Of a stretch of 64,000 bases of DNA, positions 1-64,000 are shown piece after piece. The stretch is taken from NCBI RefSeq assembly GCF_964204645.1, contig NC_134033.1, positions 1,942,131-2,006,130 on the forward strand, given 5' to 3'. A model generated the notes under the pieces. That model saw nothing but the letters and a program-made list of their open reading frames with translations. It had not been told where the DNA came from and ran no database searches. Source of the DNA: Tubulanus polymorphus. Taxonomy: Eukaryota > Animalia > Nemertea. A program made the position numbers and the translations under genes. Position 1 is the stretch's first letter. Every line of letters begins with the position of its first letter.

Positions 1-9
1 AAAAATTAC

Positions 10-147
10 CTTTTTTCGTTTTCTTTTGCGTTTCTTTTTCGGCGGCGGCGGCGTGATCGTGTACAGCGACGCCCTCGGTGGCAGGATACCCCACGCGCGT
101 CCGAACGCCAGACGGAACAACGAAACCCAACGCTGTTCGTGGAACAT
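10..147 (-). CDS. Probable alternative first coding exon of the IQCJ-SCHIP1-like gene (MFHEQRWVSLFRLAFGRAWGILPPRASLYTITPPPPKKKRKRKRKK)
   Basis: ATG at 147, with an in-frame stop upstream at 274-276. 46 codons end in AAG|gtaatt, a phase-0 donor matching the phase of the 37843 donor. CG-rich, coding-like composition. Assignment to SCHIP1 is inference. Confidence 0.55.
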
Positions 148-628
148 CGTCGATATCGGAAAACGACGAAAACGTCGAAAATATCTCCGTAAAAAAACGC
201 GACAGTTAGAAATATTCCTCGGATACGGGCGAGGAGTCGATGACTTCGACAGTCGTGACTTCAAATACAGAAGTCATAAAATATATATCACAGTTTTCGT
301 AAATTATTTTTTGTAAAAATATGATTTTTTTTTCTATAAAGAAAAGATTCGCGGTCGCAGAAAAATGATTGGAAGACTGGAAAATTAGATCGATTTAAGC
401 AGCATCAATAGCAACAAGTCGCATCATAGCAGCAGGTCGCACCAGAGTTAACAGAACCTTCGATATCCTGAGTTCCAACTAAATCCTAGAAACAGGACCC
501 AGTCTTAAGTTATATCCAAAATAACGCTTAGTTTAAACCGATTCAAACTTAAAACTGGACTTAGGATTTAAGTCTCTGTTAAAAGTATACTTGTTAAACG
601 CAGCTGAAGTCTTTCATTCTCAGCAGCA

Positions 629-629
<1 letters not shown>

Positions 630-662
<33 letters not shown>
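630..662. repeat. (AT)n microsatellite
   Basis: Direct reading. Confidence 0.95.
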
Positions 663-664
<2 letters not shown>

Positions 665-1214
665 CAACGGTTATATCCAAATAACTGCTAAAACAGGGTT
701 TAAATCCTTTAAATACGATTTGAATCGAAAACTATCGATTCACTGGACTTCGTCACAGCACAATCAGCAACATTTAGTAAAACTAGTTTAAAACGAAATT
801 ATATAAAATAATCTATTATCAAATCCAGACAAATTCTCGGACGGTCAGAGTTCTATCCGTCTGTTGAGAAAATATCAAATCCGTCTGCTTCGATCAGGGC
901 GAGATTCCGAACTAAACACCCGGATTCTACCGATCGTTGATCGACATTAGCCGCTTTCAGGGCCGAAAACGGTCGATGTTCATTAGGAATTCCGTAAACG
1001 CCCTAAAAGTCGAACTCAACCGACCGTTCGGCCACTTCCCGAGTTGTCGTTCGGTGGTTCACACCCGACGCCCCGCGATTAGATACTTAATCAGCCTGAT
1101 TTTTATGATTAGTTCGTACCGACCGGTTTTCATTGTCATAACCGATGTTATTCCAGGCGAGGTCGCGTGGTGCGATATTCCATCGGCAAAACATCCGTAC
1201 GAATCCTCGCGGGC

Positions 1215-1357
1215 AAAATCTCCAGTGATCTCCGAAGAAATTTGAGGCAAAATTTCTGGCAATCTCCGAAGAAATTCGAGGCAAAATTTCTGGCAATCTC
1301 CGAAGAAATTCGAGGCAAAATTTTCGGCAATCTCCGAAGAAATTCGGGGCAAATTTT
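1215..1357. repeat. ~34-bp minisatellite (aatctccgaagaaattcgaggcaaaatttctggc), ~4 copies
   Basis: Direct tandem repeat; explains the repetitive ORFs at 1059-1388. Confidence 0.9.
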
Positions 1358-3799
1358 CGATAACAATTCGCGCGAAATTTTATGCTAAAAGACTGAGAAA
1401 AGTCAGTCTGAATTTAAGCAAAACTTTCTAAAAGATCGGGCAAATTCTTCATCCCCGAATTCTTTGATGGATTTCAGTTTAATGCGAAATATTGCTAGAA
1501 TATTCAAAGTTTAAAATTTCACGCGCAAACACACCGTAAAAATTCGACGAAATCCGCAATCGGAAATTTCTGGCAAATATTCAAGCGCAAATTCAGAGCT
1601 TAATTTCGAATAAAAAACAACGAAATTCCTACGATGCGAAAACGTTTGAGAAAATTGTCGATGAACATTCCATTTAAATAATCCATCAATTTCGCTGCGA
1701 TTTGTTAAAAATACTGCGTTATAAAAATCTCCTAGAAAAATAACTCTGTTTATCCGCGAAATATGTACTCGACATTTCAAACCGATTTAGCAGTCTGGGA
1801 CGGTTTTCATGATCGCGGTCCCGACAACAATGAGTTGCTGCTATCGTTTGTTGTTCGTAGGTGGCGCCGTCGAACACCGGCCGCGTAAGGCACATTAGTT
1901 AATCGTCTATTTATAAGTATTGCTTTTCCGAGAATGTTTTCACGTCGGCCTTGACAACCGGGCGCGCGGCGGTACGGGTAATTGTTTTTTCGCGCGATCT
2001 CTCTCGCGGGGTCGTAGCCGGCCGCCAGCTACGTGAAGAGTTTCCGCAAATTCGACGAGCCGATAACAATAAACGACCATCCTCTATTAAACTACGGCGG
2101 GCATATTCACCGGAATCGATCGTCAAAATCGTAATCGATTTACGCGTTCGTTTCGGCGGAAAAACGATTCGACACCGTTCCTTTTAGCGCGCGATTCGAA
2201 TTACGAATTTCCGATAAAAAACTGAGAATAAACTTTCTCTAAATTTCTTCGTCGAATTGAGACTTTTATCTTCCTCAGAAACCTGATTAAAACAAAGCCG
2301 CTTCACTTGTTGATTTCCTTTGGGTTTTCATTCTCAAAAAAAAAACCTGTCCCACATTCCCATCAGAAATTCCACTGCGCCTGAAAATCGTTCAAATCCC
2401 CAACCTGTCTGTTTCAAGTTCCGCAGAAAATTCCATTCTCGTCGTTGATTTCAAAATGTTCCATTTTCACTTTTCGTTCAAATCAAACGTGGCCAAAAAT
2501 CTTCAGAAATTGATTGCAAAACGTTTTTTTTTTGGTTTTCCTCTTGAATCCGTCTGCTGAACTGTCTGCGTCTGCTCGCGAACTCTCAATCCGTCTGCTC
2601 CATCTGAATTCTTTGTTTCGCGGTTTACGGATGTCGTGAGTCAATACGATCTCGACTCATCAATTCCCTTCATTTAATCACCGGATCCTGCTGCTGCCGC
2701 TGCTGCTGATGCAGCAGGTCGACGTGATGCTGACACTTTCATCCCCCTGTTCCCTCTCCGGCGTGTCTCATACCGATATTTATAGCCACTGACAAAACGT
2801 TCGCATTAAGATCTACTCAAAATTCGTAACCAAAAAAAGAAGAATCGATATTTTGACACACGTCGATAGAAGCTGATTTCAGAGTAGAGATTCAGAAATC
2901 TGAGTAATTGGAATAATCATTGATGAAACACTTTAGTAGTATTCCTGATAATGAGTATAGGAGAGTCAATATGTTGAATAAAACAACTACTAGCTCAAGG
3001 AAACATTTCTGACCCCCTTTTCTTTCATTTCTTTTCTTTCCACTTAATACTTCATCAAATTTTGAAGTCACATTTTGACTACATGCAACCACATATGAGT
3101 CATTAGCTTATGTCCACGTCCAAGCGGTCATCAGGTGACCACCACCGATGTGGTCACCTGAAACAAACCTTAATTGACGACCAACTAAACGGGACCGCTG
3201 AAAAGTGGTCCTAAAAATGACCACTATCGCCGGATGACCACTAAGATGTCAGACCAGGAAGGTGTGGTCACTCATCTGAAAGAAGAATGACCATTCAATA
3301 TGTGGTCAATCGATGATCACTTCTAAAAAGTAACTGCTTAGATGTGGTCACTCATCTGCCCACCTCAAGTGACTGCATAAGCTTTGGTCATGTTAACAGA
3401 TAAATGACTACTCCCAAACAGTGGTCATCAGTTAATTGACCACTCCCAACAGCGGTCATCAGTTAATTGACCACCTCGAACAGTGGTTAGAACTTAACGA
3501 TATCTAAAGGTGAATTTACTTCGAAAATGGTTTTTCAAATTATGCGTCAACGTGTCCTTCAAAAAATCAATTATTGTCAGATCGATATCGCAGTTCTTCG
3601 GACTAAAAAACAAAACTCAAGAATCATTTCATAATCGATTACTCCCAGGTGATGCTGACCTCCGTGAATCTGTACCCGTTACCCCTGACAGTTGTGACCG
3701 GGACGACCCGTGTTACCCCGCGGGCTGCGATTATTGTTTGTACATAGTTCCAAGGTTAAGATTATGATCGGAATTAATGGTGTTTATGCGTTGACGACG

Positions 3800-4065
3800 A
3801 CATGATGACAGCTTCCTCCAATAGATGGCGATGACTTTCTAAAATAGATTCCCATAAATTCATCGCTTCAACACTAGATGGCAGCACCATCTTAAATAAT
3901 CTAAGCAGACGGACACGATGACAGCTTCCACCAATAGATGGCGATGACTGTCTAAGATAAATTCCCATAAATTCGTCGCTTCAACACTAGATGGCAGCAC
4001 CTTCTCTCAGAATGCAAGCAGACGGACACGATTAGTACTTAGATAAGCCGATAGATGGCGAAGTG
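3800..4065 (+). promoter_or_regulatory. Local duplication carrying five co-oriented CTCF-like motifs (caacactagatggcagcac, ccaatagatggcgatg)
   Basis: Motifs at ~3817, 3868, 3928, 3982 and 4048 resemble the CTCF core CCACYAGRKGGCRS. Binding is untested. Confidence 0.45.
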
Positions 4066-4894
4066 GTGCGATGAGAGGAAGCAGACTGATTTATGGTAAA
4101 CGACTCCCGTCGCGAGACAGGGCAGTCGTGCGTGGTAGTCGTGGTAACCGTCACATCGCAACAATCGTCTGCTGATAGAGGGAGCCACCGTCCGTAAATC
4201 AATCAGCAAAACAAACTGTTGATCGGTCGAAGCGTGAACCAGACTTTCCAAATAATCCATTCATGAATCTAATCAGAATAATATCGGAGGGAAGTTTTTA
4301 TATAACGTCCACAGAATGAGCTAGCGTGATGAAAGATATTTCTGTAAGAAGCGCAGTCAGGAAAAAGAAAGATCTGCCCTTACAAGATATTTCAAACATT
4401 TCTGGTCAAAATTGAGAGGAGAGGCGAGGAGAAAGGAGAGGTGACAAGAGAGGTGAGGAGAGAGAGGAGGGAGTGAGGGGAGAGTAAGAAGAGAGGTGAA
4501 AAGAGGAGGGAGCGCAGAATTCAGCCGTAGTTAAATTAACAAGTACCAATTATTTTGAGTTACGAAACGGCAAATTTCGAAAACGTCGAATAAAGAGGGG
4601 ATTGAAATATTGAGGTAAAATTAAATCTGTCATTGCCTCACATTTATCACGTTTTCCTTCCCTCGCACAATATAACGACCAGTTTCTGTTGGTAGTTTGT
4701 CGTTAGAACATTTGAAAATACAAATCATAACTGTAGTTGCCGAATCAGAAAAAAAATGAAAAAATAGTGCTTTAGACACCAGTCTGATTTACGTAATCGA
4801 TATGTTAAGCATTTGCTAGAAGGGGTAGAAGGGGAGTGTATTGACCGCACTAGACATGTATGGGGGGATATAGTGAAATAAATGAGACAGGTAG

Positions 4895-5190
4895 GACAGG
4901 GGGAGGAGGGTTTGTGGATTGAACACTCAGGATGGGTATAGCCGGGGGAGGAGGGTTTGTAGATTGAGCACTCATCAGGGTCGGGTATAGCCGGGGGGAG
5001 GGGGGTTGTAGATTGAACACTCATCAGGGTCAGGTATAGCCGGGGGAGGGGGGTTTATAGATTGAACACTCATCAGGGTCGGGTATAGCCGGGGGGAGGG
5101 GGGTTTGTAGATTGAACACTCATCAGGGTCGGGTATAGCCGGGGGGAGGGGGGTTTATAGATTGAACACTCCATCAGGGTCGGGTATAGC
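4895..5190. repeat. ~50-bp G-rich minisatellite (catcagggtcgggtatagccggggggagggggtttgtagattgaacact), ~6 copies
   Basis: Direct tandem repeat with four G-runs per unit. Confidence 0.9.
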
Positions 5191-5354
5191 ACAGTGTACA
5201 TATAGACTTCTGTCACTCTATTGCAAACATTTCCACATGCAACAGAATATTTTATACTGTATAAATTCTCGAGGGTGTCGTTAGATAATTCTGCTAAAAT
5301 CATCCGAGGTCGCGTTGAAAATTCCATTACACAAACAAATATTGGAGCACAGCT

Positions 5355-5785
5355 GCGTCTAATGAGGGGTAGGGGGACCTTGAAATCATTTTCAGGACAA
5401 TCAGAATTTCTTTTTAAATTTTGAAATCTAATCAAGGGTAGGGTGACCTTGAAATATTTTTTAGGATAATAAAATTTTTTTAAATAATTTTGAATCACGG
5501 GACCTTGAGATCATTTTTAGGACAATCAGAATTTTTCTTGAAATTTTGAAATCTAATCAGGGCTAGGGGGACCTTGAAATCATTTTTAGGATGATAAAAT
5601 TTTTCTTAATAATTTTGAATCAGGGGTAGGGGGGTTAGGATAATAAATTTTTCTTAAATTTTGAATCAAGGATAGGGGGACCTTGAGATCATTTTTAGGA
5701 CGATCAGAATCTTTTTCTAAAAATTTTGAATCTAATCAGAGGTAGGGTCACCTTGAAATGATTTTCAGGACAATCGATCAGAATT
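5355..5785. repeat. Degenerate ~60-bp tandem repeat (gggtagggggaccttgaaatcatttttagga...)
   Basis: Repeated gaccttgaaatcatttt core, ~6 copies. Confidence 0.8.
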
Positions 5786-6153
5786 CTGTTTTTTGCCTCC
5801 CACATGAGGGAAGGGACTAACGTGTCAACAACACGTATAAACTAGCATCGACAGCCTGATAGATCGATGTACCTCCTCCTCCTCGGGGAACACGCGGATA
5901 TCCGGAGATGGGAGACACACGAATCTAATCCGTAATAAACACATATTTCCCTAGTACGGTAATCCATCCACGCGTTAATGATTGACAGGCAATCATCACG
6001 TAGTGGTAGTAGTTACTCTCAACTCGCAGTGGTACCGCATAGAGACTCTGAGATATCAACAGTTACAGTACGGACTCCGGAGTCCGGGACACGCTAATCT
6101 ATTCGTAAAAATGGTGATCAAGATGAAATGTTAGGTTTAAGAACCAACTCCAG

Positions 6154-6279
6154 GGGCCGGTTGCATGGTCATGGCCAGTCTAAGACCAACTTAGTTCTAT
6201 AGCCAATCTAACAACTTAAGACCAGTCTTAAGATTTAAGACCACTTTTTTGACTTAAGTCACGACTGTGCAACTGGCCC
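6154..6279 (+). mobile_element. Harbinger/PIF-like MITE family A, CAG TSD
   Basis: TIRs GGGCCGGTTGCATGGTC / GACTGTGCAACTGGCCC; CAG at 6151-6153 and 6280-6282. Confidence 0.75.
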
Positions 6280-6517
6280 CAGGGCCCAGTTCCAAAGGCT
6301 TAAACCAGCCGAATACCATTTTGGGCCAGTAGCCAGGACAAGTCTTATACCAATTTTCCTTAAAAAAAACGTGTTTCTGAATTCAATTCTCCACTCCAGT
6401 CTTCCCTTAGAAAATCAATTTTTTAATACTTTTACATACGTTAAAATTGCTCAGAAATTTAGAGTCACCCTAGAAAATTCCTAGCAATCAGTTTGACAAG
6501 GTCATCAGAGAATGGTA

Positions 6518-6750
6518 GCTGGTATTGTTAGTGAATAGAGTCACCTCACGCCTGACTGATCACCTATCACCAGCTATCTGACAAACTTACGAACTGAACC
6601 AGTCACCACAGTTCTGTGGTCTATTGGTAGAACACAGGATTTGGAACTCGGGGACCCAGGTTCAAATCCCAGTGGTGGCTAAGATTAGTGTGAAGCTTGT
6701 CCTAGGAGTGGTACAAAGGACAGGGCCAGGGGTATTTTGAGGAAAAAAAT
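6518..6750 (+). mobile_element. tRNA-derived dispersed repeat (SINE-like), copy 1
   Basis: A-box-like TGGTCTATTGG and B-box GGTTCAAATCC; shares the upstream block tgttagtgaatagagtcacctcac with three other copies. Confidence 0.6.
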
Positions 6751-8629
6751 GTTTTGCCCTGATTTTGTCATTTTCGCAAATTTAGGGAAAGACAAACCCA
6801 GTCCGGTAAGGGTTAAAACAACCTCTGAAGGACGGGTTTTAATACCGAGCGTCGATACTCGGCAGACGACTTACCCAGATAATCCTCTGTTCATCGGTAA
6901 TGATCGTCCAGCGACGGTGCCAGAACTTGAAATTACCGTTACGACTGTACATCATTTTAAACGCACCGCTAACGCCACCTGGCGGTGACGACGATGCTCG
7001 TGAAACTAGACGCCTAACGTTCGAACACTTTCACGATTTCGTAGTTGATGAACATTTTTATATCGAACAACATCACGACCGTGAAAACCGAAACTTTTTC
7101 GCTATCTCAAAAATTCCTTTCGCCGAAAAAAAATAATCCGGATTTATCTCGATATGTCAATATCGATATATCTATATAAGTATATATTTCTCGTAATCCA
7201 ATTAAGAGTTAATTACGTTAATTACCGGACGACTTTCGGGGGGATAGCCTAGCGAACAATTCTTGACCCATTTTCGACCGAATGGGAACAGGTCCATGTA
7301 AAAACTCCGTACTCAGTTTTGTCTATCCAAAGTTTCCGCCCAATTTGGTAAAATCATATTCGAATTAACGGGCAAGATTTCAAAAACCTTTTCATCTAGA
7401 TTTTTCAAATCAGTTTTCTATGCTAACCGTGTTTCGACGAGAATGAGAAGCTTTTCCGGAAATAAATACGTCCTCGGAGACAAGGCCTCGCTCTTAAGAA
7501 ATCTATTTCAACCGTCTAAATGTCAACGAGATCAACAAATCCCTATAAACCGCAATTTCATGCATTAACCTTTGCGACCACTTCGTAAAAAGTTACCGTA
7601 ACTTTACGCTCCTAATCCGTCGGGTGATTCGTCCTTAGAGCGGGCGTATGAATACGTAGCGCGTAACGATACGAAATAGTTCCAATTTCGTCGAGCGTAA
7701 AAAGGCTTTCGACGCCGTCAAAATCGTCGGCGTCTGCTACGAGACTAATTCTATCTACGTACGGATTTAAACGCGTTTTTCGAGACATTACGTTCACGAC
7801 GTCTGCCCGGAGTCCGAGTCCGTCTGCCGTGCGTCCGTCTGTTCAGCTCGACCGCGAATATCGACGACGTCACGTTTCGAATTGTCGTATTTCATTTTCG
7901 AATCAACGGTTTGGATAAAAAACACAAACATCTTTTGGCGCAAAACTCGTTAAAATCCAATCCCGAGAATCGAAATTTTATCATCATCGAAATCCTTCAT
8001 TTCGCTTTCAAAAAGTGTTTTAGGTAAAACGAGAAAAAAAAAAGTTTGTGTAAATTTTCCAAGATCGCGAAAATTATCCAGACGATTTTGATGGCGGTTG
8101 CTTTTCATAAAAAAAGAAAATAAGAAGCGAGAATTTCTCTATTCACAAACACAATTCATAATTCATAAAATCTTTCTCCTATAACGATCACGGCTTCCTC
8201 CGAGTTTACGACCACGCTGACCGGGTTCGAGTACTTAAAATACCCGTCGTCGCTGATTTCCTGATCGTCCGACGATTGTTCGAATATTTTTCCCTCGTTA
8301 ACAGTTCGTTAGCGATAACGATGTTAATTGTTATAATTAGGTTTATATAATCGTCGTATGGTCGTTGTTTTTTCCACGCTACTGTCGACGCAGTAGGAAA
8401 CGTCGCGGTCCTTGCCCGGTTCCTGACCTACGTACGAATGGTTAATCGAATCGATCTCATTTATACATTTCTATCACCTATGTATAGTTAACAATAACCG
8501 GGACCAGATCTACAGTTGGGTCTTGAGCTTAACCGCGGTCTAAGCTCAATTCGGTCTAGTTTCACCGATGAAACTTAAGACATGACTCATGCCTGTGCAG
8601 CGGAATCTGGTTCCACAATTGAGACTTAA

Positions 8630-8885
8630 GCCACGATCACACGTGCCTAATTCGGCCCGGAACAACTATTCACACGGGTGCCAAATGGGCCCGAGCTCAA
8701 CCAAAAACGTCGGACCAGGCCCGAGCCAAATTTTAGCACCAGACAAAAAATGATTGCGTTTGAATTGCAACTGGTACCGGAAATGATCCACTTCGCTTTG
8801 TTAGAGCATTGTTTAGTATCTAGTGAATGGTTTACGTGCGAAAGCGCTCTCTAATTAGGCACGGGCCAAATTTGGCCCGAGCCGC
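8630..8885 (-). mobile_element. Partial copy of the MITE family seen at 32397-32698
   Basis: gccacgatcacacg end plus reverse-complement similarity to the internal sequence of the 32.4-kb copy. Confidence 0.6.
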
Positions 8886-9539
8886 TTTAGGATAAGCCAG
8901 GTAACAATCATTTTGGTCCAGTTACACAGTTACGTAAGTCTCGAGATAAAACCAGCGTAAACCGGTATAATATTTATCTATGACTGGAACCGCAGGTATG
9001 GTTACAGTAAACATGGTTTAGAAATGTAGAAATGAGAATCAGTGAACAGTTCAACAAAGAGAGGAATCAAAGATCGGTCTTTTCTGGAGGAATCAAAGAT
9101 CGGTCTTTTCTGTAGATTTGCAGTTTAGTCTTGTATTAGCTTTAAAATGATATATCATAATCATGTATATGATAAGGATAACATTAATGTTGCCGACAGG
9201 ATAGTGGATAGGATAGTGGATAGGATAGTGGATAGATTTGTGGATTGATAATTGCGTTGACCGTTGATGATATTCATTCAAGGTCTCAGACGGAGATGAT
9301 GAAACTGACGATGAAAGGTTTCGACAATTTAATGATTCCCGTAAAGTGTAGTTTAAATAAAATGATCCGACACCGAGATTCTGTATTAGAGATGATTGAT
9401 TACTGAACCGGTGAGGAGCAGGTCTGGACCTCGTGAGAGCTGAAATACTCGCGGAGATACAGCACTATATAAGAACCCCATCACCTTCATGGTTTTGTAG
9501 ACAGAATTAATGAAACCTTGCTTGCTACAGCAATGTCGT

Positions 9540-9925
9540 ACTGTTCACTAGCAACACCTGGTAGATCCTCACTCGCCACAAGTGGAATCCTCTATTGCCA
9601 CAGTAGTTGATGTCCTACTACACACTAGCGACACCTGGTGTAATGCCACTTGCCATAATGGATCTTCACTTGCAACAAGTGGAATCCTCTATTGCCACAG
9701 TAGTTGATGTCCTACTACACACTAGCGACACCTGGTGTAATGCCACTTGCCATAATGGATCTTCACTTGCAACAAGTGGAATCCTCTATTGCCACAGTAG
9801 TTGATGTCTTACTGCATTCTAGCGACACCTGGGGGATCCTCACTTGCCACAAGTGGAATCCTATATTGCCGCAGTAGTTGATATCCTACTGCACACTAGC
9901 GACACCTTGTGGATGCACCACAAGT
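9540..9925. repeat. Tandem/dispersed repeat family (ctagcgacacctggtggatcctcacttgcc...; ~79-110-bp units)
   Basis: Same family occurs inverted at 11875-12230 and at 57175-57660. Confidence 0.85.
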
Positions 9926-10167
9926 TGAATCATCGATATCTGCATTTCAGAACACGTTGGTCCTCAGACATTCTGACAGAAAAAAAACGATTAATCATCG
10001 CAGAAAGTAACTGACCCCCCACGCCGACCTGATTCTGACACAGACCTTATGGTTCTATGACAAGAAACTATCGAATTACCAACTTATAATCAATAAGTGT
10101 CGAGTAATATGAGAAGACGGACGTTGCATTCATACAATCTTAGTCTGTTACATAGTCGAGACTTCAA

Positions 10168-10700
10168 TATAAGACCAGTCTAAGCTCATCATAGTTCTAT
10201 AGCTAATCTAACAACTTGAGGCCAGTCTAAGCTCATTTTGGTTCTATAACCAATCTATCAAATTAAGACCAGTCTAAACTCATTTTGGTTCTATAACCAA
10301 TCTAACAACTTAAGACCAGTCTAAGCTCATTTTGGTTCTATAACCAATCTAACAACTTAAGACCAGTCTTAGCTCATTTTAGTTCTATAACCAATCTAAC
10401 AACTTAAGACCAGTCTAAGCTCATTTTAGTTCTATAGCCAATCTAACAACTTAAGACCAGTCTAAACTCATTTTAGGTCTATAACCAATCTAACATCTTA
10501 AGACCAGTCTAAGCTCATTTTAGTTCTATAACCAATCTAACATCTTAAGACCAGTCTAAGCTCATTTTAGTTCTATAGCCAATCTAACAACTTAAGACCA
10601 GTCTAAACGCATGTCGGTTCTATAACCAATCTAACAGCAGATTAAGACAAATCTTAACTTATTTTAGTTTAGTTTTAAACCAATCTATTAACAACTTAAG
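10168..10700. repeat. 47-bp tandem array (taagaccagtctaagctcattttggttctataaccaatctaacaact), ~11 copies, derived from the MITE A interior
   Basis: The unit matches the internal segment of MITE A. Further arrays at ~11322-11530, 20555-20675, 25195-25310, 42285-42466 and 44225-44600. Confidence 0.9.
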
Positions 10701-11118
10701 ATAAATACTAGTTTCAGATTTGAGCACCATCGATCCATTTTCTACTTGATATTCTGTCTGAGTCACAATCGACGAGGTGAGGTACACCCGCAATCAACAG
10801 TATACGGGTTACCACGGCAACTCAACGGGGAGTCTATTGTTGTATGGGGTACGTTTTTTACCTACGCTCATGACTACAGCTCATGAGTTCGTTAACGCGC
10901 ATCAGAAACAGCAAAAATCATTCTACCACTGGTATCAAGAACATTTCAAAATCAGAGCTTAGTTCTCGTTCGAAGTGGTTAGATCGTTTAGAGACCCCCA
11001 AAAAAACTAAACCTTGCACAGATGTGGCTTAGATTTAAGATTCATTTTAGTTCTATAGCCAAGCTAACAGCTTAATACCAGTTAAAACACATTCTGGTTC
11101 TATAACCAATCTAACAAC

Positions 11119-11320
11119 TTAACCATTTCAGTGTGTCTACACTGCAGTGCGGTGTACGAATCAGTGATGGATTTTGCTAGAACACCGCACTGTGGTGCAT
11201 TGATTTTATTAGCAATTACTAATTATCTCTCTTGAAAGATGGCAGCACCTGTCAAACATAGTGAAATATGAGTAACTAACGATACACCGCACCATGGTGT
11301 AGACGCACTATAGTGCTATT
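11119..11320 (+). mobile_element. Truncated piggyBac-like MITE copy
   Basis: ttaaccatttcagtg left end and internal similarity to 29563-29836. Confidence 0.65.
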
Positions 11321-11874
11321 CCTAAGACCAGTCTAAGCTCATTTTGGTTCTAGAACCAATCTAACAACTTAAGACCAGTCTAAGCTCATTTGGTTATATA
11401 ACCTATCAAACAGTTTAAGACCAGACTAAGCTCATTTTGGTTCTATGACCTATCAAACAATTTAAGACCAGACTAAGCTCATTTTGGTTATATAACCTAT
11501 CAAACAGTTTAAGACCAGTCTAAACACATTTATATTCTATAATCAGTTTAAGAATTCAAGTTCCTACTGACGCAACTTTTGAGGCTTTAAGCACTGTCTA
11601 GACATAAGAGGTTGCGCGCAAAGATTTTGCAAACAAAAAGAAACATCTTTTAGAATTCAGAATAGGTTTGGAGAACAAGAACAGAGTCTAAGTGATGCAC
11701 GGTCTGTGATGATGATATTAGAATTTCAAATTTATCGAGTCTCGTTGAATTTGACTTTCAAACAAATTCGATTCACGCACTCAGACGCAGACTCTAATTT
11801 CCATCTGCCGAATTCGAAAAAAATTTGCACTTTTCATCAGATTTAAATCTAGTTCATGGCTTTCATGAAATGCG

Positions 11875-12230
11875 ACTGTGGCAATAGAGGATTCTGCTTG
11901 CAGCAAGTGGGGATCCACCAGATGTCGCCAGTGTGCAGTAAACATTAACTATTGCAACAATAGATGATTCCTACTATTGCAACAATAGATGATTCCACTT
12001 GTGCCAAATGAGGATCCACAAGGTGTCACTAGTGTGCAGTAGGACATAGACTACTGCAGCAGTGGAGGATTCCACTTGTGGCAAGTGAGGATCTACTAGG
12101 CGTCATTAGTGTCCAGTAGGACATCAACTACTGCGGCAATAGAGGATCCACCAGGTTTCGCTAGTGTGCAGTAGGACATGAACTACTGCTGCAACTGATG
12201 GTTCCCCTGTCATCAGGTGTTGCTAATAGT
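11875..12230. repeat. Inverted copy of the gatccaccaggtgtcgctag repeat family
   Basis: Reverse complement of the units at 9540-9925 and 57175-57660. Confidence 0.8.
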
Positions 12231-12621
12231 TATCAACGTTTGATCAATGTTCAGTAACACCACCTGGTGGCACGTCTGGATTTACGGGAAACCTGGTTGT
12301 AGCACGACCGGTGCTGCAGAATTGGATTTCACTGCTGTCTATATTCGTGTACACTCTCGAGGAATCAATGATAACTCATCTGTCTGTCGCCTGATTAAAC
12401 CAGCCCCGAGCAGACGACTCACGGTCGAATAGAAAACTGAATCAAAATTTCAACAAAAACCATCGTAGCGATCAGCGGATAAAAACACGCGCTAAACAGC
12501 GCAAAATAATGAGTGTTTGGTTCATATAAGCAATTTCGGGGAGGAGTCGGCTTGCAGTCCCAGTTCAACAGACGCAGGTTCAAAGTCAGGTTTCAAATGT
12601 ATTAGATCGGCCCGAGTAAGC

Positions 12622-13145
12622 AGGGCAGGTTATCAGTAATTGGTCGCGATGTGGGCAGGTTATCAGTAATTGGTCGCGGAGTGGGCAAGTTATCAGTAAT
12701 TGGTCGCGATGTGGGCAGGTTATCAGTAATTGGTCGCGATGTGGGCAGGTTATCAGTAATTGGTCGCAGAGTGGGCAGGTTATCAGTAATTGGTCGCGGA
12801 GTGGGCAGGTTGTCGGTAATTGGTCGCGGAGTGGGCAGGTTGTCAGTAATTGGTCACGGAGTGGGCAGGTTGTCCGTAATTGGTCACGGAGTGGGCAGGT
12901 TATCAGTAATGAGTCTTGGAATGGGCAGGTTGTCCGTAATTGGTCACGGAGTGGGCAGGTTATCAGTAATGAGTCTTGGAGTGGGCAGGTTGTCCGTAAT
13001 TTGTTTCGGAGTGGGCAGGTTATCAGTAATGAGTCTTGGAGTGGGCAGGTTGTCCGTAATTGGTCTCGGAGTGGGCAGGTTATCAGTAATGAGTCTTGGA
13101 GTGGGCAGGCTGTCCGTAATTGGTCGCAGAGTGGGCAGGTTATGA
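12622..13145. repeat. 30-bp minisatellite (gtgggcaggttatcagtaattggtcgcgga), ~17 copies
   Basis: Direct tandem repeat with variant blocks. Confidence 0.95.
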
Positions 13146-13514
13146 TAAATCGGGCTGAACGAGTGGGCGGCTCTGCTCCGGATGGAGGAGTCGGAGGGAA
13201 GCGCGTTGATTAAGACGGTAGCTATGACTCATAGATCGTATCGCGGTAAATGAAGAGACATTCGGAATACTAATCACTATCTGTACGTCTGCTGCTGGTA
13301 CTGTCGCTGCTGCGTCTGCCTGAGTTTCTGAGAACGTATCGCTCGCTGTAAGACAATTTGCATCGGATTCTTAACCATCGTCATCAACGTGACTCGAGTA
13401 TCTACGGATACCCGCGTATCAATGAGTCAGGATACAGTCAGATCACCCTGAAATAGCGATTCACGCAAGGTCACTGGCTAACAGGCAGTGTGTAAGCGAT
13501 AAGAAGGGCCGACA

Positions 13515-14140
13515 TAGATAGAAGAGGGAAAGAAGAGCAGGAGAGACTGAGGAAGAGAGAGCGAAGGAGTGAGATAGGTTTATAGTGGGCAGGGATTGAG
13601 ACCCAGGTAGGTGGGGCCAAGTCAAAGGGACGGAATCAAAGGGCTTTCAGTGAGACAGGGTTAAGAAGAGGGGAAGAATGGATGGATAGTAGACGAGAGG
13701 AGAGAGGGAGAAAGGAGTGACAGAGGAAAGAGAGAGGACGGGAAAAGAGGAGACAAAGGAGAGGGGGTATCCAGTAAACATGTGGCATTGACCATAAACC
13801 CCTGTCGTTGAAGACAAGAGAGGATGGAAAGTAGAGGAGGCGAGAGAGACTGAGAAAGAGAGAGGAAAGGAGGACTGAGATTTATCGTGGGCAGGGGTAG
13901 AGACCCGAGCAGGGGAGTGGAGGTCAGAGAGATAGAACCAAAGGGCTTTCAGTGAGACAGGGTAAAGAAGAGAGAAGTGTGGGAGGATAGTATAGTAGGG
14001 GAGTAGAGAGGAAGAGAGAGAAGAAAGGAGAAACAGAGGAGAGTAAATGGGGAATAGAGGAGATGAGAGAGGAAAGAGAGAGGACGGGAAAGACAGGAGA
14101 GACAGAGGAGAGAGGGATAGCCTCTAAACCCCGATCATTG
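13515..14140. repeat. GA-rich low-complexity region with a ~300-bp imperfect duplication
   Basis: aaagggctttcagtgagacaggg occurs at ~13638 and ~13940 with similar flanks. Confidence 0.7.
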
Positions 14141-14479
14141 AAGGCCTATCACGACTTCTGACAAATGCAAACATTTACCACAGTTCTTTGCACAGTTTCT
14201 GAATGGCCTCTTTTTCTGTTGATCCAACGAAAAAGTACGTCGAACTTTCCCATTGAGACGAATGATTAATTCAAAGGAACAGAGATTCTCTCTCTCCGGA
14301 GTCGGTGATGCATGAATAATATCAGTATAGAATCAGAGTGTGAAGAGAACGAGGTTGACAGTCGGAGCAGACGACGACCGATAGACAGACAGACGGACGG
14401 AATACGAAATCACGATTCGTCTGTAACTAATAAAATATAAAGAGACGAGAGATTGAGAGAGAAGTGCGTCATTATTCCT

Positions 14480-14870
14480 ACAACAGTGGAGGGCATAATT
14501 CCTACTTGAGCAACAGGGGAGGGCATAATTCCTACTTGAACAGGGGGGGGCAACAGGGGAGGGCATAATTCCTACTTGAACAGGGGGGGGGGCAACAGGG
14601 GAGGGCATAATTCCTACTTGAGCAACAGGGGAGGGCATAATTCCTACTTGAGCAACAGGGGAGGGCATAAATCCTACTTGAGCAACAGGGGAGGGCATAA
14701 TTCCTACTTGAACGAGGGGGGGCAACAGGGGAGGGCATAATTCCTACTTGAGCAACAGTCCTACTTGAATGAGGTAGGGCAACAGGGGAGGGCATTATTC
14801 CTACTTGAGCAACAGTCCTATTTGTACGAGGTAGGGCAACAGTGGAGGGCATTATTCCTACTTGAGAATA
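14480..14870. repeat. ~30-40-bp minisatellite (gcaacaggggagggcataattcctacttga)
   Basis: Direct tandem repeat, ~10 copies. Confidence 0.9.
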
Positions 14871-15384
14871 GGTAGAGACTAGAGGCATAGAGAAGGGTTA
14901 GATCTAATCCAGTCGAACTCAGGGAATGGAAGGCACAAGAGAAAAGAGGGGGATGAATTTGTGTTATAGTAGTTCTTCTGTGTCTATTACTGTTAACTGG
15001 GAAGGGGTCAGAAGTGTCTCTGCCATTGCTCTAGAAATGTGGGACAATATTAGGTAAAATCGACGGTCAACGCGATCTAGTCCGATCCCCGTTGCTCTAC
15101 ATGAAGTGGTCCGAGAACCGGGACAGGATCGGAGAGATTGCCTAACAAACAGTCGATTAAGACTGGTAGAGGCAGTGAGAGCATCGGGTAAGGGTACCAG
15201 AAAACATGCAGTAGGAATTGGAGTAATTAGTTCGATACAATTCCATCTTATACGCGGTACTCGATCTCGTCTTGAGAGAGAAACATCCTCGGCCGTCGAC
15301 GGTGTTTTTATCGTCCGGCGTTTGATTGATAACCGGGTCCAAGGTCAAGCATTGACAAAACATGGCCTGGATATCGGACATAAA

Positions 15385-15890
15385 GTCGAACACAGTACTG
15401 AACAAACCGAAACTCATTAGAATATTCATAGACCAACCAAACACAGTACAAAACCGAGGATCTGAAAACTTTAGAGACCGCAACTCATTAGAATATTCAA
15501 GGGCAAGTCAAACGCAACTCGGAACAGAGGATCTGGAAACCAGAGACCGCAGCTCATTAAAATATTCATGGAAAAGTCAAACACAGTACAGAAAATTAGA
15601 TCTGGATGGGCACGGTAGGGACTGAAACTCATTTGAATATTCATGAACTTGTCGAACGCAGTACAGAATCGAGGAACTGGAAACCACAACTCATTTGAAT
15701 ATTCATAAGACAAACACAGTTCAGAATTGAGGAACTGGAAACCACAACTCATTTGAATATTTATGAATAAGACAAACACAGTATAGAACCGAGGATCTGG
15801 AAACCACAACTCATTTGAATATTCACGAATAAGACATACACAGTACAGAACCGAGGATCTGGAAACCGAAACTCATTTGAATATTCATGA
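15385..15890. repeat. ~60-66-bp tandem repeat with an aactcatttgaatattcatga core, ~8 copies
   Basis: Direct reading. Confidence 0.85.
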
Positions 15891-18800
15891 GGCAGGGATA
15901 AATTACATGTTTACAAAGGATATGTGAAAAACACTTATGGAAAGAGTTTTCAGTTTGATGTAGGACTCTTCTGGGTGTTAATGAAGTAGAGCTACAGACT
16001 CTAATCGTGGATTGACTAATAAAACAATTGAAAAGACCAATCTTTGAGAATACACAAAAACACTGTTTGCAGTTTTAAGTTCCGGTTGGGCTAGGGTTAC
16101 CCGGACCCATGAATTTTATACCTCTAACTTATAACCACAACCACTGATAAATTTCGGGAAAGTATCGCATATCCGAATCCTTACTCTGCATTCGTGGACT
16201 CCTCGTGGTAAGCTACATGAACGTATGCAGACTAATCCTGGATCCTCACGAATTACGGACAATAATTCAGCGATAATTCTCAAATATGTTTTGTCAGCGC
16301 AAAAAATTTATCGCGCACAATTTCGAAAGTTCAAAACCAATTTTGTATATATCCAATTTTAGACTAGTCGCAAAACGAATTTTTTTCTCTCGAAAAAACC
16401 GAACTTGATCACGTTCGGATTTTGATATCGCTCCTAGATTATTTCGACGCTACTTCGGGGCTTCGTTATTCCACGCGGTATTTCCAAATCGATAGGTTTA
16501 CACAGCTCCGAGCTCCTAGCAGCGAGCCTAACCCTATAATAACCGCGTTACGCCGAGACACCTTGCTCAACGATCAAACCGTCATTAAGATTTTTTAAAC
16601 ACGCTATTTTCAATCGGATTAAAAGCGGAATTCTTCTTAATTCGCCACGAGACTCGATTGGAATTCCGCGCGAAAGCGACACAATGAATAACGATATCTA
16701 ATAGCGGATTAATTCCTCGCGAAAAGCTATCCGCAGTTAAATCTATCCACAGTCCACAGTTAAAACGCGTTTATCCACTGTTTAAGGTATCCGTGGCCTA
16801 AGCTATACAATCACAGCTATCTATCCACATAAGTCCGCTGATATACACAATCAAAGCTATCCACTACAAGCTATCCACAGTCATAGCTATCTATCCACTG
16901 AAAAAGCTGAAATACTGAATCGAACTATTTTCTCATGCCTGAATTTCGCGATCACAAATATCAGTCAAATATTCTCAAATTTCGGTAACTCTAAACTTCA
17001 GAAATCTATGATCACGTATTAAAGTACGCCGGTCAGATCGAATGACTGTTAATCCGTAATCGGGGTGGTCGGAGTACCACTACCACCAGCAGCACTATAC
17101 CCGCGTCATAGACCTCACACGCGGCCGATCAAAACTCAATCACAGTCGAGATTGATTTAATAGATTTCGAGATAATCACTGAGGTTCCTACGACAATCAC
17201 TATCAATGGATTTAACTGCCCAGTCCAGCAGATGGATTGTACTGCTCGGTCCAGCAGGCGGATTTAAGAGCATTCAATCCAGCAGGCAGACTTCAGAGCT
17301 CAGTCCCGCAGACGGATTTTAGCGCCGAGTCGCTCCGGCAGACAGGTTTGAGTTCACAATCGGAAAACTGGTTTCCTTTCACAGTCCGGCAGACGGCTTT
17401 TAGTGTACAGTCCAACAGACGGGTTTGCGTAGTACTCCCGAGTCCGTCTGCTCTGAGCGTCTGCTGCTGCACGACGCTGACACACACGACTGTAATACAC
17501 ACCTGATTGATTCACATCTCGCGTTACAGACTCACGCCTATAAATATCCGATATTCACGATATTCCGAGCTCGATTCGGAGACGAAAAAAATCAACGCCG
17601 GTATATCAGACAGAATATCGCGCTAAAACCACTAATTTCCTTCAATATTTGATACCAATTCAACGGATCCGTCTGCTAAAACCGTCGGAAACTCGCCCGA
17701 CTGACAAGTTCGCTAATAATCCGAAAATAGAGTACGCTCGGCGAGTAGATGCGCATCACTCGCGAGATCTTTTTCGGATAAGCGGTCAGCGGTCAAGTGA
17801 CGATTTTAAAAAATTCCCCGAGTCTGAGCCACGAAATAGTATCTAATGTCCATCTATGTATGTTTTCTTACCGAAACAATCGAACATCGCGCTAAATTTC
17901 GCTACTTTCACCGTGACCTCACGCGAGGCCTCACATAGGTTTCTTCATTGAATGGCCTCGCACTAAAAACGAGATCCGAATATATCTTATCACGATATCT
18001 TCAATCTGAATAACTCAATTCAGAACAAGCAATATCCTCACTTTACGTGTCAACCTAGTTCACCAAGAACCTCACTTCAATAAAGTCCTGTCCTCACTTA
18101 GCAGACGATGACCTCAGTTCTCATCTTTTAAACCACTGAAAATTAACAACCGTTTTGAAACCGTGTTAAAAGAGACCTCGTTAAAAGAGATCTTATAATA
18201 CCTCGTTATCCCAGAGGTTTAAAGGCAAATAGTTCTAAAGCCGAAATCACTTTACAATAGTCCGACCGCTTATAACGCTCCCTGTTTTGATGACAACTGA
18301 CCTCACTTAACAAGAGTCCAAAATAGCTAGACGTCCTTTAGAAAAGTGAACTGATTTAACAAGAATCACAGATGGACGATGAACGGCCTCACTTTACGAG
18401 AGTCCAACTGGCTAGCACTCCTAACATTGACGAAGAATGACCTCACTGGACGAGAGTTCAAAAGAGCTAGTACTCCTCAATATGAAGACTAAAGACCTCG
18501 CTTTGCGAGAGGCTAAGGCCGGTATACACCGTCGAGGTATCGACAGAGGAATCCGACTATCGCGTATAAAACTATCAACAATCTATCCACATATATCGAA
18601 GACACGACGAGCCGGTACTGTCAATGACGACTGCAACAGCAGCAGCAGCAGCAGCTGCTCGAAACGATGATTCTCCGATGATTCAACGGACCTACGTGAA
18701 CGCGGGGATACGAGTAATGAGAGTCTGGACGCTGCAACGACCGACACCGGTTACATCGCGCTAACCGTCAGATTCCAACACATCGGTAACCAGAAAATCC

Positions 18801-19514
18801 AATCAATTAAAACAACCCTACCACGGCACATTTCCGATCATCTTTACAGTCCGTTCCGCTCCGGTTTCACTTTTCTTTACTTTTTCGCTGAACATTCTAA
18901 TAATCGATGTACGCTACGATCAAGATTCTAGCTGTAATTTTGAGAAAATTAATTATCCGAAATCCATTTGAACGCAATTTTGAGGTATATTTTAACGTCA
19001 GCAACTATCCAGCAAACAAATTTTACCGATTTTTATGAAATTCAATTATTCAAACGATCCCCACAGGTTGGGTTTCGACGAAAAATTTTTCTTTTCTAGC
19101 GCGTTTGACAAATTATACAGATTCCAACATATACAGCGGGACTCAGAATACAACCCTGCAGCACAGCGCGACTCACAAGAGAAGCCTGCAGTACACCGCG
19201 ACTCATAAACAGCGCGACTCAAGACTGGATCCTCAGCAGACTTTCGCTGGTGTGTGATTACAGATGAAATACTGCTCAACTGATGCTGAGAAATGCTGCT
19301 GCTGCAGCTGCAGTGGTTTACAGCGGCGAGAGCCAGTAGCAGCCGCAGAGAACTGTCACGATTCATTCTGATGTGGCTGTGAAAAACGCATTCGCATCAA
19401 ACATGGAAATGATGTTTCCAGAGCCCATGGGGGAGAGGAGAGGAGAGAGGGGAGAGGAGAAAGGAGAGAGAGGAGAGGAGGGAGGGGAATCAGAAACCGT
19501 AGAAATGAGTACAG

Positions 19515-20145
19515 TTACTATGGAACTGGATCCAGTACTGCAACTGGGTTCAGTAACTGTGGAACTGGGGTCAGTAACTGTGGAATTGCATCTAGCACTG
19601 TGGAACTGGGTCCAGAACTGTGGAACTGGGGTCAGTAACTGTGGAATTGCATCTAGCACTGTGGAACTGGGTCCAGAACTGTGGAACTGGGGTCAGTAAC
19701 TGTGGAACTGGGTCCAGAACTGTGGAACTGGGGTCAGTAACTGTGGAATTAGATCTAGAACGGTGGAACTGGATCCTGAACTATGGAACTGGATCCAGTA
19801 ACTGTGGAACTTGATCCAGTAACTGTGGAACTGGATCCTGAACTGTGGAACACGGCCATTTACTGTGGATCTTGATCCAATAACTGCAGAGTTGGATCCA
19901 TTTACTGTGTTACAGTAACTGTGTAACTGGATCAAGAACAATGTAACTGGATCCAGAAGAATGGAGCTGGATCCAGAACTGTGGAGCTGGATCCAGAACT
20001 GTGGAGCTGGATCCAGAACTGTGGAGCTGGATCCAGAACTGTGGAACTGGATCCAGAACTGTGGAGCTGGATCCAGAACTGTGGAGCTGGATCCAGAACT
20101 ATGGAACTGGATCCAGAACTGTGGAACTGGATCCAGAACTGTGTA
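19515..20145. repeat. 20-bp satellite (aactgtggaactggatccag) matching the MITE B right TIR plus CAG
   Basis: The unit equals the terminus of the elements at 49175-49282 and 52843-52950. A second array lies at 41640-41950. Confidence 0.9.
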
Positions 20146-20939
20146 ACAATGTTCAGACTATATATCATTAAACACTTATTCAAGTAACGTTATAAAGTGT
20201 TTATATATATTGACAGTTCTAAGTGATATTGTTAGTTGAGTCGTCGTCGATGTTACATGTGAAACGCTTTGCGACGGAAATCTCCACATTTCCCGCGTCG
20301 CGCTCCGACGTTAGTTTTCATTTCCGGGCGAAACGTTCGCCACAAATCTCGAAATCAATAACAACACGATCGCTACAAATACATTAAACGTGGAACTATC
20401 CGTCCGTCCTTCCTTCCTTCCTTCCGTCTGCAGCCTGAGTCTATATACTGATACAGTCTCATATTCCTAATCAAGGAGAGTCTGAGAACAACCACAGATA
20501 GACACACAAACCATTAGTCTGAGTAACCAATTAGACACTTCACGCTTAGATTTAACCCCAGTCTAAACTCATTTTAGTTCTATAACCAATCTAACAACTT
20601 GAGGCCAGTTTGAGCTCATTTTGGTTCTATAGCCAATCTAACAACTTGAGGCTAGTCTAAACTCATTTTGGTTCTACAGAAGGATTGAATCATTCTCAAG
20701 ATGTCTGTCTGTCTGTCTGCTGCCCCCGCGACTAATTCTATCACCACAACAACGATGAGATGATGACTGTGCCAGACGGATTCAGCACATAGGGGTCAAG
20801 GTCGGCCATTAATAAGATCTCAACATATCGAGAAAAGAGAGGGGAGAGGAGAGAGGAGGGAGAGGAGAGAGAGAGAGGGGAGAGGGGAGAGGGGAGAGGG
20901 GAGGAGAGGGGAGAGAGGGGAGAATGTAGCTTAACCCAG

Positions 20940-21222
20940 CTGCTGGATCCTCAATTGCCACAGTAACATTGTCAGTACACTCAGACTGACTTCACACTAG
21001 CACCACCTAGTGGATCCTCAATTGCCGCAGTAGCATTGTCAGCTCATTCAAAGACGGACTTCTCACTAGCGCCACCTAGTAGATCATCGATTGCCGCAGT
21101 AACATTGTCAGCACATTCAGACGGACTTCATACTAGCGCCACCTAGTGGATCCTCAATTGCCACAGTAGCATTGTCAGCACATTCAAAGATAGACTTCAC
21201 GCTAGCGCCACCTAGTGGATCC
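20940..21222 (-). promoter_or_regulatory. ~67-bp tandem repeat, each unit carrying a near-consensus CTCF motif (CCACTAGGTGGCGCTAG)
   Basis: ctagcgccacctagtgg or a close variant at ~20997, 21067, 21133 and 21202. The repeat is certain; CTCF binding is inferred. Confidence 0.55.
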
Positions 21223-22585
21223 AAAATCACTTAAATAGCAACAGTGCATGCCTCAATGAAAATATTTCAGTGTTTTTTTTCCGAAAGATGCCATTAGGCA
21301 GAACCCGAACCCGAGATAGAATTAGAGATAAAAGCCGAAACAAAGTCGAAAACAACGAATACTAGCAATCTCCGAAACGTTTGATCACAGGAAACGTTTA
21401 ATTCGAAACCAGTGTTTGACAAGCCTCGAGAGAAACGGGCGAAAACAGACAAATTCAATCAACGCGAACCGAGAATAGAGAAAATAGTGAAAACTTCAAT
21501 CGTGAGAACTGAACAGCAGTGACGCCGACAACGAGGACGAGGACTGGCTTTAAACATCTTACCGATTAGTAGCGGCTTACATTTCTTAAATATCGACTTT
21601 CGATTTGAAATCGAAAATGAACTGAATATTTCCCAGATATTTGTGGAGAAAATGGCCTTAAAGTCGGTAAACCGGCAGGAAACGCAAAGAAAAAACATCT
21701 ATTTGCGGTATGAAATAAATCGCAGGGATCTGGATGAATCCCGATGAAATTTGCCAAGCTTGACAACGACTAATGCCTTCAGAGCTCACGGGGAAATGGC
21801 ATGAAGCAGGGGGAAATAAATATAGTACGATAACCGAGAAACTACTAGCGACACCTGGCGGGACCTCGCATGCCACAGCAGCGCAATATCCCGTGCTGTT
21901 TAATAACGATCTTAATTAATTAATAAACGACTGCGGTTAATTGGACGTTTGAACATTTAACGAGATAGATCGGTCACCCGGTGGTCACTCGGTGGTCAAG
22001 CTGCGGTCATCTAACGATTGTTACACACGCTATCGCCTGAAGGTCAATTGTTGACCGCTGTATTTAGAGATGACCGTAAACAATTCAATTCAAGCTTTTA
22101 CCGGTCACTTAGCGGATCAATAACCTATCGATATCATGATATCTCAATATCGTCCTCTAATCCAAATCCTCGCGACTTGAAAAACTTCAGATCATTTTAT
22201 TCGAAGAAAATACTTTTCAACCTTTTCAAGTCTCAAAACAACTTGAGGCTGTCTTCCATCCCGTCCAATTATCAGCACTATCTATGAGACAACAATTTAA
22301 GTATCCAAAGCATAGAGGGTTAACCATTTTACAAAAATGCTGCTCGCCTTATTACAAAGACTAAATAGTGTGAACATATAAGCCGCGATCGCACGAGCAT
22401 TTTTGGCCCGGGCCATTTTTTAATTTAAGGTACTCTAAGGTGTATTCTGAGGGCTTTCTGGCTATCTTTCTTTTCGGACGTTTTCCATCATGAATACGGC
22501 AGAATCTAAATAATGTTATATAATCTGAAAATTTGATTTAATGATCATCACCTCATAGCAATGTACCCCCTAAATACGGCCCTGG

Positions 22586-22699
22586 AACTAGGTCACAGCC
22601 GGTAAACTAGGTCACAGTCGGTGAACTAGGTCACAGCCGTTAAACTAGGTCACAGCGGGTAAACTAGGTCACAGCCGGCGAACTAGGTCACAGCCGGTG
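22586..22699 (+). repeat. 19-bp minisatellite x6 (aactaggtcacagccggtr)
   Basis: Direct tandem repeat; each unit contains AACTAGGTCA. Confidence 0.9.
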
Positions 22700-23219
22700 A
22701 ATCGCTGATATTCCCAACCGAATCACGTTTTCAGCAGTTTTTGTTGTCGATTACCAAACGATGAATTGTTTTGTCCTTGGCTCGGTTAACGGCGCTGATA
22801 ACGAGGACGATGATGATGGTTACGGATGCTGCAACTGCGAGGGATGCTGTGTTACGGTATCGCGGTATTTTTTCCCGATAACCATGGACGGAATAATGAT
22901 ATCTGAAAATCATAATTAACCTGTCATCGATAGCCGGGGGCGGGGGGAATGGGAGGAAGGGGGTCAGATGTTTTCAATAGTTCGCAGTCATTCAAGCTTT
23001 ACGCATAGATAACAACATGAAGCTGAATTTCACACAGAATCCACAAATCTCAATTATTAAGAGTTCGGTTCTTGTCCGAGATAAATTTTCTCGGTTCTCG
23101 ATTAGATTTTTCTAGGGTTAGAATAATTGAAATAATCTAATAATTAACGCAGTCATATTTAACCCGAGATCACATCCAGTCACATAGAACTGATTTATAG
23201 TCAATTCCAATGTATTTCT

Positions 23220-23712
23220 TCAACTCACAACTGTGGAACTGGATCCTGAGTTCAGAGTAAACTCTAACTCACAGATATGGAACTGGATGCTCTGAGTTCA
23301 GAGTTGGATAACTTAGATTTGTTGCACCGGTAGCTCAGGATCCAGTTCCATAGTTGTAAGTAAGAGTTACCCCCGAGCTCAGTATCCAGTTCCTCAGATA
23401 AGAGTTAGAGTTTGAACTCAGGATCCAGTTCTACAGTTGTGGAACTAGAGTTAACTCTGAACTCAGGATCCAGTTCCACAGTTGTAAGTTGGAGTTAACT
23501 CTGAACTCAGGATCCAGTTCCACAGTTGTCAGTTAGATTTAACTATGATCTCTGGAACCAGTTCCACAGTTGTCAGTTAGATTTAACTATGAACTCAGGA
23601 TCCAGTTCCACAGTTGTCAGTTAGATTTAACTATGATCTCTGGAACCAGTTCCACAGTTGTCAGTTAGATTTAACTATGAACTCAGGCTGCAGTTCCACA
23701 GTTGTGAGTTAC
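23220..23712. repeat. ~44-bp tandem array of the MITE B end, with an orientation flip near 23330
   Basis: ctcaggatccagttccacagttgt..gagttaactctgaa units; the first two units are inverted. Confidence 0.85.
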
Positions 23713-25432
23713 AGTCAACAGTAGCTGAGAAACTCAGTCCATCATTTTGACCACAATTTTCTGATAAGGCACGTAACCGGATTTCTAAACTCCCGGCGCG
23801 CAGAAAGAAATCATTGCCCCCCCCCCCAGAAAAAAAGATCTTCGCGGTTGTCGCGCGGAAAGCGAAAAAGAATTCATGAATAAAGAACGACCGCTTGACT
23901 CAACGTCTTCAAACGTGACCAGAATCAAATAGAATCTTATACAAATAATCGGATAAACACAACATTCAGGTCAATCACTGTCCTCGATATCGGACAAACC
24001 GTCTGCTGCTGAACCAGCAGACGCATCAACTAAACAAGCAGGATTTCTTCGATATAAGAAAATCTTGCACCAAGAATGACAAAATAGAGCCTGAAATGAT
24101 TCCTTGATTTATTATGTGGTTTATTCAATGCATTGATTGTATCCAGGGTTCTTATAGAACAAGGGGATCCCAAATCATATTTAGTTAAGTGACCCCTGAC
24201 CGAAAATTATCTAAGAACATAACAAGATATCCTCAGTGAGGGCCATTTTTTATCAAGAGGTTCCTTGAGACACTCACCACCAGCAACAACAAGACACCAA
24301 AAATTCAAATTTCCTGATTCTGCTATAACAAAATAATGATCAAGCCAATGATAAAAGACACTGCAGTTATAGAAATGAACTGATTACAAATTTTACCGCA
24401 GTTACCCAGCTGATTAGGAGAAACAAGGTATCATTTTATTTTAGCCTTAGTGTGGAATTTCAAATCATCTTTATACTTTTTCTATTTTTCTAGCAGACTC
24501 AAATTTCTTGAAATTTTCGTCGTAAAAATAGCGCGACCTTTTCACGATATAATACAAGTTGCGCGAATTGAAAAATTGTCGTCCATCCCCGCAGCTTCCC
24601 GTCCTGCGATCCTGCTACAAGCAACACCTTCCGATTCATCAAATTAGATCTCGCGTTGCGTCAACCGGTAACGCACTGGCAGACGGGCGATGAAATAACG
24701 AATCCATGATTACCGGTTGATATTATTAATCACTTCCTCCGCGTAAAACCCTTACTAGAGAAAAAAACCGAACTAGACATTCTTCCGCCAGACTCTTTCC
24801 GCCATTTTCAGTGAATTATTTCCATTTTTCTGTCGATGTAACATACGGGAACCTAATTCGCGAGCAGACGACAGAAGCAGACGACTGAATATTTATAAGG
24901 GATCAATTTTCGATCGATTTAATGCCGAAATCATGTCCCTAGAAATCTCTCCCCCTCTCCCCCTCCCCCTCGCGCTCCCTCATCCGATATTGTCTTATGT
25001 AACAATCCTCACCGCGGATAATGACGACCAAAACTCGCAGCATAAATCGATGTTTGCTTTAAGCGGTCTCACGTCGGACTTAAACGCTGATTACCTCTGA
25101 TCAGGATTACCGCTGATCAGGATTACCTCTGATCAGGATTACCGCTGATCAGAGAGGATTTTCTTCAGACTGAAGAAAGCAAGTCAAATTGAGCTCAGGT
25201 CATTTTGGTTTTTAAACCCAATGTAACAACTTAAAATCAGTCTAAATTCATGTTGGTTCTATAGCCTATCTAACAACTTAAGACCAGTCTAAGCTCATCT
25301 TAGTTCTGTAACAATTCCAATTTTACTGGGGTCAAATGAACAGATAAGGGTTAGATATAAGTCAAGTCTAACAGCATTTTCTTTCCAAAATAACAAACTG
25401 AGGTCAATCTAAGCACCTGTAATCAGAGAATG

Positions 25433-25660
25433 TGAGCTGTTAGTGAATAGAGTCACCTCACAGCTGACTGGTCACTATATAGCTGACTGACCGGACAAAC
25501 CTACAAACCAGAGTTATGTGGTCTAGTGGTACGACACAGAGTTTGCAAACTGGAGACCCAGGTTCAAATCCTGATATGGGCTAGGTTAAGGGTTAAAGGA
25601 TGTCCATGACCTGCGAGGAGAACGAAGGGTAATTTTGAAAGGAAAAATGTTTTTTAAGAA
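25433..25660 (+). mobile_element. tRNA-derived dispersed repeat, copy 2
   Basis: TGGTCTAGTGG ... GGTTCAAATCC with the shared upstream block. Confidence 0.6.
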
Positions 25661-27235
25661 TTTTTTTTTTTGAATTTTCCACACCACCCTTCCCAAATTC
25701 CTGGCTACCAGCTTCACCATATATATCTAAGACCAGCCACAACTTAAGACCAGTCTAAGCTCATTCCAGTCCAGTCGGTGCTGACTCCCTATACAATCTG
25801 AATAGAAACAGATTCAAATATGAAACTGCACACATCGACCAGGCTTAGGCTTTTCATGGGTTCTAATAACTAAACTATCGGGCCAAACATGTCGTTAAAC
25901 CAGCCACACACAGATTCATAGTCGGTTTATTGTCGTTTATGGCTTATACTTACAGACAGACTGCGGTGTCAATGGGTACACTTTCTACAGGAGACGGGAG
26001 TCGTATAGGTAAAACCTACAGAACATTGTCACTAATATTCATATCATTGCAGTTTTACGGTTCATACCTGATGTCAAACTTCAACAGGAAGTAAACAAAA
26101 CAAATCGAAATCACTGCATGTTTTTACTGAGATTTGGGTTCCTTAAGTTATACCCAACGGACAATAACAGAAAACCGGACTCTAAGGAGTCATTGTTTTG
26201 AGTACGGAGTCAGATCTAACTGATAACTACAGAACCAGACTCTAGGAGTCATTGTTTTGACTCTGAAGAGTGAAATCTAACAGATAACTATGGAACTCTA
26301 TGAGTCAATGTTTTAACTCAAAGAACTACTGGACAATAGGAAGCAATGTTTTGACTCAAAGAACTACTGGACTCTAGGGACTATGAAGTCGAATTCAACT
26401 GATAACTATGGAACCAGACTCTGGGAGACAAATCAACCAGTTATTAGGAATTATTCGCAGCCGTGTTTTGTGTCACCGATGTCGAGTGATGTTTGAACCG
26501 ATTGACCCCCGCAGCAGACGGACACCTCGACGACACAATTCCAACACCGACGGGAACGCGGGAGTCCTGCAGCGATCGCACTCGGCAACCAGACACAAGC
26601 TGGAAATTAATGGAAATATGACAAAACCAACTCATTCTCTCTCCCAGCACCATCGCCATCATCATCATGTTGCCTGGTTTTATGAATTATTGAATAAACT
26701 CTATGTATGTCCGAGTGGCATGATATCCCCACATACCCCCACCGACCGACTGACTGACTGATGACTTAACTCCTGTTATACCAGTGAACACCTCTTTTAT
26801 AACAACAACATTAATAATAGTAATAATAATAATAATATTTTCAACATGATTTCGTTAAATACGCTTTCAACTAAGCACGTTTGGTTCAAATTGACGAATC
26901 GGTGACGCTTATAAATGTTTTGCTGCTCTGCTAAAACGGTCCACGTCCCTTGCACCCATCGACGCTTCTTAGATAAAGCTACTATACACTAGTATACACT
27001 AGTAGTGAAAGTTTGTGCATCAAATAAATAGTAAACCTGTAAAAGTACAATTAGTCTAGTTGTATTTAATATTTGGCATTAATTCGGAAAAGTATCACCA
27101 GGGGGACTATGATAAGAATCACTATATTGTTATTGTTCTCAGACCTTCCATCGCCAAATATATTTGAATAATTCTTAAGAGCCGATAAGACTTATCTTCA
27201 TTTTAGCAATCATAGTGCGAGCATATAAACCAATT

Positions 27236-27525
27236 GGGCAGAAAGCCCTTTATCGCTGCTTTGTGGCTATATTTAATATGAGTTTTTCAGCTTTCCACTG
27301 TCTCTAAAAACGCAGAGATTGGATGCAAAAAACCTGTTATCGCTGCTTTGTGGCTATGTTGAAAGTATCTATTTACTTGTTGAAGTATGATTCATGACTG
27401 GAGGGACAGAAAACCTGATATCGCTGCTTTGCAGCTATGTTGAATATATTTATTTGTATGGTGGTGTATTATTCATTGCTGGTCGAAGAGAAAACCTGTT
27501 ACTGCTGCTTAGCGCCTATATTTGT
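27236..27525. repeat. Short repeat cluster (gaaaacctgttatcgctgctttgcagctatatt) immediately 3' of GPCR copy 1
   Basis: About 4 units; equivalent clusters at 30430-30772 and 32920-33120 abut the 3' ends of copies 2 and 3. Confidence 0.8.
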
Positions 27526-27596
27526 TTATAATAATAATGTATGGGAAAGTTTATCGTAATTTCAGAAAATTTGTTTCTCATCAAATTTTCGAGAAA

Positions 27597-28589
27597 CTAA
27601 GTTATGTCTTTTCCGCGACGGTTTCTCACTTTTTTCCGCCGTGGGATCCAATTTTTCTTCACGTAGTTTTTCACCTCGTCGCCGGAGAGAAGATAAATGT
27701 AGAAATTAATGACGCTGTTCGTGGCGTAGAAATCGGCCACGATCAGCGTAACGTCGATAAGGAGTTGGTCCGGGATGACGACGAACGTGGAGATGACCAA
27801 GAACATATCGGTCGGGAAAATGAACACGACGAACATGATCGAGACCGTGATCACTAGAACTGTCGCTTTTCTCGTCGAGCTGGCCTTATTGCCACCTGCG
27901 CCGCCAAATTGCTCCGACCGACGCAACATCGCGATCAGAACCACGTTGAGAATGACGACAGCCGTCACAGGGACGTAGGATGTGAACGTGGGCGAAACTC
28001 GAAAATAAAAGTCCGCCCAATATTCTGAAACGAACACGCATCCGCCGCGGTCTGGACTGTATTCCACAGCCACAAATACATAGGTGAATCCGATGAACCA
28101 CGTGATGGTTAATAAGACGACCAATGTTCGCGAGACGAACGGCGTTGCTATCGTCCTAGCGGAGAACGGCCAGACGACAATGGCGAAACGCTCGACGGTT
28201 AGGAGCGCGATCAAACCCGAGCTGATTATGTCGGTGGCTCCGAAAAAATACTCGTAGAATTGACACCCGAAATCGCTCGTCAATTCGACGACCATTCGCG
28301 GGTAGAAAGCGTAGTTCAGAACGGGCACCGTGTAGGCGAACATCAGGACCGTATCGAAAACGGCCAAAGCCGCTAAATACGACGCGTAGGAGCAGACGCG
28401 GAATTTCTCGCTGGTCATGATGATGAAACTGGCCACGTTACCGAACAGACCGATGAGTGTCATGATCGGTAAGATGATGACCTGCGCGTAACGGAGCATC
28501 GGGGAACAGAGTCTCGGAGAGTCGAACATGACGCTCGTGTACCACGGCAAGAAATATCGAGGCGCTGAAGTTTCGTTTGAGGAGTTCAT
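27597..28589 (-). CDS. Intronless rhodopsin-family (class A) GPCR, FMRFamide/sex-peptide-receptor-like, copy 1 (330 aa)
   Basis: Seven hydrophobic segments, N-terminal NxS/T sequons, TM1 GN, TM2 LAVFD, TM3 Cys and ERF, ECL2 Cys, TM5 YVP, TM7 NSVINFYIY. Confidence 0.93.
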   Translation of the reverse strand: MNSSNETSAPRYFLPWYTSVMFDSPRLCSPMLRYAQVIILPIMTLIGLFGNVASFIIMTSEKFRVCSYASYLAALAVFDTVLMFAYTVPVLNYAFYPRMVVELTSDFGCQFYEYFFGATDIISSGLIALLTVERFAIVVWPFSARTIATPFVSRTLVVLLTITWFIGFTYVFVAVEYSPDRGGCVFVSEYWADFYFRVSPTFTSYVPVTAVVILNVVLIAMLRRSEQFGGAGGNKASSTRKATVLVITVSIMFVVFIFPTDMFLVISTFVVIPDQLLIDVTLIVADFYATNSVINFYIYLLSGDEVKNYVKKNWIPRRKKVRNRRGKDIT

Positions 28590-28989
28590 GTTCGTCTATT
28601 CGGCAGCTAATCCATACAGTCAGCCCAGGTCGGCTGCAATCGTCGATGCGTTTCTCGTAAGACACTTCTTGCCGTTTCTGCACCGTTTGAAGTTTTTTTC
28701 AGCAACTTAAACACAAATACAGGCAGAATATAGCACTCCTGGGAAAACTGAGTTCCTTCGATATACTGCGCAGTCTTTGAAACTCCCCTCGATTTTTGCC
28801 GGGTTCAAGTCAAACACTGAATTGTCCCTGGTCAGGTTAGTGATCACTGATATCCTGTGGTTTGATTCCCCAATATTGAATATTAGCGCACGGATCTGAG
28901 GTTATCGTGACTGCATCACAAAGACGCTTACCGTCGATAATGACAAATCAAATAAATGATTGAAGATCTTCATGTTTTAGTGCCTCAGG

Positions 28990-29040
28990 GGTTCAAATTG
29001 ACCAATCAGCGGCCTGTATTGATAGGTATTGATTTCAACC
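28990..29040 (-). promoter_or_regulatory. Conserved upstream block with CCAAT box (ggttcaaattgaccaatcagcggc), ~400 bp 5' of the GPCR ATG
   Basis: Paralogous blocks at ~32109 and ~34523 lie a similar distance from copies 2 and 3; in copy 3 the box reads CCACT. Confidence 0.5.
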
Positions 29041-29297
29041 CAATGCGCTCACCTTATAATAGATAATTAGGTGTCTTCATCACTGCAGGAGTCTAGCGCT
29101 AAAACAGCCCTCTACAGAAAATTACCCTTCAACAACTCGACTTGAAAAATAGCTCCGATTTTTTCTTGTTTTCATTTAATGATATCAATCGCATCTGCAC
29201 GTATTTCATGTACCGATCTATATTATGGCAAAAAAATTCAAGGGAACTATTGAATAATACAGGATTTGTCCAAACTCTTGTCATATCGAAAGTAAGA

Positions 29298-29348
29298 AAC
29301 ATCGGAGAGGACCTGGTCCGGGATGACAACAAGTGTGGAGATGATGAC
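29298..29348 (-). pseudogene. 51-bp relic of a fourth GPCR copy (VIISTLVVIPDQVLSDV, TM6-ECL3)
   Basis: Aligns to LVISTFVVIPDQLLIDV of copy 1 and sits at the junction of a duplicated upstream block. Confidence 0.75.
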
Positions 29349-29562
29349 TATGCTATGATAACTAGTAAGGTGTCTTCTTCACTGCAGGAGTCTCGGGCTA
29401 AAAAGGTCTTCTGACTAGACACAGAAAATCACCCTAAACAACTGACCCCAGCATGAGGAAAATCAGCTCTGATTTTTTTCTGGTTTTCACTCAATGATAT
29501 CAATCGCAACTGCACACATTTCATGTACTGATGTATATGTTGGCAAATAAAGTTCTTGTTAA

Positions 29563-29836
29563 CCCTTTCAGTGCGTCTACATTGCAGTGCAGTGTATAAA
29601 TCAGTGACAGATTTCGCTAGTACACCGCAGTGCAGTGTATTGATACAATTAGTAATTATCTCTCTTGAAAAATGGCAGCACCTGTCAAACAAAGTGGAAT
29701 ACTAATAACTAATGATACACCTTGCCGTGGTGTAGACGGACTATACTGGTATTCCCGTTATTGAACAATATAGGGTGGAATTTTTAAAATTTTCAAATTA
29801 TCTCCAGCACTATAGGGTTAGTCAGCACTGAAAGGG
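29563..29836 (+). mobile_element. piggyBac-like MITE (TIR CCCTTTCAGTGC, TTAA TSD)
   Basis: TTAA at 29559-29562 and 29837-29840. The paralogous block at ~29205-29255 lacks the insert. Confidence 0.85.
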
Positions 29837-30785
29837 TTAAAAAGAAATTCAAGTGAACTATTGAATAGTCTCGTACAGTGTTTGTTCGAACTCTTGTCAT
29901 ATCGAAAGTAAGTCGTAGGGTCTTTCACGTGATATGGTACATTGACGTAGTTCTACCAGTCATTTCATAGTTCAAATCCTGGCCAATAAAGAATTTTTTC
30001 ATTTCTATCTATAATTTCCAAAGGTTTGCATATTAATGGTGCTGCTAGGGGCAGAAAACCCATTATCGCTGCTTCATCAGTTGGATTTGACTCCGGGAGC
30101 CAAAACAATGACTTCAGTTCCATCGTTGTCGGAAAGATTTGACTCAGTTCTATTAGTTATCAATTAAATTTGACTCTAAGCGTCAACTCTTTGAGACGCA
30201 TTGGTTAATAGATGAACACATCTCAGGTCGTTATACTGTATGTGTGGTGTTTAAATCTCAAATGTAATTCATCAATCAATATTTTTGAATGAAAATGTTA
30301 ATTCCATTCACTTATCAAAGCTACTTTTAGTCTATTCTTTTTTTTCACTGAACTTTGTGGAATAATTTAACTGAGCCAATATGACTCAACTTCATAAATT
30401 TTGATAGTGCGGATATTTAAACCAATAAGGCAGAAAACCCTTTATCGCTGCTATGTAGCAATATTCATTACGACTTTACTGCTTTCCAAGTCTCCCGATT
30501 TAAAAATGCAGTCAAAATGGCTGCAGAAAACCTTTATCACAGCTTCGCAGCTATATTGAACATATTTATTCATGAATTGAAGTATAATTCATTTCTGGTG
30601 GAACAGAAAACCTGTTGAATATATTTATTCATTTGTTGAAGTGTTATTCACTACTGGCTGAAGAGAAAACCTGCTTCTCTGCTTTGCACCTATATGGAAT
30701 ACATTTATTTGTTGAAGTATTATTCATTACTGGTTGAACAGAAAACCTGCTTCACTGCTTTGCAGCTATATTGATTACATTTATA

Positions 30786-31751
30786 TCATTTTTTCCACTG
30801 CTGCAGCCAGTTTTTCTTCACGTAGTTTTTCACCTCGTCGCCGGAGAGAAGATAAATGTAGAAATTGACGATGCTGTTCGTGGCGTAAAAATCGGCCACG
30901 ATCACCGTAACATCGATGAGGAGCTGGTCCGGGATGACGACGAGCGTGGTGATAAAAACAAAGATATCGGTCGGGATGACGAATACGGCGAACATGATCG
31001 ATACCGTGATTACTAAAAATGTCGCTTTTCTCGTTGAGCTGCCTTTCTTGCCACCAGCGCCGCCAAATCGCGCCGAGCGGCGGAGCATCACGATCAGAAC
31101 TACGTTGAAAATGGCAACAGCCATCACCGGCAAATACGACGTGAATGTTGGCGAAATTCGTAAATCTAAGTCCGCCCAGTATTCTGAAACGAACACGCAA
31201 CCGCCGCGGTCCTCGCTGTATCTTATAGCCACGAATACATACGTGAATCCAACGTACCACGTGACCGTTAACAAGACGATCAGCGTCCGCGAGACGAACG
31301 GCGTTGCTATAGTTCTGGCAGAAAACGGCCAGACGACAATGGCAACACGTTCGACTGTCAGGAGCGTGATCAAACCTGAACTGATTATGTCGCTAACTCC
31401 AAAGAAATACTCGTAGAATTGACAGGCAAAATCGCTCGTCGACTCGATCACCATTTGTGGATAGAAAGCGTAGTTAAGAACGGGCGCCGTGTAGGCGAAC
31501 ATCAGCAGCGTATCGAAAACGGCCAAAGCCGCCAAATACGACGCGTAGGAGCAGACGCGGAATTTCTCACTGGTCATGATGATGAAACTGGCCGCGTTAC
31601 CGAATAGACCGGTGACCGTCATAATCGGTAAGATGATGACCTGCGCGTAACGGAGCATCGGGGAACATAGTCTCGGAGAGTCGAACATGACGCTCGTGTA
31701 CCACGGCAGGAAATATTGCTTCCCCGTAGTTTCGTTCGAGGACAGCGACAT
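30786..31751 (-). CDS. Intronless class A GPCR, copy 2 (321 aa)
   Basis: Close paralog of copy 1 with 7TM pattern, ERV in TM3 and NSIVNFYIY in TM7. Confidence 0.93.
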   Translation of the reverse strand: MSLSSNETTGKQYFLPWYTSVMFDSPRLCSPMLRYAQVIILPIMTVTGLFGNAASFIIMTSEKFRVCSYASYLAALAVFDTLLMFAYTAPVLNYAFYPQMVIESTSDFACQFYEYFFGVSDIISSGLITLLTVERVAIVVWPFSARTIATPFVSRTLIVLLTVTWYVGFTYVFVAIRYSEDRGGCVFVSEYWADLDLRISPTFTSYLPVMAVAIFNVVLIVMLRRSARFGGAGGKKGSSTRKATFLVITVSIMFAVFVIPTDIFVFITTLVVIPDQLLIDVTVIVADFYATNSIVNFYIYLLSGDEVKNYVKKNWLQQWKK

Positions 31752-32396
31752 GCTGCTCCCATCAAATCAACGAGCTCCTTTAATTTACTAGGTCCTTACT
31801 TGCTCCTGGCTCTTTAGATACACCACTTCTGCTCCTGGGAAGACTGAGCTCCTTTGATACACCACAGCTTATCTCGGTCTCCTCCTTGCTACTGGATACA
31901 CGCCTTATCACCAGCCGACTTGGTCCACGTCAAACTACCTCAGTTGTCGGTAAAACGATGATGGAGCAGTTTCAAACTATTACGAACTCATCGCAAAGAC
32001 ATCCTGCCTAAACAACGTCAAACCCGGTCTTTTCAATTTTTCAAAAAGTTATTTCGTTAAACTTGAAAGAATATACGGCACCTACTTTGCACGTTTTAGT
32101 GCTGCGGTGGTTTAAATTGACCAATCAGCGGCTAGTATTGATCGTTATTGATCTGAACTCAAGCCAGATAATAGATAATTGGGTACACGATAACTTTTCA
32201 GAGTTTTCACCGCAAGAGTCTGTTGTTAGAAAATAAGCGGTCCCTCTGCGCACACTAAATTACCCTTTAACTACCGAACCCCGGCACGCAGAGATTTTTC
32301 CGATTTTATCGTTTTGGTTTTCACGTACATGTAATGTTATCTAACGATTTGAAGTGTAAGGACCAGGAGCATTCAACGACCCTGTATGCGACATAA

Positions 32397-32698
32397 GCCG
32401 CGATCACACGGAGACGATTTGGCCCGGGCAAAATTGGCGCATACCAGGTCGAGTCAAATTTGACCCATGTCTAATAAGAGCGCGCTCACACGCAACCCAC
32501 TTAGTCGATATTAAACAATGCTCAAACAAAGCAAAGTGAGTCATTTCCAGAACCAGTTGCAAATCACACACAACCATTTATACAGTGCTAAAATTCGGCT
32601 CAGGCCAAACAGGCCCAGGTCAAACAGGCACGGACAGATTTGGCACCCGTGTGAACAGTTTTTTTGGCATGGGCCAAAATCGCTTGTGTGATCGCGGC
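32397..32698 (+). mobile_element. MITE with TIR GCCGCGATCACAC (Harbinger-like)
   Basis: Clear TIRs, imperfect TSD (taa / aat). Related fragments at 8630 and 22382. Confidence 0.65.
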
Positions 32699-33194
32699 AA
32701 TATATGATGCTTTTAAATGTTTTGTTGTTTGGCAAGGGAGTTCGTGGTTAATGATGACACCATTGAGTGTGACATTCTACGTCATATACCAACATCTAGT
32801 AATCACAGTCAGGTCTTCATTTGGGAGCTGCTGCAGTAGCTGAAGCTGCTAATAGCTGTAGATTGTATCTGCTACAGTTATATATTTCAGTCTCCCATAT
32901 AAAATTGGTGTCACAGAAAATGGCTGCGGAAAACCTTTTATCGCTGCTTTGCAGCTATATTGAATATATGCATTTATTTCTTGAAGTGTTATTCATTACT
33001 GGTGGAACAGAAAACCTGTTATCGCTGCTTTGCAGCTATATTGAATGTTGATTTATTTGTTGAAGTATCATTCATTTTGGTGGAACAGAAACCTGTTATA
33101 GCTGTTCAGCAGCTATATTTTATAAATATCAGTATGGGAGATTTAATCGTATTTTCAAATCTTTAAGTTACCAAGTTTTATTTCTTTTCCGCCG

Positions 33195-34147
33195 TCATAT
33201 TTTCCGCCGCGGGAGCCAATTTTTCGTCACGTAATTCTTCACCTCTTCACCGGTGAGAAGATAAACGTAGAAATTGACGATGCTGTTCGTGGCGTAGAAA
33301 TCAGCGACGATCACCGTAACGTCGATGAGAAGCTGGTCCGGAATGATGACCATTGTGGAGATTAACACGAACATATCGGTCGGGAAAATGAACACGACGA
33401 ACATGATCGATACCGTGATTACTAAAGATGTTGCTTTTCTCGTCGAGCTGGCCTTCTTACCACCCGCTCCACCGAATCGCTCCGACCGACGGAGCATCAA
33501 GATCAGAACCATGTTAAAAATCACCACAACCGTCACAGGTAAATACGACGTGAATGTGGGCGAAATTCGAAAACTGAAGTCCGCCCAGTATTGCGAAACG
33601 AACAGTCGGCGCTGTATTCCACAGCCATGAGTAAGTAGGTGAATGCAGCAAACCACGTAGTGGTTAACAAGATGACCAGCGTCCGCGAGACGAACGGCGT
33701 CGCTATGGTTCTGGCGGTGAACGGCCAGACGACAATGGCGAAGCGTTCGGCGGTCAGTAACACGATCAAACCCGAACTGATTATGTCGGTGACCGTGAAA
33801 AAATACTCGTAAAAATCACACGCGAAATTGCTGGTAAATTTGATGACCATTCGCGGATAGAAAGCGTAGTTAAGAACTGGCGCCGTATAGGCGAACATCA
33901 GCAGCGTATCGAAAACGGCCAAAGCCGCCAAATACGACGCGTAGGAGCAGACGCGGAATTTCTCGCTGGTCATGATGATGAAACTGGCGACGTTACCGAA
34001 CAGACCGATGAGTGTCATGATCGGTAAGATGATGACCTGCGCGTAACGGAGCATCGGAGAACAGAGTCTTGGAGAGTCGAACATGACGCTCGTGTACCAC
34101 GGCAGGAAATATCTAGGTGCTGTCGTTTTGTTGAAAGACAGCGACAT
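33195..34147 (-). pseudogene. Frameshifted GPCR copy 3
   Basis: Relative to copy 1, 13 nt (CGCGGCGGATGCG) are missing between 33605 and 33604. This removes the ECL2 GGC motif and splits the gene into ORFs 33533-34147 and 33195-33656. Confidence 0.85.
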
Positions 34148-37100
34148 GCCGCTCCGACTAAACTGAAAAGCTCCTTTAATTTACTGCTCCTTGCTCCTGG
34201 AAACACTCAGCTCTTAGATATACCGTGCTACCGGTGAACAGCGAGCTCCTTAGTAATGCCAAGCTTCTCAAAAACCTCGCTCCTTTGTCTTATAGCGGTA
34301 TCTTCCTTGCTCCTGGACACACACCCTCGATCGCCAGCCAACCTGGTCCACGTCAATTGTAGCTATCTGATAAAGCAAACAATCGATCCTGTCTCCTGAT
34401 ACTATCGAACAGTAACCAATCTCGAAGACGACAAATTTCGATTCTTTCGACTTTTAAAAAATAATTTCACTAAATTCGAAAGAAGATACCGCGCCTGCTT
34501 AACATGTTTTAGTGCCACAACGGTTCAAATTGACCACTCAGCGGCCAGCATTGATCGGTATTGATTTCAACTAGCTCTCTGAGCCCTGGTTTGATAAAAG
34601 ATAATTGCGTAAATGATAATTATTCTCGAGTCTTCATCACAGCAGGAGTCCGTCGTTAGAAAATAGCCGTCCATCTGCATAGACGCAGAAAATTACACCT
34701 TAAGAACCGACCCCGGGCATGAAGGAAATTAACTCCGATTATCCTTTGGGTTTTATTTCTAATGATATTTATCTATTTGAAGTATAAGTGTGTGGATCGG
34801 CTGCACTCAATAACACCATTTCTCATATCCTGGTCTCATTCGTGACATTTCTGACACTCGTAGAAGTTTTGCTGCTCTGCTTAAGGGGGCTATGGAGCCC
34901 CCACCATGAAGACGATGCCTTCATTCTACCACGTCTGAGTCAAAACTATGAGTCCAGTTCCATTGAGTCAGTTGCATATGACTCTAGAGTTAAAATGATT
35001 ATCATCAGTCCGGTGTACAATGTTTATTATCAGTAGGATTGACTTTTTAGTCAAAACAATGACTTCTATAATGAATTCAATAGTAGTCAGTTGAATTTGA
35101 AGAGTCAAATGATGACTCCACGCGCTACCAGATTTTTTCATAGCTATCCGATTTGACTCAAGTCAACTGAAATTAACTGATATTGACTTCTGCAGTCCTC
35201 GACGCCAAATGGACAGAACCGAACGCTTCATAAAAATAGAAAATTCGTGCAAAAACGAACGTAAGAAAAAATTCTTGAAGTCCGTCTGCTTGAAGTCCGT
35301 CTGCTCACGAATCGTCGCTCGTTCTCAAGGTCGAACGAAGGACGCACGTTTTTTCCGCCGGGCTCGTAAAAACCGAATCTCTCAGCAACGCTCAGACATC
35401 ATAAATCACCGTGGTGACGCGTGCAACAATGTATGCTCGTCGCACGAGGAGATAAATTTCTTACGCAACGCGAATGTAGTCAATTAACGAAATACCTGTT
35501 AGGACACCCGACGGGGGGAGGGGCGATATCAACCCCCTTCAGCCCCTCCCCCTCCAACGAATACAAACAGCCATTCATCAATCATCAATATTATGTATTG
35601 ACAATTTATCAATAAGATTCCGAAAGCAATCAATCAATAGATCGATAGTTACACTGGCCGTTTAAAGATACCGATATCTGGAATGAGATTGGCCGAATAA
35701 TATTATTCTTATTCAAAAGTACGATACGAAATACAGGCCTGAATCGCAACCGTGAATCAGGAGCTGATTATATACGACTGAAAGTCAAACGAGCCTAACT
35801 CAGACATATTTTCCGATGGTTTTCACTCATTCACCTGATGAAGCTTCTAGCAGAAGCTCGTGCGTCAAGTTAACAATCAGGTCTGCGTCTGGTAGCTGCT
35901 GCAGTAGCTGAAGCTGCTAATAGCTGCGTCTGAGTTCAGCTCATTTTACCTGATTTATGTCAGACTGAATTAGAAATTGACACCATTTTTCGAGTGATTA
36001 GGTCGAAGAGCGTCAGCCGTCTGCCGAGAGAGAGCGAGCTTCCTCGACTCAATCGAATACCGATCACTATGGTTACGTAACCCGGCTATGCATATACACG
36101 TGCGACATGTTCCTAGCTTCGTGTTCCACTGAACCAGTCCGCTCGGAGCCAACCACTCGAGAAAGGATGGCTCCAGTCCAAGCCTAAAAGTGAATACCTG
36201 TGTTTTTAAACCAACACATAGCTTACCATGAAAAAAGAAAGATTTGACTTTATGCTGTGATTTCAATAGGGATGACTCCAAAATGCTGTGATCGGGATAT
36301 CAATCCAGCTGGAGCCACCCCAATTATGAATATATGCATAACACTGAAACATAGCCCAACATAATAAGAGTTAGATTCAATTTTTTCGAAAAAAAATCGA
36401 ACATCATTTCAGATAATTTTCTTTAAAACTTTAAGTTTTCTTTAAGTTTGAAAAAACTTGCAAAAAAAATTTAAATACTTGAATCAAAATCTGAACGAAT
36501 TCGATTTGAAAGCTTAACAAAATTCTTAAAAGGAAATAATCAAAATGTCGTCTGCTCTCCTCCGTCGTAGTCATCTAAACAAACGTGCATAACGATAACA
36601 ATCATACTTGTTGCTCGAGCAACCGCCGCTGCCGTCTCAAAATTCGACCCGCCGGGAATACATCTCGGCTATGGTTGCTAGGCGACGGGATTCGCGGTAA
36701 CTCCGGCGCGGCGGTGCGCGGAATACGCGATCGTTGCGTCCCAGATAGATCTTTAATCAAACCGCTTCGATAATCAGCTGTTTTATAGTCACTTAAAACA
36801 CGATCTCAAACCGTACACCCCTATCAGTTTTATGGTGACAATTTTTCTCACTTAGAACAGGATCTCGAAACGTACACCTCCAAACCTCAAAAACTGTACA
36901 ACCATACCCCCTATCGGTTTTATGGTGACAATTTCTGTCACGACAGAACCTCAAACCCTTCAGTTTTACGGTGTCCCAAAGTCAATATCATGTGTACTAC
37001 TACCACGCCGACCCATTTTCTGTTTTCTTGACAAATGAAAAAGGGCGCTCAAAATAATTTGATGGACTTGCACAAGTCTGAAACGAGTCTCGCACTCGGA

Positions 37101-37659
37101 TCATTTCTTTCAAACACAGCTGAAGTAGGTATTCAGATCCATCCGAGTCTATTTCAGTTGGATCAAATTCACTTCTGTAAGAATAACTGTCACAGTTGAC
37201 TATGGTATTGTTGGCCTTAATCTTAATTTTCAAAAACATTTTCCTTGTATACTCTCAGAGTTTATCTTAAGTTAGTCTTTAAGTCAATTCTAGTCATTTA
37301 ATTGGCTTAAAATCATTTAAAAATTGCTAAATTTCCCACAAACCGGAATTCTTTTTGCAACAGGTGGATTTAAACAGTTTCTAGATAGAAAATTTGATAG
37401 AAATGTACAAACATCTGCGTCAGATATTGAGAAATGTAATTACACTTGCGCCATCTAACAGCAATACCAGTAACTACAATGCATATACCACAATGCCATA
37501 AAGCTGTAAGTTTTTCGATACATTGGAACAAATGACAGTCAGGGGAGGAATCTGGAACTAATAAGACACCCCCAAAACCAAAAAAAAATCTGAACAATCA
37601 TCGAGTTCTTACAAATCCCCCAAAAATCCTTATATTACTATTCTGACCAGTGAACAAAA

Positions 37660-37810
37660 ATTCCCTGATTAAATTACAAGATATCCTCAGTGAGGGCTGT
37701 TTCTTATCAAGAGGTTCCTCGTGTCACTCGTCACCAGCAAGAACAACAAGACACCAAAAATTGAAAAAAAATTCCCTTATTTTCAAGAAAAGAATCAGAA
37801 TTCCCTGATT
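37660..37810. repeat. ~110-bp dispersed repeat (caagatatcctcagtgagggctgtttcttatcaagaggttcc...)
   Basis: Further copies at 38772-38990 (two in tandem) and 24218-24320. Confidence 0.85.
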
Positions 37811-37842
37811 CCTGTAAAAAATCCAAAAAAAGAAAAACTTAC

Positions 37843-38683
37843 CTTTTTCTGAACCTCTTCAGCGACCTTCAGCTTCTTCTCGAACTTCGACCAGTCCATC
37901 ATTCCGTCATTGCGGTAAATATCGCAACCGTCGTCTGCAGCGCCGGTCGATTGCTGACGATTTTTCTGCTGATGCTGCGCGACAACATTGGCGGCGCCAC
38001 CGGCGGCGGCGGTCGACGACTTCTCGCGCGATTTCCGCATTTCGGCGTTCTCCGACGTTTTCAAATTCAGCTCGTGCGGCGCCGTCGTTTTACGAGCAGA
38101 CGCCGAATCGGGACTGGTGGCGTCGTCGTCGTCCGCGCCATCGCGCCGACATCCCCGCGCCGACGAATCCTTATGCAGATCGAACGGCAACGCGTTGGCG
38201 TCGATTTTCTTCAACTCGGCGAACTCCTGCGCCAAACTCAGATAGTTGATCTTCTTGACGCGTTTGGCGAACTCTTCGTCGGATTCGTCGTCGTGGCGTT
38301 TGATGTCGTTGGCGTCGGCGTCGTCGTCGCGCGGGTACATCGTGTTACCGGTCGCCAGGTCGTCCATGTTGATGATTTTGACGTCGTGCTCGGTGAAATG
38401 GTCGATCAGCGGGTCGGCGAGTTCCGAATAATCCGACAGGATCGACTCGCATTCAGAGTCGTTTTGCGGTTTCAAGGTCGTCAGCGGTAAATACTGGCAG
38501 ACGGATCCGTCGAACGGTTTCGATTGGTGGATTTTTTCAGGTTTCCGCGGCGTCGATACGGCAGGCTCGTCGTACGCTTCCACCTCCGACATTTCAACGT
38601 CCGAACTCGGACTGCTGTTCGATGTCATGGATGATTTTTGGTGCTGGTCTTTAAGCTGGTACGCCCTCCAAGCTCTTTGAATC
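37843..38683 (-). CDS. IQCJ-SCHIP1: Large exon (841 nt) of the IQCJ-SCHIP1-like gene: IQ motif IQRAWRAY, Ser/acidic linker, MDWSKFEKKL motif
   Basis: Acceptor ttttgtag|G (phase 2) and donor AAG|gtaagt (phase 0). IQRAWRAY resembles human IQCJ IQRAWREY; MDWSKFEKKL resembles SCHIP1 MDWEALEKHL (both recalled). Confidence 0.85.
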
Positions 38684-39576
38684 CTACAAAACAAAATTCC
38701 AAAAATATCATTTTTCTTGGGGTTCTTACAGATCAAGAATCCATAATTCTGTGATGTTTCTCTGACCCTTCATTCCCTGGTTAAATTATAAGATATCCTC
38801 AGTGAGGGCTGTTTCTTATCAAGAGGTTCCTCGTGTCACTCATTACCAACAAGAACAAGACACCAAAAATTCAAATTCCCTGATTAAATTATAAGATATC
38901 CTCAGTGAGGACTGTTTCTTATCAAGAGGTTCCTTGTGTCACTCATCAACAGCAAGAACAACGAGACACCAAATATTCAAATTCCCTGACATTTCCGGAT
39001 TTCTAAAACATTTTTCTCAGCTGTCAGAACCATTTTTATGGGCATGATCACTTTCCTAGTTTTGTCAGATCACTGGAAACCAAGTTCAGACCAGGCCGAC
39101 ACCGTGTAAGTTTGATAATCAGACCCTTGAAGATCAATTTCACATCAAATGCGCAAGTGAAGAACTCTATCAATACCGAAGCCGAGAATACTTCATAATC
39201 TTATGGACAGATGGCAGCACCAGTCGAGCATTGGTGCATCATAGAATTTGTCATCGAAACTAAAATAGAATATTCAGTCATCGATGTTTATTTTGAATTG
39301 CTCTCGAGAAATTCAATTGCTCCGAAATTTCCGTGATGACTCAATAAATTAAACCGTTGTTGGAATCTTACTGAATTACGTGTTCATAAGCAGATTTCCG
39401 ATTCCAGATTCTTTTTTGACGTGTTTGTTTTGACCAGAATATGCTCTACCCATCATAATCTGCTGGTAGAGTTTCAGGATCCGTACAGATCGGTCATTTC
39501 TGAAGTTTTCAAGGAGTTTTATAAAGGAGAAAATTCCGAGGAGGCCTCTGCGTCACCAAATTACTGTAGAATCCTG

Positions 39577-39887
39577 GGGCCGGTTGCATAGTCATGGCTT
39601 AGACTTAAGAACTTTGTTCTATAGCCAATCTAACAACTTAAGACCAGTCTAAGACCAACTTAGTTCTATAACCAATCTAACAACTTAAGACCAGTCTAAG
39701 CTCATTTTGGTTCTATAATCAATCTAACAACTTAAGACCAGTCTTAGCTCATTTTGGTTCTATAACCAATCTAACAACTTAAGACCAGTCTAAGCTCATT
39801 TAGGTTCTATAACCAATCTAACATCTCAAGACCAGTCTTAAGATTTTAGAGCACTCTTGGACTGAAGTCACGACTGTGCAACTGCCC
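39577..39887 (+). mobile_element. MITE A with an internally amplified 47-bp unit, CTG TSD
   Basis: Same TIRs as the 6154 element; CTG at 39574-39576 and 39888-39890; ~5 internal units. Confidence 0.8.
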
Positions 39888-39890
39888 CTG

Positions 39891-40020
39891 GGCTGGGTTT
39901 CATTGATATGGAAGAAAATGGTGGAAACAGTTTTAAATTTGTCAGTTATAACCATGGTTTCTCATTGTTACTGTGGTTGTCACACAGATTACTGATACTC
40001 AGTCTATATGAAACCGGGCC
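39891..40020 (+). mobile_element. Second CWG-target MITE (TIR GGCYSGGTTTCAT) abutting MITE A
   Basis: ggctgggtttcat ... atgaaaccgggcc, flanked by CTG on both sides. Confidence 0.65.
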
Positions 40021-40484
40021 CTGCTGTCATCCGGAAGTAAAACCAAAAATACTTTCAATTGAAACCCGCCGAAATTTCTTAGAGGGCCTAGTTTTATAAC
40101 TGTAACGATAATACCTGGTTGATTGATTCCAGAAAATTCCAGCCCTCTCTCTATATCTCTATCTCACTGCTCACAGGTCTCAATCTCACTCACTGTTCAC
40201 AGGTCTATATTATATACATACTATTACATACGATATCTCATATAGTGTTGTTACGCAGCATTATAAACGACTATCAAATAATCAGTTTAACCTAGAGAAC
40301 TATATCGTATTAAACCACTCATGAACGCCTGACGAGAGAACCGATCAAAGTCCCCCCCTCGTAAATAACAACCATTCGTCATCCTTACCCGTCGAACTAT
40401 CAATCAAATTTCAAAATTGTCACTTCTCATGCATCAGCTCGAAACCAGAGATCAGATCGCTGAACTCTGGAATCGTCACATTGT

Positions 40485-40754
40485 TTCATTGCAGTGCGAT
40501 GTACGAATCAGTGATGGATTTTGCTAGTACACCGCACTGCGGTGTATTGATTTAATTAGTTATTAGTAATTATCTCTCTTGAATGATGGCAGCACATGTC
40601 AAACATAGTGAAATACTAGTAACTAACGATACACTGCGTCGCGGTGTAGACGCACTATAGTGGTATTCCCGTTATTCAACACACTAGGGTGGAATTTTTT
40701 TTTAATTTCAAATCTCCAGCACTATAGGGTATTAACTAGTCAGCACTGAAAGGG
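40485..40754 (+). mobile_element. piggyBac-like MITE, 5'-truncated
   Basis: Ends gcactgaaaggg|ttaa; internal similarity to the 29563 copy. Confidence 0.75.
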
Positions 40755-41063
40755 TTAAATGTCTTGATGTAATTATTCTATGTCCTCCGAGATGGTTTGT
40801 CTAGGTCTGTGCGTATTAATTATTCTTAGTCTCCTGTCATGTCACTACTCGTCACCTTTTTTCTTACATCAATTTATTTGTTTCTACTCGTCTTGTAACC
40901 AATGTAGATAAATAGTTTATGTGTAAAATAAAGATCAATCAGTTTTGTTGTCCAAACTGGAACGTTCATTCGTCATTTCATCCGGATTTTCCGATATCGA
41001 CCATTCTTCGAGAATAGGACTAAATTTACAACTGTGGAACTGGGCCCACGGTATTTCAGATCT

Positions 41064-41082
41064 ACAGCGCCCCCTTGTGGTG
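41064..41082 (-). promoter_or_regulatory. Isolated consensus CTCF-like site (CCACAAGGGGGCGCTG) just inside the intron after the 81-nt exon
   Basis: Plus strand reads cagcgcccccttgtggtg. Confidence 0.45.
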
Positions 41083-41093
41083 AGAATACTCAC

Positions 41094-41174
41094 GTAATGA
41101 TACGGTCGACGTATTGTCGGGATTTGTTGCGACTCGTCGTCGTATTGTCTTCGATATCAACGCTTAACTGATGA
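41094..41174 (-). CDS. IQCJ: 81-nt IQCJ-like exon ((N)HQLSVDIEDNTTTSRNKSRQYVDRII(T))
   Basis: tttatttacag|T ... AC|gtgagt, phase 2-2. Resembles human IQCJ [11 protein letters not shown] with the same recalled exon length. Confidence 0.85.
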
Positions 41175-41639
41175 CTGTAAATAAAAAATAGAAAACATCT
41201 TAAAAAATCAAATCCATCCTCGATCAAAGATATTGATAGAAATTTGTTTGCAATAAACTTAAAAATGAAATTCATTCAGAAAAGAATTACATTTCTTTCA
41301 CTAATAACTTAACTGATGACTGTAAATAAAAAATACAAAACATCTTCAAATCAACATCTTCAATCCCGGATCAAAAACTTCGATACAAATTTGTTTGGAA
41401 TTAACTTAAATTTTTCGCTTATAAAAATGTGGGTAAACAGGGTCTAGAGCATTGGTTAGAATTCGACTTTTTATTAGTTTGAAAACCTGAAAATGAACTC
41501 ATTTTAAACTAAACCATATGGAACTGAGTTCTATGTTACAATCAGTGGTAATCAATATAATTTGGTCTCAATTTATTTTCTCTTAGGGATCTGGGTCCAG
41601 TATAACTGTGGAATTTATATGTGCAAAAGCGTCGATATG

Positions 41640-41950
41640 GATCGTTAACTGTGGATCTGGGTTCAGTAACTGTGGAACTGGGTTCAGAACTGTGGATCTG
41701 GGTTCAGAACTGTGGATCTGGGTTCAGAACTGTGGAGCTGGGTCTAAAACTGTGGAACTGGGTTCAGAACTGTGTAACTGAGTCCAGTAACTGTGGAACG
41801 GGGTTCAGAACTGTGGAACTGAGTGCAGTAACTGTGGAACTGGATTGTGAACTGTGGAACTTGGTTCACGAACTGTGGAACTAGGTTCACGAACTGTGGA
41901 ACTGGGTTCACTAACTGTGGAACTGGGTTCACTAACTGTGGAACTGGGTT
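41640..41950. repeat. 20-bp satellite (aactgtggaactgggttcag)
   Basis: Same family as 19515-20145. Confidence 0.9.
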
Positions 41951-42054
41951 TCATTGCTAAGTGATTGGAAATTAACTATCAGCCTGGTGGAACCATTTTC
42001 AGATCTAACGTTTGCCTGTAATATGAGCCACTATCAGTGCATATCAGACTGTAA

Positions 42055-42057
<3 letters not shown>

Positions 42058-42116
<59 letters not shown>
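42058..42116. repeat. (CAG)~19 microsatellite, intronic
   Basis: Direct reading. Confidence 0.95.
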
Positions 42117-42118
<2 letters not shown>

Positions 42119-42491
42119 CTCTCTACTGACTGCCATCTGTCAAATTGATGGGAGATATATTCAAGGTCAGTCAACCTGCATACCAGTTGACTATCTAGTG
42201 GTTTAACCCAATAGCACCTGTAAATCTGTTCCAGTTTTCAGACAAGCTTAAGATTCATATCCGGTATAATATAGAGTTCAGGGGCCAGTCTAAAAACCAA
42301 TCTAACAACTTAAGACAAGTCTAAGCTCATTTTGGTTCTATAACCAATCTAACAACTTAAGACCAGTCTAAGCTCATTTTAGTTCTATAACCAATCTAAC
42401 AACTTAAGACTAGTCTAAGCTCATTTTGGTTCTATAACCAATCGAACAACTTAAGACCAGTCTAACGAGTTGATCAGGGAATGATAGCCAA

Positions 42492-42720
42492 TTGTTAGTG
42501 AATAGAGTCCCCTCACACCTGACAGGTGACACTACACAGCTGACTGGTCACACATACCGACCTGATAAACTTTCAAACTCAGTCATTCACCACAGTTCTG
42601 TGGTCTAGTGGTAGGACACAGGGTTTACAAACTGGAGACCCAGGTTCAAATCCCGATGAGGACATTACCAGGCCATGGATGGGAAGAACTGTATATTGGA
42701 GAATTTTGAAAAAAATAATT
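42492..42720 (+). mobile_element. tRNA-derived dispersed repeat, copy 3
   Basis: A and B boxes plus the shared upstream block. Confidence 0.6.
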
Positions 42721-43104
42721 TTGTTTTAAACATTTTTTTTTTAGTAAAAAGAAATTCCCCGAAGAACATGAGCGACCCACCCTGTTTTAGATCAAGATTC
42801 AAGACTAGAATAAACCCATCTTAATTCCGATCAAACAACTCAAAGACCAGTCCTGGAGGATTTAAAACCTCTTTTGTGCCGTTGGTTTCATGGGTTCGAT
42901 GATATTTCGGTGAATTTTTCCATAAAATGCAATTCTCATCGGTTTATAAACAGTGAATGTAAACAGAACCCCGGTGAACGGTGACTTCATCCATGAGGTA
43001 TTTTGATGAGCGCGCGTGTGGTTTATCTATCGCGAAGAGTAAGGTTTTTTCAAACGCGTTATTTCGGTCCAGAGAGAAGGCCTCGTAATCCTCACTCAGT
43101 AACA

Positions 43105-44107
43105 ATCTCTCTCTCTCCCTCTCACTCTCCCTCTCCTCTCCCTCTCCCTCTCCTCCCTCTCTCTCCTTCCCCTCTCCCTCTCCCTCTCCTCTCTCCTTCC
43201 CCTCTCCCTCTCCTCTCTCCCTCTCTACCTCCCTCTCTCTCCCTCTTCCTCTCCCTCTCACTCTCCTCTCTCTCTCTCTCCTTCCCCTCTCCCTCTCCTC
43301 TCCCTCTCTCTCCTTCCCCTCTTCCTCTCCCTCTCCTCTCTCTCCTTCCCCTCTCCCTCTCCTCTCTCCCTCTCTACCTCCCTCTCTCTCCCTCTTCCTC
43401 TCCCTCTCACTCTCCTCTCTCTCTCTCTCCTTCCCCTCTCCCTCTCCTCTCCCTCTCTCTCCTTCCCCTCTTCCTCTCCCTCTCCTCTCTCTCCTTCCCC
43501 TCTCCCTCTCCCTCTCCTCTCTCCTTCCCCTCTCCCTCTCCTCTCCCTCTCTCTCCTTCCCCTCTCCCTCTCCTCTCCCTCTCTCTCCTTCCCCTCTCCC
43601 TCTTCCTCTCCCTCTCCTCTCTCTCCTTCCCCTCTCCCTCTCTCCCTCTCTACCTCCCTCTCTCCCTCTCCTCTCTCCCTCTCTACCTCCCTCTCTCCCT
43701 CTCCTCTCCCTCTCTCTCCTTCCCCTCTTCCTCTCCCTCTCCTCTCTCTCCTTCCCCTCTCCCTCTCCTCTCTCTCCTTCCCCTCTCCCTCTCCCTCTCC
43801 TCTCTCCTTCCCCTCTCCCTCTCCTCTCCCTCTCTCTCCTTCCCCTCTCCCTCTCCTCTCCCTCTCTCTCCTTCCCCTCTCCCTCTTCCTCTCCCTCTCC
43901 TCTCTCTCCTTCCCCTCTCCCTCTCCTCTCTCCCTCTCTACCTCCCTCTCTCTCCCTCTTCCTCTCCCTCTCACTCTCCTCTCTCTCTCTCTCCTTCCCC
44001 TCTCCCTCTTCCTCTCCCTCTTCCTCTCTCTCTCTCCTTCCCCTCTCCCTCTCCTCTCTCTCTCCCTCTCCTCTCTCTCTCTCCCTCTCCTCTCTCCTCT
44101 CTCTCTG
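43105..44107. repeat. ~1-kb homopyrimidine (CT-rich) tract
   Basis: Almost exclusively C and T on the + strand. Confidence 0.95.
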
Positions 44108-44621
44108 CAGCCTTAACATGCTGATACAAGAGATCGAACATATTTTCCGCAGATTTAAAAAGCAATTTCGATTATCTTACATCGCGCAACTCGCTTCCAC
44201 ATGTAAAGTTCTTCTTCGAGTTTGTAAAACAATGAAAATATACCGAATTTAACTCCACAAGTCAAAATTCTAATCCATGTTCCAATCATGGCTTAAGATC
44301 TATTTTGGTTCTATAACCAATCTAACAACTTAAGACCAGTCTAAGCTCATGTTGGTTCTATAGCCAATCTAACAACTTAAGACCAGTCTAAGCTCATTCG
44401 GGTTCTATAACCAATCAAACAACTTAAGACCAGTCTAAGCTCATGTTGGTTCTATAACCAATCTAACAACTTAAGACCAGTCTAAGCTCATGTTGGTTCT
44501 ATAGCCAATCTAACAACTTAAGACCAGTCTAAGCTCATTCGGGTTCTATAAACAATGTAACAACTTAAAACCAGTCTTACGATTAAGGCCACTTCGGACA
44601 AATCGATATTTCAACACTTAC

Positions 44622-44686
44622 TTTCCGACTAGAAGTTCCCCTTCATCCACTTGCTGCATCGTTTTTTCCAGTCTCATGGCTTCTTC
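44622..44686 (-). CDS. IQCJ: 65-nt IQCJ-like exon (EEAMRLEKTMQQVDEGELLVG(N))
   Basis: ttttgtag|GAA ... GGA AA|gtaagt, phase 0-2. Aligns without gaps to recalled human [21 protein letters not shown](N). Confidence 0.85.
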
Positions 44687-45949
44687 CTACAAAACATAGA
44701 CGCAATCAAAAAATCAAACGAATTAAAAAATATGAACCTCAAAATCGATTCGAATTTGAAACTTTCACAATTTTAGTCAAATTATTCCCGTCGTTACATA
44801 AACTATAAATTCCTAATTTTTTCCAAATATTTCACGGGTGTTTTTTTTTCATTTTCGAGAAAACTTGCCGGATAAAGTTGCCCTCGTTAAGGTGCCAATT
44901 GCTGAAAAGTTGGTTAAAGCTAACCGATGGATATATGCCAAAGTAACGATGAATTTTTTCATTGTCGCTATGTCAACTATCCGCCGGTAAACTGTAAGCA
45001 ACTTTTCAGCAACTGACCCGTGGTCAATAGCGACATCTGAATTCCCAAGTTTTCAAAGTTTTTTTTAAATTTGGCAAATTCCCTGGGGAGTTTTCCGTGA
45101 TTTAATACTAGATTTTTCTGATTGCCGGAGTTTCCCAGGTTTTCCACATCAGTGGCGCCACCTTGATTCAGTAAGTATACGTACCTGTTCGTATCGCTCG
45201 TACAACAATGACAGGTAGTATTTACGCGCGGCGTAACCACGGTAACTCGCTTGGATACGAATGGCGGCTCGCGTCTCGCGCGACTCGTTGTCGAGGACCT
45301 GCGCGAAAGATAAACGACGTAAACGGATTAGAAACGCGGATGCGACGACGACGAGACCGGCTATTAGGGGTAATTGTATGAGGCGCCACCACAGGGTGGT
45401 TGCGTGTGACTACACGATCCCTACGTCAATATAAGGAGTTTTCAAGGAGAAAATCTTAAGGAAGTGTCTGCATCACTTCTATACTCCATATTACAGCAGT
45501 CTCCTCCTAAATCAGTGCTGTTTATCTCAGTAAACCATTAATTCAGAGGTTTTATAAACAAATTTTTATTCTTTGAACTAACTAAACTTGGATTCTAATT
45601 TGGCAAACGCCAATTGAGCGAAACAATAACCAGTTCCCAATGGTATCGATTTAGGTGTAGTTTACTGTACAACTACCTATTTTCAAAAAGATGACTGCCT
45701 CTAAAATCCCCCTATGACATCATTAAATTGCTTACAGCGATCTGATCTATCAACCTTTCTAGGAAAAATCGCCGAAAACTATATTGTTTTAATAGTATCA
45801 TATTTCGTTTAATTAGAATGAATAAGAATGATGAGATTATTTCTATAAAGCGATCAGTCATCAGTGTCAACGCAATTACAGCGAATTTCAATCAAATTCG
45901 CATGAAATTTTCAACGACAAAAACTAATGCACGCTCGCGTAATTGAAAT

Positions 45950-46270
45950 AAATCCGTCAACTCCAATCTGCGTATGAAATCCGTCTGCTCCGATCTGTGA
46001 ATGAAATCCGTCTGCTCCGATCTGTGTATGAAATCCGTCTGCTCCGACCTCTGTTTAAAATCCATCTGCTCCGACCTCCGTTTTAAAATCCGTCTGCTCC
46101 GACCTCCGTATGAAATCCGTCTGCTCCGACCTCCGTTTAAAATCCATCTGCTCCGACCTCCGTTTAAAATCCATCTGCTCCGACCTCCGTTTAAAATCCA
46201 TCTGCTCCGACCTCCGTTTTAAAATCCGTCTGCTCCGACCTCCGTTTGAAATCCGTCTGCTCCGACCTCA
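45950..46270. repeat. ~27-28-bp minisatellite (aaatccgtctgctccgacctccgttt), ~11 copies
   Basis: Direct tandem repeat. Confidence 0.9.
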
Positions 46271-47149
46271 GTATGAATGCGATCGAGACATTGAGTTCAG
46301 TCTCTTTCCGAGGTCGGTGCAACAACCGATGAATTCTGGTCACGTATTCAAATTGATCGAAATCAGCAAATTTCGTAAAACTCGTGACCGGAGACAAAAC
46401 GGCTTCGAACGAAAACAATAAATTCAAACATCTCGCTCGTCCACCGGGGATTAATCAAACCAGAGAAGAACCATCAACTGAGAAATTGAGGAAACGAACC
46501 CTTTACTCCGGTTCGCTGAGGGACTGATGAAAGATTTAAAGCTTATATCAGAGATATGGCAAAACCCAAAATAACCCGAAGAAAATGGCGATGCCAAAAG
46601 AAACGAAGGTCGATGGCTGCTCGTACCAGAGCTAGAACGCTTCATTTGATCGCTCGGATCAATTGGAAAACTCGCGTATGTCAGCAATTAAAAATAACCG
46701 GAAATCCGTTTAAAAACGGAAAACTCTGTTACATTTACAGCGCTGTTTTATGAAACTTAAAATCGGTTCAAGTTTGAATTGCTGTCCTCTAGTTGTAACC
46801 AAAAATTTGAGTTTAACATTTTTGAGAAACTCAGTAGAAGGGGGCCGTTTGACGACATCATTGGCGAATCCGATATATAATAGCCCCTCAGAATCGCAGA
46901 AAGCTTTATAGCAGTTTGTACTGCACTGATTGAATGATCAGATATATATGACTATATCTGTCTCTCCTTGATCAGAACGACTTGAATGATGCGTATTATG
47001 AATAGAAGAGATGAATATGATTAAATTAACTATAGATGATTAACTAACTGCACTACTCTCTACTCAGTCAGTGTGAATACTACTAATTATATATATTTCA
47101 TATTGACTATCAGATCCATAGTAATATCTCACTGACAAGTATACCAAGG

Positions 47150-47465
47150 ACACCACAAGTCAACCAATGACTCCACAAGTATACCAATGACTCCACCGTC
47201 CAGCAATAACTTCATGGGTTCTAGCAATGACTCCACAAGTCTAGCACTGACTTTAGGAGTCTAGCAATGACTATGAGGGTGGTCCGACAATGACTTCATG
47301 AGTCCAGCCATGACTTCACAAGTCTAGCAATGATTTAAGGGAGTCTAGCAATGACTTTAGGAGTCTAGCAATGACTATGAGGGTGGTCCGACAATGACTT
47401 CATGAGTCCAGCCATGACTTCACAAGTCTAGCAATGACTTTAGGAGTCTAGTAATCACTCTACGA
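47150..47465. repeat. ~20-bp degenerate tandem repeat (agtctagcaatgact...)
   Basis: Direct reading. Confidence 0.8.
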
Positions 47466-47859
47466 GAGTCATAGCCCCAGGTAATTCAAGTCAACACAGA
47501 TGACTGCACTCACAGATTCCTCCTCTGGCAGGCGAGGCGATGAAAGAAGGTATTTAAGAATTACGCGATAAATAACAAAGAGTTAAAAGCGTAATAGTTT
47601 CAGCAGCTCTCACACACACACACAGTTCAGCATCAGGAATGTTTGAATCAATGCCAGTAACCCGCTATTAGCTATACGTATCATGATGCTTGCCAAAAAC
47701 TCTCAACATCTACGTAACTGCCTTCAATAGGATGACCGCCTCCACAACCTGCTGTTAGCTACAGATAGCGGTGCTCGCCAAAAACTCAATATCAAACTAA
47801 ACTACCCACAATAAGACGACCGCCTAGCATATCAACTTATTAATCTAAAATATCCTCTT

Positions 47860-48210
47860 CCAGAATAGATGACTGCTACCATAAATCCCCCTATGACATC
47901 ATCAAATTGACCTAGACCCGTCCACAATAGATGCTTGCCTCAATCAATCCCCCTGTGACATCAAATTGACCTCAGCCCATCCAGAATAGATTACAGCCTC
48001 CATCAATCCCCCTATGACATCATCAAATTTATCTAAGAGATGCTTCTCCAGAATGAATGACTGCCACCGTCAATCCCCCTATGACATCATCAATTTGAAG
48101 ACCCATCCAGAAGAGTTTACTGCCACTGTCAATCCCCCTATGACATCGAGTTGATGTAAATACCCATCTATAATTAGATGGTTGACTGTCTCCATCAATC
48201 CCCCTGTATC
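47860..48210. repeat. ~60-bp tandem/dispersed repeat (atccccctatgacatcatcaaatt)
   Basis: Also at ~45705, ~51678 and 52015-52255. Confidence 0.8.
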
Positions 48211-48512
48211 TACAATATCAGCCTTAAGTAACAGTCTCATGAAACTGACCACAATACTGCAGTCCGGTCAATAAGACTATGGTCAGTCAGTATGGTGGTC
48301 AGTTCACCGTGACCAACTGGTCAATCAAATCGGTCCGATTTCATTAGACGTATCAACGAACCGACCAGACCTGAACTAACTATATAATAACGAGCTACAC
48401 GCGGTTCACATAGAACCAACAGATTACGCCTTGCGATTCAAATACATTCATTCAGTCAACTTCGCACAACTCTGACCAAAATATCAGACCACCTAGTATC
48501 AGTCTTAATCAA

Positions 48513-48803
48513 TCCTTTCAGTGCGTCTACACCACAGTGCGGTGTATGAATCGGTGATGGACTTTGCTAGTACTCCGCATGGCCGTGTAATGTAATAAGT
48601 AATCAGTTTTTATCTCTATTATTGAAAGATGGCAGCACCGGTCAAACGTAGTGAAATACTAGTAACTAACGATACACCGCACCGCAGTGTAGACGCACTA
48701 AAGCGGCGTGCCATTATTCAACACAACTGGTATGGAATTTCTTTTCATCTCAAATATTTCATCTCCAGCATTTTCAGGTACAAATTAGTCAGCACTGAAA
48801 GGG
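48513..48803 (+). mobile_element. piggyBac-like MITE copy
   Basis: tcctttcagtgcg ... gcactgaaaggg; degenerate TSD. Confidence 0.75.
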
Positions 48804-49174
48804 TTTAGTAAGTCCAAGGGTCAGATGTATGAACTCTGGAATTCGATCATTTTTTCACATCCTCACGATAAGTGCAGAGTTTCCCGCACGTTCGAGCGGA
48901 GGGGGGCGGGGGACGACGTTTCACCGTTTTCGATGAACATTTGCGACGTCCGCGGAAAATCTGACGCGTGAAACGAGATTTCTATAGATCATCATCAATC
49001 GATAAATCAATGACACACGAGAGATCACGAGAGATGATGAAAATTGGTCTAAAGGAATCGATAACGTGTCCTTTAATTATCGATCGTCGAAGACCAACGA
49101 GGAATCAACGCGACCTTCAAACTGGCAAGGTGCTCCGCGAGGTGGTTGTTCTGTACTGGTTAGCTGACAATCAG

Positions 49175-49282
49175 GGTCCAGTTCCGCAATTTCAAGTTAA
49201 GATTTAACTCTTGAGTTAACCGATTGAAAATGAACTAACTTTAACTCAGAGTAACTCTAACTCGCAACTGTGGAACTGGGTC
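49175..49282 (-). mobile_element. MITE B (108 bp, TIR GGTCCAGTTCC), CAG TSD
   Basis: CAG at 49172-49174 and 49283-49285; reverse copy of 52843-52950. Confidence 0.75.
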
Positions 49283-49880
49283 CAGTAGGTTGAGAACCTG
49301 CGGGGGTCAATTGCGGACTGCTCCTAACTAGCTGTTCAGAACTCCTGATGTTGGGCTGCAACTGAGTTCCTAACTGTGTTGAATAGCACCTGTGCTTAAC
49401 AACTAAACTACCTATGAAGCACCTGTGCTACTTTAAAAGCCCAATGATCCATATTATATGAAGTTAAATAATCAAGGCCATAAGGAAAACTTGGATAGAC
49501 AACATCAAAGAGTGGACCGGTCTCACAACATCACAACTGCTGCCAGCTGCCCCTAGACAATCTTAGATCACGGGCCATAGATAGATAGAGATATCTAAGT
49601 GCTAATAATGGAGCGGCCCGTGGGGGTCAGATTTGACCCATCCCCATAAACTATGTCAATGTGAAAATAAATCCTAGAATAATGTTGATTTGTGATAAAG
49701 GGACTGAAAATAAACTAAAACCACGAATGCGCAGTTTGTCCTACGGCTTGGGTTCCTGAGGGTTAAAACCTATGAAGACCGATTTTATCCCGAGTCTATT
49801 TATTCGATGAACTAGTTTTAAAAGTCTTAATCCAGCTCTATCTAAAAGTCTTAGATCAAAGCTCGGTGAAAAAATGTGAT

Positions 49881-50180
49881 CAGCTGGTATTGTTGGTGAA
49901 TTGGTTCACCTCACAACTGACTGGTCACCACTGGTCACCACACACCTGACGGGTCATTTCACAGGTGACTGGTCACCACAGCTGACAAGACAAACTTACA
50001 AACTCGCTAATTCACCACAGTTCTATGGTCTAGTGGTAGGACACTGGCTTAGAAAGCAGGAGACCCAGGTTCAAATCCCGGTGGGGCTTGGTTTGGGGTC
50101 AGAGAAATCCTGGTGGGGCCAGGGTGAGGGGAGACCTGTAGATCTAGGAATTTTGATAAAAGAAAAAGAAAAATTTTTTT
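49881..50180 (+). mobile_element. tRNA-derived dispersed repeat, copy 4
   Basis: TGGTCTAGTGG ... GGTTCAAATCC with the shared upstream block. Confidence 0.6.
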
Positions 50181-51111
50181 TCGACCCAATTGTGAGTTCA
50201 ATTTGACTCTCAAGTCAAAATCAGTTCATTTCCGATTTTAACACGAGAGTCAAATTCATACCCACAACTGGGTCGGTCCCCAGATCCTGACAGACAGCTC
50301 CACAACGCATTTATAGCCTACCTTTAATCAAACACTTATCCCTGAGTAAGCAATAATCCTCTTAAACACTGATCTATAATAATATTCCTGAGCGACGAGC
50401 GAGATATGATTTCCGCATTTTCAAAAACTCACAAACGGACGGAAAATTGAAATCATCAATGAATCGCGTTCACCGGTGCAGGCCGAGCGTCTGCGGCTAA
50501 CTTTAGCGTTTTGATTCCCGAATAATAATCCCCATAGCGAACGAGATGCTTTACTCGCGCGCGAGGAGTTTATACTGATTACGTATTGATTCGTCGGTAC
50601 AACCTGCAGCAGCAGCAGCAGCAGCAGCCACTACTCTCGCAGTATTACTGTAACTAGCTCTCTCTCTGAGGGTTACTCGTCGTACTGTAACTGTCTCTGT
50701 CTCTCTCTCCCTCTCCCTCTCTTTCAGAGAATATACTGTAATACCTGACATCTCTCTAATCATCCTGTAGTTTTCACCAGCAATTCGTCATCGGAATTAA
50801 TTGTTTTATTGAAAATGAATGATTCTGATTTTGCGAGTATTTCGATATTGTTGGGAAAATAGTATTCAAGTAACTACTCTCAAATAGTAGTCTTAATCAG
50901 GTCGGAAAATAGGGACAAAGGATGTTTCTGATATCAAAACTAGCGGTTTGAATGAAAATGAACAATGAATCATTTGATTTTGAGAGTATTTTTGATATTT
51001 TTGGGAGTGGTTAAATGAAATTTCTCAAACTATTTTGACAATTTCTATAGCCAATCTAATGACTAAGGACCAGTCAAAGACATTAGTTCTATAGCCAATC
51101 TAACAACTCAG

Positions 51112-51266
51112 GGGCTAGTTGCACAGTCATGACTTAAGTCCAAACGTGGTCTTAAATCTTAAGACTGGTCTTAAGTTGTTAGATTGGTTATAGAACTAAG
51201 TTGGTCTTAGATTGGTCTTAAGTCTAAGTCTAAGCTTAAGTCTAAGTCTGATTATGCAACCGGCCC
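51112..51266 (-). mobile_element. MITE A (reverse) inserted into an older MITE A copy, CAG TSD
   Basis: CAG at 51109-51111 and 51267-51269. The flanks (51040-51108, 51270-51330) are the two halves of a diverged forward copy. Confidence 0.75.
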
Positions 51267-51363
51267 CAGGGCCAATCTCAAGATTTAAGACCATTTTTGG
51301 ACATAATTCACGACTGTGTAACCAGCCTCTGGACCTAATTAAACCATTATCTACTGGACCTCG

Positions 51364-51365
<2 letters not shown>

Positions 51366-51427
<62 letters not shown>
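51366..51427. repeat. (AT)n microsatellite
   Basis: Direct reading. Confidence 0.95.
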
Positions 51428-51428
<1 letters not shown>

Positions 51429-51714
51429 GGGTCATTGCCTGTCGTATAAACGCACGATTTTTTCAAACAATATAGACATTGTGACGACGTCTGCTACGAT
51501 CCGGTTACCATGGTTACACGCTATTATTCCGCACGTCTGCCCGCTAGTAATAATTGGTCGTCGTTGTTTTCATTCTTTTTTTTTAATCGGAATTTTTCAT
51601 AAATGCCCGTTACATAATCGTAGTTTAAATTGACGGAATTGGTGACAACTGTTTAAAAGAAAAATGTCTTGCCTTCATAAACCCCCTTTGACATCGTCAA
51701 AATGCCCGTGTAGT

Positions 51715-51973
51715 CAGGGTCCGATCTAAGCACTTGTCCGATTGCCCGGGACAAGTATATTCTCATAAGGGCAAGTAGGTAATCATAATCACTTGTCCGC
51801 CGGGCTAGTGCAATCATTTATGTCACAAAGCTGTTTTTTTCCCACTCGATACAACGGATCATAGTGCCACCAATCGGACTGCCTGTGTAGGGCAAGTAGT
51901 TTTTGGAGGGGCAAGCAAAATTTCAGAAATGCTTAACCCGGCAAGTGGCTTCCATTCCTTAGATTGAACCCTG
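51715..51973. mobile_element. MITE with CAGGG termini and a 5-bp TSD (GTAGT), possibly hAT5-like
   Basis: TIRs cagggtccgatctaag / cttagattgaaccctg; gtagt at 51710-51714 and 51974-51978. Confidence 0.7.
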
Positions 51974-52842
51974 GTAGTGATATGATTTATGGACACTTCT
52001 AGAAAATCTGGCTACCGCCATAAATCCCCCTATGACATCATCAAATTATCTACTAGTGAATGAAACTATAGACCTTCAAGAAAAATGACAGCCTTCATAA
52101 ATCACCTAATGACATCATCAAATTTGATTCAGCTCCATAAATCACCCTATGATCTCATCAACAAATTGCTCAACGATTAAATCGATATATCGCTAGGTGA
52201 ATTCTCTAGGAAAGATGGCCGCCTCCGAAAATCCCCCTATGACATCATCAAATTAGCACCGACGAAATCTGTTCTGTCATGAAGGAATTTTCGGAAAGTA
52301 AAGCTGAATACCAGACAGATGTAGAGGATTAATTCCGGTAAAATTCGGTTTTGATTTGAGAAGAGGATGAGAGGAAAACCTAGTTCGAGGAAAACCTATA
52401 TCGCAAAAAACCTTCTCCGCAGCTAAAGGGTTAAACAGGGTTTGTAGCAGTCGGACTGAAGCCAAAGTCAGCACTTATAATCATTATTTGAAAGTCTAAG
52501 GCCGGCACTTTTTTCCCTGAATGCAATGACAGTTTTCATAATAAATGAAATCAGAAATAAGAAAATATATCAGATTTCTTTCGCAAGTTTTGACTATGTT
52601 TAACAGGCAGGGTCGCTACAGATTGGCCACTCCCGGAGAAAATTTCGAATTTCGAGGAAATGTCTGCCTTTAAAAGCATTCCCTGATTAGAAGGAGTTTA
52701 TAAGGTATCAAGGAGTTGTATCGGACCCTGACTGGAAATTTTGAATAGATGACAATACGTCAAAAGAAATTTCCTGAGATTACATTGAGTCCAAAAAGAG
52801 CAGGCAATTACTTTCACCTAAAGTACTTTTCAGGGCATTCAG

Positions 52843-52950
52843 GACCCAGTTCCACAGTTGTGAGTTAGAGTTAACTCTGAGTTAAAGTTAGTTAATTTTC
52901 AATGTTTTAACCCAGGGTCAAATCTTAACTCAGAACTGTGGAACTGGACC
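52843..52950 (+). mobile_element. MITE B (108 bp), CAG TSD
   Basis: gacccagttccacagtt ... aactgtggaactggacc; CAG at 52840-52842 and 52951-52953. Confidence 0.75.
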
Positions 52951-53171
52951 CAGGATTTTACCAAAAGCCAGCACTAATCAGGACCTATCCAATATTTTTC
53001 CCGAAGGTCGGCACATTTCAGACGCACTTGTTACAAACCCTATCGAACGTGCTTCGTCTTACCTAGAATTACTCATCACAATCTAAAACGACGACATTCG
53101 AATTCGTGAAAGAATCGGAATTATTTTTTACTATCGACAAATTTTTCGACGATCGTGAAATGTGGACTTAC

Positions 53172-53231
53172 CGTCGCCATTGTCGTCGTCGTGTTCGGTA
53201 GGATACATTTCGCCAGCGCCGGGTCGACAGC
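53172..53231 (-). CDS. IQCJ: 60-nt in-frame exon (AVDPALAKCILPNTTTTMAT) of the IQCJ-SCHIP1-like gene
   Basis: ttttctctttatgtttacag|GCT ... ACG|gtaagt, phase 0-0, no stop. An internal ATG in ACAATGG context lies 9 nt before the donor. Confidence 0.75.
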
Positions 53232-53424
53232 CTGTAAACATAAAGAGAAAATCACGACTATCGCTCGAAGCTTCATTAGATTTTCATTTATTCATCGACA
53301 AGTTGAACTCTTTACTTTGCTTTATTGGTTTTGTTTGTCGGATTTTATCGGTTTATTGAGGAGTTTTCATAATCACGTGTTTGCACAGGTATCAATCTGC
53401 GGCCTATGGAACAAACCGAAACCC

Positions 53425-54188
53425 ACTTCACACATCAGCTTTTGAAAGTGTGCTGATAAAATTTCTAATGTCTGGTGTTTGTAGTTCATTTTCAATTCAA
53501 AATGTCTCGGATGAAGCACTGAACACATGTGAAGTGTGGACGATCAGTTTTTGAAAGTGTGCTGATAAAATGTCTAATGTCTGGTGTTTGTAGTTCATTT
53601 TCAATTGAAAATGTCTCAGGTGAAGTCCTGAACACATGTGAAGTGTGGAAGATCAGTTTTTGAAAGTGAGCTGATAAAATGTCTAATATCTGGTGTTTGT
53701 AGTTCATTTTCAATTAGAAATGTCTCAGGTGAAGCACTGAACACATGTGAAGTGTGGAAGATCAGTTTTTGAAAGTGAGCTGATAAAATGTCTAATGTCT
53801 GGTGTTTGTAGTTCTTTTTCAATTAAAAATGTCTCAGGTGAAGCACTGAACACATGTGAAGTGTGGACGAACAGTTTTTGAAAGTGCGCTGATAAAATGT
53901 CTAATGTCTGGTGTTTGTAGTTCATTTCCAACCAAAAATGTCTCAGGTGAAGCATTGAACACATGTGAAGTGTGGACGATCAGTTTAGAAAGTGTGCTGA
54001 TAAAATGTCTAATATCTGGTGTTTGTAGTTCATTTTCAATCAAAAATGTCTCAGGTGAAGCACTGAACACATGTGAAGTGTGGACGATCAGTTTAGAAAG
54101 TGTGCTGATAAAATGTCTAATATCTGGTGTTTGTAGTTCATTTTCAATTAGAAATGTCTCAGGTGAAGTTCTGAAGTGTGGACGATCG
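53425..54188. repeat. ~109-bp tandem repeat, ~7 copies
   Basis: Near-identical units (gaacacatgtgaagtgtggacgatcagtttttgaaagtgtgctgataaaatgtc...). Confidence 0.95.
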
Positions 54189-54235
54189 AAAATTGTAAGA
54201 ATGAAGATTAAGGTAGATACAGGGAAGTTCTTTAA

Positions 54236-54494
54236 CCCTCTCAGAGCCGACTAGTTAATACCTTTAAGCGCTGGAGCTAATTTCAAACTTTAAAAAAAAA
54301 ATATTCCACCCCAGTGTGGTGTATAACAGCAATAACATTGGTGCATCTACACCACCGTGCGGTGTATCGTTAGTTACTAATATTTCCCAATGTTTGACAA
54401 TGCCATCTTTCATTGGAGATAAAAACCAATAATATCAATACACTGCGGTGTACTATCAAAGTCCATCACTAATTGATACATCGCACTGAAAGGG
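54236..54494 (-). mobile_element. piggyBac-like MITE, reverse orientation
   Basis: ttaa|ccctctcagagc ... gcactgaaaggg; reverse complement of the 29563 family. Confidence 0.7.
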
Positions 54495-54630
54495 TAAAGG
54501 AATACAGTGTAAACTCACCTCTAACAGCGTACGATCGCGATCAACACGATCCAATCTCAATACACTGCGGTGCGATGTACTAGTTGAGTCCACCGCACTG
54601 AAAGGGTTAAGGAAAACAGTGTAAACTCAC

Positions 54631-54837
54631 CTCTAACAGCGTACGATTGCGATCGACGCGATCCAATCTCATTTTTTCCAAATTCGGTTCGTCGAGGTAA
54701 AAACTGCTCTCGTTGTTCGACGATGATTTATTGTAAAGCGATTCTAAACTGTTGTCGTTCATATTTCGATCGCGGCGGGTGATGATGTCATCGAACTGGC
54801 GTCGTTTGTCGAGATTCGCTGATAGACCGCTTATCAT
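54631..54837 (-). CDS. First coding exon of the IQCJ-SCHIP1-like gene (MISGLSANLDK...NRTLLE); exon spans 54908-54631
   Basis: Acceptor ttttttttag at 54910-54909, in-frame TAG upstream of the ATG, 69 codons, donor GAG|gtgagt in phase 0. Confidence 0.7.
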
Positions 54838-55197
54838 TCTCGATAATATTCGAATATTGTCGGTCGGCGAGTTTACCCCCGAAATCTGGTCAAAATCCTA
54901 AGTCGAGCCTAAAAAAAACAACAAAATTTAATGCATCAGATTTTAACAATATATAGGGGCCTAGGCCTGGTGGCGCTTTTATATCTTGCCTCACATCATT
55001 CAGATCTTGATTTCCCAAGACTTTAGTGGCAACTTTTATTATGACTATTCCCCGACAAATACGTTATTTTCCCTGACTTGATCTACTCAGAATCCAATCA
55101 ATTAACACAGTCAGTACGGAAAACATAGACAGAAACAGTTTGATTTTTGAGTTCAAGTTGATTTTATGTGTATCAAGCAATCTCAACAAATTTCCAT

Positions 55198-55324
55198 GGG
55201 CCAGTTGCTCACAGGTTGGTTTGAGTTAACCAGTGGTTAGTTGACATAGTGACAATTAAAAGTTCACTGTTACTATGGTATCTATCCACTGGTTATCTTC
55301 AACCAACTTTTGAGCAACTGACCC
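55198..55324. mobile_element. MITE (TIR GGGCCAGTTGCTCA); inverted relative at ~44891-45019
   Basis: TIRs visible; TSD imperfect. Confidence 0.6.
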
Positions 55325-55904
55325 CGTGACGTTTACCTTTTTTACAAAAAGGTTTCTAGATTCCTGGCATTTTGTCGGTGGCCACTAACTGCTACAAACA
55401 GCTCACTCAAAACATTAAATCTATTCAGTCTTAACGGATACCCTACTTCATCTTACCCTAATAGTAAACATTTCTAAGTATTGGCAAAATAGCGTAGACC
55501 AGATTAACATGGTAGACAAACTAAAAATAACCACTTCCAAATCAATAATAATATATGCGGTTTGCAAATATAATATCTCAGACTAATTCGATTTTGTGAA
55601 ACTATCAAAACCAATTATTCATGACAATCTCAACTAACAACAGCGTTGAACATCTAATGTCTCATTCCACGGCTAGCGCCAGTTCGTGCGAAACAGAAGT
55701 TGTCAATAGCGATTAATTACTATAAATCACCGGCATTTAAATTACCCGGGCGCGGCGCCGACGAGCTGTCAAAAATTAAAAAACTGCCACAAAAAAAACA
55801 GCCAATTAAAATATTGCCAGCGGGTTTAATCGAGTATAACATTCGCTACAATTCAGACGATTCGAAAAAATAGATCCGTCGGAATCGATTGCGGGTAGTC
55901 TTAC

Positions 55905-56100
55905 CTGTTAACGGCGTTCTAATCCTGAGATAGCAGCGCCGAAAATCTAGATAATAATCCCTCGTCTATCAGCTGTCAATTAGCGGCCATGACACATTAC
56001 GTCATTGAGTCGCGAGATGGCAGCACGTGCCGGTCCATGAAATTGTTCCGAATCACTTGCCAGAGACGACTTCGAGGCGATATCAGGTGGCAGCACCTGA
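55905..56100 (-). promoter_or_regulatory. Candidate non-coding first exon / promoter of the IQCJ-SCHIP1-like gene
   Basis: Strong donor CAG|gtaaga at 55905/55904, CRE-like ttacgtca at ~55997 and several AGRTGGCAGC motifs nearby. The 5' boundary is a guess. Confidence 0.4.
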
Positions 56101-57174
56101 TTGTTGACCTTGTTCCGTGCTCTTTAAAAATTAGATTAGAATTTGACTCGCTGAACAAAATGAAATAATCTTAACTCAAATTTGATTCTAACTCACAACT
56201 GCGAACTGGCGCGGCGCAGCGGATGATCATACTCACTTGCCAGATACACTTTCATACATTGACCAGATGGCAGGACGTATCAGTCATCCAACGCTTGCCA
56301 GAGACGATTTTTGGAGCCATGCGGCGTCTCGGCACCATTGCGATTGATCAGTTTTTTTTCTCGTAATAAAATCCGCAGAACACATGAATATTTGTTTCCT
56401 GGAGTTGAAACTCTTCCGCTATTCTCGGAGCTTCCCCTTTTCGAAAATCTATCTATATTCTACATAGAAAAATCTAAATTTTTTCCAATTCAATTTCCCT
56501 AGTGCATGAGTCGGCATTATTATGATAACTAGTTTTGACAGTATATCTACGATAGTAACTAGGTAATGCGAGATCATATTTGACGCGTCAAATACGATGT
56601 TTTGACGAGCATTTTATGTTGAGTTGACGAGAAAATTCGATGTTTAGTTTTGACGGGTAAAAAAATGAATGTTTGATGGGTAAAATATGAAAGTTTGACG
56701 GGTAAATTTGATGTTTAATTTTGACAGGATATCTATGCCATAGATTACTGCATCTTCCTGTCTACTCGCGAAATGAAGACAATATCAAAAACTTGGAGGA
56801 AATTACGAGAAAATATATTTCAACCATGATCCCTGGCCTGGGCAACCTCGTTTTTTATCATTTCCATCTAGTTTCTGTTCGTCTGCGACAACCATCGCCC
56901 AGACGGATGCCATTACTGCGCAGATCGGTAAAACATACTTAACAGGTTGATCTGAAAAAAAGAAATGAACAAATATTGTCCACATAGATATCTAGGATCC
57001 GTTCCTCAATGGGATCTGTTCGGTCCAAAATCTTCAGTTTGAATTCAGTCAATTTTTTAAACGCCATGTCCACCAATTACACTGAATGATTCAATTTGTT
57101 CATTATCAGGTTATTGGGTACAAAAATTCTCTCATATTAACCATATATCTGTAACTAAAATGGAATCCCCTACA

Positions 57175-57660
57175 CTTGCGACACCTGGTTGATTCTCACT
57201 TACCCTAGGAGTGGCATCTTCTATCGCCACAGTAGTTGATGTCCTACTGCTCACTAGCTACACCTAGTGAATCCTCACTTGCCATAAGCGGAATCCTCTA
57301 TTGCTGCAGTAGTTGATGTCCTACTGCACACTAGCGACACCTGGTGGATCCTCACTTGCCATAAGCGGAATCCTCTATTGCTACAGTAGTTGATGCCCTA
57401 CTGCACACTAGCGGCACCTAGTGGATCCTCACTTGTCATAAACGGAATCCTCTATTGCCGCAGTAGTTGATGTCCTACTGCACACTAGCGACACCTGGTG
57501 GATCCTCACTTGTGGAACCCCTATTGCCGCAGTAGTTGATGTCCTACTGCACATTAGCGACACCTGGTGGATCCTCACTTGCAACAGGTGGAATCCTTTA
57601 TTGCCGCAGTAGTTGATGTCCTACCGCTCACTACTGCAACTGGTGGATCCTCACTAACCA
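57175..57660. repeat. ~79-bp tandem repeat (~6 copies) with CTCF-like CCACCAGGTGTCGCTAG on the minus strand
   Basis: Direct tandem repeat; same family as the 9540 and 11875 arrays. Confidence 0.85.
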
Positions 57661-57839
57661 TATCTATAGTTAAAACAAGACGTGAATATGAGACCGCAGT
57701 GTAGAGCAAGTTGACGTATGATCCCATTAGCAATGAATCAAGAAAACAAAAATAAAAACACAAAATAATCTAATAAACTTGTATTTACGTGTAACAGAGG
57801 TCGTTACATTCACAGTCAAACTATATTTACAGAAGTTTG

Positions 57840-57845
57840 TTTATT
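57840..57845 (-). terminator. Candidate poly(A) signal AATAAA for the BTB-ZF gene
   Basis: About 380 nt after the stop codon, with a T/GT-rich tract further downstream on the minus strand. Confidence 0.4.
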
Positions 57846-58225
57846 TGTAAAAGCCTTCATTGATTTCTGGTAACACTTCAGATTTAACAGTATAAGTACT
57901 CTAATCATTGTTATATAGCAGTAAAATGTACATGCCACGTGGACAAGCTGCTTGCATACCGGTATAATAGGTTTACTGCAATCTGGCTTTTTCGAGTTCA
58001 GGCTTAAAATTCAAAGATATAACGAGTTATAAATTTAAATGACTCCAGAGATCAGACTCCGCAGTCAAACGCCTAACAAATGAACGTATTCTGACTCCAC
58101 GACTTGTGCAAAATTAGACAGATATGAACTAAGCTTTTCAACCGATTTGACTCCGGAGTCAAACGCTCTACAAAATGAACGATTCGACTAAAACTAACGC
58201 GAGGCGGTTATCGTCCAAGGTTTCT

Positions 58226-61200
58226 TCAAGGTTTCTTATTTTTCTGACAGCGTTCGAAGTGTTTGAACAGCGCCTCCTGTTTGTCGCACGTGTAAACGCA
58301 CAAATGACACGAATACTTCGAACGTTTCATGGGAGTTTTCGATTTATTCTTACTGTGACGACTTCGCTTTTTCATCGGCGACAACGTCGACGACAAGTCG
58401 ACAGTTGTCGTCGAAGCAGACGGCTCGGTCGACGAAGAAGTGAACGCAGACGGATTAGGTCGTTGCGTGTCGGCGACCGCGGCGGATCGATTTCGAGCAG
58501 ACGTATTTCGCGCAGACGGATTCGCAGCAGACGGATTCGGTACGTGTGTTCTAACGGGTATATACCTCAACACGTACTCCATACGTTTCTCATCCGCCTC
58601 CGCGGCCGCTTCGATCAACTTCTCTTCCTCCGCATTATGTTTGGCCAGATCGCCTGCAGCAGTCGCCACCGTCGCTGTCGGGATTTTAATCGTAAGCGTA
58701 CGCGGCTTTTTATTCGCCGATATTTTCGCCACTTTTGCCATCGGCTGCGGCGGCGGCGGCGGAGGTGTGGGCGTTTCCGTCATCGATCTAGTCGAATCCG
58801 CGCTTTCGTTCATGTCCTCCTTAACGTACCAAACTCGCTCCGTTCTCGCGCCCGGACCGACGACCACGCCCGGGTGGTCCGACACTTTCCAGTCCGATTC
58901 GGCGTGGTTATTCTTCATATGGCGCACGAGCGCCGACCCGCGCTCGGTCAAATACGGGCAGACGTCGCACTTGAAAATGCCGTGCACTTGCAAGTGCCGC
59001 AGATATGCGGGCTTCTCGTCGAAGTGCAACTTGCACATCTGACAGAAGAGTCGATCTGGTGATTGCGGGTGCTCTTTACGGCGGTGGGTTTTCATGTGGG
59101 CGTCGCGGTTCGTCGCGAACGCGCACTTATCGCACCGGATGACCTCGTCGCCGGTTGGCGTTCGATCGTGGCGTTTGAACCGGTGGAATTCGCGCTCGTA
59201 CGACGTTTCGAACGTTTTCGCGCAAACGTCGCACTCGAATTTCTTACGCGTTTTCGGTTGGCCGTCCGTGAACGTCAACGGCACGCCTCCGAAATCCTCT
59301 CGCTCGCGTCGCTGCGGCGTCAACCCGTCCACGCGCCAGACGGCCATTCCGCATTTGCGCGCGTGTTGCTCGGCCTTGACGACGTCGAACGTGCGGAAAT
59401 CGCCGGCGCATTCGCACGAGTAGTGCGACAAAAACGCAAAGATGCCGCCGGTTTCGAAACGATCGTGAAGCGTCAGCAGATGTTCGGCGTACTCCTCCAG
59501 ACGGATCATACGCACCGCGACCTTCGCGCTGCCGTCGCAAACGTCGCAGACGTACGCCTGCCCGGTCACGTGCAACATTCGCCAGTGGATCAACATCTTC
59601 GCGCGTTCGTCCGTCCGGAAATAACAATCCGGGCATTTGTAATTGAGATCGTCGCCACTAGGCGGCGCGGTTGCTTTCTTGACGCACTCGCTGCGGATCC
59701 CGTGGACGATCAGTTTCTGCTCGGTGGTGAACACCATCAAACAGTGGTTGCACTGTAAGTCCTTACCCTCGTGCGCCGAGCGGTGGTGTGCCCAGAGATC
59801 GGCGCACGACGCGAAGTAACGCCCGCACCAGTAACACGCGTTGATCGAGGCGGCGCCACCGCTGACCCGAGATCGGCTAGCGGCGATGTCCGAGTTCGAT
59901 CGAATGCAGCGATCGTCGTGGTTGACGAATTGTTCGCGGTCGTTTAACGCGAGATCGCACTGGCTGCATTTCAACTCGACGTTTCCGTGTTTCGACTTCA
60001 GGTGGAGCCACAGGTAATTCTTGTCGATGAACCCTTCCGAGCACAAAGCGCACTCGGGTTCAGATTTGGTTTTTGAGGTCGGGCCGGATAACAGACGTTC
60101 GGCCTCTTTAGTAATCCCTTTAGCCATTTCATCATGGATTGTTTCATTATCACCATCATCTTCGACATCCTCTTCTACGCTTGGAAAAGCGTCTACATTC
60201 TCTAGAACTTCTACATCCCTTACACGATCTACATCTTCAACATCTTCTGCATGATTTACATCCTGTGCAAGATCTGCATCTTTTCCAGGATCGACATCCT
60301 CCATCTCCGCACAATCTACATCTACATCGGCTGTTGAACGATCTACATTTTCTACATCGTTTACATCAGTCACGTCAGGAGCTTCTTCAAAAGGAGATTC
60401 TTTATCTACAGTCGACGAACTGTGACCTATTTCGATCCCAGCTTCTACAATTTCGACATCTTTTCCGCCTGATTTAGAATCTGCGCTTTTGAAAGGAACC
60501 AACTTTGTTTGCACTTGCGTTGGACTTCTTATCATAAGTACTCTGCTACTATTAGGAGCCGTACTTTTCGAAGTAAGTTCATCGTACAAGATCGGTGCAG
60601 CGCTTACCTTCTTGTCAGTACCGCCACCTGTAACAGGTGTTTTACGAACCTGCGATGCAATCTGAGTCGACCTACTCTTCTTCAAAACCGACATCAGTTG
60701 TTCGTAGGAAGTTATTCTCACTACGCGACGTGGCGAGACAGAAGTAGGAGCTAGTGAGGAGCCATGTGAGGAGCCATGTGAGGAGCAATGTTGTACTGGA
60801 TCAGTTCGAGATGCAGGAGCTGGTGAGGAACCATGTGAGGAGCCATGTTGTACTGAATCAGTTCGAGATGCAGGAGCTGGTGAGGAGCCATGTGAGGAGC
60901 CATGTTGTACTGAATCAGTTCGAGATGCAGCAGCTGGTGAGGAACCATGTGAGGAGCCATGTTGTACTGAATCAGTTCGAGATGCAGGAACTAGTGAGGA
61001 GCCATGTGAGGAGCCATGTTGTACTGAATCAGTTCGAGATGCAGGAATTAGTGAGGAGCCATGTGAGGAGCCATGTTGTACTGAATCAGTTCGAGATGCA
61101 GCAGCTGGTGAGGAACCATGTGAGGAGCCATGTTGTACTGAATCAGTTCGAGATGCTGAAGCTAGTGCAGAGCCATGTTGTACAAAACTGGTTTGTGGGT

Positions 61201-61789
61201 CAGTTGGAGACATTGCGGAAGGTGAATCACGAGGCACTGAGACAGTTCGAGACACAGGAGCTGATGAAGGAACCGAGTTGGGTTGTGATGCAGGAGTTAG
61301 TGAGCCTTTACGCGGATGCTGTCGGTCAGTTTGTGACACCGAAGCAGACGAGTCATGACACAGCGAGTCGGATTGGGACTCGGCCTCGGGCGAAATGGAT
61401 CGGAACTCGGCCCCGGACGGGACGGCCCGACACGCTCGAGCCAGCGAATCGCTTTCTAGTACGACGGCGAGCCGCGCGAATACTCGACACGTCGACGGAT
61501 CCCAGCCGTCGGTCGAACCGGTGTAGAAAAACTCCAACAACGAATCGAACATAGATTCCGTAATATCCGATTCCTCGTCGTCGATGGCGAATCGCGTCAC
61601 CGATTCGGTGCCAGCTTCGGCGGCCATTTTGTAAAACGCGTTTGAATGAGCGGCGAAGACGGCCGCGTGCACGCGACGACTCGATCCGGGCGTGTAAAGT
61701 TCAAGGTCACAGAACGCGTTCAACGAACGGAACGTGAGCAGACGATGGCATAGATCGACTACGACTCCCTCTTTTGAGTGGTTCGGCAT
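58226..61789 (-). CDS. BTB/POZ-domain multi-zinc-finger protein (1187 aa), single coding exon
   Basis: N-terminal FCDLEL..VHAAVFAAHSNAF..LLEFFYTG BTB pattern and ~12 CxxC..H..H/C fingers. Splice acceptor ttctcatttcag at 61802-61801, followed by an in-frame TAA before the ATG. Confidence 0.92.
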   Translation of the reverse strand: MPNHSKEGVVVDLCHRLLTFRSLNAFCDLELYTPGSSRRVHAAVFAAHSNAFYKMAAEAGTESVTRFAIDDEESDITESMFDSLLEFFYTGSTDGWDPSTCRVFARLAVVLESDSLARACRAVPSGAEFRSISPEAESQSDSLCHDSSASVSQTDRQHPRKGSLTPASQPNSVPSSAPVSRTVSVPRDSPSAMSPTDPQTSFVQHGSALASASRTDSVQHGSSHGSSPAAASRTDSVQHGSSHGSSLIPASRTDSVQHGSSHGSSLVPASRTDSVQHGSSHGSSPAAASRTDSVQHGSSHGSSPAPASRTDSVQHGSSHGSSPAPASRTDPVQHCSSHGSSHGSSLAPTSVSPRRVVRITSYEQLMSVLKKSRSTQIASQVRKTPVTGGGTDKKVSAAPILYDELTSKSTAPNSSRVLMIRSPTQVQTKLVPFKSADSKSGGKDVEIVEAGIEIGHSSSTVDKESPFEEAPDVTDVNDVENVDRSTADVDVDCAEMEDVDPGKDADLAQDVNHAEDVEDVDRVRDVEVLENVDAFPSVEEDVEDDGDNETIHDEMAKGITKEAERLLSGPTSKTKSEPECALCSEGFIDKNYLWLHLKSKHGNVELKCSQCDLALNDREQFVNHDDRCIRSNSDIAASRSRVSGGAASINACYWCGRYFASCADLWAHHRSAHEGKDLQCNHCLMVFTTEQKLIVHGIRSECVKKATAPPSGDDLNYKCPDCYFRTDERAKMLIHWRMLHVTGQAYVCDVCDGSAKVAVRMIRLEEYAEHLLTLHDRFETGGIFAFLSHYSCECAGDFRTFDVVKAEQHARKCGMAVWRVDGLTPQRREREDFGGVPLTFTDGQPKTRKKFECDVCAKTFETSYEREFHRFKRHDRTPTGDEVIRCDKCAFATNRDAHMKTHRRKEHPQSPDRLFCQMCKLHFDEKPAYLRHLQVHGIFKCDVCPYLTERGSALVRHMKNNHAESDWKVSDHPGVVVGPGARTERVWYVKEDMNESADSTRSMTETPTPPPPPPQPMAKVAKISANKKPRTLTIKIPTATVATAAGDLAKHNAEEEKLIEAAAEADEKRMEYVLRYIPVRTHVPNPSAANPSARNTSARNRSAAVADTQRPNPSAFTSSSTEPSASTTTVDLSSTLSPMKKRSRHSKNKSKTPMKRSKYSCHLCVYTCDKQEALFKHFERCQKNKKP
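60755..61160 (-). repeat. 57-bp coding minisatellite (ASRTDSVQHGSSHGSSPAP) x7
   Basis: Direct in-frame tandem repeat. Confidence 0.95.
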
Positions 61790-62084
61790 CGTTCTTTACG
61801 CTGAAATGAGAAATACGCGAGAAATAGAAATTTGTAATAAAAAAATTTGGTCAATTTTTTGGTGACCGGGTGGCCACTTTCCGCCTATTACAAATCCCTG
61901 ATTTCCCCATGTTATTACACAAAATTCCATGAGAGTGAATCAGAGAAAGTTGCCAGGTTTGAGGCTGCCGAAATTCCCTTTCCTCAATGATATACCCTTA
62001 AAGTGGTTGGTAAAACCCTGACAGGAGGAACCACCCCTAACGGAGAGGTGAAACATTTTTTGAACATTTTTTAGCATGAATTCA

Positions 62085-62240
62085 GAATGAACCCAGGAAC
62101 TGTAAGCCATGATAACCCAAAACAGTAAGCCCTGATAATGAACCCAGGAACTGTGAGCCCTGAGAATGAACCCAGGAACTGTAAGCCCTGATAATGAACC
62201 CAGGAACTGTGAGCCCTGAGAATGAACCCAGGAACTGTTT
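62085..62240. repeat. ~27-bp minisatellite (aatgaacccaggaactgtragccctga)
   Basis: Direct tandem repeat. Confidence 0.85.
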
Positions 62241-63413
62241 GATCACCGTCAAATGTCACTGTAATTTCGATTATAATTGTAATTGCTTGTAATGTCCTCT
62301 GGACCTTAGCATGTATTTATTTTGTATATAGGCCTACCATTGACTTGTTTAATAAAATTAATTTGTACTATAAAAAAAAAACTGTAGGCCCTGATAATGA
62401 ACCCATGAACTGTGACAAGGATATTTGTTATAATTATTATTCTAATCTAATTAAACTAATGATTCCTCGTTGATCATCAGCTCTCAACTTGTTGATCTAT
62501 TTATTCATCATAATGAAAGCATTTTAATTTTCGATAATGAGTGGTGATATAGCTACAGAGAGAACGAGGGGAGAGAGGGTGAGGGGAAAGGCGAGTGAAA
62601 TGAGGGGAGGGAAGGTGAGAGGATAAAAGATTAAGGCTTTATCAAAAGGAATAAAGAATTTATCTAATTTGCAATAATGATCGGTTAATCAATGAGTTGT
62701 GTACGAATCGTCTGCTCTCAGATGACGACAGACGGACGACTCGACCGGGAGTGATAACAACAACATCATCGCAGCAGCAGCAGCAGCAACCAGCATTCTA
62801 GGCGTGGTTTCAATGACGATGTGTGCAACATCAGCAGGTTTCAGCATCCATTTCCATGCCAACCAGAAACAAGCCTACATATCTAACGCTACATACATGC
62901 GTATTTCAAGGTAAGAAGTTGCTTCTACGATTTTCTTTCTAAAATTTAATCGCCCTCATCGTCGTTCAACTTGGGCGAACTTTTCTAATCAGCAGTTCGT
63001 GATAAAACTTCGTATTTACTCGATTTTGACTTCCGAAATCAAACATATACTGAATCCAGCATTTCCACTCCTTTAGACGACAACTGTGGAACAGCTGAGA
63101 CATTGCTTGCGAAATTCCACATATTTGAAAAAAAAATTTTCACAAAAATTTTCGGCGAAATAAATTTCTTAAAGTAATAAATTTGAAATGAATCTCTGTT
63201 GAGTTTTTAGAATTTCTTATAAATAACAAATTTGGCAAATCATTCTATTCGCTTAGTACGATGCTAGTTCTAATGAATGTTCACGGGGAATCGATAAACA
63301 AAACTGCCAAATTTGGACCCTTCACACCCATGTATAAGTAAAAAAGTAAATTTTGTCAATTGGAACAGGGGTAGGGCCATATAGAATTCAATTCTTAAAT
63401 GAATTCATAGATA

Positions 63414-63576
63414 CAGCGGAACCTCGTTATAACGAACTCGGATTGGACCATTTTTCGGATATGACAAATATAGAATTTCGTCCCAAGCAAGAAAATTTAA
63501 TTAATTTCATACTGGATATAACGAACTATCGGTCATAACGAACAGATTTTCTGGGGCATGTAACGAGGTTCCGCTG
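63414..63576. mobile_element. Tc1/mariner (pogo/Tigger-like) MITE
   Basis: Perfect TIR CAGCGGAACCTCGTTA with a TA TSD on both sides. Confidence 0.85.
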
Positions 63577-64000
63577 TAGTTTTAACAGATACATACTTGC
63601 GAGCGCTTTTTAAAACGTCATTATATATTCATCTTTTTCATAAGTCTTGAGAGCAGTTTTTTAAACCATCAAAATAAGCCATTTTCACGTCATTTTCACT
63701 AAGCAGTTTCTAACCCGTAAAAACAGTTTTTACTGTTGAGTAGGTGAGGCATTCCAAACATGAGGCGTGTATATATTCTAAGGTCTCTCAATACTTTGGT
63801 TTCGAATTCGTTGAATGATTTTCTCGAAAATATTTTTCCCTTTTATTCAACGTTATTCTTTTACCCGCTCGCAGCGCGTCTGCCGCGTAACCATGGTAAC
63901 CGTTTACGGCGTTAAAGACAGGAAATTTCTGCTGAAACGCGACGCGTAGATTATATACATAACACATACCTGTGTAATCATTATTCACTTGAAAATTATA

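Follow-up and report, generated by a model that had tools for sequence, protein, structure and literature searches.

IQCJ-SCHIP1 in a ribbon worm: evidence for an ancient single gene rather than a recent read-through fusion

Is IQCJ-SCHIP1 the product of transcription running through two neighbouring genes, or is IQCJ the 5' part of one old gene? The locus has been listed as a transcription-derived gene fusion (PMC6764479). The single-gene idea has already been voiced for human (PMC6101605) and was hinted at by Abascal et al. 2018. Our literature searches found no explicit statement on an invertebrate IQCJ. The question is raised here by a stretch of 64,000 nt (hereafter the window) in which an earlier note, made from the letters alone, had read the first exons of an invertebrate IQCJ-SCHIP1 gene and had proposed that the IQ-bearing form predates vertebrates. 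The source of the window is the nemertean (ribbon worm) Tubulanus polymorphus, an invertebrate as that reading supposed.

The minus-strand exons of the window are part of RefSeq protein XP_074657986.1 (P0001 in this analysis), which has 912 residues and is annotated as 'uncharacterized protein LOC141910976'. Proteins were mapped exon by exon onto the genomic DNA, and the spliced searches used this public protein, which is identical to the exon translations. Its spliced mapping is exact and yields 13 GT-AG exons over 86 kb, six of them inside the window and seven to its left (Table 1). Genome-wide, matches to PF10148 fall at one locus only, indicating a single-copy gene. The window very probably represents the 5' two-thirds of the single-copy T. 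polymorphus orthologue of the vertebrate IQCJ / SCHIP1 / IQCJ-SCHIP1 locus, organized as one gene on the minus strand.

Exons 1, 2, 4, 5 and 6 had all been named in the earlier note, and each is present with its AG acceptor and GT donor. The lengths and phases that it gave for exons 4 and 5 are those obtained by mapping XP_074657986.1, and exon 6 does carry both the IQ and the MDW motifs. What had been missed is exon 3, which is in the public gene model and is conserved across all phyla examined. The direct joining of ...MAT to EEAMRLEK was thus mistaken, as this exon lies in between. The parallel drawn between MAT and a 9-nt vertebrate coding exon is also spurious, because the 114-nt exon intervenes and MAT is the mere end of a 60-nt internal exon. 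Exon 1 encodes a conserved N-terminal helix motif (..RLDRVDRNRTLLE) common to Lingula, sea urchin and cnidarians, exon 3 encodes a first IQ motif (IRIQASYRGYAARKY), and the translation of exon 6 is 100% identical to residues 177-456 of XP_074657986.1.

Table 1. Features of the T. polymorphus locus. Positions are those of the window except for exons 7 to 13, which lie to its left.
Feature	Position	Strand	Description
Coding exon 1	54631..54837	-	207 nt, phase 0 to 0; ATG at 54837; GT donor; exact spliced mapping
Coding exon 2	53172..53231	-	60 nt, phase 0 to 0; AVDPALAKCILPNTTTTMAT; ends ...MAT
Coding exon 3	45185..45298	-	114 nt, phase 0 to 0; AG/GT; tblastn and exact mapping
IQ motif 1 (exon 3)	about 45215-45274		Pfam IQ at residues 98-117 of XP_074657986.1
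Coding exon 4	44622..44686	-	65 nt, phase 0 to 2; EEAMRLEKTMQQVDEGELLVG(N); PF15157 match starts here
Coding exon 5	41094..41174	-	81 nt, phase 2 to 2; HQLSVDIEDN...VDRII(T)
Coding exon 6	37843..38683	-	841 nt, phase 2 to 0; IQRAWRAYQ ... MDWSKFEKKL ... QKK; GT donor after 37843
IQ motif 2 (exon 6)	38623-38682		IQRAWRAYQ from 38682 downward; followed by an acidic/Ser-rich stretch
Conserved motif NYLSLAQEFAELKK (exon 6)	38206-38247
SCHIP1-type MDW motif (exon 6)	37876-37899
Intron between exons 6 and 7, window share	1..37842	-	whole intron ~42 kb
GPCR ORF	33195-34147	-	Pfam 7tm_1, 33/32 bits; split into two overlapping ORFs
GPCR ORF	30786-31751	-	Pfam 7tm_1, 50 bits
GPCR ORF	27597-28589	-	Pfam 7tm_1, 59 bits
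Exon 7 (outside window)	G000:C9:1937300-1937593	-	exact mapping of XP_074657986.1
Exons 8-13	G000:C9: 1913750-1914217, 1913167-1913331, 1912213-1912287, 1912012-1912123, 1911408-1911501, 1910601-1910760	-	exact mapping

From its N-terminus onward the protein consists of a conserved helix, a first IQ motif, the IQCJ module (65- and 81-nt exons), a second IQ motif, a linker and the SCHIP-1_C region. The linker is long, acidic and rich in serine, probably disordered, and contains the N.LSLAQEF and MDW motifs; NLQICF and a coiled coil of the leucine-zipper type belong to the SCHIP-1_C region. For the first 151 residues, long helices without a compact fold are predicted, as expected of IQ helices; this prediction is at most compatible with calmodulin binding.

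Domain matches on the spliced protein place it in the IQCJ-SCHIP1 family. PF15157 (IQCJ-SCHIP1) matches residues 128-203 with 45.6 bits (E 8.6e-12; cut-off 28), PF00612 (IQ) scores 27.1 bits (cut-off 20.3) and PF10148 (SCHIP-1_C) 252.5 bits, and IQRAWRAYQ directly follows the IQCJ module. A six-frame scan of the genome with PF15157 returned no match because the match is split over three short exons. One might suppose that the resemblance to IQCJ amounts to a generic IQ motif plus chance, given that IQ motifs are common and that the 841-nt exon alone yields no meaningful match in a Pfam scan. Nevertheless, the spliced public protein scores above the curated cut-off of PF15157, its exon structure is conserved, and a BLASTP comparison with the N-terminus of deer IQCJ-SCHIP1 (E value 1e-14) shows 57 ungapped residues with 39% identity, most of them lying outside the IQ motif. 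Moreover, an alignment of 12 taxa, deer, ray and sturgeon among them, needs no gap over the 49 residues that run from EE to IQRAWR, and I, Q, R, A and W of the second IQ motif are invariant in it. The IQCJ similarity claimed from the letters alone is thus significant, and chance resemblance, which is refuted by the PF15157 score, the BLASTP match and the 12-taxon alignment, is barely conceivable.

The same exon layout recurs in distant animals. For human IQCJ, the earlier note gives coding exons of 9, 65 and 81 nt. Exons of 65 nt (phase 0 to 2) and 81 nt (phase 2 to 2), followed by an exon that opens with IQRAWR, are found in Tubulanus (exon lengths 207/60/114/65/81/841/...), in Nematostella (210/39/111/65/81/791/94/70) and in Branchiostoma belcheri (153/39/111/65/81/241/...). 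The counterparts of exons 2 and 3 measure 39 and 111 nt in both Nematostella and Branchiostoma, and the alternative N-termini of amphioxus, Patella and Ylistrum begin exactly at these exon borders. The MDW, RRKLA and NLQICF motifs align from cnidarians or bilaterians up to mammals, and the set of IQ, PF15157 and PF10148 is annotated in cnidarians, molluscs, a brachiopod, a bryozoan, echinoderms, hemichordates and amphioxus. If the IQCJ and SCHIP1 parts had instead fused independently in several invertebrate lineages, their joint architecture would be convergent. Arthropods, which have SCHIP-1_C without the IQCJ part, and the vertebrate SCHIP1 isoforms expressed without it could be read in that way. 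However, Cnidaria, Nemertea and Cephalochordata agree in exon order, lengths and phases (39-60 / 111-114 / 65 / 81 / IQRAWR exon), no fewer than eight phyla have the domain set, and loss in arthropods is the simpler reading, making repeated fusion most improbable. Given the exon layout that a cnidarian and a cephalochordate share with the worm, IQCJ-SCHIP1 was thus already an undivided gene in the cnidarian-bilaterian ancestor, if not earlier.

We considered whether the worm locus might nonetheless hold two neighbouring genes, an IQCJ-like one ending soon after the 841-nt exon and a SCHIP1-core one starting 42 kb downstream, in which case the 912-residue model would be an artefact or a rare read-through. 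The 42-kb gap harbours three tandem, intronless ORFs of the rhodopsin GPCR family on the same strand, and if the donor at 37843 were unused, the frame would close after 15 more codons. In addition, some public models are split: a Mytilus coruscus protein has IQ and PF15157 only, and the Owenia model is partial. The GPCR ORFs are nested in intron 6 and are not part of the IQCJ-SCHIP1 gene. Contigs support the splicing of exons 5 and 6. One contig (run X4, record 13) joins exon 5 to exon 6 (38682|41093), in agreement with the junction proposed earlier, and two others (X4 record 12 and X5 record 17) break off precisely at the 37843 donor, one of the contigs that stop there having 524 further letters that lie elsewhere. 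That these runs are of RNA is inferred from the spliced contig rather than from the run records. No contig bridging exon 6 to exon 7 is present among those displayed, which could also be taken to favour two genes, and what ties these exons together is the public gene model, use of the donor at 37843 and homology.

The exons to the left of the window are those of SCHIP1, as had been anticipated. Exons 7 to 13 together encode RRKLAMG, NLQICF and the SCHIP-1_C coiled coil, and the PF10148 genome scan gave four exon-wise matches there on the same strand (best 89.8 bits). The intron after exon 6 is in phase 0, five residues before REEIR, and occupies an identical position in amphioxus. The IQ motif shares its exon with MDW, in vertebrates a motif of SCHIP1 proper, and in Nematostella a single exon spans IQ2, TDW, LQICF and most of the coiled coil. 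With these features and the contigs that stop at the donor against it, a division into two genes is very unlikely. The reading as a single ancestral gene is well supported, and the vertebrate picture of 'two genes plus read-through' is a matter of annotation and alternative ends.

Compared with vertebrate IQCJ-SCHIP1, the worm protein has the same order of elements: the IQCJ module (EE..QV..G.....NH.L...), IQRAWR, an acidic Ser-rich linker, MDW..LE, RRKLA/NLQICF and a C-terminal leucine-zipper coiled coil. Both harbour PF15157 and PF10148, and the 49-residue spacing from the start of the module to the IQ motif is identical. In contrast, the N-terminus of the worm protein is longer by ~127 residues, which include a further IQ motif and are absent from the aligned mammalian, ray and sturgeon sequences, and its SCHIP-1_C region holds a large acidic insert (468-nt exon). 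The aligned vertebrate N-termini diverge just before EEL, which together with the ungapped 49-residue alignment lends indirect support to 65- and 81-nt exons in vertebrates as well. The central N.LSLAQEF motif is shared by worm and fish, whereas the deer sequence is without it. Where vertebrates have the IQCJ|SCHIP1 junction, the worm gene lacks an intron; the amphioxus intron after the 241-nt IQ exon lies ~34 alignment columns from that junction, in a poorly alignable stretch. The vertebrate genes range over 131 kb in Syngnathus, 254 kb in Polypterus and 113 kb in Takifugu.

Many invertebrate homologues have already been named 'IQCJ-SCHIP1 readthrough transcript protein-like'. Those of Haliotis, Mytilus, Magallana, Ptychodera, Branchiostoma and Watersipora harbour the same IQ, PF15157 and PF10148 domains and motifs, with 34-53% identity to the large exon of the window. 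The Tubulanus protein is longer than these and still bears the 'uncharacterized' label. Arthropod Schip1 (Drosophila Schip1 and relatives) has the SCHIP-1_C domain as well, and for the arthropod proteins listed only PF10148 is recorded, with no PF15157 or IQ match. In arthropods the IQCJ part has apparently been lost or has diverged past recognition, and so, given these PF10148-only homologues, the IQ part is dispensable in some lineages.

We somewhat favour a history that begins with one SCHIP1 gene in the eumetazoan ancestor, its full-length product bearing two IQ motifs and the conserved N-terminal helix. Secondarily, tetrapods would have dropped the first IQ exon from their main isoform, chordates would have gained or moved an intron behind the IQ exon, IQCJ would have come to stand alone through an alternative terminal exon, and arthropods would have lost the entire IQ part. 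The role at axon initial segments and nodes would have arisen when vertebrates put a far older, calmodulin-regulated cortical scaffold to new use.

The vertebrate protein has been reported to bind the repeat domain of ankyrin-G in a CK2-dependent manner, and to bind Merlin/FERM and ankyrin partners via the C-terminal coiled coil and the acidic linker (PMC12190637). By analogy with vertebrate and fly work, the two IQ helices of the worm protein may bind calmodulin, the phosphorylatable acidic linker may bind ankyrin, and the C-terminal coiled coil may oligomerise and contact FERM proteins of the Merlin/Expanded type. The protein would then be a calcium/calmodulin-tuned scaffold of the cortical cytoskeleton, which vertebrates later used at axon initial segments and nodes.

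The proposal that the IQ-bearing form predates vertebrates, with IQCJ as the 5' part of an old single gene, is upheld by the 65/81/IQRAWR layout in Nematostella and Branchiostoma and by the domain set found from cnidarians to amphioxus. It is less new than supposed, as public annotation already implied it; the gene models and domain calls were also public, and the practical gain is modest. What is added is a clean cross-phylum argument: because a cnidarian, a nemertean and a cephalochordate have identical 65- and 81-nt exons, IQCJ-SCHIP1 is an ancient undivided gene and not a recent transcription-derived fusion. The result is relevant to studies in which the locus is classed as a read-through fusion. 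The comparison also draws attention to regions of the protein not covered by work in mammals, namely the second IQ motif, the N-terminal helix and the central N.LSLAQEF motif. Lastly, it bears on human nomenclature, where three records stand for one locus: if the eumetazoan ancestor did have a single two-IQ gene, the IQCJ, SCHIP1 and IQCJ-SCHIP1 records would deserve merging.

A search of 1.84 billion representative proteins with the translation of exon 6 gave a single 912-residue protein at 100% identity, over its residues 177-456, and 84 weaker relatives. This protein, P0001 (RefSeq XP_074657986.1), is labelled 'uncharacterized protein LOC141910976' and belongs to the nemertean Tubulanus polymorphus, so the source is an invertebrate and not a vertebrate. 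As P0001 is identical to the exon translations, we used it for the searches. It was mapped exactly, with GT/AG demanded at each junction, onto the window (1942131-2006130 of its contig) and the 47 kb to its left. The gene comprises 13 exons across 86 kb (207, 60, 114, 65, 81, 841, 294, 468, 165, 75, 112, 94 and 160 nt, in order), six of which lie inside the window.

Coding exons of the IQCJ-SCHIP1-like gene inside the window, with other features of the locus
Feature	Position	Strand	Remarks
Coding exon 1	54837-54631	minus	207 nt; clean AG...GT-type borders, mapped from P0001
Coding exon 2	53231-53172	minus	60 nt; AG...GT borders; ends ...MAT
Coding exon 3	45298-45185	minus	114 nt; phase 0 at both ends; first IQ motif
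Coding exon 4	44686-44622	minus	65 nt; AG...GT borders; opens EEAMRLEK
Coding exon 5	41174-41094	minus	81 nt; AG...GT borders
Coding exon 6	38683-37843	minus	841 nt; AG...GT borders; IQ motif and MDWSKFEKKL
N.LSLA(Q/E)EF..(L)K motif	38206-38247		P0001 residues 322-335
GPCR ORF, first	27597-28589	minus	intronless
GPCR ORF, second	30786-31751	minus	intronless
GPCR ORF, third	33195-34147	minus	intronless; two overlapping ORFs
47-nt unit arrays	39616-39843, 42295-42465, 44305-44577		short tandem arrays in three introns
CT/GA-rich array	43106-44106		1 kb, low complexity; intron between 65-nt and 81-nt exons
109-nt tandem repeat	53434-54175		6.8 copies, 94% alike; first intron

The observation in the earlier note was partly confirmed. 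The 65-, 81- and 841-nt lengths it had read on the minus strand are all correct, the split codons (N across the 65- and 81-nt exons, T across the 81- and 841-nt exons) are seen in the sequence, and the IQ and MDW motifs do share one exon. Its direct join of ...MAT to EEAMRLEK is wrong, because the 114-nt exon intervenes; since both flanking junctions are phase 0, the shorter join also stays in frame, which explains the oversight. The earlier note gives human IQCJ coding exons of 9, 65 and 81 nt, and had taken 'MAT' as the counterpart of the 9-nt one. With the additional exon in place, this parallel falls.

Exon 6 was present in six sequencing runs of the same organism, and contigs from four of them were compared with positions 37600-41400. 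In run X4, an RNA-type contig of 906 letters covers 38463-38682 and goes straight on at 41093-41174, across the exon 5-exon 6 junction, which is ambiguous by one base, a G common to both sides. The donor at 37843 is the exact end of a 978-letter X4 contig, 524 further letters of which fall outside 37600-41400, and of a 170-letter contig of run X5. X4 contigs also differ from the window by two in-frame insertions in exon 6, CACCGG behind 37997 in an Ala/Gly-rich stretch and GCG behind 38546; the disordered linker probably varies in length between alleles.

P0001 exceeds the curated cut-offs of three Pfam models: IQCJ-SCHIP1 (PF15157; 45.6 bits, cut-off 28), IQ (PF00612; 27.1 bits, cut-off 20.3) and SCHIP-1_C (PF10148; 252.5 bits, cut-off 23.5). 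In a Pfam scan of the whole genome, SCHIP-1_C matches were confined to this locus. The SCHIP1 core that the earlier note advised looking for to the left of the window was found there: exon 7, which the mapping of P0001 places 42 kb downstream of exon 6, starts SRRNDREEIRRKLAMG and includes NLQICF. By BLASTP, the N-terminus of deer IQCJ-SCHIP1 is 39% identical over 57 residues without gaps (E 1e-14). The 49-residue stretch that runs from 'EE' to 'IQRAWR' aligns with zero gaps in all 12 taxa compared, vertebrates among them, and the vertebrate N-termini diverge immediately before 'EEL'. Both observations are compatible with, though no proof of, the human exon lengths given in the earlier note. 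The (M/L/T)DW..(L/I)E, RRKLA and NLQICF motifs are alignable from cnidarians or bilaterians up to mammals.

When the orthologues of Haliotis and Branchiostoma served as queries, proteins combining IQ, PF15157 and PF10148 were listed for cnidarians (Nematostella, Acropora and Oculina), molluscs, the brachiopod Lingula, the bryozoan Watersipora, echinoderms, hemichordates, amphioxus and vertebrates. Invertebrate entries are often already titled 'IQCJ-SCHIP1 readthrough transcript protein-like'. The arthropod proteins among the matches listed carry PF10148 alone.

Exon structures were obtained by mapping on the respective loci for Nematostella (210/39/111/65/81/791/94/70 nt; its own protein, mapped exactly) and Branchiostoma belcheri (153/39/111/65/81/241/417/237/81/189/225 nt). 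In these two species and Tubulanus (3/3), the 65-nt exon begins in phase 0 and ends in phase 2, the 81-nt exon has phase 2 at both ends, and the following exon starts with IQRAWR. In Nematostella that exon also takes in TDW, LQICF and the greater part of the coiled coil, so that the IQCJ and SCHIP1 parts lie within a single exon. In amphioxus an intron is present after the 241-nt IQ exon. The intron ahead of (R/N)..REEIR has the same position and phase in Tubulanus and amphioxus; in a ray, one isoform has an additional segment inserted there, which suggests that this border also occurs in a vertebrate. Together, these data support the earlier interpretation that the IQ-bearing form of SCHIP1 is older than vertebrates and belongs to one old gene.

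Alternative N-termini start exactly at the borders of these exons in amphioxus (an alternative exon leading to EEAKRL), Patella (MIY|SHKLEV) and Ylistrum (METNS|IQRAWR). Isoform diversity by alternative first exons is therefore not peculiar to vertebrates. Two ray-finned fish proteins, P0220 (Huso huso, residues ~35-75) and P0233 (Takifugu, residues ~75-100), have a second HHL...IIQRAWRA upstream of the canonical IQCJ module; this looks like a duplicated 81-nt-exon/IQ unit, not the invertebrate first IQ exon.

Several other features were noted at the locus. The N.LSLA(Q/E)EF..(L)K motif, which follows an acidic E(T/S)DEEF.KR stretch and is outside every Pfam model, is the most conserved piece of exon 6 among lophotrochozoans. 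It is also discernible in sea urchin, hemichordate, amphioxus, sturgeon, ray and fugu, and was not recognisable in the deer or cnidarian sequences compared. Nested in the 42-kb intron, in the orientation of the gene, are three tandem, much alike GPCR ORFs of the rhodopsin family, which match Pfam 7tm_1 and, more weakly, Srw-type models; the third, split in two, is thus frameshifted or a pseudogene. Summed contig depth of 88,000-124,000 around 39632-39758 marks the 47-nt unit (AACCAATCTAACAACTTAAGACCAGTCTAAG...) as a very high-copy genome repeat. The CT/GA-rich array gives rise to a spurious 391-aa 'RERE/GEGE' ORF and a 373-aa antisense partner. The 109-nt repeat yields strings of short ORFs in either direction, which were rejected as exons of the gene.

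The N-terminal 151 residues of P0001 were predicted to form long helices with no compact fold (mean pLDDT 74.6, pTM 0.31), which fits the expectation for IQ-type calmodulin-binding helices. Vertebrate IQCJ-SCHIP-1 binds to the repeat domain of ankyrin-G and needs CK2 phosphorylation to be positioned at the axon initial segment (PMC12190637). By analogy, the worm protein would most likely be a calmodulin-tuned scaffold joining ankyrin/spectrin with FERM proteins via the acidic linker and the C-terminal coiled coil.

Public records already contain the gene model together with its domain calls, and name orthologues 'IQCJ-SCHIP1-like'. For human, the single-gene idea had been hinted at by Abascal et al. 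2018 (PMC6101605). McCartney et al. 2019 still count IQCJ-SCHIP1 as a transcription-derived gene fusion (PMC6764479). As no paper discussing invertebrate IQCJ was found in the literature searched, the exon-level argument over three phyla may be unpublished; it bears out what the databases already imply.
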